Part shown: in pieces, positions 1-64,000 of the stretch | Position numbering within the stretch: position 1 is the stretch's first letter | Layout: each line of letters begins with the position of its first letter | Origin: Mobula hypostoma | Lineage: Eukaryota | Length of the DNA stretch: 64,000 bases | Direction: 5' to 3' | Assembly: GCF_963921235.1 (NCBI RefSeq) | Contig: NC_086108.1 | Span: 83,268,001-83,332,000 of the forward strand | Notes under the pieces: model-generated | The model's input: only the letters and a program-made list of their open reading frames with translations | The model's database searches: none | Told to the model about the DNA's origin: nothing | Position numbers and translations under genes: made by a program

Positions 1-1182
1 ACTTTAGTTTAAAAAAAGGGATATTTTGAAATATATATAAAAATTTTGGTAAAATCATCATTTTAACTGCATGAATTCGGCTGACTAACGAAAGTGTAAG
101 TGCATTCCATCTACAAAGTAATTGTTTCATAAAATCCACTAAAGGAACCAAATTAGCTCTATAAAGGTCTCTATGATTTTTAGTGATAATAATACCTAAA
201 TATTTAAAAGAGTCCGTAACTCTAAAAGGAATGTCATCATATATAGAAGCACAATCATTTAGGGGAAATAATTGACTTTTATGAAGGTTTAGTTTATATC
301 CTGAAAAATTTCCAAATTCATTTAATAGTTTCAATAAACTAGGAATGGATTCGTCAGGATTCGAAACATTATGCTGACGATCTCTTAGTTAAAGGGAGAT
401 CTTATGAATAGTTCCATTTATGAAAATTTCACGGATATCTTTAGCTTCACAAAGTGCAATGGCCAAGGGTTCCAGCACCAAATTAAATAACAAGGGACTT
501 AACAGACATCCTTGTCTCATACCCTGCGGAAGTCCAAAAAAAAAGATCTGCAATTATTAGTAATAACAGTAGCAAAAGGGCTTTTATATATCATTCTAAT
601 CCACTTAAAATTAATACCAAAGTCAAATTTCTCTAAAACATTAAATAAGTATTTCCATTCAACTCTGTCAAGTGCCTTTTCAGCATCAAGAGAAACAACA
701 CATTGGGGAGACTTAGAAAAGGATGAGTTATAACATTTAACAGTCTCCCAGTATTAGAGAAGGAATAACGGCCCTTTACAAAACCTGTTTGGTCCTGAGG
801 GATATTTTAGCTAGAATATTCTCCAGTCGATTAGCCATTATTTTTAAAAGAATTTTAGCATCCACATTTAATAATGAAATAGGTCTATATGAAGCACAGT
901 CAGTTGGGTCTTTATCCTTCTTAAGAATTAAAGAGATAGAAGTTTCATAAAATGTGGGAGGTAACTATCAAAAAAGAATCTTTAAGCGTTTCCAACATGT
1001 ATGGAGAAAGCAATTTTACAAATTTTTTGTAAAATCCTACAGAATAACCAACAAATCCAGGAGCTTTACCAGATTGCATTGAAAGAATAGCTTTCTGAAT
1101 TTTGTTTTCAGTAATTGGAGTATCAAGAGTTTGTTGATCTTCAACAGAAATTTGAGGAAAATCAATCTTTTATAAAAAGGCA

Positions 1183-1359
1183 ACACACATCAAAGTTGCT
1201 GCTGAACGCAGCAGGCCAGGCAGCATCTCTAAGAGGTACAGTCGACGTTTCGGGCCGAGACCCTTCATCAGGACTAACTGAAAGAAGAGCTAGTCTCACC
1301 AGCAACTTTGATGTGTGTTGCTTGAATTTCCAGCATCTGCAGAATTCCTCATGTTTGCA
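1183..1359. mobile_element. Penelope-derived palindromic non-autonomous element inserted in L1
   Basis: Inverted arms caacacacatcaaagttgctg / cagcaactttgatgtgtgttg. TSD ttttataaaaaggca (1168-1182) / ttttgtaaaaaggca (1360-1374). The L1 reading resumes when the insert is removed. Confidence 0.75.
1240..1275 (-). ncRNA. Minimal type I hammerhead ribozyme core
   Basis: AGUC-CUGAUGA-A-GGGU(CUCG)GCCC-GAAAC-GUC-GACU: both core boxes intact, stems I and II pair, stem III reduced to palindromic ACGU. Confidence 0.7.
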
Positions 1360-2468
1360 TTTTGTAAAAAGGCATTCATTTTAGAGGGATCAGCTGAAAA
1401 CTGAGATTTATAAAGTTCAATGTAAAAGTCTTGAAAAATTTTATTAATGTCTTCATAATTACATGCTAAACTACCATCTCCCTTACGAATTTTTAAAATT
1501 TGTCTTTTGGCTCTAGCTGCTTTTAATTGAGATGCTAATAACTTATTATTTTTATCTCCAAACAAATAGAATTGACTTTTCAATTTAAGCAAATTTCTTT
1601 CAATAGGCTAAGTTAATAGTAAATTATATTGTGATTGGAGTTCAACCCTTTGTTTAAATAAATCAATATTAGGTGAGGTTGCATAAATATTATCCAAGTC
1701 TTTAATTTGTTTTGAAATCTTATCTAACTCTGTTTTTGTCTGTTTCTTAAGCTCAGCGAAATAGGAGATTATCTGACCGCGCAAATATGCTTTAAAATGT
1801 GTCCCATATAATCAATTTCGACACATCTCCCGTATTGTTAAATAGAAAACAATCTTTTATCTGAGTCTCAACAAATTTGACAAAGTCTGAACTTTGCAAT
1901 AAATTTTCTGGAAAATGCCAAGGCAAATTTGCAATACCGACATCATTGAATTCAAAAGCTAAGCTTAAAGGCACACGATGCGAAACAATGATAGCTTCAT
2001 ATTCACATTTCTGGACTTTGGACAAAAATCAGAAATCAGCTATAAAATAATTGATTCTCGAATATTTTTTGTGAACATGTGAAAAAAAGAGAATAATCTT
2101 TGTCATTAGGATGTAGGACGCTTTTCAACCAGGCCATAATCCATTAAAAAAAAAGTATCCACACTATCCACAACACCTCCAACCTTTGTGTCATCAGCAA
2201 ATTTTCTAACCCATCCCTCCACTTCTTCATCCAGGTCATTTACAAAAATCACAAAGAGTAGGGGTCCCAGAACAGATTCCTGAGGCACACCACTGGTCAC
2301 TGATGTCCATGCAGAATATGACCCATCTACAAACACTCTTTGCCTTCTGTGGGCAAGCCAGTTCTAGATCCACAAAGCAATCTCTCCTTGGATCCCATGC
2401 CTCCCTACTTTCTCAATAAGCTTTGCATGGGGTACCTTGTCAAATGCTTTGCAGATATCCATATACAC

Positions 2469-2780
2469 ACACTGGGCCGGCTGGTGACGCAACGACATCG
2501 GTGCTGGACCCGGGAGCGGAGGTTCCCAGGTTTGAAACTAGTCGGGTCCGCCCCGCGCACGCTTTCCATCCGGGCCGGGTCGAGTGTCGAGACCACAACT
2601 CGACCTCGTAAAACACGGAAAGACTGTGAAAATGTCTGTGTGAGGAGTGACGCATCGCACAGTCTCTCGCTCTGCGTCGTTAAAAAAGCCATGAAAAATC
2701 CATCATCACAAACGCACGCACGGACACGCAGACGCATATGCACAGATGCGCATGCACGCAGACACACGCAAAAAAAAAAA
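2469..2780 (+). mobile_element. Young tRNA-derived SINE with poly(A) tail
   Basis: GC/CpG-rich head with B-box-like GGTTTGAAAC, (CA/CG)-rich tail and A-tract; TSD atccatatacac (2457-2468) / atccacatacac (2781-2792). Confidence 0.75.
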
Positions 2781-3226
2781 ATCCACATACACTACATCTA
2801 CTGCTTGACCTTCATCAATGTGTTTAGTCACATCCTCAAAAAATTAAATCAGGCTCGTAAGACATGACCTGCCTTTGACAAAGCCATGCTGACTATTCCT
2901 AATCATATTATACTTCTCCAAATGTTCATAAATCCTGCCTCTCAGGATCTTCTCCATTAACTCACCAACCACTGAAGTAAGACTCACTGGCCTATAATTT
3001 CCTGGGCTATCCCTACTCCCTTTCTTGAATAATGGAACAATATCCACAACCCTCTAAGCCTCTGGAACCTCTCCTGTCCCCACTGATGATGCAAAGATCA
3101 TCGCCAGAGGCTCAGCAATCTCCTCCCTCGCCTGCCAAAGTAGCCTAGGGTACATCTCGTCTGGTCCTGGTGACTTATCCAACTTGATACTTTCAAAAGC
3201 TCCTGCACATCCTCTTTCTTAATATC

Positions 3227-6200
3227 ATATAACCATATAACAATTACAGCATGGAAACAGGCTATCTCAGCCCTTCTAGTCTATGCCGAACGCTTACTCT
3301 CACCTAGTCCCACCGACCTACACTCACCCCATAACCCTCCATTCCTTTCCTGTCCATATATCTATCCAATTTAATTTTAAATGACAACATCGAACTTGCC
3401 TCAACCACTTCTACTGGAAGCTCGTTCCACACAGCTACCACCCTCTGAGTAAAGAAGTTCCCCCTCATGTTACCCCTAAACTTTTGCCCCTTAACTCTCA
3501 ACTCATGTCCTCGTTTGAATCTCCCCCATTCTCAATGGAAAAAGCCTATCCACGTCAACTCTATCAATCCCCCTCATAATTTTAAACACCTCCATCAAGT
3601 CCCCCTTCAACCTTCTATGCTCCAAAGAATAAAGACCCAACTTGTTCAACCTTTCTCTGTAACTTAGGAGGTGAAACCCAGGCAACATTTTAGTAAATCT
3701 CCTCTGTACTCTCTCAATTTTATTGACATCTTTCCTATAATTCGGTGACTAGAACTGTACACAATATCCCAAAATTGGCCTTACCAATGCCTTGTACAAT
3801 TTCAACATTACATCCCAACTCCTATACTCAATGCCCTGATTAATAAAGGACAGCATACCAAAAGTTTTCTTCACCACCCTATCCACATGAGATTCCACCT
3901 TCAGGGAACTATGCACCATTATTCCTAGATCCTTCTGTTCTACAGCATTCTTCAATGCCCAACCATTTACCATGTATGTCCTATTTTGATTAGTCCTACC
4001 AAAATGTAGCACCTCACATCTTTCAGCATTAAACTCCATCTGCCATCTTTCAGCCCACTCTTCTAACTGGCCTAAATCTCCCTGCAAGCTTTGAAAACCT
4101 ACTTCATTATCCACAACACCACCTATTTTAGTATCATCTGCATACTTATTAATCCAATTTACCACCCCATCATCCAGATCATTAGTATATATGACAAACA
4201 ACATTGGACCCAGTACAGATCCCTGAGGCACACCGCTACACACCGTCCTCCAATCTGACACACAGTTATCCACCACTGCTCTCTGGCGTCTCCCATCTAG
4301 CCACTGCTGAATCCATTTTACTACTTCGTTATTAATGCCTAATGATTGAACCTTCCTAACTAACCTTCTGTGTGGTACCTTGTCAAAGGCCTTACTGAAG
4401 TCCATATTTTCAACATCCACCACTTTACCCTCGTCAACTTTCCTAGTAACCTCATCAAAAAATTCAATAAGATTTGTCAAACATGACCTTCCACGCACAA
4501 ATCCATGTTGACTGTTCCTAATCAGACCCTGTCTATCCAGGTAATTATATATACCATCCCTAAGAATACTTTCCATCTTTTACCCACCACTGATGTCAAA
4601 CTCACAGGCCGATTAATGCTAGGTTTACTCTTAGAACCCTTTTTAAACAATGGAACCACATGAGCAATACGCCAATCCTCCGGCACCATCCCCGTCTCTA
4701 ATAACATTTGAAATAAATATTTCTGTCAGAGCCCCTGCTATTTCCACACTAACTTCCCTCAAGGTCCTAGGGAATATCTTGTCCGGACCCGGAGACTTAT
4801 CCACTTTTATATTCCTTAAAAGCGCCAGTACTTCCTCTTCTTTAATCGTCATACTTTCCATAACTACCCTTCTTGTTTCCTTTACCTTACACAATTCAAT
4901 ATCCTTCTCCTTAGTGAATACCGAAGAAAAAAAATTGTTCAAATTCTCCCCATCTCTTTTGGCTCCGCACATAGCCGTCCACTCTGATTCTCTAAGGAAC
5001 CAATTTTATCCCTCACTATCCTTTTGCTATTAATATAACTGTAGAAACACTTTGGATTTATTTTCACCTTACTTGCCAAAGCAGCCTCGTATCTTTTAGC
5101 TTTTCTAATTTCTTTCCTAAGATTCTTTTTACATTCTTTATATTCCTCGAGCACCTCATTAACTCCAAGCAGCCTATATTTATTGTAGATCCCTCTCTTT
5201 TTCCGAACCAAGTTTCCTATATCCCTTGAAAACCTTGGCTCTCTCAAACTTTTAACCTTTCCTTTCAACCTAACAGGAACATAAAGATCCTGTACCCTCA
5301 AAATTTCACCTTTAAATGACCTCCATTTCTCTATTACATTCTTCCCATAAAACAAATTGTCCCAATCCACTCCTTCTAAATCCTTTTGCATCTCCACAAA
5401 GTTAGCCTTTCTCCAATCAAAAATCTCAACCCTGGGTCCAGTCCTATCCTTCTCCATAATTATATTGAAACAAATGGTATTGTGATCACTGTAGCTGAAG
5501 TGCTCCCCAACACATACCTCCGTCACCTGCCCTATCTCATTCCCTAACAGGAGATCCAACACTACCCCTTCTCTAGTTAGTACTTCTATGTACTGCTGCA
5601 AAAAACTATCGTGCACACATTTGACAAACTCCAAACTATCCAGCCCTTTTACAGAATGGGCTTCCCGGTCTATGTGTGGAAAATTAAAATCTCCCACAAT
5701 CACAACCTTGCGCTTACTACAAATATCTGCTATCTCCTTACAAATTTGCTCCTCCAGTTCTCGGCCCCCATTAGGTGGTCTATAATACACCTCTATACGC
5801 GTCACTACACCTTTCCTATTCCTCAATTCCACCCAAATAGCCTCCCTAGACGAGCCCTCTAAGCTATCCTGCTAGAGCACCGCTGTAATATTTTCTCTGA
5901 CAAGCAATGCAACACCTCCACCTCTTGCCCCTACTATTCTATCATACCTGAAGCAACAAAATCCCAGAATATAATAGTTGCCAATCACACCCCTCCTGCA
6001 ACCACGTTTCACTAATAGCTAAAACATCATATTTCCAGGTATCAATCCATGCTCTAAGCTCATCCACCTTTCTTACAATGCTCCTGGCATTAAAATAGAT
6101 GCATTTAAGAAACTCTCCACCTCTTACTCTGTTTATCCTTAATGGAGCAAACAACTTTGTTATCTTTTTCTTCCTTGTCCCCTACATCTTTGGTCTGAGT

Positions 6201-7158
6201 GCTCCTGATCTCTGTCCCCTGCCTATCCTCCCTCACACACTGTCTACTAGCTTTCTCTATTTGTGAACTAACCTCTTCTCTCCCAGTCTCTTCAATTTGA
6301 TTCCCACCCCCCAACCATTCTAGTTTAAAGTCACCTCAGTAGCTCTCGCAAATCTCCCCACCAGGATTTTGGTTTCCCTAGGATTCAAGTGTAACCTGTC
6401 CTTTTTGTACAGGTCACACCTGAGCCAAAAGAGGTCCCAATGATCGCGTAGCACAGGCAGTAATCCCGAAATTACTACCTTTGCGGTCCTTTTTCTCAAC
6501 TCCCTTCCCGACTCCCTATACTCTCCTTTCAGGACCTCTCCCCTTTTCCTACCCATGTCATTGGTACCTATATGTACCACGACCTCTGACTCCTCTCCCT
6601 CCTAACCGTGACTCATTTGTTTGCCTCCTGTGGCCCCAGGGTGACCACCTGCCTGTAACTCCTCTCTATCAACTCCTCACTCTCCCTGACCAGACGTAGG
6701 TCATCGAGCTGCAGCTCCAGTTCCCTAACGCGGTCTCTTAGGAGCTGCATCTCGGCGCACCTGGCGCAGATGTGGACGTCCGGGAGGCTGGGAGACTCCA
6801 GGACCTCCCACATCCGCCACTGAGAACAACAAGCTGCCCTAACACTCATACTTCCTCCTCTCCTCAAATAACAGGAAAAAATGAATACCAAACCTTCCTT
6901 GCCTCGTCCGCTTCCGCCTAAGCCAGTTGAGCTAAAGCCCTTAAGCCTTCACTCTGCTCCCGGTTCACTCCGCAGCTCGCAAACTACGCTGCCTGCTGTA
7001 TAAGGCTGTGTTCCTTTTAAATCTTCCGCGCTTCACTGCCCGACGTCACACGCCTGTGCAGTCCCGCCTCTCTGAACGCTGATGAAAAAAAACCTGAAAA
7101 ATTCAAATTGGCTTCCTCCGCACTCCCGCTCTGATTCTCAGACTTTCTTCTCCGAATT
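3227..7158 (-). mobile_element. Near full-length CR1 LINE (5'UTR, ORF1 zinc finger/leucine zipper/esterase, ORF2 EN-RT, 3' tail), frameshifted
   Basis: ORFs 6613..6891 (HICARC...LELQLDDL), 6320..6580 (VHIGTND), 5942..6154 (YFNARS, ISETWL), 4939..5832 (GDFN, SDHN), 3749..4576 (PQGSVLGP, KYADDTK), 3304..3501 (FFTQRVV), plus a short-repeat 3' tail. Confidence 0.92.
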
Positions 7159-9269
7159 CTACATGCTCAGGCTTTTCAGTCCACTATAAGTTGTCCCTAC
7201 AATCGCCAAGATCCTTTTACATAGTGAATACTGAAGCAAAGTACTCATTAAGTACCACTGCTATCTCCTCCAGTTCCATAGACACTTTTCCACTGTCACA
7301 CTTGATTGGTCCTATTCTCTCACATCTTATCCTCTTGCTCTTAACATACTTGTAGAATGCCTTGGGGTTTTCCCTAATCCTGTCCGCCAAAGCCTTCTCA
7401 TGGCCCCTTTTGGCTCTCCTAATTTCTTTCTTGAGCTTCCTGCTAACCTTACAATCTTCTTGCTCTCTATCATTAACTGGCTTTTTGAACCTTTCGTATG
7501 CTCTTCTTTTCTTCTTGACTAGATTTACAACAGCCTTTATACACCATGGTTCCTGTACCCTACCATACTTTCCCTGTCTCATTGTAATGTACCCATGCAG
7601 AACTCCATGCAAATATCCCCTGAACATTTGCCACATTTCTTCCATACATTTCCCTGAGAACATCTGTTCTCAATTTATGCTTCCAAGTTCCTGCCTGATA
7701 ACCTCATATTTCCCCTTACTCCAATTAAATGCTTTCCTAACTTGTCTGTTTCTATCCCTCTCCAATGCAATGGTAAAGGAGATAGAATTGTGATCACTAT
7801 CTCCAAAATACTCTCCCACTGAGAGATCTGACACCTGACCAGGTACATTTCCTAATACCAGATCAAGTACAGCCTCTCCCCTTTCGGCTTATCTACATAT
7901 TGTGTCAAGAAGCCTTCTTGAACACACCTAACAAACTCCACCCCATCTAAACCCTTTGCTCTAGGAGTTTGACATGTCAATTGATATTTTTTGAAATTCA
8001 AATCTCCCACCACGATAACCCTGTTATTATTACACCATTCCAGAATCTGTTTCCCTATCTGCTCCTCAATGTCCCTGTTACTATTGGGTGGTCTATGAAA
8101 AACACCCAGTAGAGTTATTGACCCCTTCCTATTCCTGACTTCCACCCACAGAGACTCCGAGACAGTCCCTCTATGTCTTCCTCCTTTTCTATGGTCGTGA
8201 CACTATCTCTGATCAACAGTGCCACACCCCCACTTCATTTGCCTCCCTCCCCATCCTTTCTGAAACATCTAAAGCCTGGCACTCGAAGTAATTATTCCTA
8301 CCCCTGAGTCATCCAAGTCTGTGTAATGGCCACAACATCATAGTTCCAAGTACTGATCCACACTCTAAGCTCATCCGCTCTGTTCACAATGCTCCTTGCA
8401 TTATTACACACATCTCAAACCATCGGTCTGAGCGCGTCCCTTCTTGATCACCTGCCTATCCTCCCTCTCGCACCGTCTTCCAAGCTTTCTCTATTTGTGA
8501 GCCAACCGCCTCTTCCTCCGTCTCTTCAGTTCGGTTCCCACCCCTCCAGCCCCCCAGCAATCCTATTTTAAACTGTCCTCAATAGCCTTAGCAAACCTTC
8601 CCGCCAGGATAATGGTCCCTCTGCGATTCAAGTGCAACCTGTCCTTTTTGTACAGGTCACTCCTGCCCCAACAGAGGTCTCAATGATCCAGAAATCTGAA
8701 TCCCTTTTCCCTGCTCCAATTCCTCAGCCACGCCTTTATCCTCCACCTCACTCTATTCCTATACTCACTGTCGCATGGCACAGGCAGTAATCCTGAGATT
8801 ACTACCTTTGTGGTCCTACTTCTCAACTTCCTTCCTAACTCCGTGTCTGTTTTCAGAACCTCCTCCCTTTTCCTGCCCATGTCGTTGGTACCAATATGTA
8901 CCACGACTTCTGGCTGTTCTCCTTCCCACTTCAGGATATCTTGGACGCGATCAGAAACATGCCGGACCCTGGCACCTGGGAGGAAAACTACTATCCGTGC
9001 TTCTTTCCTGCGCCCACAGAATCTCCTGTCTGACTCCCTAACTATCCCCCAGGTAGGCCATCCCCCCCAACAGTACTCAAGCAGGAGTACTTATTGTCAA
9101 GGGGTACAGACACGGGGTACTCCCTAGCCTCTGACTCCTACCCTTCCCTCTCATGACTGTTACCCACTTATCTGTCTCCCCAGGCCCACTGGCATCTCTC
9201 ATAAGGGAGATGCCAGTGCATTGGAAATATTCCTAAAAGGATGACCATCTTCACTAAGGCTGACAAAAT

Positions 9270-9970
9270 AGGAGGATCAGAGGGATCTTGGGGTCCGAGT
9301 CCATTGGACGCTCAAAGCAGCTGGGCAGGTTGACTCTGTGGTTAAGAAGGCGTACAGTGTATTGGCCTTCATCAATCGTGGAATTCAATTTAGGAGCCAA
9401 GAGGTAATGTTGCAGCTATATAGGACCCTGGTCAGACCCCACTTGGAGTACTGTGCTCAGTTCTGGTCGCCTCACTACGGGAAGGATATGGAAGCCATAG
9501 AAAGGGTGCAGAGGAGATTTACAAGGATGTTGCCTGGATTGGGGAGCATGCCTTATGAGAATAGGTTGAGTGAACTTGGCCTTTTCTCCTTGGAGCGACA
9601 GAGGATGAGAGGTGACCTGACAGAGGTGTATAAGTTGATGAGAGGCATTGATCGTGTGGATATTCAGAGGTTTTCTCCCAGGGCTGAAATGGTTGCCACA
9701 AGAGGACACAGGTTTAAGGTGCTTGGGAGCAGGTACAGAGGAGATGTCAGGGGTAAGTATTTTTTTTACTCAGAGAGTGGTGAGTGCGTGGAATGGGCTG
9801 CCGGCAACAGTGGTGGAGGCGGATATGATAGGGTCTTTTAAGAGACTTTTGGATAGGTACATGGAGCTTAGAAAAATAGAGGGCTATAGGTAAGCCGAGT
9901 AATTTCTAAGGTAGGGACATGTTCGGCACAACTTTGTGGGCCGAAGGGCCTGTAGGTTTTCTATGTTTCT
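9270..9970 (+). mobile_element. CR1 LINE 3' fragment
   Basis: ORF 9338..9841 (LVRPHLEYCAQFWSP), FFTQRVV, tail ...ctatgtttct. Confidence 0.9.
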
Positions 9971-10114
9971 AACTATAACCTTATTTCAAATAACTTTTAA
10001 GTAAAACTATGCATGTAAAATTAGATAAGGGAGCTCAGAAAACACAAAACTAATTAAAATGAGTACAAACTACAGCATGCAAGGGAAAATGTGAGCCAAA
10101 CATATAAAGTATAT

Positions 10115-10646
10115 ACACTCGGTGACCACTTTATTAGGTATAAGAGTGAAACCTGGTGTGGTCTACTGCAACTGTACCCCATCCACTTTAAGATTCAACG
10201 TATTGTGCATTCTGAGATTCTCTTTCACGCACCACTGTTGTAACACGTGGTTACTTGAGTTACTGTCACTTTCCTGTCAGCTTGAATTAGTCTGGGCATC
10301 CTCCTCTAAAATCTCTCATTAGCAAGGCATTTTCACCCCCAGAACAGCTATTCACTGGATGTTTTGTTTTCCCACACCATTCTCCGTAAACTCTACAGAC
10401 GAAGACCCCAGATCAGCACATTCTGAGATACTCAAACCACTGTGACGAACATCTACAATAATTCCACAGTAAGAGTCACTAAAATAACATTTCTTCCCAT
10501 CCTGATGTTTAATCTGAATAACAACTGAACCTCTTGACCACGTCTGCAGGCTGTTAAGCACTGAGTTGGTACCAAATGACTGGAGGATTAGACATTTGCA
10601 TTAATGAACAGGTATACAGGTGTACCTAATAAAGTGGCTAATAAGT
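10115..10646. mobile_element. Non-autonomous Tc1/mariner-type element
   Basis: TIRs cactcggtgaccactttattaggta / tacctaataaagtggctaataagt, preceded by TA. Confidence 0.75.
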
Positions 10647-10707
10647 ATGTATGGTATTAGTATAGTGAAACAATTGGTTGAAAATGCTTGAAACATGATG
10701 CATATGA

Positions 10708-12350
10708 TACACAAGACCATAAGACACAGGAGCAAAATTAGGCCAGTCAGCACAATGAATTTGCTCCACCATTTCATTATGGCTGATTTATTACCCCTCT
10801 CAACCTCACTCTCCTGCCTTTTCCTCATAACCTTTGAAACCCTTACTAATCAAGAACCTGTCAATCTCCGTTTTAAATATACCCAGTGATTTGGCCTCTG
10901 CAGCCATCTGTGGCAATGAAATCCACAGATTCACCACACTCTGGCTAAAGAAATTCCTCCTCAGCTTGATTCTAAATGAATGTCCCACTCTTCTGAGTCC
11001 AAGACTCCTCCATGACAGGAAACATCCTCTCCACATTCACTCTATCTAGGTCTTTCAATGTTCAATAGGTATCAATGAAATCCACCCTCCTTCATTCTTC
11101 TCAGCTCCAGCGAGTACAGGCCTAGAGCTATCAAATGTTCCTCATAGTTCTTGTGAACTTCCTCTTGACCCGCTCCCATATGAGCACACCTTTTCTTAGG
11201 TGGGGGTTGAGAACTGCTCACAATACTCCAATGTGCAGTATGACCAAAGCCTTATAAAACCTTGCTTTTATTTTTTGTCCTCTCTACCTCTCTAAATGAG
11301 TCTTTATTCCTTCTATCAAGAGTGCACGACCATACACTTCCCTGCATTATATTCTATCTGCCACTTTGCCCATTCTCCTAATTTGTGGAAATACTTCTGC
11401 GGATTCCCTGCTTCCTCAACACTACATGCCCCTTTATCTACCTCTGTATCATCTGGCCATAAAGCCATCAAATCTGTCATTCAAATCATTGACATATAAT
11501 GTGAAAAGAAACAGTCCCAACAACAACCCCTACGGGACACTATTAGTCACTGGTAGTCAACCAGAAAAGGCCCCATTTATTCCCAATTGTTGCCTCCCAC
11601 CAGTCAGCCAATCTTCTATCTATGCTATTATCTTTCCTATAATACCATGGGCTCTTATCTTGTTAAACAGCCACACGTGTAACACCTTGTCAAAGGCTTT
11701 CTGAAGATCCAAGTAAACAACATCCACTGACTCTTTGTCAATGCTGCCTGTTATTCCCTAAAAAGAGTTCACACAGATTTGTCAGGCAAGATTTGTCCTT
11801 AAGGAAACCACACTGACTTTAGCCTATTTTATCATGTGCCTTCAAGTACCCCGAAACCTTATCGTTAATTAATGATTCCATTTTCTTCTGTCCCCTCCCT
11901 TCTTAAAGAGTGGAATGATATTTGCAATGGTCCATTCATTTGGGATCATTACAGAATCTAGTGATTCTTTAAATATCACTACTAATGCCTCCATAATCTA
12001 TTCAGCTACCCCCTTCAGAACCATTTGGTCCAAGTGACTTATCTACCTTCAGTCATTTTGGCCTCCCAAGCAACTTCTCCTTAGTAATAGCAATTATACT
12101 CACTTATGCCCCCTGACACACTCAGATTTATAGCATCCTGCTAGTGTCTTCCACAGTGAAGACTGAAACAAAATACTTACTAAATTCGTCCACCATTTCT
12201 TTGACCGTCTTTAGTGCCTCTCCAGTATCATTTTCTAGCGGTCCGATATCCACTCTCACCTTTCTTTTACTCTTTCTATCCTCTCCTATATTATTGGCTA
12301 CCTTACCATCATATTTCACCTTTTCTCTATTGATGGACTTTTTAGTTGCC
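10708..12350 (-). mobile_element. Degenerate CR1 LINE 3' half
   Basis: ORFs 10806..11036 (RNFFSQSVVNLW) and 12128..12319 (KYFVSVFTVED); CR1-type tail near 10710. Confidence 0.8.
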
Positions 12351-13924
12351 TTCTCCGGGTCCAGAGGAAGTTCATGAGAATGATTCCAGGAATGAAAACG
12401 TTAACATACAAGGAATGTTTGAAAGCATTTTGTGCAGATTTTATTATCAGGGAGACTGGAAGTCTCCCAGAGTTCCCACATCTCGTACAAAGAAGTTATC
12501 TCACCCACATCAGCTATGTACTAATAGTCAGAGAAAGAGAAAAAAAACTTATTAGAATATAGAAACTTTGCCTGTTCATGCCCAAGTTTGTTGAGCCAAA
12601 GCCTGACCACTCTACCACTGCCCCACTCACGCAATGGCTGCTTCCGCTATGGCCGCTCCGCTAACACCTTGCTTCCTTTTATGTCTTTGGTACCAATATG
12701 TACAACGACTACCACCCTCCTCCGTTATAATGCTGTGGACCTGATCAAGACATTCCTGACCCTGGTACATGCAAAGCAATATATCATCTGGGTGTCTCTC
12801 TCACATCCAAAGGATCTCCTGTTTGCTCTTCTACCTATGAAATCCCAATCACTACTGCACACTTCTTCTCCCAAGCCAAGTGCTTAATAAATAGTTATGA
12901 TTGCAGCCCACTGAAAAGTCACACAAAGTCCTGGGTTCTTTTTAAAACTCTCACTGTCTCTGCTACAAACAAGTGCTCACAATGATGTCCCGAAAGGTCC
13001 AGATACTCCATCCGCTAGGTGACTTGTACAACCCTGAATTGATGTTGTTATGGCTTTGCACTTCATTGTCTACATGCACTGTACTTTCTATGTAACTCAA
13101 ACACTTTATTCTGTATTATATTCTTTTACCTTGTATTACCTCAATGAACTGTTGCGATGATCAAGGACAACATGCAAAACTATTTTTTTCCACTGTCGCT
13201 TGGATTATGTGACAATAATAAACCAATTCACCGACCCTTTTCAAAATTCCATCTCATTCAAGTAGATTGAAAAGCTGCCCTAATGCTTGGCCTGAAATAA
13301 TACGAGTGGGGATTAGCTCCCTATTATATCTTTATAAAAATATAGAACTTCGGGTTAGAAAATGGTTTCATTCTTGAGAACTGTTCATAAATCAGACTAT
13401 TTGCAAGTCGTAAATGAACAACCGTGCACAGGAGAGAACAAGCTGCGACAGGAGACCAAGCAAAACAGCTACAAAGTGACCTTGCCAGCTCGGTGAGTTC
13501 GCACTCTCAGCTCTGCCCAACCCAGTTCCTGATTGGTGAGACTCAGGTTGGGGGATGGTATGGACTGGGGTTTGGAACGGTGGAGGGAAGGGAAGGAACA
13601 GAAAAATGTCCTATTCTATTCCCACCTAGCAGAAGATGCTTGCAACCTCACAGGGGCCAACAAACATATTGTGCTGGTCTCCTAAATGCTCTAATGTACG
13701 TGTGTGGTCCATAAGTTAGGCAATCATAAACTAAATTAGAGAACATTACACCAAATGAGTACTCTGGTTATTTCACACTTGAATGTTTGTCTCATTCACA
13801 TTCTGGAACAGACATTGCACAATGTGTATGGCCAGATGATGTGGATTCATGTGATGGAAGGTGTGCAAAGGACCATGAGGTAATTCCTATCTGAGTTAAT
13901 ACGAAAGTATAGAATACTACTTGC

Positions 13925-13968
13925 CTCTGCAGAAGCTGTGGTGTGGGCAGACGCCTTTCTGGGGCATT
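13925..13968 (-). CDS. MKNK1: MKNK1 44-nt exon (NAPERRLPTPQLLQR) with GC donor
   Basis: tag|AAT GCC CCA ... CAG AG|gcaagt; matches human QAPEKGLPTPQVLQR. Confidence 0.92.
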
Positions 13969-15061
13969 CTACAATGAAAGAGAAAATTAACAGTATGATA
14001 AATATTTGATTTTAATTTCAAAAAGCTTTCCTTAAAATAACTTAAAAATAATATTGGGAACAAAAAGAATGCAAAATTTTGGCAAAATTGAATACAAGGG
14101 AATATTTTAAAAAGATAATATTGGTTTTGGTATGTTTTTATACAGAATAATGAGAGATATACACCTACAACAATATCCTGAAGTAGTTTCTCAAATTATG
14201 TTAAACTTTGGGTCAAGTTCAGCAAAACTGAATTGGAATAATTAACTTGGTGATCACTGGAATCCAAAGCAACAATTTGATTGTCTTAAGATCTCTGATC
14301 TATTTAAGAGGCAAAAGATGCTTATGTTCCCTGACATCAACAAATGCTTCAGGTGTTAAATGAAATAATGATTCATGATCTGTTCAGGAAAAAAAAAGCA
14401 CACACTTTTTAAAATGGCAAAAGTCCTTCCTGTTTCACAATAGGAATGGCTAAAATTGGAATAAATAGAATTTATATAGTGCCTCTCACAACCTCAGAAC
14501 ATGTCAAAGTGAATTACAGCTATTAAATACCAGTAATATAGGACAGGCAGCAACCAAAATATTCTGCAAGCTTTTGGAAATAGTAAATTATCTGTTCCAA
14601 TAATGTTGACTGAGGGATATTACTAGTCCAAAGACTGGGATCTTTAATCTGCTCAGCCTTGAAATAATATAATGGTATCTTTATGAACATTATCTTATCA
14701 ATAACAGAAAAATTGAGGTGTCTTAAACTGAAAAGCGTGGACGAAAAGATCACAATTTCACTGATTATTATCAGTTATGGAATAATTTTGAAAGTGCGAT
14801 TTCTATGACAAGAAATATTCCAACAGCAAACTTTGGCCTACATATTGAAATAATGCAGGATATAGTGCATTGTGAAACAGTAAATGTAAAAGTTGGGTTA
14901 TGGTTACTAACTGACTAGACAAACTTTGTGATATTTAAATATGATATTACCAAAAACCACAATTAAACCAATTAAAATCCTCTGGCACATTTTTATGAAC
15001 AAATGCATTCAGTTAAGGGCAGTATGCTAATTAGTATATCAAATAACCTATTTTATTCCTA

Positions 15062-15280
<219 letters not shown>

Positions 15281-15718
15281 CTAACAGCAAAACAAACAAT
15301 CTCCTAATTGCTCAATTAATAATGTCTGGGTGACTGTCCCAGAAAATAGTCAGTTCCTACATCAAATTATGACAACTTCTTTCTAAGACCAGGCTAGAGA
15401 AGCATCTGGAAGATTTTTTTTTTGGGGGGGTGAGAGCTTGTAGTTGGGTGGCAGAGTGGGTTGAACAGCGGGGGGGGGGAGGGAGGGGTGGAATCGATCC
15501 TTTGTTCAATTCCTAGTGACCCGTGCAGGGACTTTCATCATCAGCAACATTAGTAAAGGCATAATCTACTAAAAATTGGACACAAACCACCAACATTTAA
15601 GCATGTAAGCAAAAAAAAAACCCAACTGGATGAAGTACATAAGTGATCCACTTAAATAACAACACATCCAAGAGAAAGGAGAGGGAAGTGATAAGAGTAT
15701 GCTCGCTTGTCATCCTTA

Positions 15719-16048
15719 TGTAACACGCTGTAAAGTTTCACTGTTAATGTAATGGCCGGCGCTGCTTAGAGGAAGTCAATGGGGAATGAATGGATGGAAC
15801 TGTGAGCTCCAATGTGTGCTTTAGATTGTTTCATTAAAATGGGCCCTTTTTCTTTACTAACCCTATAGTCAGATTATAAAGTTAAATCGTTTAATTCCAC
15901 ATGGTGTACTGTCTGATATTTTGCAGTACGGATTTGCAACTGGGCAACGCATCACGCAGCATCCACACAAACGAGATTTCTCAGTTTGACCGGGCCAGAG
16001 GCTGTCTTCCCCTAGACAAATGCATGCTGGCCGAACCGAAGGGTTACA
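15719..16048. mobile_element. Solo LTR (330 bp)
   Basis: Starts TGTAAC, ends GTTACA; exact 4-bp TSD CTTA at 15715-15718 and 16049-16052. Confidence 0.75.
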
Positions 16049-17394
16049 CTTATATCAAGACAGACATGTGAATGAAGCGACAATCAAAATTTTTACCAAG
16101 AATAATGGAGCAATGAAAAGAACCTCTATCACTTCTAATTAAGGACATGGTTTACATTAGCAGTGTTCCGTGGTCAGCAAAATATTCATAGTTTTATTGC
16201 ATCTTTCATCATTCCATTGTACTCATTGCATTTATTTACAGACTGTATCAGATCATACTGGCATCATTGCATTGATTATTCCTTCACCATATATTAGTAA
16301 TACCCTGCAAATAACATCTATTAAATTACAGTCCACTTACCAAATAAATTGCAAGCAAGAGAATAACTGCAACTGGGAAAATAGAATCCTGATAAACTAT
16401 AAACTCTGTGAATTTCTTTATGACTACTAATTTATTATTGACTATTAATTACTTTTTAAAAAATGTTTAAACCTGAAAACATTTTTGACTCGTTACAACT
16501 ATATAATCAATGTACAGCCAGATAGTCTTGAGTATTACAGAAATGCTTTGCAAATGTACTAAGTTTCCAGTTTCATAGAAAGAACTTGCTCATATCTTAA
16601 GACTTAAATGCCCAAGAGGACTGTTTACCTTCGAAGTATTCAATCTCAGATTGATTTTAATATTTTAGCTTTACCAAGACTGTTATGATTTATGATTGTT
16701 GAGATTTTCTAAACTTTTAGAGAATTTAGTTCAATATATTATCTCATCTGCTTTTTAGAATACTTTGCTTTCTCATTGCTTAAACAGTGTACAGTAAAAC
16801 AGCGAATAAATACCAACACTGATGGATTAAAAAATTAACAATCAAAATCTCAGTGAGAAAAATCTGTGAAAATCGAAGTGGCAAGCTAATGAACTTCCAC
16901 CAAGAAATATTTTGTGTTTATATATGAACTCTGTGGAAGCATCGCTGGTTCCAAATTAGTGAAGAACATGATGGGAAATACAGGTCCTTGTGAACTTGTT
17001 GTTAAAATAAGGACTCAGATTATGAGATGAAAGGAGACTTTGCAGCTGTAAGCAAATCAACAAAAAACAGAGAGGAAGGGTGTTGCAATTTATCCTGTAG
17101 ACAAAATGTAGGAGAGGAAAAGTCCTTAGTGTATACAGAATTGTTGTTGGAGTAACTGAAAATAAGGAGATTCAGGGGATGAAAGACTATCCAGTTAGTT
17201 CCTGGGAAACAAAATACTACAGTTAAAGTGTGATATCAATCTGACTGGGAGGTGCTTACTGGAAACCTGTGCTATCTGCACCATTGAATTCAAATAAGAA
17301 TACTCATATCAGACACTGCCCCATTTTCTTGTAATGACATTCTTCAGTTTCATCAATAATTTTCTCTTTTACAAATACGCCATGCTCCTGACTA

Positions 17395-17640
<246 letters not shown>

Positions 17641-18054
17641 TTAGTACAATCATTAGAATACCAAAATAATTAAGCATTTATTTTTAAGTTGTCACACAAA
17701 ATAAGACTTGGTTTGATTAACTCTAAACCATATTACTGTTCTTAGTGTTTTAAACTGTAGACCGCATGGGTATTTTTTTTTATTCAACACGTCATATAGA
17801 TGATTAGGATATATACAAATTTGTTCAATACTTTACAACATATCTAGTAAACTGTATTTGCAAAAGCAGTATTTTAACAGAGTTGCATAGAATTTATGAA
17901 AGGAAAATAATTTCTCCAGAGCTGGTGATTATAATTCAATCACGCATGATTCGGCACCATAGGGCATTTTTACAGAAAGAAAAAACAGCCCTGTTTCAAT
18001 GAACTTTATAACTATTTACCAAATGCCACTGCATTGTAAACACCAACTCTTAGT

Positions 18055-19220
18055 CATAGAATACCACAGCACAGAAAAAGACCTTTCATTAAGACAGCAA
18101 ACATTTCATCCTCTTCTATAATCTGTATATGGTCCATGAACACTCTGATCTTCCAGGGAACCAATTCTGTCCCTTGCTATCCTTTTGATCTTAATGTATC
18201 TGTAGAAGCCCTTGGAATTCTCCTTCACCTTCTGTGCTAGTGCAACCTCATACTTTCTTTTAGTCCTCCTGATTTCCTTTTAAGTGTTCTCTTGCATTTT
18301 TTATACTCCTCAAGCACCTCATTTGTTCCTACCTTCTTATGCACCTCCTCCTTTTTCTTAACCAGGGTCTCAATATCATTCAAAAATCATGGTTCCTTAA
18401 TGCTGTTATCCTTGCATTTTATTCTAACAGGAACATACAAACTTTGTACTCTCAAAATTTCACTTTTGAAGGCTTTCCACTTACCAAGTAAACCAAGTAA
18501 ACCTTTCCCAGAAAATAACATGCTCCAATCCACACTTTCCAGATCCTTTCTGATATTATCAAAATTGGCCTTTCGCCAATTTAGTCTCAACCAAAGGACT
18601 AGACCTATCCTACTCCATAATAAACCTGAAACTAATGGCATTATGATCACTAAATATGAAGTGTTCCCCGACACAAACTGCTGTCACCTGCCCTGTATCA
18701 TTCCCTAACAGGAGTAGTAGTATCACACTGTCTCTAGTTGCGACTTCTGTGCACTGATTAAGGAAACTTTCTTGAACACATTTGACAAACTCTATCCCAC
18801 CTAGCCCTCTTATAGTATGGGATACTCAATCAACGTGTGGAAAGTTAAAATCACAACCTTATTATTATCACATACCTATGTTTCTTGGAACAGACAGCAA
18901 TCTCTCTACAAATTTGCTCCAAATCCCATGGACTGATGATCTATTACACAATTCTATTAACATGGCAATCCCATTCTTATTCCTCAATTCCACCCATTAG
19001 GTCTCAGTAGATGAGCTCTCCAATCTGTCCTGTCGGAGCACTGCCATGATATTTTCCCTGACCAATAATGCCACCCCCTCCTTTAATCTCTCCCACTCTA
19101 TCACACCTAAAATAACAGAATCCCAGAACATTGAGCTGCCAGTCTTGCCCCTCCTGCAACCAATTCTCACTAATGGCTACAATGGCATACTTCCACATGC
19201 TGATCAATGCCCTAAACTCA
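18055..19220 (-). mobile_element. Degenerate CR1 fragments (EN region)
   Basis: ORFs 18387..18674 (LNWRKANF) and 19004..19207 (VAISENWLQEG). Confidence 0.75.
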
Positions 19221-19583
19221 TACTTGGATTTTCAGAAGCCCTTTGACAATCTGCTGTGCATGAAGCTACTTGACCAGATAAAAGCCCATAGTATTATGGG
19301 AAAGATACAAGCATGAATAGAAAATTGGCAGAATGGCAGGAGGCAAAGAATGGGAATAAAGGAGGTCTTTCCTGATTGGCTGTCGATGATTAGTGGTGTT
19401 CTGCAGGGGTCAGTGTTGGGACCGCTACTTTTCATGTTATATGATATGAATATACTGTAGGTGAAGGGGCAGTTAGTGTTAAGGAAGTTGGGAGTCTGCA
19501 GTGGGGCTTGCAGATTGGGAGAATGGGCAAAGTAGCAGATGGAAAATAGTGTAAGGAAGTGTAGAGTCAAGCACTTTGGTATA

Positions 19584-21192
19584 CAGGTGTCCCCCGCTTT
19601 TCGAACGTTCGCTTTACAAAACCTCACTGTTACGAAAGACCTACATTAGTACCCTGTTTTTGCTTTCAGAAGGTGTTTTCACTGTTACGAAGAAAGGCAG
19701 CGTGTGATAAGAAATCAGCGCGCGATAAAAGGCAGCGCGCGCCCCGAGCAGCCACTCTTTCACGGATTCGGAATGGCATTGCTTTAACACGTTGCATTGA
19801 GCCGCCGTTAGCAAGATGAGTTCTAAGGTGTCGGAAAAGCCTGGAAGAGTAAGGGTGTTACACTTAGCGTAAAACTAGACATAATTAAGCATTTCGATCG
19901 AGGTGAACAAAGTAAGGACAAAGTGAGTTTGGCTGGTGGAAGCTGACGAAGATGATGTTGAAGAGGTTTTGGCATCCCATAACCTAGAACTGATAGATGA
20001 AGAGCTGACGCAATTGGAAGAGGAAAGGATAACAATTGAAACCGAATGCAACCGAATGCAGAAAGTGAAGTAACTGCGTGAGATTTTCGCTGCAATGATA
20101 AAATACGACTTTAATTTTGAAAGGGTACGTAGGTTTAGGGGATATTTGCAGGATGGTTTGAGTGCTTACAAACAAGTGTATGATAGAAAAGTGCGCGAGG
20201 CTCAGCAGTCAAGCAAGCCTTCCACATCAGCCACAGCCGACGACGAACCTCAACCTTCGACATCGAGGCGGGCAGTCATAGGAGAAGATGAGCTGCCTGC
20301 CCTGATCGATGATGAGATGACACCCCCGTGTCCCACCACCCCAACACTTGGGCCCCGGACAGATACTGTACTGATTCACGGAGAATGCAGCAGTAGCCGG
20401 GAGGCACACAGCACATCTTCAAGAAAAAAGCCGAAATAAACATGTTAATTAATTAGGTGCTGCCTAGCACGTAATTGTCGGCCCAGATCAGAGGCAATGC
20501 AATCGGAAATCGCCTCTGATCTGCGCTGACATTTACATGCCGGGCAGCACCTAATTAATTAGCGTGTTTATTTTGGCTTTTTTCTTACCAAGATGAGCTG
20601 GGTGCCTCCCGGCTACCGCTGCATTCTTCGCGGCAATGTATCGGGTCGGCAGCCCGGAGGGTGGGGGCCACTGCACCACCCAGCCTGCAACGACTCAGTC
20701 TAACACACCATCATCAGTGTGCTCGGCGCTGTTTTCCCAATTCCGATAAGTGATACTACACAGTACATACATTATTTCTACTTTATATAGGCTGTGTATT
20801 TTTATGTGTTATTTGGTAGATTTGGCAGCTTCATAATTTAAAGGTTACTGGACAGCGCGTTTATGCCAACAGCGCTTGTGTGAGATTTTCTGCCGAGAGC
20901 GCTTGCGTGAGATTTTTGCTACGGAGATGTGTGCAGGCAATCGTTGTAGAGAAGTATTTCTACTTTATATAGGCTGTGTATTTATCATATCATTCCTGCT
21001 TTAACTATATGTTACTGTTGTTTTCCGTTTTATGTGTTATTTGGCATGATTTGGTAGGTTATTTTTGGGTTTGCGAACGCTCACAAAATTTTCCCATATA
21101 AATAAATGGTAATTGCTTCTTCGCTTTATGACATTTCGGCTTACAAACCGTTTCATAGGAACGCTCTAGCTTCAGATGGCAGGGGAAACCTG
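19584..21192 (+). mobile_element. Tigger/pogo-type DNA transposon, internally deleted
   Basis: TIRs CAGGTGTCCCCCGC / gcaggggaaacctg with TA on both sides; transposase remnants VTLSVKLDIIKHFDRGE (HTH-psq-like) and DVEEVLASHNLELIDEELTQLEEER. Confidence 0.85.
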
Positions 21193-21291
21193 TAAGGAAT
21201 AAAGGTGTAGACTATTTTCCAAATAGGGAGAAAATTCAAAACTCAAGAGGTGTAAGGGGACTTGAGAGTCCCTGTGCATAATTCTGTAAAG

Positions 21292-21635
21292 CAGGGGTCC
21301 CCAACCTCCGGGCGCAGACGGATACTGGGTCGCAAAGCATGCAGGGGTGCAGCGGTAGCTGGGACGCACCCAGCACATCTTTAAGAAAAAAGATTAAATA
21401 AACAAGATAATTAATTAGGTGCCGCTCGGCACGTAAATATCGGCCCAGATCAGAGGCAATTGCCAATTGCGTAAAGCAAGCGAAATCAGCAATCACCTCT
21501 GATCTGGGCCGACATTTATGTGCCGGGCAGCACCTAATTAATTAGCTTGTTTATTTCAGCTTTTTTCTTAAAGATGTGCTGCATGCATCCCGGCTACCAC
21601 TGCACGCTTCACAGCCCGGAGATTGGGGACCACTG
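21292..21635. mobile_element. hAT (Charlie-like) MITE with long internal palindrome
   Basis: TIRs CAGGGGTCCCCAACC / GATTGGGGACCACTG; 8-bp TSD ctgtaaag / ctataaag. Confidence 0.85.
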
Positions 21636-21715
21636 CTATAAAGGATACCTTGCAGGTCGAGTCACTGGCAAGGAAGGACATGGAATGTTAGCATTTATTT
21701 TGAGAAGACTAGAAT

Positions 21716-22105
21716 GTAATGACTGCACAGCCAAACACCCAAGCAGTCACATCATCAAGTTCACCAATGATACGCCAATGAACTCACCCCGTACCCCCTC
21801 CCTTACACTTACATCAGCGGTTCACCAGTGGAAACTGCAAGCAGTTTCAAACTCCCAGGAAACCTCTCACAGTCCCAGAACACGTCGTACACAGTCAAGA
21901 GAGCTCACCAATGGCTCTACTTTGTGAGAAGTTTGAAGAGAGCTAGATCTTGCACATCCAGATTCCCCATCATTCTACAGATGCACATTAGGGAGTATCA
22001 TTACAAGCTGCATCATTGCATGGTATGGAAAAGCCACAGCAGCAGACAGGAAGACTCAACTGCCCAATGCATCACTGGCACCAATCTACTCACCATCAAG
22101 GACAT
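21716..22105 (+). mobile_element. Rex1/Babar-like LINE RT fragment (continues at ~25195-25500 after the Tc1)
   Basis: DCTAKHPSSHIIKFTNDT and AHQWLYFVRSLKRA motifs. Confidence 0.65.
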
Positions 22106-22489
22106 AAAGTATTCATTCCTCCCACCCCCGCTTGGAGGTTTTCATGTTTTATTGGTTTACAACATTGAATCAGTGGATTTAATTTGGCTTTTTTGACACT
22201 GGTCAACAAAAAGTACTTTTTCATGTCAAAGTGAAAATTTCAACAAATTGGTCTAAATTTATTACAATCATTAAACACAAAATATTTGATTGCATAATTA
22301 ATTATCAACCCCCTTCAAGTCAGTATTTAGTAGATGTACCTTTGGCAGCAGTTACAGCCATGAGCCTGTGTGGATATGTCTTTAAAAACGCAAACACGAG
22401 GAAATCTGCAGATGCTGGAAATTCAAGCAAAACACATCAAAGTTGCTGGTGAACACAGCAGGCCAGGCAGCATCTCTAGGAAGAGGTAC

Positions 22490-22525
22490 AGTTGACGTTT
22501 CGGGCCGAGGCCCTTCGTCAGGACT
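22490..22525 (-). ncRNA. Minimal hammerhead ribozyme core (left arm)
   Basis: AGUC-CUGACGA-A-GGGC(CUCG)GCCC-GAAAC-GUC-AACU; one mismatch in stem I. Confidence 0.6.
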
Positions 22526-22576
22526 AACTGAAAGAAGAGCTAGTAAGAGAATCTCTTACTAGCTCTTCTTTCAGTT

Positions 22577-22612
22577 AGTCCTGACGAAAGGTCTCGGCCC
22601 GAAACGTCGACT
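22577..22612 (+). ncRNA. Minimal hammerhead ribozyme core (right arm)
   Basis: AGUC-CUGACGA-A-AGGU(CUCG)GCCC-GAAAC-GUC-GACU; one mismatch at the base of stem II. Confidence 0.6.
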
Positions 22613-22942
22613 GTACCTCATTCTAGAGATGCTGCCTGGTCTGCTGCGTTCACCAGCAACTTTGATGTGTGTTGCTTGGATATGTCTTTATCAGTTTTGC
22701 ACATCTGGACACTCCAATTTTTCCCAGTTCTTCTTTACAAATGGAATCTGTGCAAGCTCTATCAGATTGCCTGGGGATTGTGAATGAACAGCCCTTTTCA
22801 AGTCTGGCCACAAATTCTCAATTGGATTGAGGTCCGGACTGTGACTTGGTCACTCCAGGACATTAACTTTGTTGTTTTTAAGCCATTCCTCTGTAGCTTT
22901 ATGCTTGAGCCTTGCCGGAAAACAAATAGTCTCAAATTGCAG

Positions 22943-24077
22943 ACTTTGATAAGGTCCCACATAGGAGATAAGTGGGCAAAATTGGAGCACATGGTATTGG
23001 GGGTAGGGTACTGACATGGATAGGAAATTGGTTGGCAGACAGGAAACAAAGAGTAAGGATTAACAGGTCCCTTTCAGAATGGCAGGCAGTGACTAGTGGG
23101 ATACCGCAAGGCTCGGTGCTGGAATCACAGCTATTTACAATATACATTAATGATTTAGATGAAGGGGTTAAAAGTAACATTAGCAAATTTGCAGATGACA
23201 CAAAGCTGGGTGGCAATGTGAAATGTGAGGAGGAGGAGGCGAGTGGGCAGATGCAGTTTAATGTGGATAAATGTGAGATTATCCACTTTGGTGGCAAGAA
23301 CAGGAAGGCAGATTACTATCTAAATGGTGTCAAGTTAGGAAAAGGGGAAGTACAACGAGATCTAGGTGTCCTTGTTCATCAGTCACTGAAAGTAAGCATG
23401 CAGCTACAACAGGCAGTGAAGAAGACTAATGGCATGTTGGCCCTCATAACAAGGGGAATTGAGTATAGGAGCAAAGAGGTCCTTCTGCAGTTGTACAGGG
23501 CCCTGGTGAGACCACATCTGGAGTATTGTGTGCAGTTTTGGTCTCCAAATTTGAGGAAGGACATTCTTGCTATTGAGAGAGTGCAGTGTAGGTTCACGAG
23601 GTTAATTCCCGGGATGGCGGGACTGTCATATGTCGAAAGATTGGAACGACTGGGGTTGTATACACTGGAATTTAGAAGGATGAGAGGGGATCTGACTGAA
23701 GCATATAAGATTGTTAAGGGATTGGACACGCAAGAGGCAGGAAACATGTTCCTGACGTTGGGGTAGTCTAGGACCACAGGTCACAGTTTAAGTATAAGGG
23801 GTAGGCCATTTAGAACGGAGTTGAGGAAAAACTTTTTCACCCAGAGAGTGGTGGATCTGTGGAATGCTCTGCCTCAGAAGGCAGTGGAGGCCAATTCTCT
23901 GGATGCTTTCAAGAAAGAATTAGATAGAGCTCTTAAAGATAGTGGGGTCAAGGGATTATGGGGAGAAGGCAGGAACGGGGTACTGATTGTGGATGATCAG
24001 CCATGATCACAGTGAATGGCATTGCTGGCTCAAAGGGCCAAATGGCCTACTCCTGCACCTATTGTCTATTATCGTCT
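22943..24077 (+). mobile_element. 5'-truncated CR1 inserted in Tc1
   Basis: ORF 22972..23766 (PQGSVL, KFADDTK, LVRPHLEYC); tail attgtctatt; TSD attgcag (22936-22942 / 24078-24084). Confidence 0.9.
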
Positions 24078-25519
24078 ATTGCAGTTCTCTTGCAGACTGC
24101 ATCAGGTTTTCCTCCAGGATTTACCTGCATTTTGCTGCATTCATTTTACCCACTACCTTCACAAGTCTTTCAGGGTCTGCTGCAGTGAAGCATACCCACA
24201 GCATGGTGCAGCTACCACCTTGCTTCACAGTAGGGATGGTATGGTTTTGATGATGTGCAGTGCTTGGCTTACAACAAACATAGCGTTTAGTCTAACGGCC
24301 AGAAAACTCAATTTTGGTTTTATCAGACCATAGAACCTTCTACCAGCTGACTTCAGAGTCTCCCACATGCCTTCCGGCAAACTCTAGCTGAGACTTCAGG
24401 TGAGTTTTTTTTTTAATGTAACAGTGGTTTTCTCTTTGCCATTCTCTCATAAAGCTGCGACTGGTGAAGCACCCAGGCAACAGTTGTTGTACGTGCAGTC
24501 CCTCCCATCTCAGCCACTGAAGCTTGTGACTCCACCAGAGTTGTCATAGGTCTCTTGGTGGCCTCTATCACTAGTCCTCTTCTTGCATAGTCACTCGGTT
24601 TTTCAGGATAGCCTGCTCCAGGCAGATTTACAGCTGTGCCATATTCTTTCCATTTCATGATTATTGATTTAACTGTACTCCAAGGAATATTCAGTGACTT
24701 GGAAATTTTCTAGTAACCATCTCCTGACTTGTGCTTTTCAATAACCTTTTCGTGGAGTTGCTTGGAGTGTTCTTTTGTCTTTATGGTGTAGTTTTTGCCA
24801 GGACACTGACTCACCAGCAGTTGGACCTTCCAGATACAGGTGTAATTTTTTACTACCATCAATTGAAACACCTTGACTGCACACAGGTGATCTCCATTTA
24901 ATTATGTGACTTCTATAACTAATTGGCTGTACCAGTGATAATTTGGTGCATCATATTAAAGAGGAGGGGGTGAACACTTATGCAATCAATTATTTTGTGT
25001 TTTATATTTGTAATTAATTTAGATCACTTTGTAAAGATCTGTTTTCTCTTTGACATGAAATAGTCTTTTTCTGCTGATCAGAATCAATATAAATCAAATA
25101 AATCTACTGTGTTTCAACGTTGTAAAACAATAAAACATGAAAACGTCCGGGGGGGGCGGGGGGGGGGTGGATGAATACTTTTTATAGGCACTGTGTATAT
25201 ACAGAAAGGTGCCAAAATAAAGGGCCAGTAACATCATGAAGCATCCGACAAACCCTGCTCATGGACTGTTTGTCCCAATCCCGTCAGGGAGGAGGGTAGG
25301 TAGCATCTATTGCAGGGCCACCAGACTCAAAAACAGTCACTTTTCTCAAACAGTAAGGCTGATCAACACCTCCACCCACTAACTCCATCACTACTTTATT
25401 ATTTCCCATCACTTACCTTATGTAGAGACTAGCAATACTTCATGGACATACAATGTATATAAGCTATCTTGGGTATTTATAATAATATTTTAATATCGTA
25501 TTATCTTTTATAATGGGTT

Positions 25520-26125
25520 ATAAGGCATTGTAAGGCATTGGTCAGACCACACTTGTATTGTCAGCCATTTTGGGCCCTTTATCTTAAAAAAAATGTACTG
25601 GCATTGGAGAGGTTCCAAAGGAGGTTTACAGGAATGATTCCAGGAATAAAAGGGTTAACATACAAAGAGCATTTAATGGCTCTGAGCCTGTATTTGCTGG
25701 AGTTTAGAAGAATGGGGGGGTGGGGGGGGGGAAGAATCTCATTAAAACCTATAGAATATTGAAAGTATTGAAAGGACTACATAAATTGGATGTGGAACAC
25801 GCGTTTCCCATGGTGGGGGAGTCCAGGACCAGGGGGCAGAGCCTCAGACTGGAGGGACTTCTATTTAGAATAGAGATGATGAGGAATTTCTTTAACTGAA
25901 TAGTAGTGAACTTGTGGAATTCTTTGCCACAGATGTCTGTGGAAGCCAAGTCATTGAGTATATTTAAACCAGAAGTTAATAGGTTCTTGACTACTCAGGG
26001 CATCAAAGGTTACAGGGATAAGGCAGAAAAATGGAGTTGAGAGGGATAATAAATCAGCCATGATGGAATGGTGGAGCAGGCTTAATGGGCTGAATGGCCT
26101 AATTCTGTACCTATATCTTATGGTC
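25520..26125 (+). mobile_element. CR1 3' fragment
   Basis: ORF 25538..25762 (LVRPHL...RRFTGMIPG); tail atatcttatggtct. Confidence 0.8.
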
Positions 26126-26640
26126 TCACCCGCCTCTCCCCCACCCACACTAAAAGCCTCCAATAGACTTAAACCCACAGTCACCATTACAGGTGCAAGA
26201 TCCGTCTTCCGGAGAGAGAATCTGTGGAAAGCATCTGACAAAGATGGTGTCCCTGGCCATGTCCTTAGATCCTGCGCAGATCAGCTTGCGGGAGTTTTTG
26301 TAGTCTTTGTAGCTTCCTCTTGCTTGAATCTGAGGTTCCCACGTGCTTTTAGAAGACCACTAACATTCCACTACCTAAGATAAACAAGGTAATGTGCCTT
26401 AATAACTACCACCCAGTGGTTGTGAGATCTACCATTATAAAGTGCTTCAAGATCTGGTCACTCCAGCTTCCCAGTTAACCTTACCCCACTGCAATTGGCC
26501 TACCACCAAAATAGGTCTATGACAGGCGCCAGCTCCCTGGCACTACACTCATCTCTGGAACATCTGGACAGTAAAAACACCTACATTAGACTGTTTATTG
26601 ACTACATATCCACCTTCAATACTATAATTGCAAGCAAATT
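26126..26640 (+). mobile_element. Rex1/Babar-like RT fragment
   Basis: KASDKDGVPGHVLRSCADQLAGVF; later [12 protein letters not shown] motif. Confidence 0.65.
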
Positions 26641-27082
26641 TTCCTCAGAGAAGTGAAGTCAGATAACAACTATCTGATTTCCACGTACGGGCCTGCCGAA
26701 AGCTACCGTCTGATTTACTCTTCATTTGAAGCTACTGACACTTATTTTTCACCATAAAGTTTTGCCCACCTCATTTCTAACAGCTAGTTTAGTTACATTC
26801 TCTGCTTAATGGTAGACACATCCATCTTAGTCACTGGACAATCCGTTTAACATAACAGCACATACTTATTACAGATTCCCACCATTTCAAAGCTGTGTCT
26901 TGAGAACTTTAGCAAGGAAACATTTGAAATAAAGTGTAATTATATAGTCTCATTCAAAAAAAACCTTGCATGCCTTGTCCTTGAATGGATTACAGAGAAT
27001 GAGTCATTATCACTGTTGAAATAACAATGAAATACCTACACTGAAATTCAAACAAAAGTACAGGAAAATAACGTAGAGCTTA

Positions 27083-27331
<249 letters not shown>

Positions 27332-29007
27332 CTATTAAAGGACAGACATCATTAAACTAGAGAGGGGGTGCAGGACTCAAGGGCCTGAGTTACAGGGTGA
27401 GGGTGAGGGTGCAGGACTCAAGGGCCTGAGTTACAGGGTGAGGGTGAGGGTGAGGGTGGAAAAAAGGTTGAGCAGGCTGGAATGTTACTACTTGGAACGT
27501 AAGAAATTGAGGGGTGACATTAGACATGCACCAGATTGTAAGAGGTAGAGAAGGGGAATTAAAAAACTGGAGAGTATAGGTTTCAGGCAAGAGATGAAAA
27601 ATTTAAAAGGGACTAGAGGGGCAATTTTTTCATGCAAAGGGTTGCGTGTATATGGAATGAGCTGCCAGAGAAAACGGTTGTGGTAGGTCCATTAACAACA
27701 TTTATAACACTTGATTAAGTACAGGGATGGAAGAGTTGAGAGGTATATGAGCCAAACAAGGGCGAATGGTCTAGCTTGGAAGTATCAGGGCCAACATAGA
27801 CATTGGACTAAAGGGCCAATGCTGTATTACTGTATGACTAAATGCCTGAAAGATGAAAATTCCAGATGAGAAAGGCATACGACAGGAGATCTCTCTCATT
27901 TCTCAGGATGTGTTCCTAGGAATGAGGATGCTAAAAGAATCAGTGCTAAAGTAGGTCCTGAGCTCAGTCAAGCTAGGAATCTGCCTCACACTCCTGCCCT
28001 TCCCACCCTACACCAGAAATTTGATTGAGAGCTTAGCCCTTCACTGATGCTATTAAGTGATTAATGGAAAATTATTATTTTGGATCCTCCTAGAACACAA
28101 AAAGAAAATCTGGCTTTTAGATGCTTCACAGTCACATTATAAAATTGTGAATCGATTCATGTTTGCATGTTCTTACTCACCTGCATTTACTCTGGCTTCT
28201 GAACAAAAAGGATGACAAAAATGAAGACAGCACAGAATATACATAAGAATACAAACTGCTGGAGGGACTCAGCATGTCAAGCAACATTTATGGAGACAAA
28301 TAGCTGGACGACATTTGAGTCGAGATCCTGCTTCAAGACAGTTTCAGATTCCCATCTGAAGGCTCTTGCAGTATCAAATTCTATACATGATTTATTTACA
28401 CAATAATATAGGAAAATCATGTTGGATTTATTCTGAATGACATTTAAAAGTGCTACACAACTCCAAAATGTCATGACATTCACCTAACCATTCATGCAAA
28501 GGCTTGCTTGTTTTAAATCATTGCAACATAATACTGTACTGATGCCCACCATTGCTGATTGTAACGGTTTTACAAAATAAAAAAGGGCAAAATATAGCAA
28601 TTAACTATTATCATTTCATTTAATCCAATACCCCTAGGAGGATCTCATACAATGTTTTAGTTTGTCTTGAAATTATTTTCATAAAGTCGATCACCTGGCA
28701 ATGCTGCACTTTTCCTGCCATTAGTTTCTTTTTTCTTTAAGGTGATCTGCTTCATTTGATATATCCCTATTATATTGATTTTTTTTGCATTTCCTTCTGC
28801 CTATTTTTTTTTAATTAAAAAAACTAACCATATCTCCAGCAGATTTTAGTGGTAAAAATGAACAATAAGGAGATTATTGACACATTTCAGATTGCAAGCA
28901 GCTGGCTCAGACTTCCAGAAGCTCTTAGTGATGCAAAAAATAATTAACATAGCTAGAACAATGCAATGCCATATAGGTTAAAAAAAAGGGTACAACAGAC
29001 ATTTTAC

Positions 29008-29063
29008 CTTTTCTGCAAATTCACAAAGGATGTTCTCTGGCTTCAGATCTCTGTGTGCTATAC
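29008..29063 (-). CDS. MKNK1: MKNK1 exon, catalytic loop (GIAHRDLKPENILCEFAEK)
   Basis: aag|GT ATA ... GAA AAG|gtaaaa; 56 nt; HRDLKPEN motif. Confidence 0.97.
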
Positions 29064-29299
29064 CTTCACAAGAATAGTAAAAAGTGGATTACATAAGAGA
29101 AACCCAGTCTAAGGAACCCTGTTAAAAATACTAGATTTTACACTGCATGACATATTTCCCCGCTGCAAGAGTGAAATCTGAAAGTATCTGATCATAACCT
29201 TCCAATCTGTGCAGGATATTTTGAGTGATCAATCTGCATTATTACAATCAAACTTATGCTGCATTCTCCTTCAGCACACAAGTTCTTTGGAGTGAACGA

Positions 29300-29945
29300 T
29301 CAATCACCTGTCCTGGTCCAACAACATTGACACCACAGCCAAGACAAGCTCATGGGTGCTTCAACTTCCTCGGGAGTATGTAGAAATCTAGCATGTCCCC
29401 TTTGACCCTCACCAATTTTTATTAATGCACCAAAGAAAGCATCATTTCCAGATACATCACAGCTTGGGATGGTAACTGCTCTATCCATGATCATAAGAAA
29501 TTGTGGAGAGTTGTGGACACAGCTCAGCCTCCCCTCCATGAACTTGGTCTACACTTCTCACTGCTTTAGTAAAGCAGCCAGCATAATCAGAGTCCCCATC
29601 CACTCCAGACATGCTCTCTTCTGCCCAATGGCACGGGAGAGAAGATACAAAAGCCTGAAAGAATGTCCCACCAGACTCAAGGAAAGCTTGTACCACACTG
29701 ATGCAAGACTATTGAATAACATGCAAGACTATAAGATGGATTCTTGACCTCGTAATCTACCTTCTTGTAATCTTGAACCATATTGTCTACCTGCACTGCA
29801 CTTTCTCTGTAGTTGTTACACTTTGTTCTGGCACTGTGTTGTTTTACCTTGTGCTAACTCAGTACACGATTGTAATGGACTGATCTATATGAACAGTGTG
29901 TATGACAAACTTCTCACTGTACCTTAGGTAGGTGTGCCAATAGTA
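29300..29945 (+). mobile_element. Rex1/Babar-like LINE 3' fragment
   Basis: KAASIIRVPIHSRHALF...RRYKSLK..TRLKES motif in ORF 29469..29747. Confidence 0.65.
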
Positions 29946-31880
29946 CAATCACTGTATTTTTACAGTCAAACATCAATATTTTGAATTTTACTGCAGCATT
30001 ACACATTTTAAATAACTCTCCAGGGGAATATTTGTCACCAGTGTATTTTTCCTTCTTGATTTAGAGACTGTAGTGTAGGAGGTGCTGTGAGAGGAGCTAA
30101 TGTGTGCAACTAGAGTATTTTTAGATGGCACACACTGTAGCTACTTTATGAGCAATGGAGGGAATGATGTTTAGGGTTGTGGAAGGAGTACCCATCAAGC
30201 AGGCTGATTTGTCCATTGCTGAAAATGCATTCATTCAGGAAAGTAGATTGTTTTATCACACTTTGTAACCTTGTAGGCAGTGAAAAGGCTTTGGGCTATC
30301 AGGAGATACCACTGGCCCCACAGATACCCAACTATTACAAGTATAACGCTCTCATAGCTATAGTATTTATAAGATTTGTTCACTGGTCACCCCAAAAGTT
30401 GGTGGGGGATTTCGTGAGCAATATTCAGGGTAATGATAACATTCTTATGACATAGAGTTATTGCTTGGCACTTCCATTGTGTGAATGTTACTTGTTCTTG
30501 AAGTAATAGTTTCCTTTTCTGCTGCAAGAATTCTAAGTTTCTCTCTCTCTTCTCTTAGAGATCTATGATCATGTCCTAAGCCAAGTTATCTCACCTTGTT
30601 TTATCTCTGATGATTTCCCTTTTATAACCAATGAGCCTGAATATCACACTGGGGGTGAGGGGAGGATAAAATTGGATTAGCATAAGATTCATGTAAATAC
30701 GTGCTGATGGCCAGAACGATTATCTGAAGGGTCTGTTTCAATGCTCTATGACTCTTTTCAGATGTTGAGCTTTTAATGTCCATTGAATACTGGAGACTCA
30801 GTGCCTCTAGATACTCCATAAAACACAGAAGCAAAAAAATTTAACTTGTTACAGATGTCACACAGAGCGTAATAAGTTGTATGGTACCTCAGCTATTGGA
30901 CTTTGTTTCGAACAGAAAGCGGGTATAACACTCAAACTCAAGTGTTGGCAAGATGATATGTTACATGGAAGCATTATGGTTAACAAACAAATGATTCCAG
31001 TTACAAAATCAAATATTAAAGGAGAGCTTACTAACTCATTACATTTTCTCTTTTCTCAACTGGTATCAGGATCTATTGCTTGCATGATTTGTGTTTTTTT
31101 TTCCATTTCTCCGCACATCAGGTGTTGGTCTTTTTTTTATTAATTGGGTTCTTTCGGGTTTCTCACTTTGTAATCAAGGTTATATAATTTACACATTTTT
31201 TAATAAATGTACTTTGAAACTTTTAAGGATCTTGGGACATTGCAACCATGAACTGCTTCGTTTGGTCAGAGGGAGCAATTGGAACTGGTTCATGCATAAA
31301 TTCACCAACAGCCACACCTTTGAGCTTATTAAAGTGATTGATGGAGCGACTGAAGGCACTGAAGCCATCAAGAGTTGCCTGAGGAACTCATGCAGTGATA
31401 TCCTGGGACTGTATTGACTAAGCTACTACAACCACAACCATCTTTCCTTGTGTGTGTTCTGACTCCAACAAAAATGACAAGCAGCAACCAGAGATACCAC
31501 AATCAATGGATCAGATCAAAGCTCTGTTGTCCTAACACAACTAGCTGTGAATGGTAATGGTTAGTTAAACAGCTAAAAGGAGAATGAGGCTCCAAGAACA
31601 TTCCCTTCTTCCCAAATGACAGAACACACTATGCGAAGGACAAAGGCAAGAATTATGAATTTGCAACAAATGATCAACCAGAGACACCAAGTTGATCATT
31701 CAGCTCAGCTTCATAATGAGGTCAAGCCATCACGGAAGCTAATCTTCAGCCAATTTGATTCTATCCTTGTGATATCCAGAAATAGAGACGAGCACTGAAC
31801 ATAGTAAAGATCGGGGGGCTAGCAAAAATGTCATGGCTATAGTTCTGAAGTCTTGGACTCCAAAAATTAGTGCACCTCTA

Positions 31881-32105
<225 letters not shown>

Positions 32106-32109
32106 TCAT

Positions 32110-33077
32110 AAATACAAGAGATCAAGCAGGTGCTGGAAATCCAGAGCAACACACACAAAATTCTGGAGGAACTCAGCATGTCAGGTAGCATTTACGGAAA
32201 GGAATAAAGAGCCGGTGTTTTGGGCTGAGATGATGAAGGGTTTGAAATATTGTGGAATATTAGTAGATCAGGTTGGCTATTTGGAAGTTTGGTTGATCGC
32301 TTGGCAAGATGTTTGCAGATGTTTCGGCTCCAATTGAGAAGCCATTATCAGTGCGCAGTTGAGGTTCGTCTCCTCAGAATGCCAGCTTATATACTCCTCC
32401 AGTTTCCGAATGGATATTAATTAGACGCTGTGATTTGGTTGGCTGGTTCAAAACACTGAACAGTTTAGCAGTGAAAGATTCTGACTGGCTAGCTTCAAGG
32501 GAGGTCCATGCAAAAGGCACGACCTACTCTTACTAGTAACAGCACAAGAAAACAAAGGAGGACACCATTTCAACTGGACGACAGCCAGAGACTGTCTCAA
32601 GCAAGAACAAAAAAGAATGAGAATTTCTCAAAGCATGGTTTACTATAGAAGGATTTATCAACGAAAAAAGAGAAACAACAATATCAACAATCAACAGATC
32701 ACCAGTAATCTCGGGATCTGGACAGCGAAGCAAACACTTCCAACTGACCTCCCTTGAAGATGGCCAATCAGAATCTTTTACTGCTAAACTGTTCATGTGT
32801 CTCGAACCAGCCAACCAACCAGATTGCGACACCTAATCAATATCCATTTGGACCCTGGGAGAGTGCATAAACTGGCATTCTGAGCAGACAACACCCTCAA
32901 CTGCGCACTGATGATGGCTTCTCAATTGGTGCCAAAATGTCTGCAAACATTTTGCCAAGCTCAGGCAATCAACCAAACTTTCAAATGATGAAGGGACTTG
33001 GCCTGAAACATCAGCTCTTTATTCCTCTCCATAGATGTTGCCTGACCTGCTGAGTTCCTCCAGCATTTTGTTTGCTT
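32110..33077. mobile_element. Older Penelope-derived palindromic element split by a Penelope insertion
   Basis: Arms 32150-32230 (caaaattctggaggaactcagca...) and 32985-33077 (...tgctgagttcctccagcattttg) are inverted counterparts. Confidence 0.7.
32241..32984 (+). mobile_element. 5'-truncated Penelope-like element: GIY-YIG C-terminal remnant between inverted pLTRs
   Basis: Inverted ~230-bp repeats 32281-32506 / 32746-32984; centre translates with frameshifts to GHHFNW..SQARTK..EFLKAWF..FIN; decayed hammerhead in each repeat; 11-bp TSD atgatgaaggg (32230-32240 / 32985-32995). Confidence 0.75.
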
Positions 33078-33164
33078 TACTCGAAGGTACACTTTAGTTT
33101 TAATTGTGTGGAATACTACTTTGTAAGTCCAAATTTCAGCCCCCAATTCCCAGAAGCAGAACCT

Positions 33165-34926
33165 ATTGGAAACCCTGGGTAATGTAGCCACTTGGGTGAG
33201 GATGTCCTTCAAAGCTAAGTCGTCCAGGTGCATGGTGATCAGAAAGGGCAAAGTTTAGCCTCCAGGTTCAGGGTGAGGTCATCACTTCCATTGAAGATAA
33301 CCCGATAAAATGCTTGGGGAAGTGGTTTAATGTGTCACTGACAGACGGGGCCAATGTCACCAATGCTGTGAAGCTGAAGAAGATCGACAAATCCAGACTT
33401 CCGGGTAAATTCAAGACCTGGCTGTACCAATACGGCATTCTGCCCAGGCTTCTCTGGCTCTTCACACTTTATGAGTTCCCCATGACTGTCGTAGAGGGCA
33501 TTGAGAGGAAAACCAACGAGCATCTGCAGAGATGTTTGGGCGATCCCCCAAGCTTCTCTTCAGTGGGCCTTTACATTTGCTCTGGGCAATTGCAGCTTCC
33601 CCTGTCCTCTGTTGCGGAGGAATTCAAGGTGGCAAAATGCAGAGCTTTATTAAGCTTGAGAGATTCTAATGACGTCTTGGTAAAGCAAGCAGGCGTTACG
33701 ACCAGATCTGGGCGCAAGTGGGCAGCCAACACAGCTGTAGAGCAGGCAGTGTGTTCTCTGAAGCTGCGAGATATCATCGGCAACCCCTGCATCGGGCGAC
33801 AAGGCCTCGGCTCAGTTCACTTCCAGAAGTGGGGAAACGCAAGCATAAGGAACGGGCGAGACATGATACAGGCAGAAGTACAGATCTGTGAGGAAGAGAA
33901 GCGGATTTCAAAGGCAGTGGAGCAAGGGTCCCAGGGTGCCTGGACAAAATGGGATCTGCCTAAGCGCAAGGTCTCATGGGCAGAGTTATGCAGACTGGAA
34001 CCCTTCCGTATTTCCTAACTCTTATGATCCATGTATGACACCCTTCCGTCACCATTACATCTGTACACATGGGTGATTAGAGAGGACCCGAACTGTAAGC
34101 TCTGTGGTCAAAAGGGGACACTGGCTCATATACTGTCCAGGTGTAAAACAGCTCTAATTCAAGGACGGTATAGGTGGCGCCATGATAAGGTGCTTCTGGC
34201 TCTTGCTGACACACTAGAGCGAGAGAGATGCAAGAAGAGAACGGCTGGCACAGATCTGAGGAAGGCCATTACCTTCATCAAAGAGGGCGCTAGGCCTTTC
34301 GTAACCAAACAACCAAAGCCCAATCTGCTGCTAACGGCCAGGTCCTGGGAGATGAAGGTCGATGTGGGAAGGAGGTTGCAGTTCCCGGATGTGGTGCACA
34401 CAACCCTACGCCCGGACATTGTACTGTGGTCAAAGGAAGACAAGAAAATAATTCTGGTTGAGCTGACTGTGCTGTGGGAGGAGGGATGGGAAGAGGCCCA
34501 TGAGAGAAAGGCCTTTAAGTACCAGCCCTTAGTGCAGGAATGTAAAGACAAGGGATGGCTGGCATGGTTGTTCCTTGTGGAGATCGGCTGCAGAGGTTTC
34601 CCAGCCAAATCAGCATGGCGGTTGTTGTCAGATCTGGGCCTGGAGGAAAGGAGCAAAAATCAAGCAGCTCGTAGGATGGGGGAAGAGGCAGAACGAGCTT
34701 CTTGTTGGATTTGGAGTAGGCGAGAGGAGGGGAGCTGGAAGCCAGGAGCAGATGGGCAGTGATTTGGCCACCACTGCCGGCCGACCAACTGGAGAGTGTC
34801 GTGGTTAAGGGTCAAAATACTCGTTTAAGGTTAGGAACCACCTGATGACATCTGCTCCTGGCTGAAGGCTACTGTTACCTTATAAGGTAACTGGAGAATG
34901 CACCCTAACAGGTGTATGTAACAAGT
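33165..34926 (+). mobile_element. HERO-like RLE non-LTR retrotransposon, 5'-truncated copy
   Basis: ORFs 33314..34018 and 34031..34762: CKLC..GTLAHILSRC knuckle, RYRWRHDKVL, LRPDIVLWS...VELTV.WEE (PD-(D/E)xK endonuclease). Confidence 0.85.
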
Positions 34927-37900
34927 TATTTCTGGTTTGTACCAGTGGCTTCCAGGAAAGACTGGATAGCAACGAGGAAGGTCGGTGACACTGGAGAGAC
35001 AGCTGACCACCAGGAAAGACTGGCACGGGCTCACAAGGCTAGCAACCTTGTGGGCAGCACTCGCAAGAGGGCACCACTCAAGCTACGACTGAACACGAAG
35101 AGCAATACCCCCAGAGTCTCCCGGGGGGGGGGGGGTGGAGAGGATGAGAGACTCAACAGGATGGTCATACCGGCAACGGCCAGGACAGGAAACACGACTA
35201 TGAGGAAGCTAAAACAAACAACACTGACCGGAGGAGGAATTCACAGTAAGATGTCATTGCGGGAAAGTCTGCAAAAACATCAGAGGGCTCAAGATACACC
35301 AGAGCAAGTCAGACATGGATCAATGGTGACCCAAGTGCAGCGCACAGACTTAGTGTCCGGTGAGACGAAGGAGAATTCCAGCCGGGAAGCACCCCACAGA
35401 GCTGAAGATCTCTCCACACTTGAGTCGCCTCAGCACCAAACAACAGACCTAGTGAGTTCCTCTTCGGCTACCCCAATCCATTTGTCAAGGAAAGACAGGA
35501 TCAAATGGCCTAGATCATCAGACAATGTCGCGTGGATACAGTTCGATGATGATCTAGATGGCATCCTGGAAGTTGCCTTAGCAGGTCCAGTACACAGAGT
35601 GATCGACTCACTCACAGCCATAGCGTACAATCTAGCTAAGGAATGATTTGGCCCAATGGAGTGGAGAAGCCAGCCCGAGTTACCGCGGCAACCAAATAGG
35701 AGGGAAATGGAGATTCGTCACTTGAGAGGAGAATTAAAGGCACGCAAGAAGAGGTTTAAAACCAGCTCATCGGCCAAAAAAGGTATCAAGGACTTAACCA
35801 GTATGCTGCAGGAAAAGCTGTGCAAACTCCAGAGGGCGGAACATCTGCAACAGCAAAGAAGGAAGAAAGAGAAAAGGCGAGCGCAGTTTGTGAGAGCTCC
35901 ATTCAGCTTCACCAGGACTCTTCTCAGCCAACAAAAATCTGGTATACTATCGAGCTCGAAGCCAGAGGTAGAGGAGTTCCTGCGAGAGGCACACAGTGAC
36001 CCACAGAGGAGTCAGAGACTAGGAACCAATCGGGCTGTGCGTAGACTGGAAAATCCATCAACTGAGCTGAATGTGAAGGAGCCTATATGGCAGGAAATCC
36101 AGGACATCATCAGGAAAGCTAAAGCATCAGCTGCCCCAGGCCCAAGCTGCATACCTTATAAGGTGTATAAGAAATGCCCAAAGTTTCTTCGGAGGCTGTG
36201 GAAGGTCATGAGAAAGATCTGGGCCAAAGGTACTATTCCATCAAGTTGGAAATTGGCAGAGGGATGCTTTATTCCAAAGGAAGAGGCTTCTTCCACAATT
36301 GCCCAGTTTAGGACAATTTCTCTCCTGGATGTGGAATGTAAAATTTTCTTTTCTGTGCTCGCAAGAAGGCTGATTTCTTACATGATGCAGAACCGCTATA
36401 TCAACACATCCATTCGGAAAGGCGGTATTCCAGGCTTTTCGGGGTGTCTGGAGCACACCTCAATGATCAGCCATTTGATCCGTGAGTCAAAGCAGAAAAA
36501 AGGCGACCTAACAGTTGTCTGGTTAGACCTCGTGAACGCCTAGGGGTCTATTCCACATGACCTCATCCGAGAAGGACTTGACCACTACTACATCCAAGTG
36601 GCTATTTGAGACATGTTCATCATCTACCTAGGAGGATTCAAACTCAGATTTACAACTGCCCATTTCACAACTAGTTGGCAGGACCTCCAGAAGAGGATTC
36701 CAACAGGGTGCACCATCTCCTCCATCCTATTTATTATGGGAATGAACCTCCTATTATCAGCAGAACATATAACCCGCGGCCCAACGCTGGAGTCAGGCAT
36801 TGTTCATGGATGACATCATTATAACAACTGTGTCACATGTCCAAGCAAGATGGGTATTGGAAAGCCTGGGTAATGTAGCCACTTGGGCGTGGATGTCCTT
36901 CAAGGCTAAGTCGTCCAGGTGCATGGTGATCAGAAAGGGCAAAGTTACTAGCAAGTTTAGCCTCCAGGTTCAGAGTGAGGTCATCCCTTCCATCGAAGAT
37001 AACCCGATAAAATGCTTGGGGAAGTGGTGAAATGTGTCACTGACAGACGGGGCCAATGTCACCAATGCTGTGAAGCTGAAGAAGATCGACAAATTCAGAC
37101 TTCCGGGTAAATTCAAGACCTGGCTGTACCAATACGGCATTCTGCCCAGGGTTCTCTTGCTCTTCACACTTTATGAGTTCCCCATGACTGTCGTAGAGGG
37201 CATCGAGAGGAAGACCAACAGGCACCTGCGCAGATGGTTGGGAGTTCCCCCAAGCTTCTCTTCAGTGGGCCTCTATATTCGCTCTAGGCAATTGCAGCTT
37301 CCCGTCATCTGTCGCGGAGGAATTCAAGGTGGCAAAATGCAGAGCTTTATTAAGCTTGAGAGATTCTAATGACATCTTGGTAAAGCAAGGAAGTGTTACA
37401 ACCAGATCTGGGTGCAAGTGGGCAGCCAACGCAGCTGTGGAGGAGGCAGTGTGTTCTCTAAAGCTGCAAGATATCATCGGCAACCCCTGCATCGGGCGAC
37501 AAGGCCTCGGCTCAGTTCACTTCCAGAAGTGGGGAAACGCAAGCATAAGGAACAGGCGAGACATGATACAGGCAGAAGTACGGATCCGTGAGGAAGAAAA
37601 GCGGATTTCAAAGGCAGTGGAACAAGGGTCCCAGGGTGCCTGGACAAAATGGGATCTGCCTAAGCGCAAGATCTCATGGGCAGAGTTATGGAGACTGGAG
37701 CCCTTCCGTATTTCCTAACTCTTACGATCCATGTATGACACCTTTCCATCACCATTACATCTGTACACATGGGTGATTAGAGAGGACCCGAACTGTAAGC
37801 TCTGTGGTCAAAAGGGGACACTGGCTCATATACTGTCCAGGTGTAAAACAGCTCTAACTCAAGGATGGTATAGGTGGCACCATGATAAGGTGCTTCTGGC

Positions 37901-38627
37901 TCTTGCTGACACACTAGAGCGAGAGAGATGCAAGAAGAGAACAGCTGGCACAGATTTGAGGAAGGCCATCACCTTCATCAAAGAGGGCACTAGGCCTCTT
38001 GTAACCAAACAACCAAAGCCCAATCTGCTAACGGCCAGGTCCTGGGAGATGAGGGTCGATGTGGGAAGGAGGTTGAAGTTCCCGTATATGGTGCACACAA
38101 CCCTACACCTGGACATTGTACTGCGGTCAACGGAAGACAAGAAAATAATTCTGGTCCAGTTGACTGTGCCGTGGGAAGAGGGATGGGAAGAGGCCCACAA
38201 GAGAAAGGCCTTGAGGTACCAGTCCTTACTGCAGGAGTGTAAAGACAAGGGATGGCAGGCATGTTTGTTCCCTGTGGAGATCGGCTGCAGAGGTTTCCCA
38301 GCCAAATCAGCATGACGGTTGTTGTCAGATCTGGACCTGGACGAAAGGAGCAAAAAAAAAACAAGCAGCTCGTAGGATGGGGGAAAGAGGCAGAACGAGC
38401 TTCTTGTTGGATTTGGAGTAGGCGAGAGGAGGGGAGCTGGAAGCCAGGAGCAGATGGGCAGTGATTTGGCCACCACTGCCGGCCCACCAACTGAAGAATG
38501 TTGTGGTTAAGGGTCGAAACACTCGGTGAAGGTTAGGAACCACCTGATGACATCTGTTCCTGGCTGAAGGCTACGGTTATCTTTAAGGTAACTGGAGAAT
38601 GCACCCTAACGGGTGTATGTAACAAGC
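34927..38627 (+). mobile_element. HERO-like RLE non-LTR retrotransposon, apparently full length but disrupted
   Basis: N-terminal CHCGKVCKN.RGLKIHQ zinc finger (~35250-35305); RT motifs FRTISLL, GIPGFSGCLEH, WLDLVNA, PTGCTIS, FMDD; CCHC knuckle and RLE domain; 3' end ...tgtatgtaacaag. Clade assigned from motif recognition only. Confidence 0.85.
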
Positions 38628-38954
38628 AACTCACATTATATTCGCACTAACCTTCCACACTGATCCCTAGCAACCAAACATTACTAACCCATTGCTTACC
38701 AACTGCCAGAGACAAACTCACTAACAATTCTCGGCAGTCAAGCACTTAATGATTGTCAGCAATAAGTAAACCACTTGCACCACTCTCACTTAACCACCAC
38801 ACCCCTTGCTCCTGAACTTAACTGATGTCATTCAAATACTTTGCAATGGTGGTATGCTGAATAAAAAAATGTATTTTATAATGTAAGGGCTATTCATTAG
38901 AAAATAGTGCCTTAGGAGTTAAAATTAAAATTTTCCAGTACTTGAACTCATTTT

Positions 38955-40748
38955 CAGTGGTGCTAGGAAGTTTGTGAACTCTGTAGAATTTTCTCTATTT
39001 CTGCAGAAATATCACCTAAAATGTGATCACATCTTCACACAAGTCCTAAAAATAAAGAGAACAATTAATAACACAAAAAATTATACTTGCTCATTATTGA
39101 GAAAAGTAATTCACTATTACATTATTTGTTGGAAAAAGTATGTGAACCTTTGTTTTCAGTAACTGGTGTGACCCCTTTGTACAGCAATAACTTCAACTAA
39201 ATGTTTCCTGTAACTGTTGATCAGTCTTGCACATTGACTTGGAGGAATTTTACATCATTCCTCCTTACAAAACTGCTTCAACTCTAGGATGTTGGTGTGC
39301 TTCCACGCATGAACTGCTTGTTTCAGGTCTTCCACAACATTTCTGTAGGATTAAGATCAGAACATTGATTCAGCCATTCAAAAACACAAATTTTCTTCTT
39401 TTTCTATCATTCTGTTGTGGATTTACCCTAGTCTTTCAGACCATTGTCTTGTTGCATTATCCAACTTCTAAGCTTCAGGTGACGGACCGCTACCCTGACA
39501 TTCTCCTGTAAGATGTCTCGATACAATTCTGAATTCATTGTTCCCTCAACAATTGCTAGCTGTCCAGGCCCTAGGCAGCAAAGCAGCCCAGAACCATGAT
39601 GCTCCTTCCACCATGCTTCACAGTTGGGTTGAGGCTTGGGCACGTGGCCAAGTGGTTAAGGCTTTCATCTAGTGATTTGAAGGTCGCTGGTTCGAGTCTC
39701 AGCTGTGGCAGCGTGCTTGTGTCCTTGAGCAAGGCACTTAACCACACATTGCTCTAGTGTCCGTGCAGCACACAGACTTCCAATCTGTGCCTTGTAAGGC
39801 ATGAAAATGCCCAATGCAGGCCTCTTAAGGTCTGAGTCAACGTTCCCTCCCCACCTCCTTAGGCATTGGTGTGCAGTGCCCTTCATCCTCCAAAAATAGT
39901 ATAGATTTCTGACAAAAAGTTTAAATTTTGTCTCATCTGTCTACAGAACATTGTTCCCAAAGTGTTGTAGAACATCTAGGTGGTCTTTCGCAAACTTGAA
40001 ATGTGCAGCAATGTTTTTATTTTTGGAGAGCAGTGGTTTCTTCCATAGTGTCCTTCCATGAACACCCTTCTTGTTCAGTGTTTTTCTTATAGTGGACACA
40101 TGAACAGGGACTTCTAGAGGTTTCTGCAGGTCTTTTGCTGTTACCCTTGGGCTCTTTTTCCACTTTCTTCAGCATTGCACATTGTGCTCTTGGTGTGATC
40201 TTTGTAGGCTGCCCACTCGTAGGGAGATAGCAATGGTACCAAGTTTCCTCCATTTGTACACAATTCCTCTTACTGTGGACTAATAAACACTCAGGTCTTT
40301 AGAAATGCCCTTGTAGCCTTTTCCAGCTTCAGGCATCTCCACAATTCTTATTCTTCTGTTTTGATCAAGGAATGGTGCACATAAACAGATCTTTCTTGAG
40401 AAGATCAGGTTCTGTCAGTAACGTGACTTTGTGTGTCTTTTTATTTATATAGGGCAGGGCACCTCTACAACCCACACCTCCAATCTCATCTCATTGATTG
40501 GAATACTTGACTCCAAATAGCTTTGTAGGAGACATTACCCCAGAGGTTCACATGCTTTTTCCAACAAATACATGTAATATTGGATCATTTTTCTCAATAA
40601 ATAAGAATAACGTTTTTGTGTCATTTATTTAAGTGGGTTCACTTTATCTAGTTTTAGGACTTGCGTAAAGATCTGATCACATTTTAGATCATATTTATGC
40701 AGAAATAGAGAAAATTCTACAAGGTTCACAAACTTTCTAGCACCACTG
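38955..40748 (-). mobile_element. Tc1-like DNA transposon, defective
   Basis: TIRs cagtggtgctaggaagtttgtgaac / gttcacaaactttctagcaccactg followed by TA; transposase remnants LPTSGQPTKITPRAQ and WIMQQDN. Confidence 0.88.
39638..39858 (+). mobile_element. tRNA-derived SINE with CORE-like segment, inserted in Tc1
   Basis: A box tggccaagtgg, B box ggttcgagtc, then tgtgtccttgagcaaggcacttaacc. Confidence 0.8.
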
Positions 40749-41419
40749 TATATTTATTTCACAATACATTTACAATAGGATTAGTCAAAAGTTACATTAG
40801 ATTTAGCAAAATCACTTAAGATGGTGAACGACTTTCAGTTATGTCTATTAATTTTTCAAGCTCTGGTTTAGACAGTGAGCAATGCATCAAACCTTACATT
40901 CTATCTGGAACAAATGACTTTTTATATATAGATATTTATCAAGCAAATATTCTAATACAATAGCAGAAATACTTGCTTAGGAACAGATCTGTTACTGTCA
41001 CAAGCTATTACTGGAAGAAATGATAAATTACAATAATTACAAAAGATACAAGTCTGATGAGGGGATGAATGAATACGTTTAACATTACCAAACACTCCTG
41101 TAATGAAGTATCTGCTTGATGACACAGACAATATCAAATTTGAGCAACATCACCTAAAGCCCAAAATTACCCAGAAATTATGTGATGATTACTTTTCTCC
41201 CCCAATGTGTAACATAAATTTGATGTGGTTAAGTTGTAGATGTTAGCTAATTTAATACCAGAGCTTTCTATGCATCTCCTGAAACCGTCTATAAAAGGAG
41301 GGAGAAAGCAATGAGTACAAATTTCTAAGGAGACACGTGCCTCTAAGCAAAAAAATATGTAGCGTTTGATTTAATGTAAACAAGAGAACTAAGTGAAAGC
41401 TAATTTATAACATTACATC

Positions 41420-41577
41420 AGGATGCCACAGTAGCTTAGTGGTTAACACAGTGCTATTACAGCTCAAGGCATCGGAATTCAGAGTTTAATACCAGCACCA
41501 TCTTTAAGGAGTTTGTACATTGTCCCCACATTGCATGTGTTTCCTCCAGGTGCTCCGATTTCCTCCCACATTTCAAA
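41420..41577 (+). mobile_element. HE1/V-type SINE fragment
   Basis: A-box-like tagcttagtgg; V-domain-like gtttcctccaggtgctccgatttcctcccaca. Confidence 0.7.
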
Positions 41578-42236
41578 TCGCCTCAAACTCCTAATGGAGT
41601 ATAACTGATGACATGCCTTTTTAATAATTGCATCAATATAGATCCTCCCTGGCCCTGTTGAAGGTTATGCTTCATCCACACATTTGACTCTATTCCAGTC
41701 ATGCTCCATCAGTACACCTGCCCGTGGTATGACAATTGGCAGACATACTCCACCAACTTTGCAAATGACTAACACTGGTCTAGAGAATCTGAGGTTGTAG
41801 AGAAGGTTGAACAAATATTAAGGAGAGATGTACCGACTATTTGTGTGCTTAGATGAGTAAATAGAGAAAGTGTGCCAATTAATAAGATCCAAACCTGTTC
41901 CTAAGTATTTCTGCTATTGTATTAGAATATTTGCTTGATAATCAACCATATACAGAAAGTAATTTGTTTCAGATAGAATGTAAGGTTTGATGCATTGCTC
42001 ACTGTCCAAACCAGAGTATGAAAGAATGATTGACATAACTGAAAATCATTCACCACCTTCAAGTGATTTTGCTAAATCTAATGTAACTTGACTAATTCTG
42101 TTGTAAATATATTGTAAAATGAATATAAATGAATTCAAGTGGCTGGAAAAATTAATTTCAACTCCTAAAGCATTTTTTACGAATGAAAAGCCCTTGAATT
42201 TTTTTTATTCAGCACACCACCATTGTCAACATAAAA

Positions 42237-44172
42237 GACAAACAGAGGGCATATAATAGAGCAAAAATTAGTGGGAAGTTAGAAGATCGGGAAGCTTTTA
42301 AAAACTAACAGAAGGCAACTACAAAAAGTAAAGATAGAAGACGATAGTAAGCTAGCCAATAATATTAAAGAGGATACTAAATGTTTCTTCAGGTATATAA
42401 AGTGTAAAAGACAGATGAGAGTGGATATTGGACAGCTGGAAAATGATGCTGGAGGGGTAATAACGGAGGACAACGAAATGGCAGATGAACTGAATAAGTA
42501 TTTTGCATCAGTCTTCACTGTGAAACACACTAGCAGTATGGCGGAAGTTCCAGGTGTCAGGGGTCATGAAGTGTGTGAAGTTACCACAACTAAACAGAGG
42601 GCTCTTGGGAAACTGAAATGTCTGAAGGTAGATAAGTCGCCTGGACCAGATGATATACACCCCAGTATTCTGAAAGAGCTGGCTGAAGAGATCGTGGAGG
42701 CATTAGTAATGATCTTTCAAGAATCAGTAGATTCTGGAATGGTTCCAGAAGACTAGAAAATTGCAGATGTCAGTCCACTCTTCAAGAAAAGAGAGGCAGT
42801 AAAAAAGGAAACTATAGACCTGTTAGTCTAACCTCAGTGGTGGGGAAGATGTTGGAGTCAATTATCAAGAATGCGGTCTTAGGGTACTTGAAATCACACA
42901 ATAAAATAAGCCATAATCAGCACGGTTTCCTCAAGAGAAAATCCTGCCTGACAAATCTGTTGGAATTCTTTTCATAAATAACAAGCAGGATAGATAACGG
43001 AGAATCAGTTGAGGTTGAGTACTTGGATTTTCAGAAGGCTTTTGACAAGGTGCCATACACGATGCTGTTAACAAGTATAAGCCATGCTATCACAAGAAAG
43101 ATTCTAGCATGGATAAAGCAGTGGCTGATTGGCAGGAGGCAAAGAGTGGGAATAAACAGAGCCTTTTCTGGTTGGCTGCTGGTGACTAGTGATGTCCCAC
43201 AGGGGTCTGTGTTGGGATCGATTCTTTTTACATTACATGTCAATAATTTGGATGATGGAATTAATGGTTTTGTTGCAAAGTTTATAGGTGATACGAAGAT
43301 TGGTGGATTGGGGAAGTAGAGAGGCTACAGAAGGATGGACAGATTAGGAGAATGGGCAAAGAAATGGCGGATGGAATACAGTGTTGGGAAGTGTATGGTC
43401 ATAAATGTCTGGAAGAAGAAATGGAGAGAAAATACAAGAAAACTAAGCTGCAAAGGGACCTGGGAGTTCTTGTGCAGGATTCCCTAAAGGTTAATTTGCA
43501 ACTTGAGTCTGTGGAGAAGAAGGCAAATGCAATGTTAGCATTCATTTCAAGAAGACTAAAATCTAAAAGCAAGGATGTAATGTTGAAACTTTATAAAGCA
43601 CTGGTGGGGCATCACTCGGAGTATTGTGAGTAGTTTCGGCCCCCTTATCTTTGAAAGGATGGGCTGAAACTGGAGACAGTTCAAAGGAGGTTCACAAAAA
43701 TGATTCCAGGATTGAATGACTTGTCATATGAAGAGTGCTTGAAGGCTCTGGACCTGTATTCATTAAAATTCAGAAAAATGAAGGGTGACCTCATTGAAAC
43801 CAATTGAATAGTGAAAGGCCTTGAGAGAGCGTATGCGGAGAGGATGTTTCCTATGATGGGAGAGTGTAAAACCAGACAACACAGCCTCAGAATTGAGGGG
43901 CGTCCTTTTAGGATGGAGATGAGGAGGAATTTCCTTAGCCAGAGTGAGGTAAATCTGTGGAATTCGTTGCCACAGGCAGCTGTGGAGGCCAAGTCTTTAT
44001 GTATATTTAAGGCAGAGGTTGATAGATTCTTGATTGGTCAGGGCACGAAGGGATATGGAGAGAAGGCAGGAAATTAAGGTTGAGAAGAAAATTGGATCAG
44101 TCATGATGAAAAGGCAGAGAAGACTTGATGGGCCAAATGGCCTAAATCTGCTCCTATACCTTATGGCCTAAT
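42237..44172 (+). mobile_element. 5'-truncated CR1 LINE
   Basis: ORFs 42415..42756 (KSPGPDDIHP), 43023..43319 (DFQKAFDKVP, PQGSVLG) and 43811..44077; CR1-type tail. Confidence 0.9.
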
Positions 44173-45340
44173 AGATGGGTCAAGTACTAGAGAGCCCAGA
44201 TTTAAAGAGATTTCAAAAGAGGCTTCAGGGTGACAGGTGGAAAAACAAGATCAGCCTTTACTGCACATCTCTTATTGCCAAGATTGCAGTGAAGAGCTAC
44301 CATCTTAACCTCTGCAGTCTTTTTGGTGAAGGCATTTCCACCATACTGTTTGGTAATGAGTTCATCAATATTGTTGAGAATGACACATTTGTAAGTTAGG
44401 ACGGTGTGCAAACTGGGAATGGAACCAGCAGATGGCAGTATTCCCTTATGTCTGAAGCCTTCATCTTCTTGGGTTCCTTTCATTTTCTCTTGGTTACAGG
44501 GCTGGTTGGTTGGTTCTCTCAAGATCGTCTTATGGAAGTAGCAGAAGTTTAATTTGTAGGTGATACATACTACAACCACTGCAAGTCAGTGGTGGAAGAA
44601 ACAAACTTACAAAATACCAGTTAAGTGAGCTTTTCTTAACCTGGAAAACTCAAGAGTTCCTTGAGTGTTTTCAGTATTAGTCATCCAGGCATGTGTAGAG
44701 TATTTAATCATGTTCTTAATTGCTGTTTTAAATAACGGTGCAAGTGCCTTGGGTTGTCAAAAGATGAATCTCTGATAGTCACAGTATTTGTGTGTCTGAC
44801 CCAGTCACATTTCTAGTAATGGTGTATCCATGGAAGCTGAAGGTAGAGGACTCAGTGCTGGTAATAGCACTAAGTTTCAAGGATTCTTGTTGGAAATGGT
44901 TACTGACACTTCTGTGCCATTAACTTTGCTTATAAGCCCATGCCTCAATGCACTCTTGGTCTTGCTCCCTGCAAGTGTGGCTTAATTCATTTGCTGAGAA
45001 TTTACAATTAAAATTGGACAATATTCAATCAACAAAGAATCCCATTTCTGAGACTTCCCAAGGTGATTGAAGAAATGTCCAAGGTCTGGGATGATAGACT
45101 TCCAACAACCTAAATTATCCTCATTTTGTGCAAAGTATAACCCCAAGCATTGGACAGTTTTCCCCCATAATGCCTATTGTCTACAATTTTACCAGAGTTT
45201 CATGATATCACAGTCTGAAATTCTACCTTGATATCAAAGGCAGTCACTTTTATTTCACCTCTAGAATTCTTCTCCAAGAGTCATAGCACAGCCCAAAGTG
45301 GGCTTCAGTGAACAGAACATTCAGTGGTAGTAGGCCAAGT

Positions 45341-45450
45341 AGTGCTGCTCTCTCATTGAATTTGAATGAGAGAATAGGATATTCAGTGCTGCTCTCTCAT
45401 TGAATTTGAATGAGAGAATAGGATATTCAGTGCTGCTCTCTCATTCAATT
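45341..45450. repeat. 44-bp tandem repeat, ~2.5 copies
   Basis: agtgctgctctctcattgaatttgaatgagagaataggatattc starts at 45341, 45385 and 45429. Confidence 0.9.
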
Positions 45451-45454
45451 GGGT

Positions 45455-46490
45455 CATAGCCGTTTCTCTCATCTTCATACAGTATCTGCACCCTTCCCCC
45501 ATACCACCTAATACTTTGGATTTCTAACAATCTATCCTTTCGTTACATTTATTAAGCAACTTGATCTCTACATCCCTCTATGGTAGAGAATTATATGGAC
45601 TCACCATCCTCTGCATGAAGAATTTTCTCTTCAACTTACTCCTCAATGTCTTATTCTACAAGACCCTATTTCAAATACCCAAGCCAGGGGAAATATCCTC
45701 CTGTACTCAAAAGCTATTGTAATAAATGCCAACATACCATTTGCTTTATTAAATGCTTCTGTAACCTGGAAGTTTACTTTCAATGAGTGGTGTATAACGG
45801 CACCCGTCTCTTTGTGTGGTGTTAACATTTCCTAAAATATCACTTAAATACTATTCTCTGCACTTCTCCTTTCATATAACATTTATCTATCAGAGACCAC
45901 ACTATTATGTATTTGCCCAATCATTCAACTCATCTGTATCACTTTAAAGTCTTGTTGCATCTTGTTCATTACACACAATCCCATCTAGTTTTGCATAATT
46001 AGCAAACTTGGAAGTATATTTGGTTCCTTCAAATTACTAATATTGTGTCTAGCTGAAGCCAAAGCATTAATCCCTGCCATTCCCCTATTACTGTCTGGCA
46101 ACACAATGAAGAACTATTTATACCAGTCTTTCAACCAAACTTTCATTACAGGCTAAAATACCAGCCTCAAACTTATGTACTTTAATCTTGTAGAATAACC
46201 TTTTACTAGGGACATTACTAAAGGCCTTTTAAAAAAGCAACTTTGTCAAATCTACTGTTTTCTCTCATCTGTTCTATTAGTTAAATCCTCAAAAAATTCA
46301 AGTCAATTTGTCAATTACTATTTTGCTTCCATAAATTTGTTGATTTTGCCAAATTCTGTTGATTTCCCACTCTCCTGTTATCATATACTTTATCATAAAG
46401 CTTGCCATTTTCTATGCCACTGGCATTAAGCTATCTGCTCTGTGAGTCCTTACTTTCCTTTCTCCCTTCTTTCTTAAATAGTGAGGTATT
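45455..46490 (-). mobile_element. Highly decayed CR1
   Basis: ORF 45643..45828 (HHSLKVNFQV...KANGMLAFI...EYR). Confidence 0.6.
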
Positions 46491-48050
46491 GCTGGCTAGT
46501 TTATTGATTCAATACCCATCACTTTTTTGATGTTTAATCTAGATTGATCTGGCAATAATTAAATAAATTGGAAGGATTTGTCCTTTCTTCTCACCCACAA
46601 ACATAAGTGGGCAATTAATTATAGATGCCACTGTTTCAACTGTACTGGAATTCTTTGGCCTAGGCAAGGTTCTGAATGGAGATTTTTAGTATTTAGAATC
46701 ATCTGGTTCTTGAATCAGCCAGCACAATCCTAATCACGAGAGTTCAGCACTACTATGACCAGTTTAATGAGTTTGCACTAAAATGGAATTTTTGTTGGTT
46801 CTAATCGTGTTCTAGTAAAAATGTTAATTTATGTTTTTCTTGTGAATGCTGCTTATATGCCAAGTGTCAATGACATTGCTGTAAGTTTCACTTGCACACA
46901 TAAGCACTTGTACATATGATAATAAACTCAATTCTGATTTTTATATAAGTGTCAGGCCCCATAATAGACCTTGCTGTATTCATTCATTTCCAGATGTCTC
47001 AACGAGACAACTAAATTGGCTAAGACTGCTTTTATATTGGTGGAGATCGTAGCCTGAAGCAAAGAAGGAGCAGCCTTTCTAGCTGAGCATGGTTGGAAAT
47101 ACTTCAGCCTTGTCCTTAGCACTCACATAGTAAATTATTACAGCTGAATAAGTTATTGCAGCTCCCTCTTCTCCTGTAAGCTGTTTATCTATCTGCTACC
47201 GTTCATGGCAACATGCTCATAGGGGAGAGCTGGGGGTGTGGCCCTGAAAATTATTATAAAAATTATTAAATCTGTATCAGTTTACTGTTGAGGACAAAAT
47301 AACAGAAAATGTTTAGTTGGTCAAGTTTGAAAATAACAGTTCATGTCTTATCAACATACGTTGAAGATGCAGTTAAAAAAGCGGTCAGTAGATTGTCAAT
47401 GGATTACAAATAGGTTTTCCAATTGACATGAGATAATAAACGGTGTCCTATAGGAATCAGCGTCACAGCTACAAATATTCAATCAGATTTATTAAGGGCC
47501 AGCAGCATGTGAATAAAGAAACAGTAAATTATGGTTATTAAGCAAAAGAGCGAAACTGTGCAAAATGGAGTCCAATGATAGACTAAAATATTCTCCAAAT
47601 GATAAAAATAGAGGTGGGGCCTAAAAAGATAATGTACCTTTATTATTAAAATGAAATATACAGATACAGAAAATCATCAATATGGCTAATGAAATTCTGA
47701 TCTGAAGGACTGTAACACAAAAAGTTACAAGTTATGCTACAGTTATGCTGCAGACATACAAAAAGCTGGTCAGACCACATCTTCCACACTGTGAGCTACT
47801 CCCTGTTGTGACAGAAGTATCATGAAAGTCTACAAATACAAGTATTTTAAAGTACAGTGTGGAAAGAATACAAGGAAGTTTTATGGTTTTTCCCCAAGGA
47901 AAGGCATTGGTCATTAAGAACATTTCTTACTGTTCTTTCAATATTGCCTTGCAACCTCAATATCCATGAAACAAATAAATGGAATAAAGGCAAAAAGAAT
48001 GGCTCTCTCCATTCCTCTAGTAAAAATCATCAAACACTACTTTGTGTTTA

Positions 48051-48323
<273 letters not shown>

Positions 48324-50639
48324 TCACTCCCATGTGCCCAGCCCCTAGTTTCACTCTGCCACAGTAGGTGAATCTAGCAAGGTCTCATTCGGTTTTAAAA
48401 AAATGCAGCTTAGGTCAGATTTTCTTTTATCCCTTTATTTCCATGTATGGTTTTAAATAATCATGTAGCTGCATGTGCTTTCAACTAAAAACTATTTTTG
48501 AAGTAATTTTAACTATTTAGTTTTTCAACAGCTTTCAAATATCAGAGTGACTTGGAAAGTTGAAGGTCTTAAGACAGGACAAGCTAAAGACTGATCCTGT
48601 GACCCATTTGCTAATTGCCATTAGCAGTCTGCAATGCCACATGGAAAGGGATAGGCAGTCATGTTATCAGTGTACACTTCATATTATAGTAATGCTTAAA
48701 ATTTAAAATAATATAAATTTTACAATATCAAGTTGTAACAGTAGTATAGAGCACTAATAATTAAACAAAGGGAAATGTCATTATACCATTACAATAATTC
48801 TCAAATCAAAAATAACATTATTGGAAACAGAAAAGTGTTCCTGAAGTTACAGTACTGAGCAGTCAATGCTTTAATTTTAAATTCACGTACAAAAGGGATT
48901 TTGCCCCTTTGCTAAAAGAAATGCGACTTTATTATTTATTCTATCTAGGCTCCACATATAGTAACTTTATACACTGCCATAGTTTCCCTCAGCCTCCCAA
49001 TTTACCAAAAAACTTTCCAATCCCCTCCGCATCTCTCCAATGCAACTGTATGTTTATAAGAGGTAGCTTAAGTAAATACAGTAAAATTATTTAACCCTAA
49101 ACACCTATGGTTGCCAGTGTATCTTAACGTTGTGATACTGTTGCAGCAATGAAAGATGATGTAAAGATCATTAACATTAAAGTAATGAATAAGTAAAACT
49201 CCAGTAATCCACTATCCCACAGATCAGAAATCCCAATGGTTTGGCAGCTAGCACAGTGCCACCACACTCCCAGATGCTTTGTATACTTAGAGACGTGGTC
49301 CCTCAAGTTCAACAGCAAAATACATAATCAAATAAGTCAAAAATAGTATTCACTACACAGAATGTCCTACAAAATAATTTTCTAGAACTTGCAGTTTATG
49401 GAATCAGGCCACTAACTTCTGACTGTTGTCAGCTAGAACAGATATGCTGGGATAGAACACATATATTACTGTAGAAAATATCTACTGGGCTCATACCTAC
49501 AAAGGACAGGATGTGAAAAGGTTAAGGCCAAAATATTGATCAAGTTAGAACTAAGGATGGGTTGAAATATCCAAAGGATCATGGTTCTTAAAGAAAGCGA
49601 CATGAGCATTAAAGGAATAACAGTCCGTGAGATAGAACAGAGCTAATAAGATATGGTTCAATCTTCAGGATCAACTTTGGTAATAAATAAGACATTCCCC
49701 CCCACCCCCAAGGACCAGGGTAAAATTGTGCAGAAAATTGATTATTAGGGATAGACTACCAGATCAAAGAGAAAACATGTATTAAAGAGCAAGACTGAAC
49801 CAGGGAGAGACAGGGAGATGGGAATACAATTGGAAAACAAGGGGAAAAAAAATTGCCGCCAACAGGGCACAGCAGGAGGAAAAAAGACATATGCCATAGT
49901 CACTCAAAAAAGACTCTGAGGATTTGAGGAACAGACTGTTGTTGATAAGTATGGTTCTTTGTACTATATCCAACCTAAATCTGTTGTACATATAACTATT
50001 ATACCCATATTCCTTTCGTATACAAGAAAAGCATCAAGTTCAGCCTTGACTGTTCCTTCACTGACTAAACAATCAGAAACTCCAGGGGTTGAAGATTCCA
50101 AAGATTCAAAAGTAAGTGAAGAAATTTCTCCTAAATTGCTTATACTGGAGCCAAAACTGCTTATCCTGGAACTAAAGTTGCCACCTGCTGAGCTCTACAC
50201 TCTCCAGCCTCAGGCTGTCAGAATCTCTCACAAGCCAATCATTTTCAGAAACTTACTTTGATGATATTTCATTTGTTCCTAAATACTATTGACAGTCTTC
50301 CTTGTTTTCAGCTTGCTAATAGTTATTTACCTTTCGACCTGAGAGCTTGAATCATTTTTCAATCTGTAGTGGCATGTTAATTTTTTTTTGCTTTCATCGA
50401 TCAGCAATCTCACCTGCACTAACAAAATAGCAGAGGCCCATCATCCATTCCCATGGCAAACCATTATTAATAGGCCACATATTTAAAATGGTCCTTAATT
50501 CCCAATTTGTTTTCTTAACTTTTAACAACATTATCTAAAACCAAACTATCTTCTCATATTTCATAAGATTGTCATTACAAATGTCAAGGTTGTAAATCAG
50601 GCCCTTTGTAGTGCTCCTGTAGATGGACTTGAAACTTAC

Positions 50640-50719
50640 TGGTTTCCCTGACATTGATATAAAGTCTCAACTTCACGGAACACCCTACTTCGGCTCAGAT
50701 CGGACTTCTTCTCAATGAC
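50640..50719 (-). CDS. MKNK1: MKNK1 exon (VIEKKSDLSRSRVFREVETLYQCQGN)
   Basis: cag|GTC ... AAC CA|gtaagt; 80 nt. REVETLYQCQGN is MNK1-type (MNK2 has REVEMLYQCQGH). Confidence 0.97.
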
Positions 50720-50999
50720 CTGCAAGGAAGACACAGTGTGCTTTGAACTGTTCCAAGCATTGTAAAAGAAACACGTGTACTGCTTTGGATTGCTTCATGT
50801 TGGAACAGGATTAATCCTCCTAGATATTGAATATCCCCATCACATTAAGATATTATGAATTCATCAAAAGTCATAATTCCCATGCCTAGATGACATCAGC
50901 AGATACAAGCTTAAGGAAATCACAATAGCTACTGGTGTAACTGTAAGGCCACCAAACTCTTTGTATTCTGCTAGTGAGAGATCTAAACTTCCGAATAAA

Positions 51000-51480
51000 C
51001 CTACGTATAACAGATGCTCAACTAAAAACAGACTAAATAAACTCATCAAAAAGGCTGGATCCACCCTTGGCTACAACCTGGACTCTTTTGAGTTAGTGGT
51101 AGGGAGGAGGCCACTAAAGAAACTGTTATCCATTATGGACAATGAGGAACATCCTCTCCATAACCTACTGAATAAACAGTGGAGCACCCTTTAGAACAGG
51201 CTCATTCAGCTCTGCTGTTACAAGGATCGTTACAAAAAATCTTTCCTACAAAATGCAATAAGCATATACAACAGTTCATCTCTGTGCGACAGGAGAACAC
51301 AGAGTGCAATAGTCTCTGTTTTATTACTTCGTACATTATTGCACAGTAGTTCACATTGTAAATTAGTGTATATTATTCTGTACTTTATTAGTTAATATTA
51401 TTATATTTATTATTGCTAAGTGTATTTTTAAATGTTGCTGATGTAACAAAATGACTTCCCACTGGGGATCAATAAAGTTA
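51000..51480 (+). mobile_element. Rex1/Babar-like 3' fragment
   Basis: RLNKLIKKAGS...KLLSIMDN..HPLH; tail ggggatcaataaagt. Confidence 0.7.
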
Positions 51481-51796
51481 GTATTATTAACTTGCGAGTT
51501 TCCAACTGTTCAACATGTTTCACCTGAATGGAATTTTGTTTGTAATGATTATATTCATTACATCAACATGGCAATCGAATAATAAAATCAAATGCAAAGA
51601 TGATACAGATAGGCTTGAGGGACAGAGGATTAACAAAGTTAGTATTATTAACTTGCGAGTTTCCAACTGTTCAACATGTTTCACCTGAATGGAATTTTGT
51701 TTGTAATGATTATATTCATTACATCAACATGGCAATCGAATAATAAAATCAAATGCAAAGATGATACAGATAGGCTTGAGGGACAGAGGATTAACA
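51474..51796. repeat. 161-bp direct tandem duplication, two apparently identical copies
   Basis: gtattattaacttgcgag at 51481 and 51642; ...ggattaaca ends at 51635 and 51796. Confidence 0.92.
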
Positions 51797-52747
51797 TACT
51801 GCACAGGGCTGATCAGAAATGTAGAATTGATCTTTTACACAGAGGATTCTAAATTTCTACAGTACTGTGGGAGAGAGCCATACCGAGAAGGCCACAAACC
51901 ACGTAAAAGCCTAAGATTTTTTTTGCGAGATCACCATTCCAAGAAGCTTGTTAGTATGCTCATGGACTTGGCAACTTTGAAAGCACTTTTATTTACATGT
52001 GGTGGGCATCTCTGGTAGTTGGCATTTGCAGGGTACCTTTAAACAGAATTTCAGTGGACACTTAAGAATTTATGTCTCAAAAAGCCTCACTGGGTGAGCC
52101 TGGCAAACTTTCTTCCTTTGAGTACCTTAATAAATCTTTTAGATTTATAATAAAAAAAATTTAAAAATTTAGATTCATACAATTAACAAAATGTAAATCC
52201 CTCAGCTCCCATGGTGGCTTTTGAATTCAAATTTCTGAATCACAAGTTATGGCGTCTGCAGTAATTTAATCATTATACTACCATATCTAAGTTTGATATG
52301 TATCCCAGATAAAATATAGTAGGCACATTGTAGAGAAGAAAGAAAAAAGTGTTATCTTTCAAAAAGTAAACTCTGAAATAATTTAATCCAACTTTCCAAT
52401 TATATCTGTTTTAAATGTTTATCCTTATTCTCTTCATACAACTCATCAAGCAAGCAGAATCTGTATCCTTGAACTCAATTAACTCTCTATTAGCCACTTC
52501 GTGCTGTTTCCATTTTTTTTCTTGCTCTGAATTTCCTCAGAAATTAATTCAGTATGATGACCCTTTTGAATCAGGCCTAACGTTACAATAAAACTCCAGG
52601 ATAAGACCAACAAACGATAATGTAAGGTTATAAATCTTCCATTGACTCATAAATAATGTATTTAAAATAATTAACAACTGCTCAGTACAGTCCAATTCCA
52701 ACATATGACGTACTTCAAAAGCAACCACATTAAACAATTCAACTTAC

Positions 52748-52845
52748 CTTAACAGCACATTCTCTTCCAGTGTGCAGATTAACACAGCCTTGGACTTTTG
52801 CATAAGTTCCTTCTCCTAATAGTTCATCAGTCAGCCTGTACAAGT
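52748..52845 (-). CDS. MKNK1: MKNK1 exon, kinase subdomains I-II ([33 protein letters not shown])
   Basis: aag|AC TTG ... GTT AAG|gtaagt; 98 nt; Gly-rich loop and AVK lysine. Confidence 0.97.
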
Positions 52846-55366
52846 CTTTCAATACATTTGAAAGATTAAGCAAACAATTATTTTCAGAGCAGTTATAATA
52901 TTTTCAATTCATTAACAAGGAAATCATGCTGAAACAATGCAAATAATATCAGAATGTAAAGCATTTACATATATTTACTGGGGTTGGAGCAGATGGATGG
53001 GTGGGAGGGAAGGAGGAAAAGGCTTGTTTTGCTGCTTGTCATGTTTTGTTTCGTTGTGTTCTGTGTTGCTCTGCTGAATATTGTGGACATGCAATGTTGG
53101 CGTCCGAATGTGTGATGACACTTCCGGCTGCCTTCAGCACATCCTTGGGTTGTGCTGGTTGTTAACATAAACGATGTATTTCTCAGAATGCTTGATGGAC
53201 AAAAATAATTAATCTGAATATACACAAGCAATTGGAAATTAAGGCATAGCTTGGATCAAACACTGATATAATGCATTCACTACAAGTCTGGATTTCTCAA
53301 AAAAAATTACATTTACTAATCCTTGGCTTTTTCGTGCATGCAATTATACTAACAGCTTTAGTAGCGCAATGAAAGATTGATGGAAGACTGCTCTTTCTAA
53401 CCAAACATGTTAGAAACTAATGGCAAAATTACCTTATTCATTAACTTTGTTAAAGCTATAATCTTTCAGAGACACTCACAAGACATCTGAAATCTAAAAC
53501 AGTCTGAAATGCTAAGGTGGTTATTTGTGGTTTTATATTGCCACAGTCTGGCAGCTGTGAAGAGAAGTGAGTGAGAAGAGTGTAATTAAACAAAAATCTC
53601 ATAACAATTGTATGGAATTCAAGTAATTTTATTCCGACTTTGTTTCAAATTTTCTTGAATTACCAGTATTTAATAAAATTATAGTAAAATTTTGGGAAAG
53701 TGTCAGAGACAACAGAAAACCAGATCCAATATTCCTTAAATGCCTTATGACCCAGAATTGTTTACTTAAAATTAAATGGAGGTGGAAACCTCTGAAAATA
53801 AAGTGGATGAAATTTGAAAACTTTTTGGAGTATGTAACTGATCTGGATTGGAACCATGGAATAATATCTACAAACGTTTGTACAAGAAAATCAATGACAT
53901 AGGGCAGCAGGTAGTTGCTTACAAGATGAAACAACATTCAAAATTAGAAATCAGGAAGAATCTATATCAAGGATATTCAAATGTCTCTATTATAATGTTA
54001 CTTTCACGATGTTGACATCAGCAAATGATTATGTACTTAGGTAAAAGTAAATGACTTCTGGAAAATTTAAAAGGTAACATATTTCATGGACAAAAGGGTT
54101 TCATCCAATGTTTTCCTTCTAGGGCTCAATCATTGTAAAAAAAAAAATTAACTGAGTAACAAGGTGATTACAACAACGGATTATCAATGTTTAGCCAATT
54201 TACCAAATTTTCTCTAAGTTAGATATCTGATGAATGAGATTGAGATAATGAGAGTAATCTATTTAGATTTCAAGATCCCTATACTATTTCATATCCTGTC
54301 AAAAATGCTCTTGGTTCTCAGTAGAGACCAGAAGTGGTAAGGAAGTAAAATATATCAAGTTGAAATTGAATGGCCAGTGTATTATCACAAAGGTAAAATA
54401 AAGGTATTTATTTATTATCTTTAAAAATTATTTACAACACAGAATATCCAATGCATCAAGGACATCACTAAGCTATGTGCAGTGGTAAGAATTGCTTCAA
54501 AAAGAAACCGACTTATCAAGTCAGCTGTTGGACAGTAAACATTGGAATTTGACAACAGATCCTATTTTCTTCTAGCTGACAGCATATCCAAGTTAAAACA
54601 GCAATTTTCATTACAGTAACATGACATTAGAACACTCTTCAAACATCCAGACGTTTCCAGATGGCAGACTTCAACATAATATGGAGCATTGCTGAGGGAT
54701 GTGCAGTGAACCAGTATAAAACCAGTCAACTGCCCAAGTATCGTAAAAAAAAAAAAAATTGGTCTAAAAATTAGATGAGTGCATTAATCAACCATTACAT
54801 AGTACAACATAACCATAACAAACCTGCTATTTACAGATTCAATAGCATCCGAAGTCAAAGACTTGGATCCACTGAATAGATCTTGGACATTTTCAGTCTT
54901 GCACAATGGGTACACAGTAAGTGGGTCTGGGTCTAGGGGACGTGAGGCATAAGGTCATTAAGTCAGGACCTCATGAGAAAACAGAGGAGGGGCATGGATT
55001 GGGGCATGGCTGTGGGGTGGTGGGCAGTCTGTAGAATAAAGTGTTGTGAATACTTCTTGTAGTAGATAAATAAATGAGCTCCTGCTTCCTGGGGCGGGTT
55101 AGACTGGGAACTATTCCTGGAGATTTTAAATTTATACCATGATTAAACTTGCTGTTAGGAGAATGCAGAATGAATGGCACACAATGTAATGCGAGCCAGT
55201 TTCTCCAGCAGCATCTAAAAGAATGATGCACAGTTGTCAATAGCTGCATAGAAGATGTCTCATCCTCAAATTTCCAAATTTTCAACCAAATTTTTGCATG
55301 TTCAAATGTCCAGGCATGTGATACATTCTGCTGAAAAAAATTTTATAAGCCATTAAAGTCACTAAC

Positions 55367-55468
55367 CTTCAAACTTCCCAGTAAAGCTGTCCAATGCTCT
55401 GGCTTTTTTCTTCTTCTTGTTGCGCTTGCCACTATCAACAATATTGACTGGTTGGCTTGACATCATTT
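55367..55468 (-). CDS. MKNK1: MKNK1 exon with polybasic eIF4G-binding/NLS region (EMMSSQPVNIVDSGKRNKKKKKARALDSFTGKFE)
   Basis: tag|AA ATG ... GAA G|gttagt; 102 nt, phase 1/1; matches MNK1 ...RRRKKKRRGRATDSLPGKFE. Confidence 0.95.
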
Positions 55469-56613
55469 CTATTACAATCCAAAACACAGAAAAGTATTTG
55501 TAAACAGACAATAAACATGATGCATATGTTTAAAAGAGACAAGGTTTAATGGAGGGACAGGCAAAATATCGGGGGATCAAATGCAGGGTGGAGCATCGTC
55601 GAAGGATGGACCAACTAGAGGATGAGGCAAAGATGCAAATCAGATGGTGGGGAAAAAAAACATTGGGAACACAGTTCAGAACTAGAGTTCATAGCACTTA
55701 CAAGACCTTGGCAGTGAGGTGGCAGGTTGGAGGCACAGAAACAAATAATAACCCAAACCGTAGAAAAATTCCATGACATATTTCACTGCAGTATTGAGAA
55801 ACAGCTTCATTAAAACAATCTTTTATTAAACTTGGGTGTTTATTTTCACCTCAAATATGTGGAAAAACCTTCGTTCAGGAGAGAAGGATGAGGGAACAGA
55901 TGATAGGGGAGCTTAGACAGGTGTGTTCCAAAGGTATTTACTTTCGTTTTGCTGTAACCACTATTTTCCAAAGACTGTGAAAAATGGCTGCCCACAAAAT
56001 TTTCAACAAAATATTAGCTCCCTTATGGGATGGCACAGAGACATTGGTGGAAGAGCTGCTGTCTGACAGCACCCACAACCCAAGGTCAATCCTGACTTCC
56101 AGTGCTGTTTATATGGAGTTCTCCCTGTGATTGCCTGAGTTTTCCCTGCTGCTCCGGTTTCTTCCCATATCCCAAAGATCTGCCGATACGTTGATTAACA
56201 GATCACTCTAAAAACTGCCCCTAGCATGGAGGATGATGTAGAGAAGAATTGGTCAGGTACAGACATGATAGGCCAAGCATCTTGTATCCATGCTGTACAA
56301 TGTAACAATAACTTATTAACAGACATAAAACATCAACCTCCTGCTACCTACCCATTTATCTGCAAGAAACATAATTGCAGGCTGTTTTCTCATAATGCTG
56401 TCGGATTTAATCCTACACACCTGTTTCTATGTGCATCTTGCATCAGAATATTAAAGTTTACTCTGTCCTTTCCATGGATGCTACGTGACCCAACAAATGC
56501 CTCCAGAAGGTTTTGGTTGTACTTCTAATTTCCAGCACGTGCCACACTTTTCTTCAGTTCAATTGTAAAAATTGCTATCAAATGGGAAAATAAGTAACTT
56601 ATGTTTTTGATAC

Positions 56614-56641
56614 CTGATTTTCTCTGACAATTCTGGATCAT
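56614..56641 (-). CDS. MKNK1: MKNK1 first coding exon, coding part (MIQNCQRKS-E); whole exon probably 56614-56725
   Basis: Acceptor tttgtttcag before 56725 and donor CAG|gtatca after 56614. ATG at 56641 has an in-frame TAA upstream. The 28 coding nt give phase 1, joining the next exon as ...KSE-MMSSQP, comparable to the human MNK1 N-terminus ...KPIE-MGSSEP. Confidence 0.72.
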
Positions 56642-56697
56642 TACATCAGGACAGCTGGTTGTGTGATGATTAGAGCATCTGCTATTCTTAAAATCAT
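56641..56697 (-). promoter_or_regulatory. Upstream ORF (MILRIADALIITQPAVLM*) whose stop overlaps the MKNK1 ATG (TAATG)
   Basis: ATG at 56697, 18 sense codons, TAA at 56643-56641; base 56641 is also the A of the main ATG. Confidence 0.6.
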
Positions 56698-59019
56698 TTA
56701 CAGTGATCGGGATAGATTACGAACTCTGAAACAAAGTATCCATCAATTACTTAAACATAAAATACTACATCATACTGCTAAGTGCTATAACAACGCAAGG
56801 AAGTAAAAATTGAAAATATATCACTGCTGACGATGCTCATCATTTATTTCAGTATCTGATCCTGTTTCTTAGGTACTTCTTCCTACCCAGTCCTTTTATA
56901 CCTGGATTTCTGTCACCATCAACCTTAATTATACTCTTATGAGGCTCAGGCTGACCATCCTGAGCCTCATAAGAATCAAAATTTCAACAATTTACAGTCA
57001 TGTGTGAAAACAAACACCTCATCTTTAAACAGCCAATGCTTTAACTTGAGATTACTTCCAGAATGTACAGCATGAGAAAACAATCTAACCTGCCAATTCG
57101 TCTCAGCATTCGGAATGTCTTATTCCAGTCACCTCTCATCTTGAGATTCCAGTGAAAAACCTATTTTACTAATTTTCTCTTGATCAGGCAAACCCTCTTT
57201 CCAGGAATCATCTCACGAAAGAAAAAGATAATGGAAACATACAGTAGGTCAAACAACTCCTATAGAGGGGGTTAACATTTTAGATCGACGACTTTTTCAT
57301 TAGAAACATAGATAGATAGATAGAAATTTAATATGAATTAAATGGTAAAGAGGCGGCAAAGTCCATGATAGGTATACATTGAAATACATTAATGTTGCCA
57401 CTGGTGTTGGCTAAAGGTGGTAAAAGATGATTTGTTTCAAAAACAATTGTTGGACTGAGAGACTGTTGCTGAAAAACCCAAAATAATAGAAAGCGCTAGA
57501 AACAACAGGTAGCATCTAAGAAGAAAAAACATTGCAAGAATAATGACCTTTCATTAAAATGCCTTGTATATAAACTGGAAAAAGATTATCTGAAATTGTT
57601 GAATTCAACATGATTGTAACATGTCCAGTAAGGTGGTGGTGCTTTTTGAAGGCTTACTTGGAACAGAGAGACCAAAGATAGAGGTCAACGATGGTGAAGG
57701 AAAGTGGTGTAGGAAAGGAACAAATTTGGTCTCTATTCAAGGATGACTTTAAATATCCTTAGACCCTGCTTCTGTGAAACATACAGAAAAGTGAAATAGA
57801 CATCTGTTTGAGTATTAGCAGTAATACCCAATAGTCAGGTAATCTACTACTCCAGCACTACTACACTACCATAGTGTGTTGAATTATTTTTTCTGTGGTT
57901 GCTTTTTTATCCTCTTTTTTAAGCAAATTAAAGAATGTTGTTACTGAGGATTTGGGTGCTGGCTGGCAACAACAGGCAGCAAAATCTCTTGCTCTCTCAT
58001 TTTGTACGCTTGGGTCTAGTGTTCCAACGTTCCCATGCATTATACTACACCGTCCCTTCCACCAAAAAGTGACATCAATAATGTTGTAGGAATAAACACG
58101 CTCATTAACAGGCAACTTGACACAATGGTCCAGAATGGAGTTCAGCAAGTGGAAAGCCTCCTGTTCACTGAAAACACTCACTGGGCTTAATACAAATTAA
58201 GCTATTAAAAATGTGGCAGCCATATCTTCACATGCAATTCCAATGAATTTAAGTACTATAGATTTGAACAGGAATGAAAACTTGAACTTCCCTTCATACA
58301 ATATGAATATTGGTGTCAATTGGTAAATTTAAAAGCAAACTATTTTAAGTTTAATGCTGCAGTACATTGCTATACTTATTTCTTTTCTTCTTCCCCTTGC
58401 ACAAATGCTTCAGCATGTGCTGCAATCAGGATTTAAAGGCAGTGTAACCTTAGGTGGGAATTTACACAGAGAAGATTATTTGATGACACAACCATCATAA
58501 CCAAGTTAAATAGACCTTTCCCAAAATTCATAAAGCTTTATTATCGCATGGGTCAAGGAAACAATTTAATAGGGTTTAAGATCAACATAGCCAAAGCCTA
58601 ATTTAGGAACAATAGAATTTAATAACTCCTATTATATCAGTTTCAAACTGTTTTTAAAAAAGATACATGGATTCATTAAATTATTCAACAATAGGATGTA
58701 AAATTTCAACCGGTCTTCCCAAATACTTAACCCTTTACTACTTTTCTTGCTAATCACATTATGGAAATGAAGCAAGTGGCAGACTAGCCGCAAGGAGGAA
58801 AAGCTTTTTATGTTGTTTTACGAATAAATGCTGTTACATTATTATTAATTTACACATCTCCTTCAGTTTTGATATTTTCTAATAACTAAGTCAAGACAAC
58901 ATGAAACATTCAAAAATTGCAGATGCAGGGAGTCTGAAATAAAAACAGAAATTGATGGAAGTGTTCAGCAAGTCAGGTGGAATCTGTGAAAATAGCAACT
59001 TCTTTCAAACTTTTTTTAA

Positions 59020-59272
59020 AAAACAGATACAGAATGGAATAGGCCCTTCCAGCCGCACCGCCCAGCAACCCCCAACAACCCTGATTTAACCTTAGCCTAA
59101 TTACCAATTTACCTACCCGATACATCTTTGGCCTGTGGGATGAAACTGGAGGGCCCAGAGAAAACCCACACATTCCACAGGAGGACGTACGGAGGACACC
59201 AGAATTGAACTCCAAGTTCCAATGCCCCGAGCAGTAATAACACCCCGATAACTGCTATGCTGCTGTGCACCC
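59020..59272 (-). mobile_element. HE1/V-type SINE inserted in a decayed palindromic element (~58900-59385)
   Basis: Minus strand has B box ggagttcaattc and V-domain-like tgtgggttttctctgggccctccagtttcatcccaca. Confidence 0.75.
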
Positions 59273-59400
59273 AGGTTTAACACATCAGGTTCAGGACCCT
59301 TCCTCATGATCACACATTTACCATTTCTTTCCACAGATATTGCCTGACTTGCTGAGTATTTCCAGCATTTTCCGTTTTTAATTCACTTTGTGATCTAATC

Positions 59401-61773
59401 CAGTGGTTCTCAATGTGAGCCATATGCCCCACCCCCTTGGGGGGGGGGCATGCAAGATTTGAGGGGCCGCAAGTGAAAAAGCATAACTGGGGACCACAGG
59501 AGTTTCTGAATGGACCAATAATGCAGCAAAACAGCTTAGCTCTTTCCACAGCTCTCGGCAAAAACAAAGTTGTTTTTAAATTGGATTTCCCACCTCTTAC
59601 GTAGTTGAATGTGGTTTTAGTTAAGCTCTTTCGCCTGCTAACAAAAGCTCTTAACCATCTTGGCATTGTGAAAAAAGGTGATCTTTGATTACCTTTAACC
59701 CAGTTGAAACCAAACATTCAAAAACTCACTAACTAGCTTGCATCAGTCGCAAGGATCTAACAAAATTGTGTGCAGCTTTGGTCACATACCTACAGGAAAG
59801 ATATCCGTAAAACCGCAAGATATAGCGGCAGAATTAGGCCAATCAGCCTATCGAGTCTGCTCTGCCATTCTATCATGGCTGATCCTAGACCCCACTCAAC
59901 CCCATATACCTGCTTTCCCACTATATCCTTTGATGCCCTGACCAATCAGGAAACTATCAACTTCCACCTTAAACATACCCACAGACTTGGCCTCCACCAC
60001 AGTCTGTGGCAGATCATTCCACAGATTTGCTACTCTCGGACTAAAAAAAAATTCCTCCTTACCTCTTCTAAACGGTCACCCCTCAGTTCTGAGGCTGTGC
60101 CCTCTAGTTTTAGATACACCCCTCATTAGGAAACATCCTCTCCTCTCCACATCCATCCTATCTGGTCCTTTCAATATTCAGTAGGTTTCAATGAGATCCC
60201 CACACATTTCTTTTAAATTCCACTCATATGTTCATACCTTCATTCTCAGAATCATCCTTGTGAACCTCCTCCACACACTCTCTAATGGCAACACCTTCTT
60301 TCTGAGATATGGGGCCCACAACTGTTGGCAGTACTCCAAATGCAGCCTGACTTGTGTCTTATAGAGCCTCATCATTATCTCCTTGCTTTTATATTCTATT
60401 CCTCTTGAAATAAATGCCAACATTACATTTGCTTTCTTTACCACCGACTCAACCTGTAAATTAACCTCCTGGGGGTCTTGCAAAAGGACTCCCAAGTCCC
60501 TCTGCACTTCTGATGTTTGAACCGTCTCCCCATTTAGATAATAGTCCGCACTATTGTTCCTTTTACCAAAATGCATTATCGTACATTTCTCACTGTATTC
60601 CATTTGGCACTTTTTTGCCCATTCTTCCAATTTGTCCAAGTGCTGCTACAATCGTATTGTTTCCTCAGCACTACCTATCCCGCCACGTATCTTCGTATCA
60701 TCCGCAAATTTTGCCACAAAGACGTCAATTCCATTATCCCAATCGTTGTCAAACAATGTGAAAAGTAGCAGTCCCAATACTGCCCGAGGAATACCACTAG
60801 TCACCGGCAGCCAACCAAAAAAGGCTCCCTTTATTCCCACTCGCTGCCTCCTGCCTGTCAGCCATTCCTCTACCCATGCCAGGATTTTTTCTGTAACACT
60901 ATAGGATTTTATCTTATTAAGCAACCTCATATGTGGCACCATATCAAATGCCTTCTGAAAATCCAAGTAAATGACTTCCACTGCCTCTCCTTTGTCCACC
61001 CTGCTTGTTACTTTCTCAAACAACTCTAACAGTATTGTCAGGCAAGATTTCCCTTCACAGAAACCATGCTGAGTTTGACATTTTATCATTAGTCTCCAAG
61101 TACCCGGAAACCTCATCCTTCATAATAGACCAACACTTTCCCAACCACTGAAGTTAGGCTAACTGGCCTATAATTTACTTTCCTTGCCTTCCTCCCTTCT
61201 TAAAAGAGTGAAGTGACATTTGCAATCTTCCAGTCCTCCAGGACTATGCCAGAATCAAATGATTCTTGAAAGATCATGACCAATGCATCAGTTATCTCTT
61301 CAGCAACCTCTCTCAGGACTCTGGGACGTAGTCCATCTGGTCCAGGTGATTTATCCACCTTAAGACCTTTGAGTTTGCTTAGCACTTTTTCCTTCGTAAT
61401 TGCAATGGCACTCTCTCCTGCTCCCCAACACTCATGGACCTCTGGAACACTGCTAGTGTCTTCCACAGTGAAGATTGCTGTAAAGCCATAGTAATAATAT
61501 TGTGCTTTTTTGTTGCTAGTTGGAAGAATATTATATATATTAATAAAGTAACCTATTCAGAGTTTTGAAATAGTTTAATTTTTCATACCCACCTGTAACA
61601 TTATATTTAACATCTTCCTATAATCTGTTAAAACATAAATATGGACTATATTAGAATAATCAGTACAGTTAACCAAAAACTTTAGCAATTAACAGAGACT
61701 ATGGGAGTGGGAGCCACAGAGGTAAATGAAAGTCACAAGTAGACCACAAGTAGGAAAAGGTTGAGAACCATTG
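59401..61773. mobile_element. hAT (Charlie-like) non-autonomous element split by a CR1
   Basis: TIRs cagtggttctcaa / ttgagaaccattg; 8-bp TSD atctaatc / acctaacc (6/8 match). Confidence 0.7.
59805..61478 (-). mobile_element. 5'-truncated CR1 LINE
   Basis: ORFs 61200..61466 (KSPGPDGLRPRVL), 60646..61116 (YLDFQKAFD, KFADDTK) and 60232..60639. Confidence 0.9.
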
Positions 61774-61932
61774 ACCTAACCTGAAGTACAGCAATGAATA
61801 TCTATTTTTGGGACAAATAAGACAATATCATCTGATACCAATCCACATGTATAATTCCTGTTTACTAACCAGTTGTATTTTACAGAATATACAGAGTTTA
61901 GTTTACAGAATTGACAAAGTCATGTAATCAAA

Positions 61933-62075
61933 CGACAAACAAGAGAAAATCTGCAGATGCTAGAAATCCAAGCAACATAGACAAAATGCTGGAGGAACTC
62001 TGCAGGCCAGGCGGCCTCTGTGGAAAAAAGTACAGTCGACGTTTCGGGCTGAAACCCTTCAGCAGGACTCAGGAT
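61933..62075 (-). mobile_element. Single arm of a Penelope-derived element with a variant hammerhead core (62034-62069)
   Basis: Same arm family as 22385-22530; minus strand AGUC-CUGCUGA-A-GGGU(UUCA)GCCC-GAAAC-GUC-GACU. Confidence 0.7.
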
Positions 62076-64000
62076 ACATGGCTGTAAGTAGCAGGTCTGG
62101 GTAAGCACGTGGTCGAAAAGTTGAACAGGATCACAACAGGGATCACAGTGGGACAGCAGTGAGAGTTTCACTGAACTCCCACCATGTAAATCCATTACAG
62201 AACAGATATTACAGGAAACACTGAATGAATTCAGCTGATTATTATTTTTAATCACTAATTCCATTAATGAAATCTTTCAGGTTTACCTGAATTTACACTA
62301 ATTTTCTTTTCAAAAATGAACTTCTTTCAAAGCAGAAATAACATTAAGAGAACCGAAAGGTAACAATAAATTTAATGCCTTTTTTGAAAAAGATTTAATT
62401 AAAAAGATAGATTTAATCACAATAAGATTGTATCTGCGTGTTTTTTTTTCTCCATTCATCAGACATTTAGATTTCATGTACTTTTCTAGTAGAATTTGCC
62501 TTTGTAATCTATATAGTAACTTCATTAGCTAAAAAAAAGTTGGTTCCCAAAAATTATGAACCTTCGTAAAAAATAAAAATTTTCAAAACAAGCTTACATA
62601 AAACATTCAATCTTATTGATATTGATTTTGAACTACAGTATGTGCCACCATGACAACTAATGGCTTCAAGTGTCTGTCATAATTGCCTGAACCATAAAAA
62701 GCAATAGAACCATAGATTATCTACATTAACCAATTATTCTTTTAATTACAGCATTTGTGGCAGACTCTCTTAGTACTATCACAGCAATTATGCACCATCT
62801 TGTTTATTTTAAGCTGCAGATCAATCACTTCATGTAGATAGTAAAATACTAACCTGATAAAAAAATAATACCCATAATAGTTCTGTTGTATATTTCTTCA
62901 AACCTTGGCACTATCACATTATTGTCCAACTTTCAAATAGGCGGGTACTCTCTCTGATTGGCAAGACCGATTTTTCATTGTTATCCAATAGGTGAATATT
63001 CATATTTGATTAGGAATTCAGCATTGCACATGCATTAGTCAATTATTTCTCCATGTCTCTCACTAGTTTTTCCTTTCATATTGCACAATCACAAACTGAG
63101 AATACTTAATACATCCTGCACTAAGGGCAACTATCTTATTTCTAGCTTTTTCTGCAATATCTGAATGATGCAATTTCCTCTACAAATATACGCAAATAAG
63201 ATAATCATAAGCTTTAGAACTTCATGATTCTTGATCAGATTGAAGAAGAGGCTAGATTAAGATCAAGGTCTCAGACACAGCTCAAACTCATGGCAGACCA
63301 GGCAACAGTGATCTCTACCCTTCTATATGCTACTCAGAGCTGAACTACTTAGAGCAAACATCTCTCAAGGCAGTGTAATAAATATCACTGCTGTCTGAAA
63401 AGAAATCTTCCAAATTCTCTTGAAGGTTAATGGAACCAACATCAGCATTCTCTCATGGACTAACATCTCTAACCTATTTACTCTTGGTTGGCTACATTAG
63501 ACAGGCCCCAATGTTCACAAGACGGACTCCAGACTCCCAAAATGGACACTACTTCCAAGCTCTATCATGGGAAGAGATAACCAAGCAAATAGAGAAAGTT
63601 ACAAAACAATGATCAAAGTTTCCTTGAAGTACAACTGTCCTTGGGAACTTCTGATTTGCCTTTATTTAAAGTGGAGAAGGAGCTTTCAAGTTGATATTGA
63701 CAACCTCAAAATTATATGTTGGGAACACAAAGAAAGTCCTGCCCAAGTGGTGGAAGGAGTGCACATCTCCACAAACTACTCACCCATCCAGTCAGGTACA
63801 TACTGCACCATTTCTATAGTGAAAATGACTCAAATACATTTATAATTAATTTTACTGAAAACTGCAAACAATTCAAAAAAAAAAATACCCTCATACAATA
63901 TTGTCCTTCAGAAACAGTCATTTACAGAAATGTTTCCTCAGCTCCTCTAAACAGGAGCATAAGGATTAAAAAGCATTAATTGAACACATTTATGTGATGT

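Follow-up and report, generated by a model that had tools for sequence, protein, structure and literature searches.

A 292-bp fold-back insert with two minimal hammerhead motifs in Mobula hypostoma, very probably a dead and truncated Penelope-like insertion

In the 64-kb window (the whole stretch of DNA analysed here), the insert at 22385-22676 is 292 bp long and is flanked on both sides by exact 14-bp direct repeats, the TSD copies at 22371-22384 and 22677-22690, which are identical over 14 bp. Two inverted arms of 130 nt, 22421-22550 and 22552-22681, share 93% identity and lie 1 nt apart, and a one-sided extension of 36 bp (22385-22420) is located at the left end, beyond the palindrome. The original prediction had described an exact 14-bp TSD and a near-perfect palindrome with a 1-nt centre, both of which are confirmed here; its unique leader of about 40 bp is indeed a one-sided extension, but it measures 36 bp and is not unique, as three other copies in the window have it. 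The sense strands of both arms point away from the centre, which is a head-to-head arrangement, and the insert contains no ORF. The RNA of the insert folds as a single hairpin (-247.8 kcal/mol, z -28.5), and none of 100 shuffles is as stable. The flank around the insert is presumably, by its appearance, a Tc1-type remnant; the left flank has only a partial paralogue within the window, and in the search for an empty site no window paralogue crosses the insertion point. For a 55-codon open frame that spans the left arm and the tail, none of 62 candidates was a longer homologue. The features of the insert are:

22371..22384, plus strand: TSD, left copy, 14 bp; an exact repeat whose last 4 bases also match the family terminus
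22385..22420, minus strand: one-sided tail, 36 bp, outside the inverted arms; common to the copies at 1323-1363, 61930-61966 and 32110-32143
22421..22550, sense on the minus strand: left arm, read as a 5'-truncated pLTR fragment from the inverted-repeat match and the majority letters of the runs
22489..22525, minus strand: minimal type I hammerhead of the left arm, predicted cut between 22494 and 22493
22550..22551, no strand: head-to-head junction, placed by comparing the sequence with the family continuation behind 22550
22552..22676, sense on the plus strand: right arm, read as a 5'-truncated pLTR fragment without tail from the inverted-repeat match
22577..22612, plus strand: minimal type I hammerhead of the right arm, predicted cut 3' of 22608
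22677..22690, plus strand: TSD, right copy, in which the first 2-5 bases agree with the continuation of the element itself

The two arms mismatch at 9 places, 1 of these within the TSD. Compared with the majority letter in public sequencing runs, the left arm has 4 private changes (22431, 22455, 22493 and 22510), while the right arm has 4 changes (22589, 22620, 22622 and 22640) if the left arm represents the family state; the copy at 1183 sides with the left arm at 22589 and 22640, the two of these right-arm sites that are aligned gap-free. The match between the arms extends 5 nt into the right TSD, and the C variant at 22423, which completes the 5-nt match to the TSD, accounts for 17% of depth in run X1. 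We infer that the match of 2-5 bases at the right TSD is a priming microhomology. At the junction, the arms end no more than 1-2 nt from the same family position, with a 1-nt overlap, and an untemplated base is unnecessary.

The core CUGACGA-A-stemII-GAAAC-GUC, claimed for each arm together with an ACGU stem III, was found at 22581-22608 (+) and 22521-22494 (-). Each arm contains a type I hammerhead core with an additional A, a 4-bp stem II and a stem III shrunk to ACGU, and both arms show the core of minimal hammerheads of Penelope-like elements (PLEs), namely CUGANGA, GAAA, NUH, the extra base after A9 and the palindromic 15.2-16.2. The assignment to the minimal, dimer-type type I hammerheads is borne out, and the predicted cut 3' of 22608 is correctly positioned. 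Stem II had been said to vary while mostly keeping its pairing; this overlooked mispairs in both focal motifs. The right-arm stem II is AGGU/GCCC, with pair 10.1-11.1 an A-C broken by the change at 22589; the left-arm stem II, GGGC/GCCC, is intact, and the first stem I pair is a C-A broken by the change at 22493. The combination of G10.1-C11.1 with intact stems I and II is absent from both focal arms and present in the copy at 1246-1271. Among the 7 window arms that overlap the motif, the core is intact in 3, and all 8 pairs are also intact in 1 (1246-1271). To judge from the sequence, the hammerheads of the 22371-22690 copy are probably inactive, with a broken core-flanking pair in each.

Folding of the full transcript of either strand gave probabilities of 0.0 for all hammerhead stems, and in either direction of transcription the complementary arm is transcribed first; in this model both hammerheads would be wholly trapped in the hairpin. 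Since no transcript of the insert holds two sense motifs, a dimer fold is possible only between molecules. The proposed sense motif with its complement in either transcript is thus found, and the antisense trap follows from this geometry, but its reading as a selected function is without support. The hammerheads are passengers of the pLTR. A hammerhead search and a covariation analysis of the copies had also been proposed. The Rfam search of the 64-kb window gave no hammerhead match at E up to 5, which says little because these are minimal motifs without stem III; stem covariation among the window copies is not above that of shuffles, 50 of 500 of which attain the score, and is not significant. 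A pyrimidine run ending in CAG is located a few bases 5' of stem I in both arms (22562-22574 on the plus strand, 22528-22540 on the minus strand), and a second subfamily in the public runs has a comparable run 5' of stem I. In its letters the run with CAG may resemble a 3' splice site; in the Penelope of D. virilis, the intron end maps to the 5' end of helix I (PMC4209133).

Related arms had been listed at five further places in the window. Those at 1183-1359, 32110-33077 and 61933-62075 are clear (1177-1362, 32113-32229/32985-33090 and 61936-62071; nhmmer E 1e-27 to 1e-7), while those near 28250-28340 and 58900-59385 are only weak, namely 28253-28340 (nhmmer E 0.024) and 58915-59367 (nhmmer E 1.9-2.5), the latter forming a 58-nt inverted pair of 79%. 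The region 58935-59385 holds an old, diverged pair of inverted arms from a related subfamily; the pair encloses about 335 bp of other sequence, and its hammerhead is gone. The clear copies are:

1168..1374, no strand: second insertion of the same subfamily, with a 15-bp TSD (14/15) and an asymmetric inversion point unlike that of the focal copy
32110..33085, no strand: older related two-armed insertion, with its centre at the hammerhead core and interrupted by an insertion of another family
61930..62075, minus strand: single-armed tailed copy of a related subfamily, with C, not A, at core position 6

The copy at 1168-1374 has the same tail as the focal copy and consists of an untailed arm of 113 nt (1183-1295) with the intact hammerhead and a short tailed arm (1296-1359), and its junction lies off symmetry by about 92 nt. 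The untailed arm extends beyond the tailed arm and therefore is no copy of the tailed cDNA, barring later deletion. TSD lengths vary between 14 bp in the focal insert and 15 bp in this copy, and the three two-armed window copies have no common centre. No head-to-tail tandem unit was found among the window copies. Both target sites, 1168-1182 and 22371-22384, resemble the element's own A/T-rich tail-end terminus, which suggests that cutting or priming may prefer self-like sequence.

A second two-armed family is present at 32241-32984, with an 11-bp TSD, a 40-bp one-sided tail and a different, decayed hammerhead-like motif. Its arms (32281-32506 and 32746-32984) lie within 32230-32995, and it is inserted exactly into the hammerhead core of the older first-family copy. 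We take the middle of this insert (32507-32745) to resemble a frameshifted C-terminus of a Penelope endonuclease, but Pfam, phmmer (4 matches, all to unrelated repeat proteins) and tblastx/blastx did not confirm it. The window contains several other repeats. Two copies of another near-palindromic family (83% self-complementary), at 20379-20630 and 21281-21646, are the source of weak Rfam microRNA matches, and the ends of the copy at 21281-21646 resemble hAT-type terminal repeats. A direct duplication of 1.8 kb (33164-34925 and 36855-38626; 93%) carries the broken 3' half of a non-LTR retroelement with a weak zf-RVT match, and more RT-like frames lie at 34909-36543. The adjacent elements at 38950-40753 and 40749-42127, with terminal inverted repeats of 105-157 nt or more (about 88%), are probably, as we assume, Tc1-like. 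A 161-bp tandem duplication with 99% identity is found at 51466-51796.

To examine the family outside the window, one arm together with the left flank (22150-22551; the only flank contained in the compared stretch) was matched to contigs of 4 of 24 listed public runs. As a result, 81,745 contigs of X1 match the arm and left flank, so that the great abundance claimed for the element is borne out. The depth is 5.8-11.3 million over the arm and at most 0.31 million over the repetitive flank, and it is not to be read as copy number; X15 is an RNA run by guess only and is not counted as evidence of expression. In all four runs the family continues past 22550 into G-rich, non-mirror sequence (406, 279, 93 and 38 contigs), and the centre is therefore a truncation point rather than a family end. 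In these runs, another subfamily diverges at 22525. At the tail end, heterogeneous flanks attach at 22381 and 22391-22392, which makes this end the family terminus, and the alignments of other copies extend to 22381, beyond which their flanks differ (387, 388 and 31 contigs in X1, X5 and X15). The joints and loose ends come from 15 of 62 joints and 24 of 1427 loose-end rows; strand switches make up 5 of the 15 joints listed (of 62), at 5 different place pairs and with one contig each per run, and contigs represent symmetric palindromes poorly. Because the family continues past the centre and inversion points differ by copy, each fold-back looks as if it was made at insertion, copy by copy. The distinct ORF-less family of fold-backs that had been proposed is not supported, since the centre is no family boundary and the inversion points vary among copies. 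A tail with an inverted truncated copy and a TSD is moreover the described by-product of PLE insertion (PMC8557442, PMC3846280).

The family-specific pattern has no match in viral or metagenome contigs, whereas a relaxed motif scan of metagenome contigs gave at least 120 loci, which share only the motif with the focal family (best BLAST E 3e-4, among the matches listed). Among the 99 distinct contexts of the matches listed, stem I pairs 1-4 are Watson-Crick in 82, 82, 64 and 53 (shuffle maxima 54, 44, 43 and 42), and stem II pair 3 is Watson-Crick in 80 (shuffle maximum 46). This covariation across families concerns the pairs not fixed by the pattern and was compared with 2000 shuffles; the rows include relatives, so that it carries no formal probability. 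Among the 120 loci of the matches listed, 31 match one of 8 PLE-type proteins, and in 23 of these 31 (on 22 contigs) the motif follows the protein match on the same strand, 82-257 nt downstream. Locus L007 has a 595-residue frame with RVT_1 (E 5e-5) and GIY-YIG (E 1e-3), both below the Pfam curated cut-offs, and this frame is flanked by inverted motif-bearing repeats; GIY-YIG attains the curated cut-off in 5 other loci, among 10 frames scanned. In L068, a 1049-codon RT and GIY-YIG frame (260-3406) passes through the hammerhead motif and reads the ATG of CUGAUGA in phase, similar to the ORF of PAc that starts within its hammerhead.

An inverted repeat lies near the motif in 23 loci, among the matches listed. 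We tested 18 of them, leaving out L008 (on the contig of L007), L026 (a short hairpin off the motif) and L044, L075 and L119 (too near the locus end). Among the matches listed, an exact repeat of at least 8 bases with a one-sided tail of 24-56 nt is present in 10 of the 18 inverted loci and at 10 of 300 random positions, and with a repeat of at least 10 bases in 7 of 18 and 2 of 300; this geometry of TSD and tail was fixed after viewing the loci, and the match of L037 is doubtful. The motif and the architecture are thus tied to RT/GIY-YIG coding sequence in other animals' DNA. The claimed Penelope-like origin is supported by the one-sided tail, the TSD, the head-to-head truncated arms and the position of the motif near RT/GIY-YIG sequence elsewhere. 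A search for an autonomous Penelope with the same terminus had also been proposed, but RT or GIY-YIG joined to the focal terminus was found neither in the window nor by protein search, and tblastn of 8 and of 120 PLE-type proteins gave no credible match to RT/GIY-YIG in the 64-kb window. Such an autonomous partner for the focal terminus would nevertheless have acted.

The architecture agrees with published PLE insertions. According to the sources in the parts consulted, these commonly show an inverted 5'-truncated copy and a one-sided tail of 30-40 bp (Craig et al. 2021, PMC8557442; the same tail length in PMC11167929), inverted pLTRs and 3' extensions are listed as PLE traits (PMC8969392), and Pen2a_Av of Adineta vaga has inverted pLTRs, a tail and an 8-10-bp TSD, for which self-priming was proposed (PMC3846280). 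PMC6155905 is a review. The focal insert shares with them the head-to-head 5'-truncated copy, the one-sided tail, the TSD and the junction palindrome (PMC8557442, PMC3846280), and of the traits of EN+ PLE insertions it shows a one-sided 36-bp tail, variable 5' truncation with an inverted copy and a TSD of variable length. It differs from the rotifer insertions in being truncated to no ORF and in its TSD of 14 bp instead of 8-10 bp (PMC3846280). Minimal hammerheads in PLE end repeats are described as mostly dispersed, inactive as monomers and weak as dimers, and dual hammerheads on opposite strands 100-700 bp apart are known from Schistosoma (Cervera and De la Pena 2014, PMC4209133). With the metazoan PLE hammerheads of that paper the focal motifs have in common the type I core, the extra base after A9, the palindromic 15.2-16.2 without a stem III loop and the 4-bp stem I; the focal stem II is only 4 bp, and a core-flanking pair is broken in both focal motifs. 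Cartilaginous fishes are not named in the consulted text of PMC4209133, and that of the manta-ray genome preprint has no occurrence of 'Penelope'. We found no paper on the focal family in the literature searched; Repbase, Dfam and supplements, which stood outside this search, may list it.

We conclude that the insert is very probably a single dead copy of an abundant Penelope-like family, inserted with an extreme 5' truncation that left only pLTR sequence. The PAc element (Poseidon, Anolis carolinensis) is a related system: its protein cuts and extends both strands, two RT starts define the tail, and its hammerhead depends on the protein but is not required for insertion in vitro (Frangieh et al. 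2024, PMC11167929). Both PAc and the focal insert have AT-rich targets and the one-sided tail expected from two RT starts, whereas PAc primes without target homology and the focal insert has short matches at both ends (PMC11167929). The GIY-YIG endonuclease of the element would make staggered nicks in the two target strands, 14 bp from each other. With pLTR RNA as template (two pLTR templates), reverse transcription would then be primed by both 3' target ends, by one of them at the tail end and by the other about 36-41 nt inside, each aided by a few matching bases. The two short cDNAs would each stop some 30 nt upstream of the hammerhead core and would be joined head to head by end joining. 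Each cDNA strand begins at an outer edge of the insert and proceeds inward, and the duplicated 14-mer is part of both target 3' ends, which fits a staggered cut that leaves 3' overhangs; 4 bases at the tail end and 2-5 bases at the untailed end agree with the TSD. A stall at a branch point was considered as the origin of the centre and dropped, since the arms extend several bases beyond the candidate A.

Priming from both ends followed by end joining appears roughly twice as likely as self-priming, in which one nascent strand of the same PLE origin folds back; this rival, which concerns the mechanism step only, is possible and the less probable of the two. The near-perfect symmetry of the focal centre, to 1-2 nt, is a point in its favour and the main one against two-ended priming, since two truncations independent of each other would be less expected to give so symmetric a centre. 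Near-symmetric centres also occur in L076, L080, L100, L085 and L101 (5-23 nt gaps), core position 7 is identical in the two arms, although the letter found there is also that of the majority (87% in X1), and self-priming was proposed for rotifer Penelopes, there on the antisense template (PMC3846280). However, a 1-nt loop cannot form directly, the tail of the 1168-1374 copy sits on the short arm, target microhomology is present at both outer ends, and PAc extends both strands in vitro (PMC11167929). The asymmetry of the 1168-1374 copy supports two-ended priming, unless its centre was lost later.

The other explanations differ about the nature of the element. That the insert is an ORF-less fold-back, replicating as a unit, mobilised by Penelope proteins and with an antisense trap controlling the ribozyme, is improbable: the absence of an ORF, the great abundance of the family, the existence of non-autonomous hammerhead derivatives of PLEs (retrozymes, bioRxiv 10.64898/2026.07.22.740005) and the sufficiency of pLTRs for mobilisation in trans (PMC3846280) would fit, but the three two-armed window copies differ in centre, family sequence runs beyond the centre, the arms decayed independently, each motif losing a core-flanking pair, and retrozymes are head-to-tail tandems. 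In the consulted text, animal non-LTR retrozymes are such head-to-tail derivatives, one of the genomes being chondrichthyan; like the focal insert they are non-coding, derived from pLTRs and equipped with type I hammerheads, but theirs are able to form a dimeric ribozyme, whereas the focal insert is head-to-head (bioRxiv 10.64898/2026.07.22.740005) and lacks head-to-tail units with a hammerhead in each. Still less credible is a palindromic MITE of a DNA transposon carrying a hammerhead-like motif by chance. It would account for the long inverted repeat, the short non-coding insert and the TSD; inverted repeats at both termini and a TSD of fixed length are, however, absent, since the inverted repeat stops 36 bp (the tail) short of one end and the TSD is 14 or 15 bp. 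Single-armed and asymmetric copies also exist, across families the motif shows covariation, and it is located behind RT/GIY-YIG sequence. There is a slim chance that some fold-back copies were re-transcribed and re-mobilised as a unit, giving a MITE-like subfamily in which the centre, some 30 nt upstream of the hammerhead, is fixed; its hairpin RNA would keep the ribozyme sequestered and could be a source for small-RNA silencing of the parent family.

In the truncated Penelope-like insertion, the insertion pattern and the ribozyme motif are both known, and it does not represent a new kind of mobile element. Taken as one locus, it is of small weight, a tidy example of a published pattern. The origin of PLE head-to-head inversions is unsettled between self-priming on an antisense template and priming from both cut ends, and a family as abundant as this one would supply many junctions for deciding between them. 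Hairpins of this kind may also give rise to double-stranded RNA.
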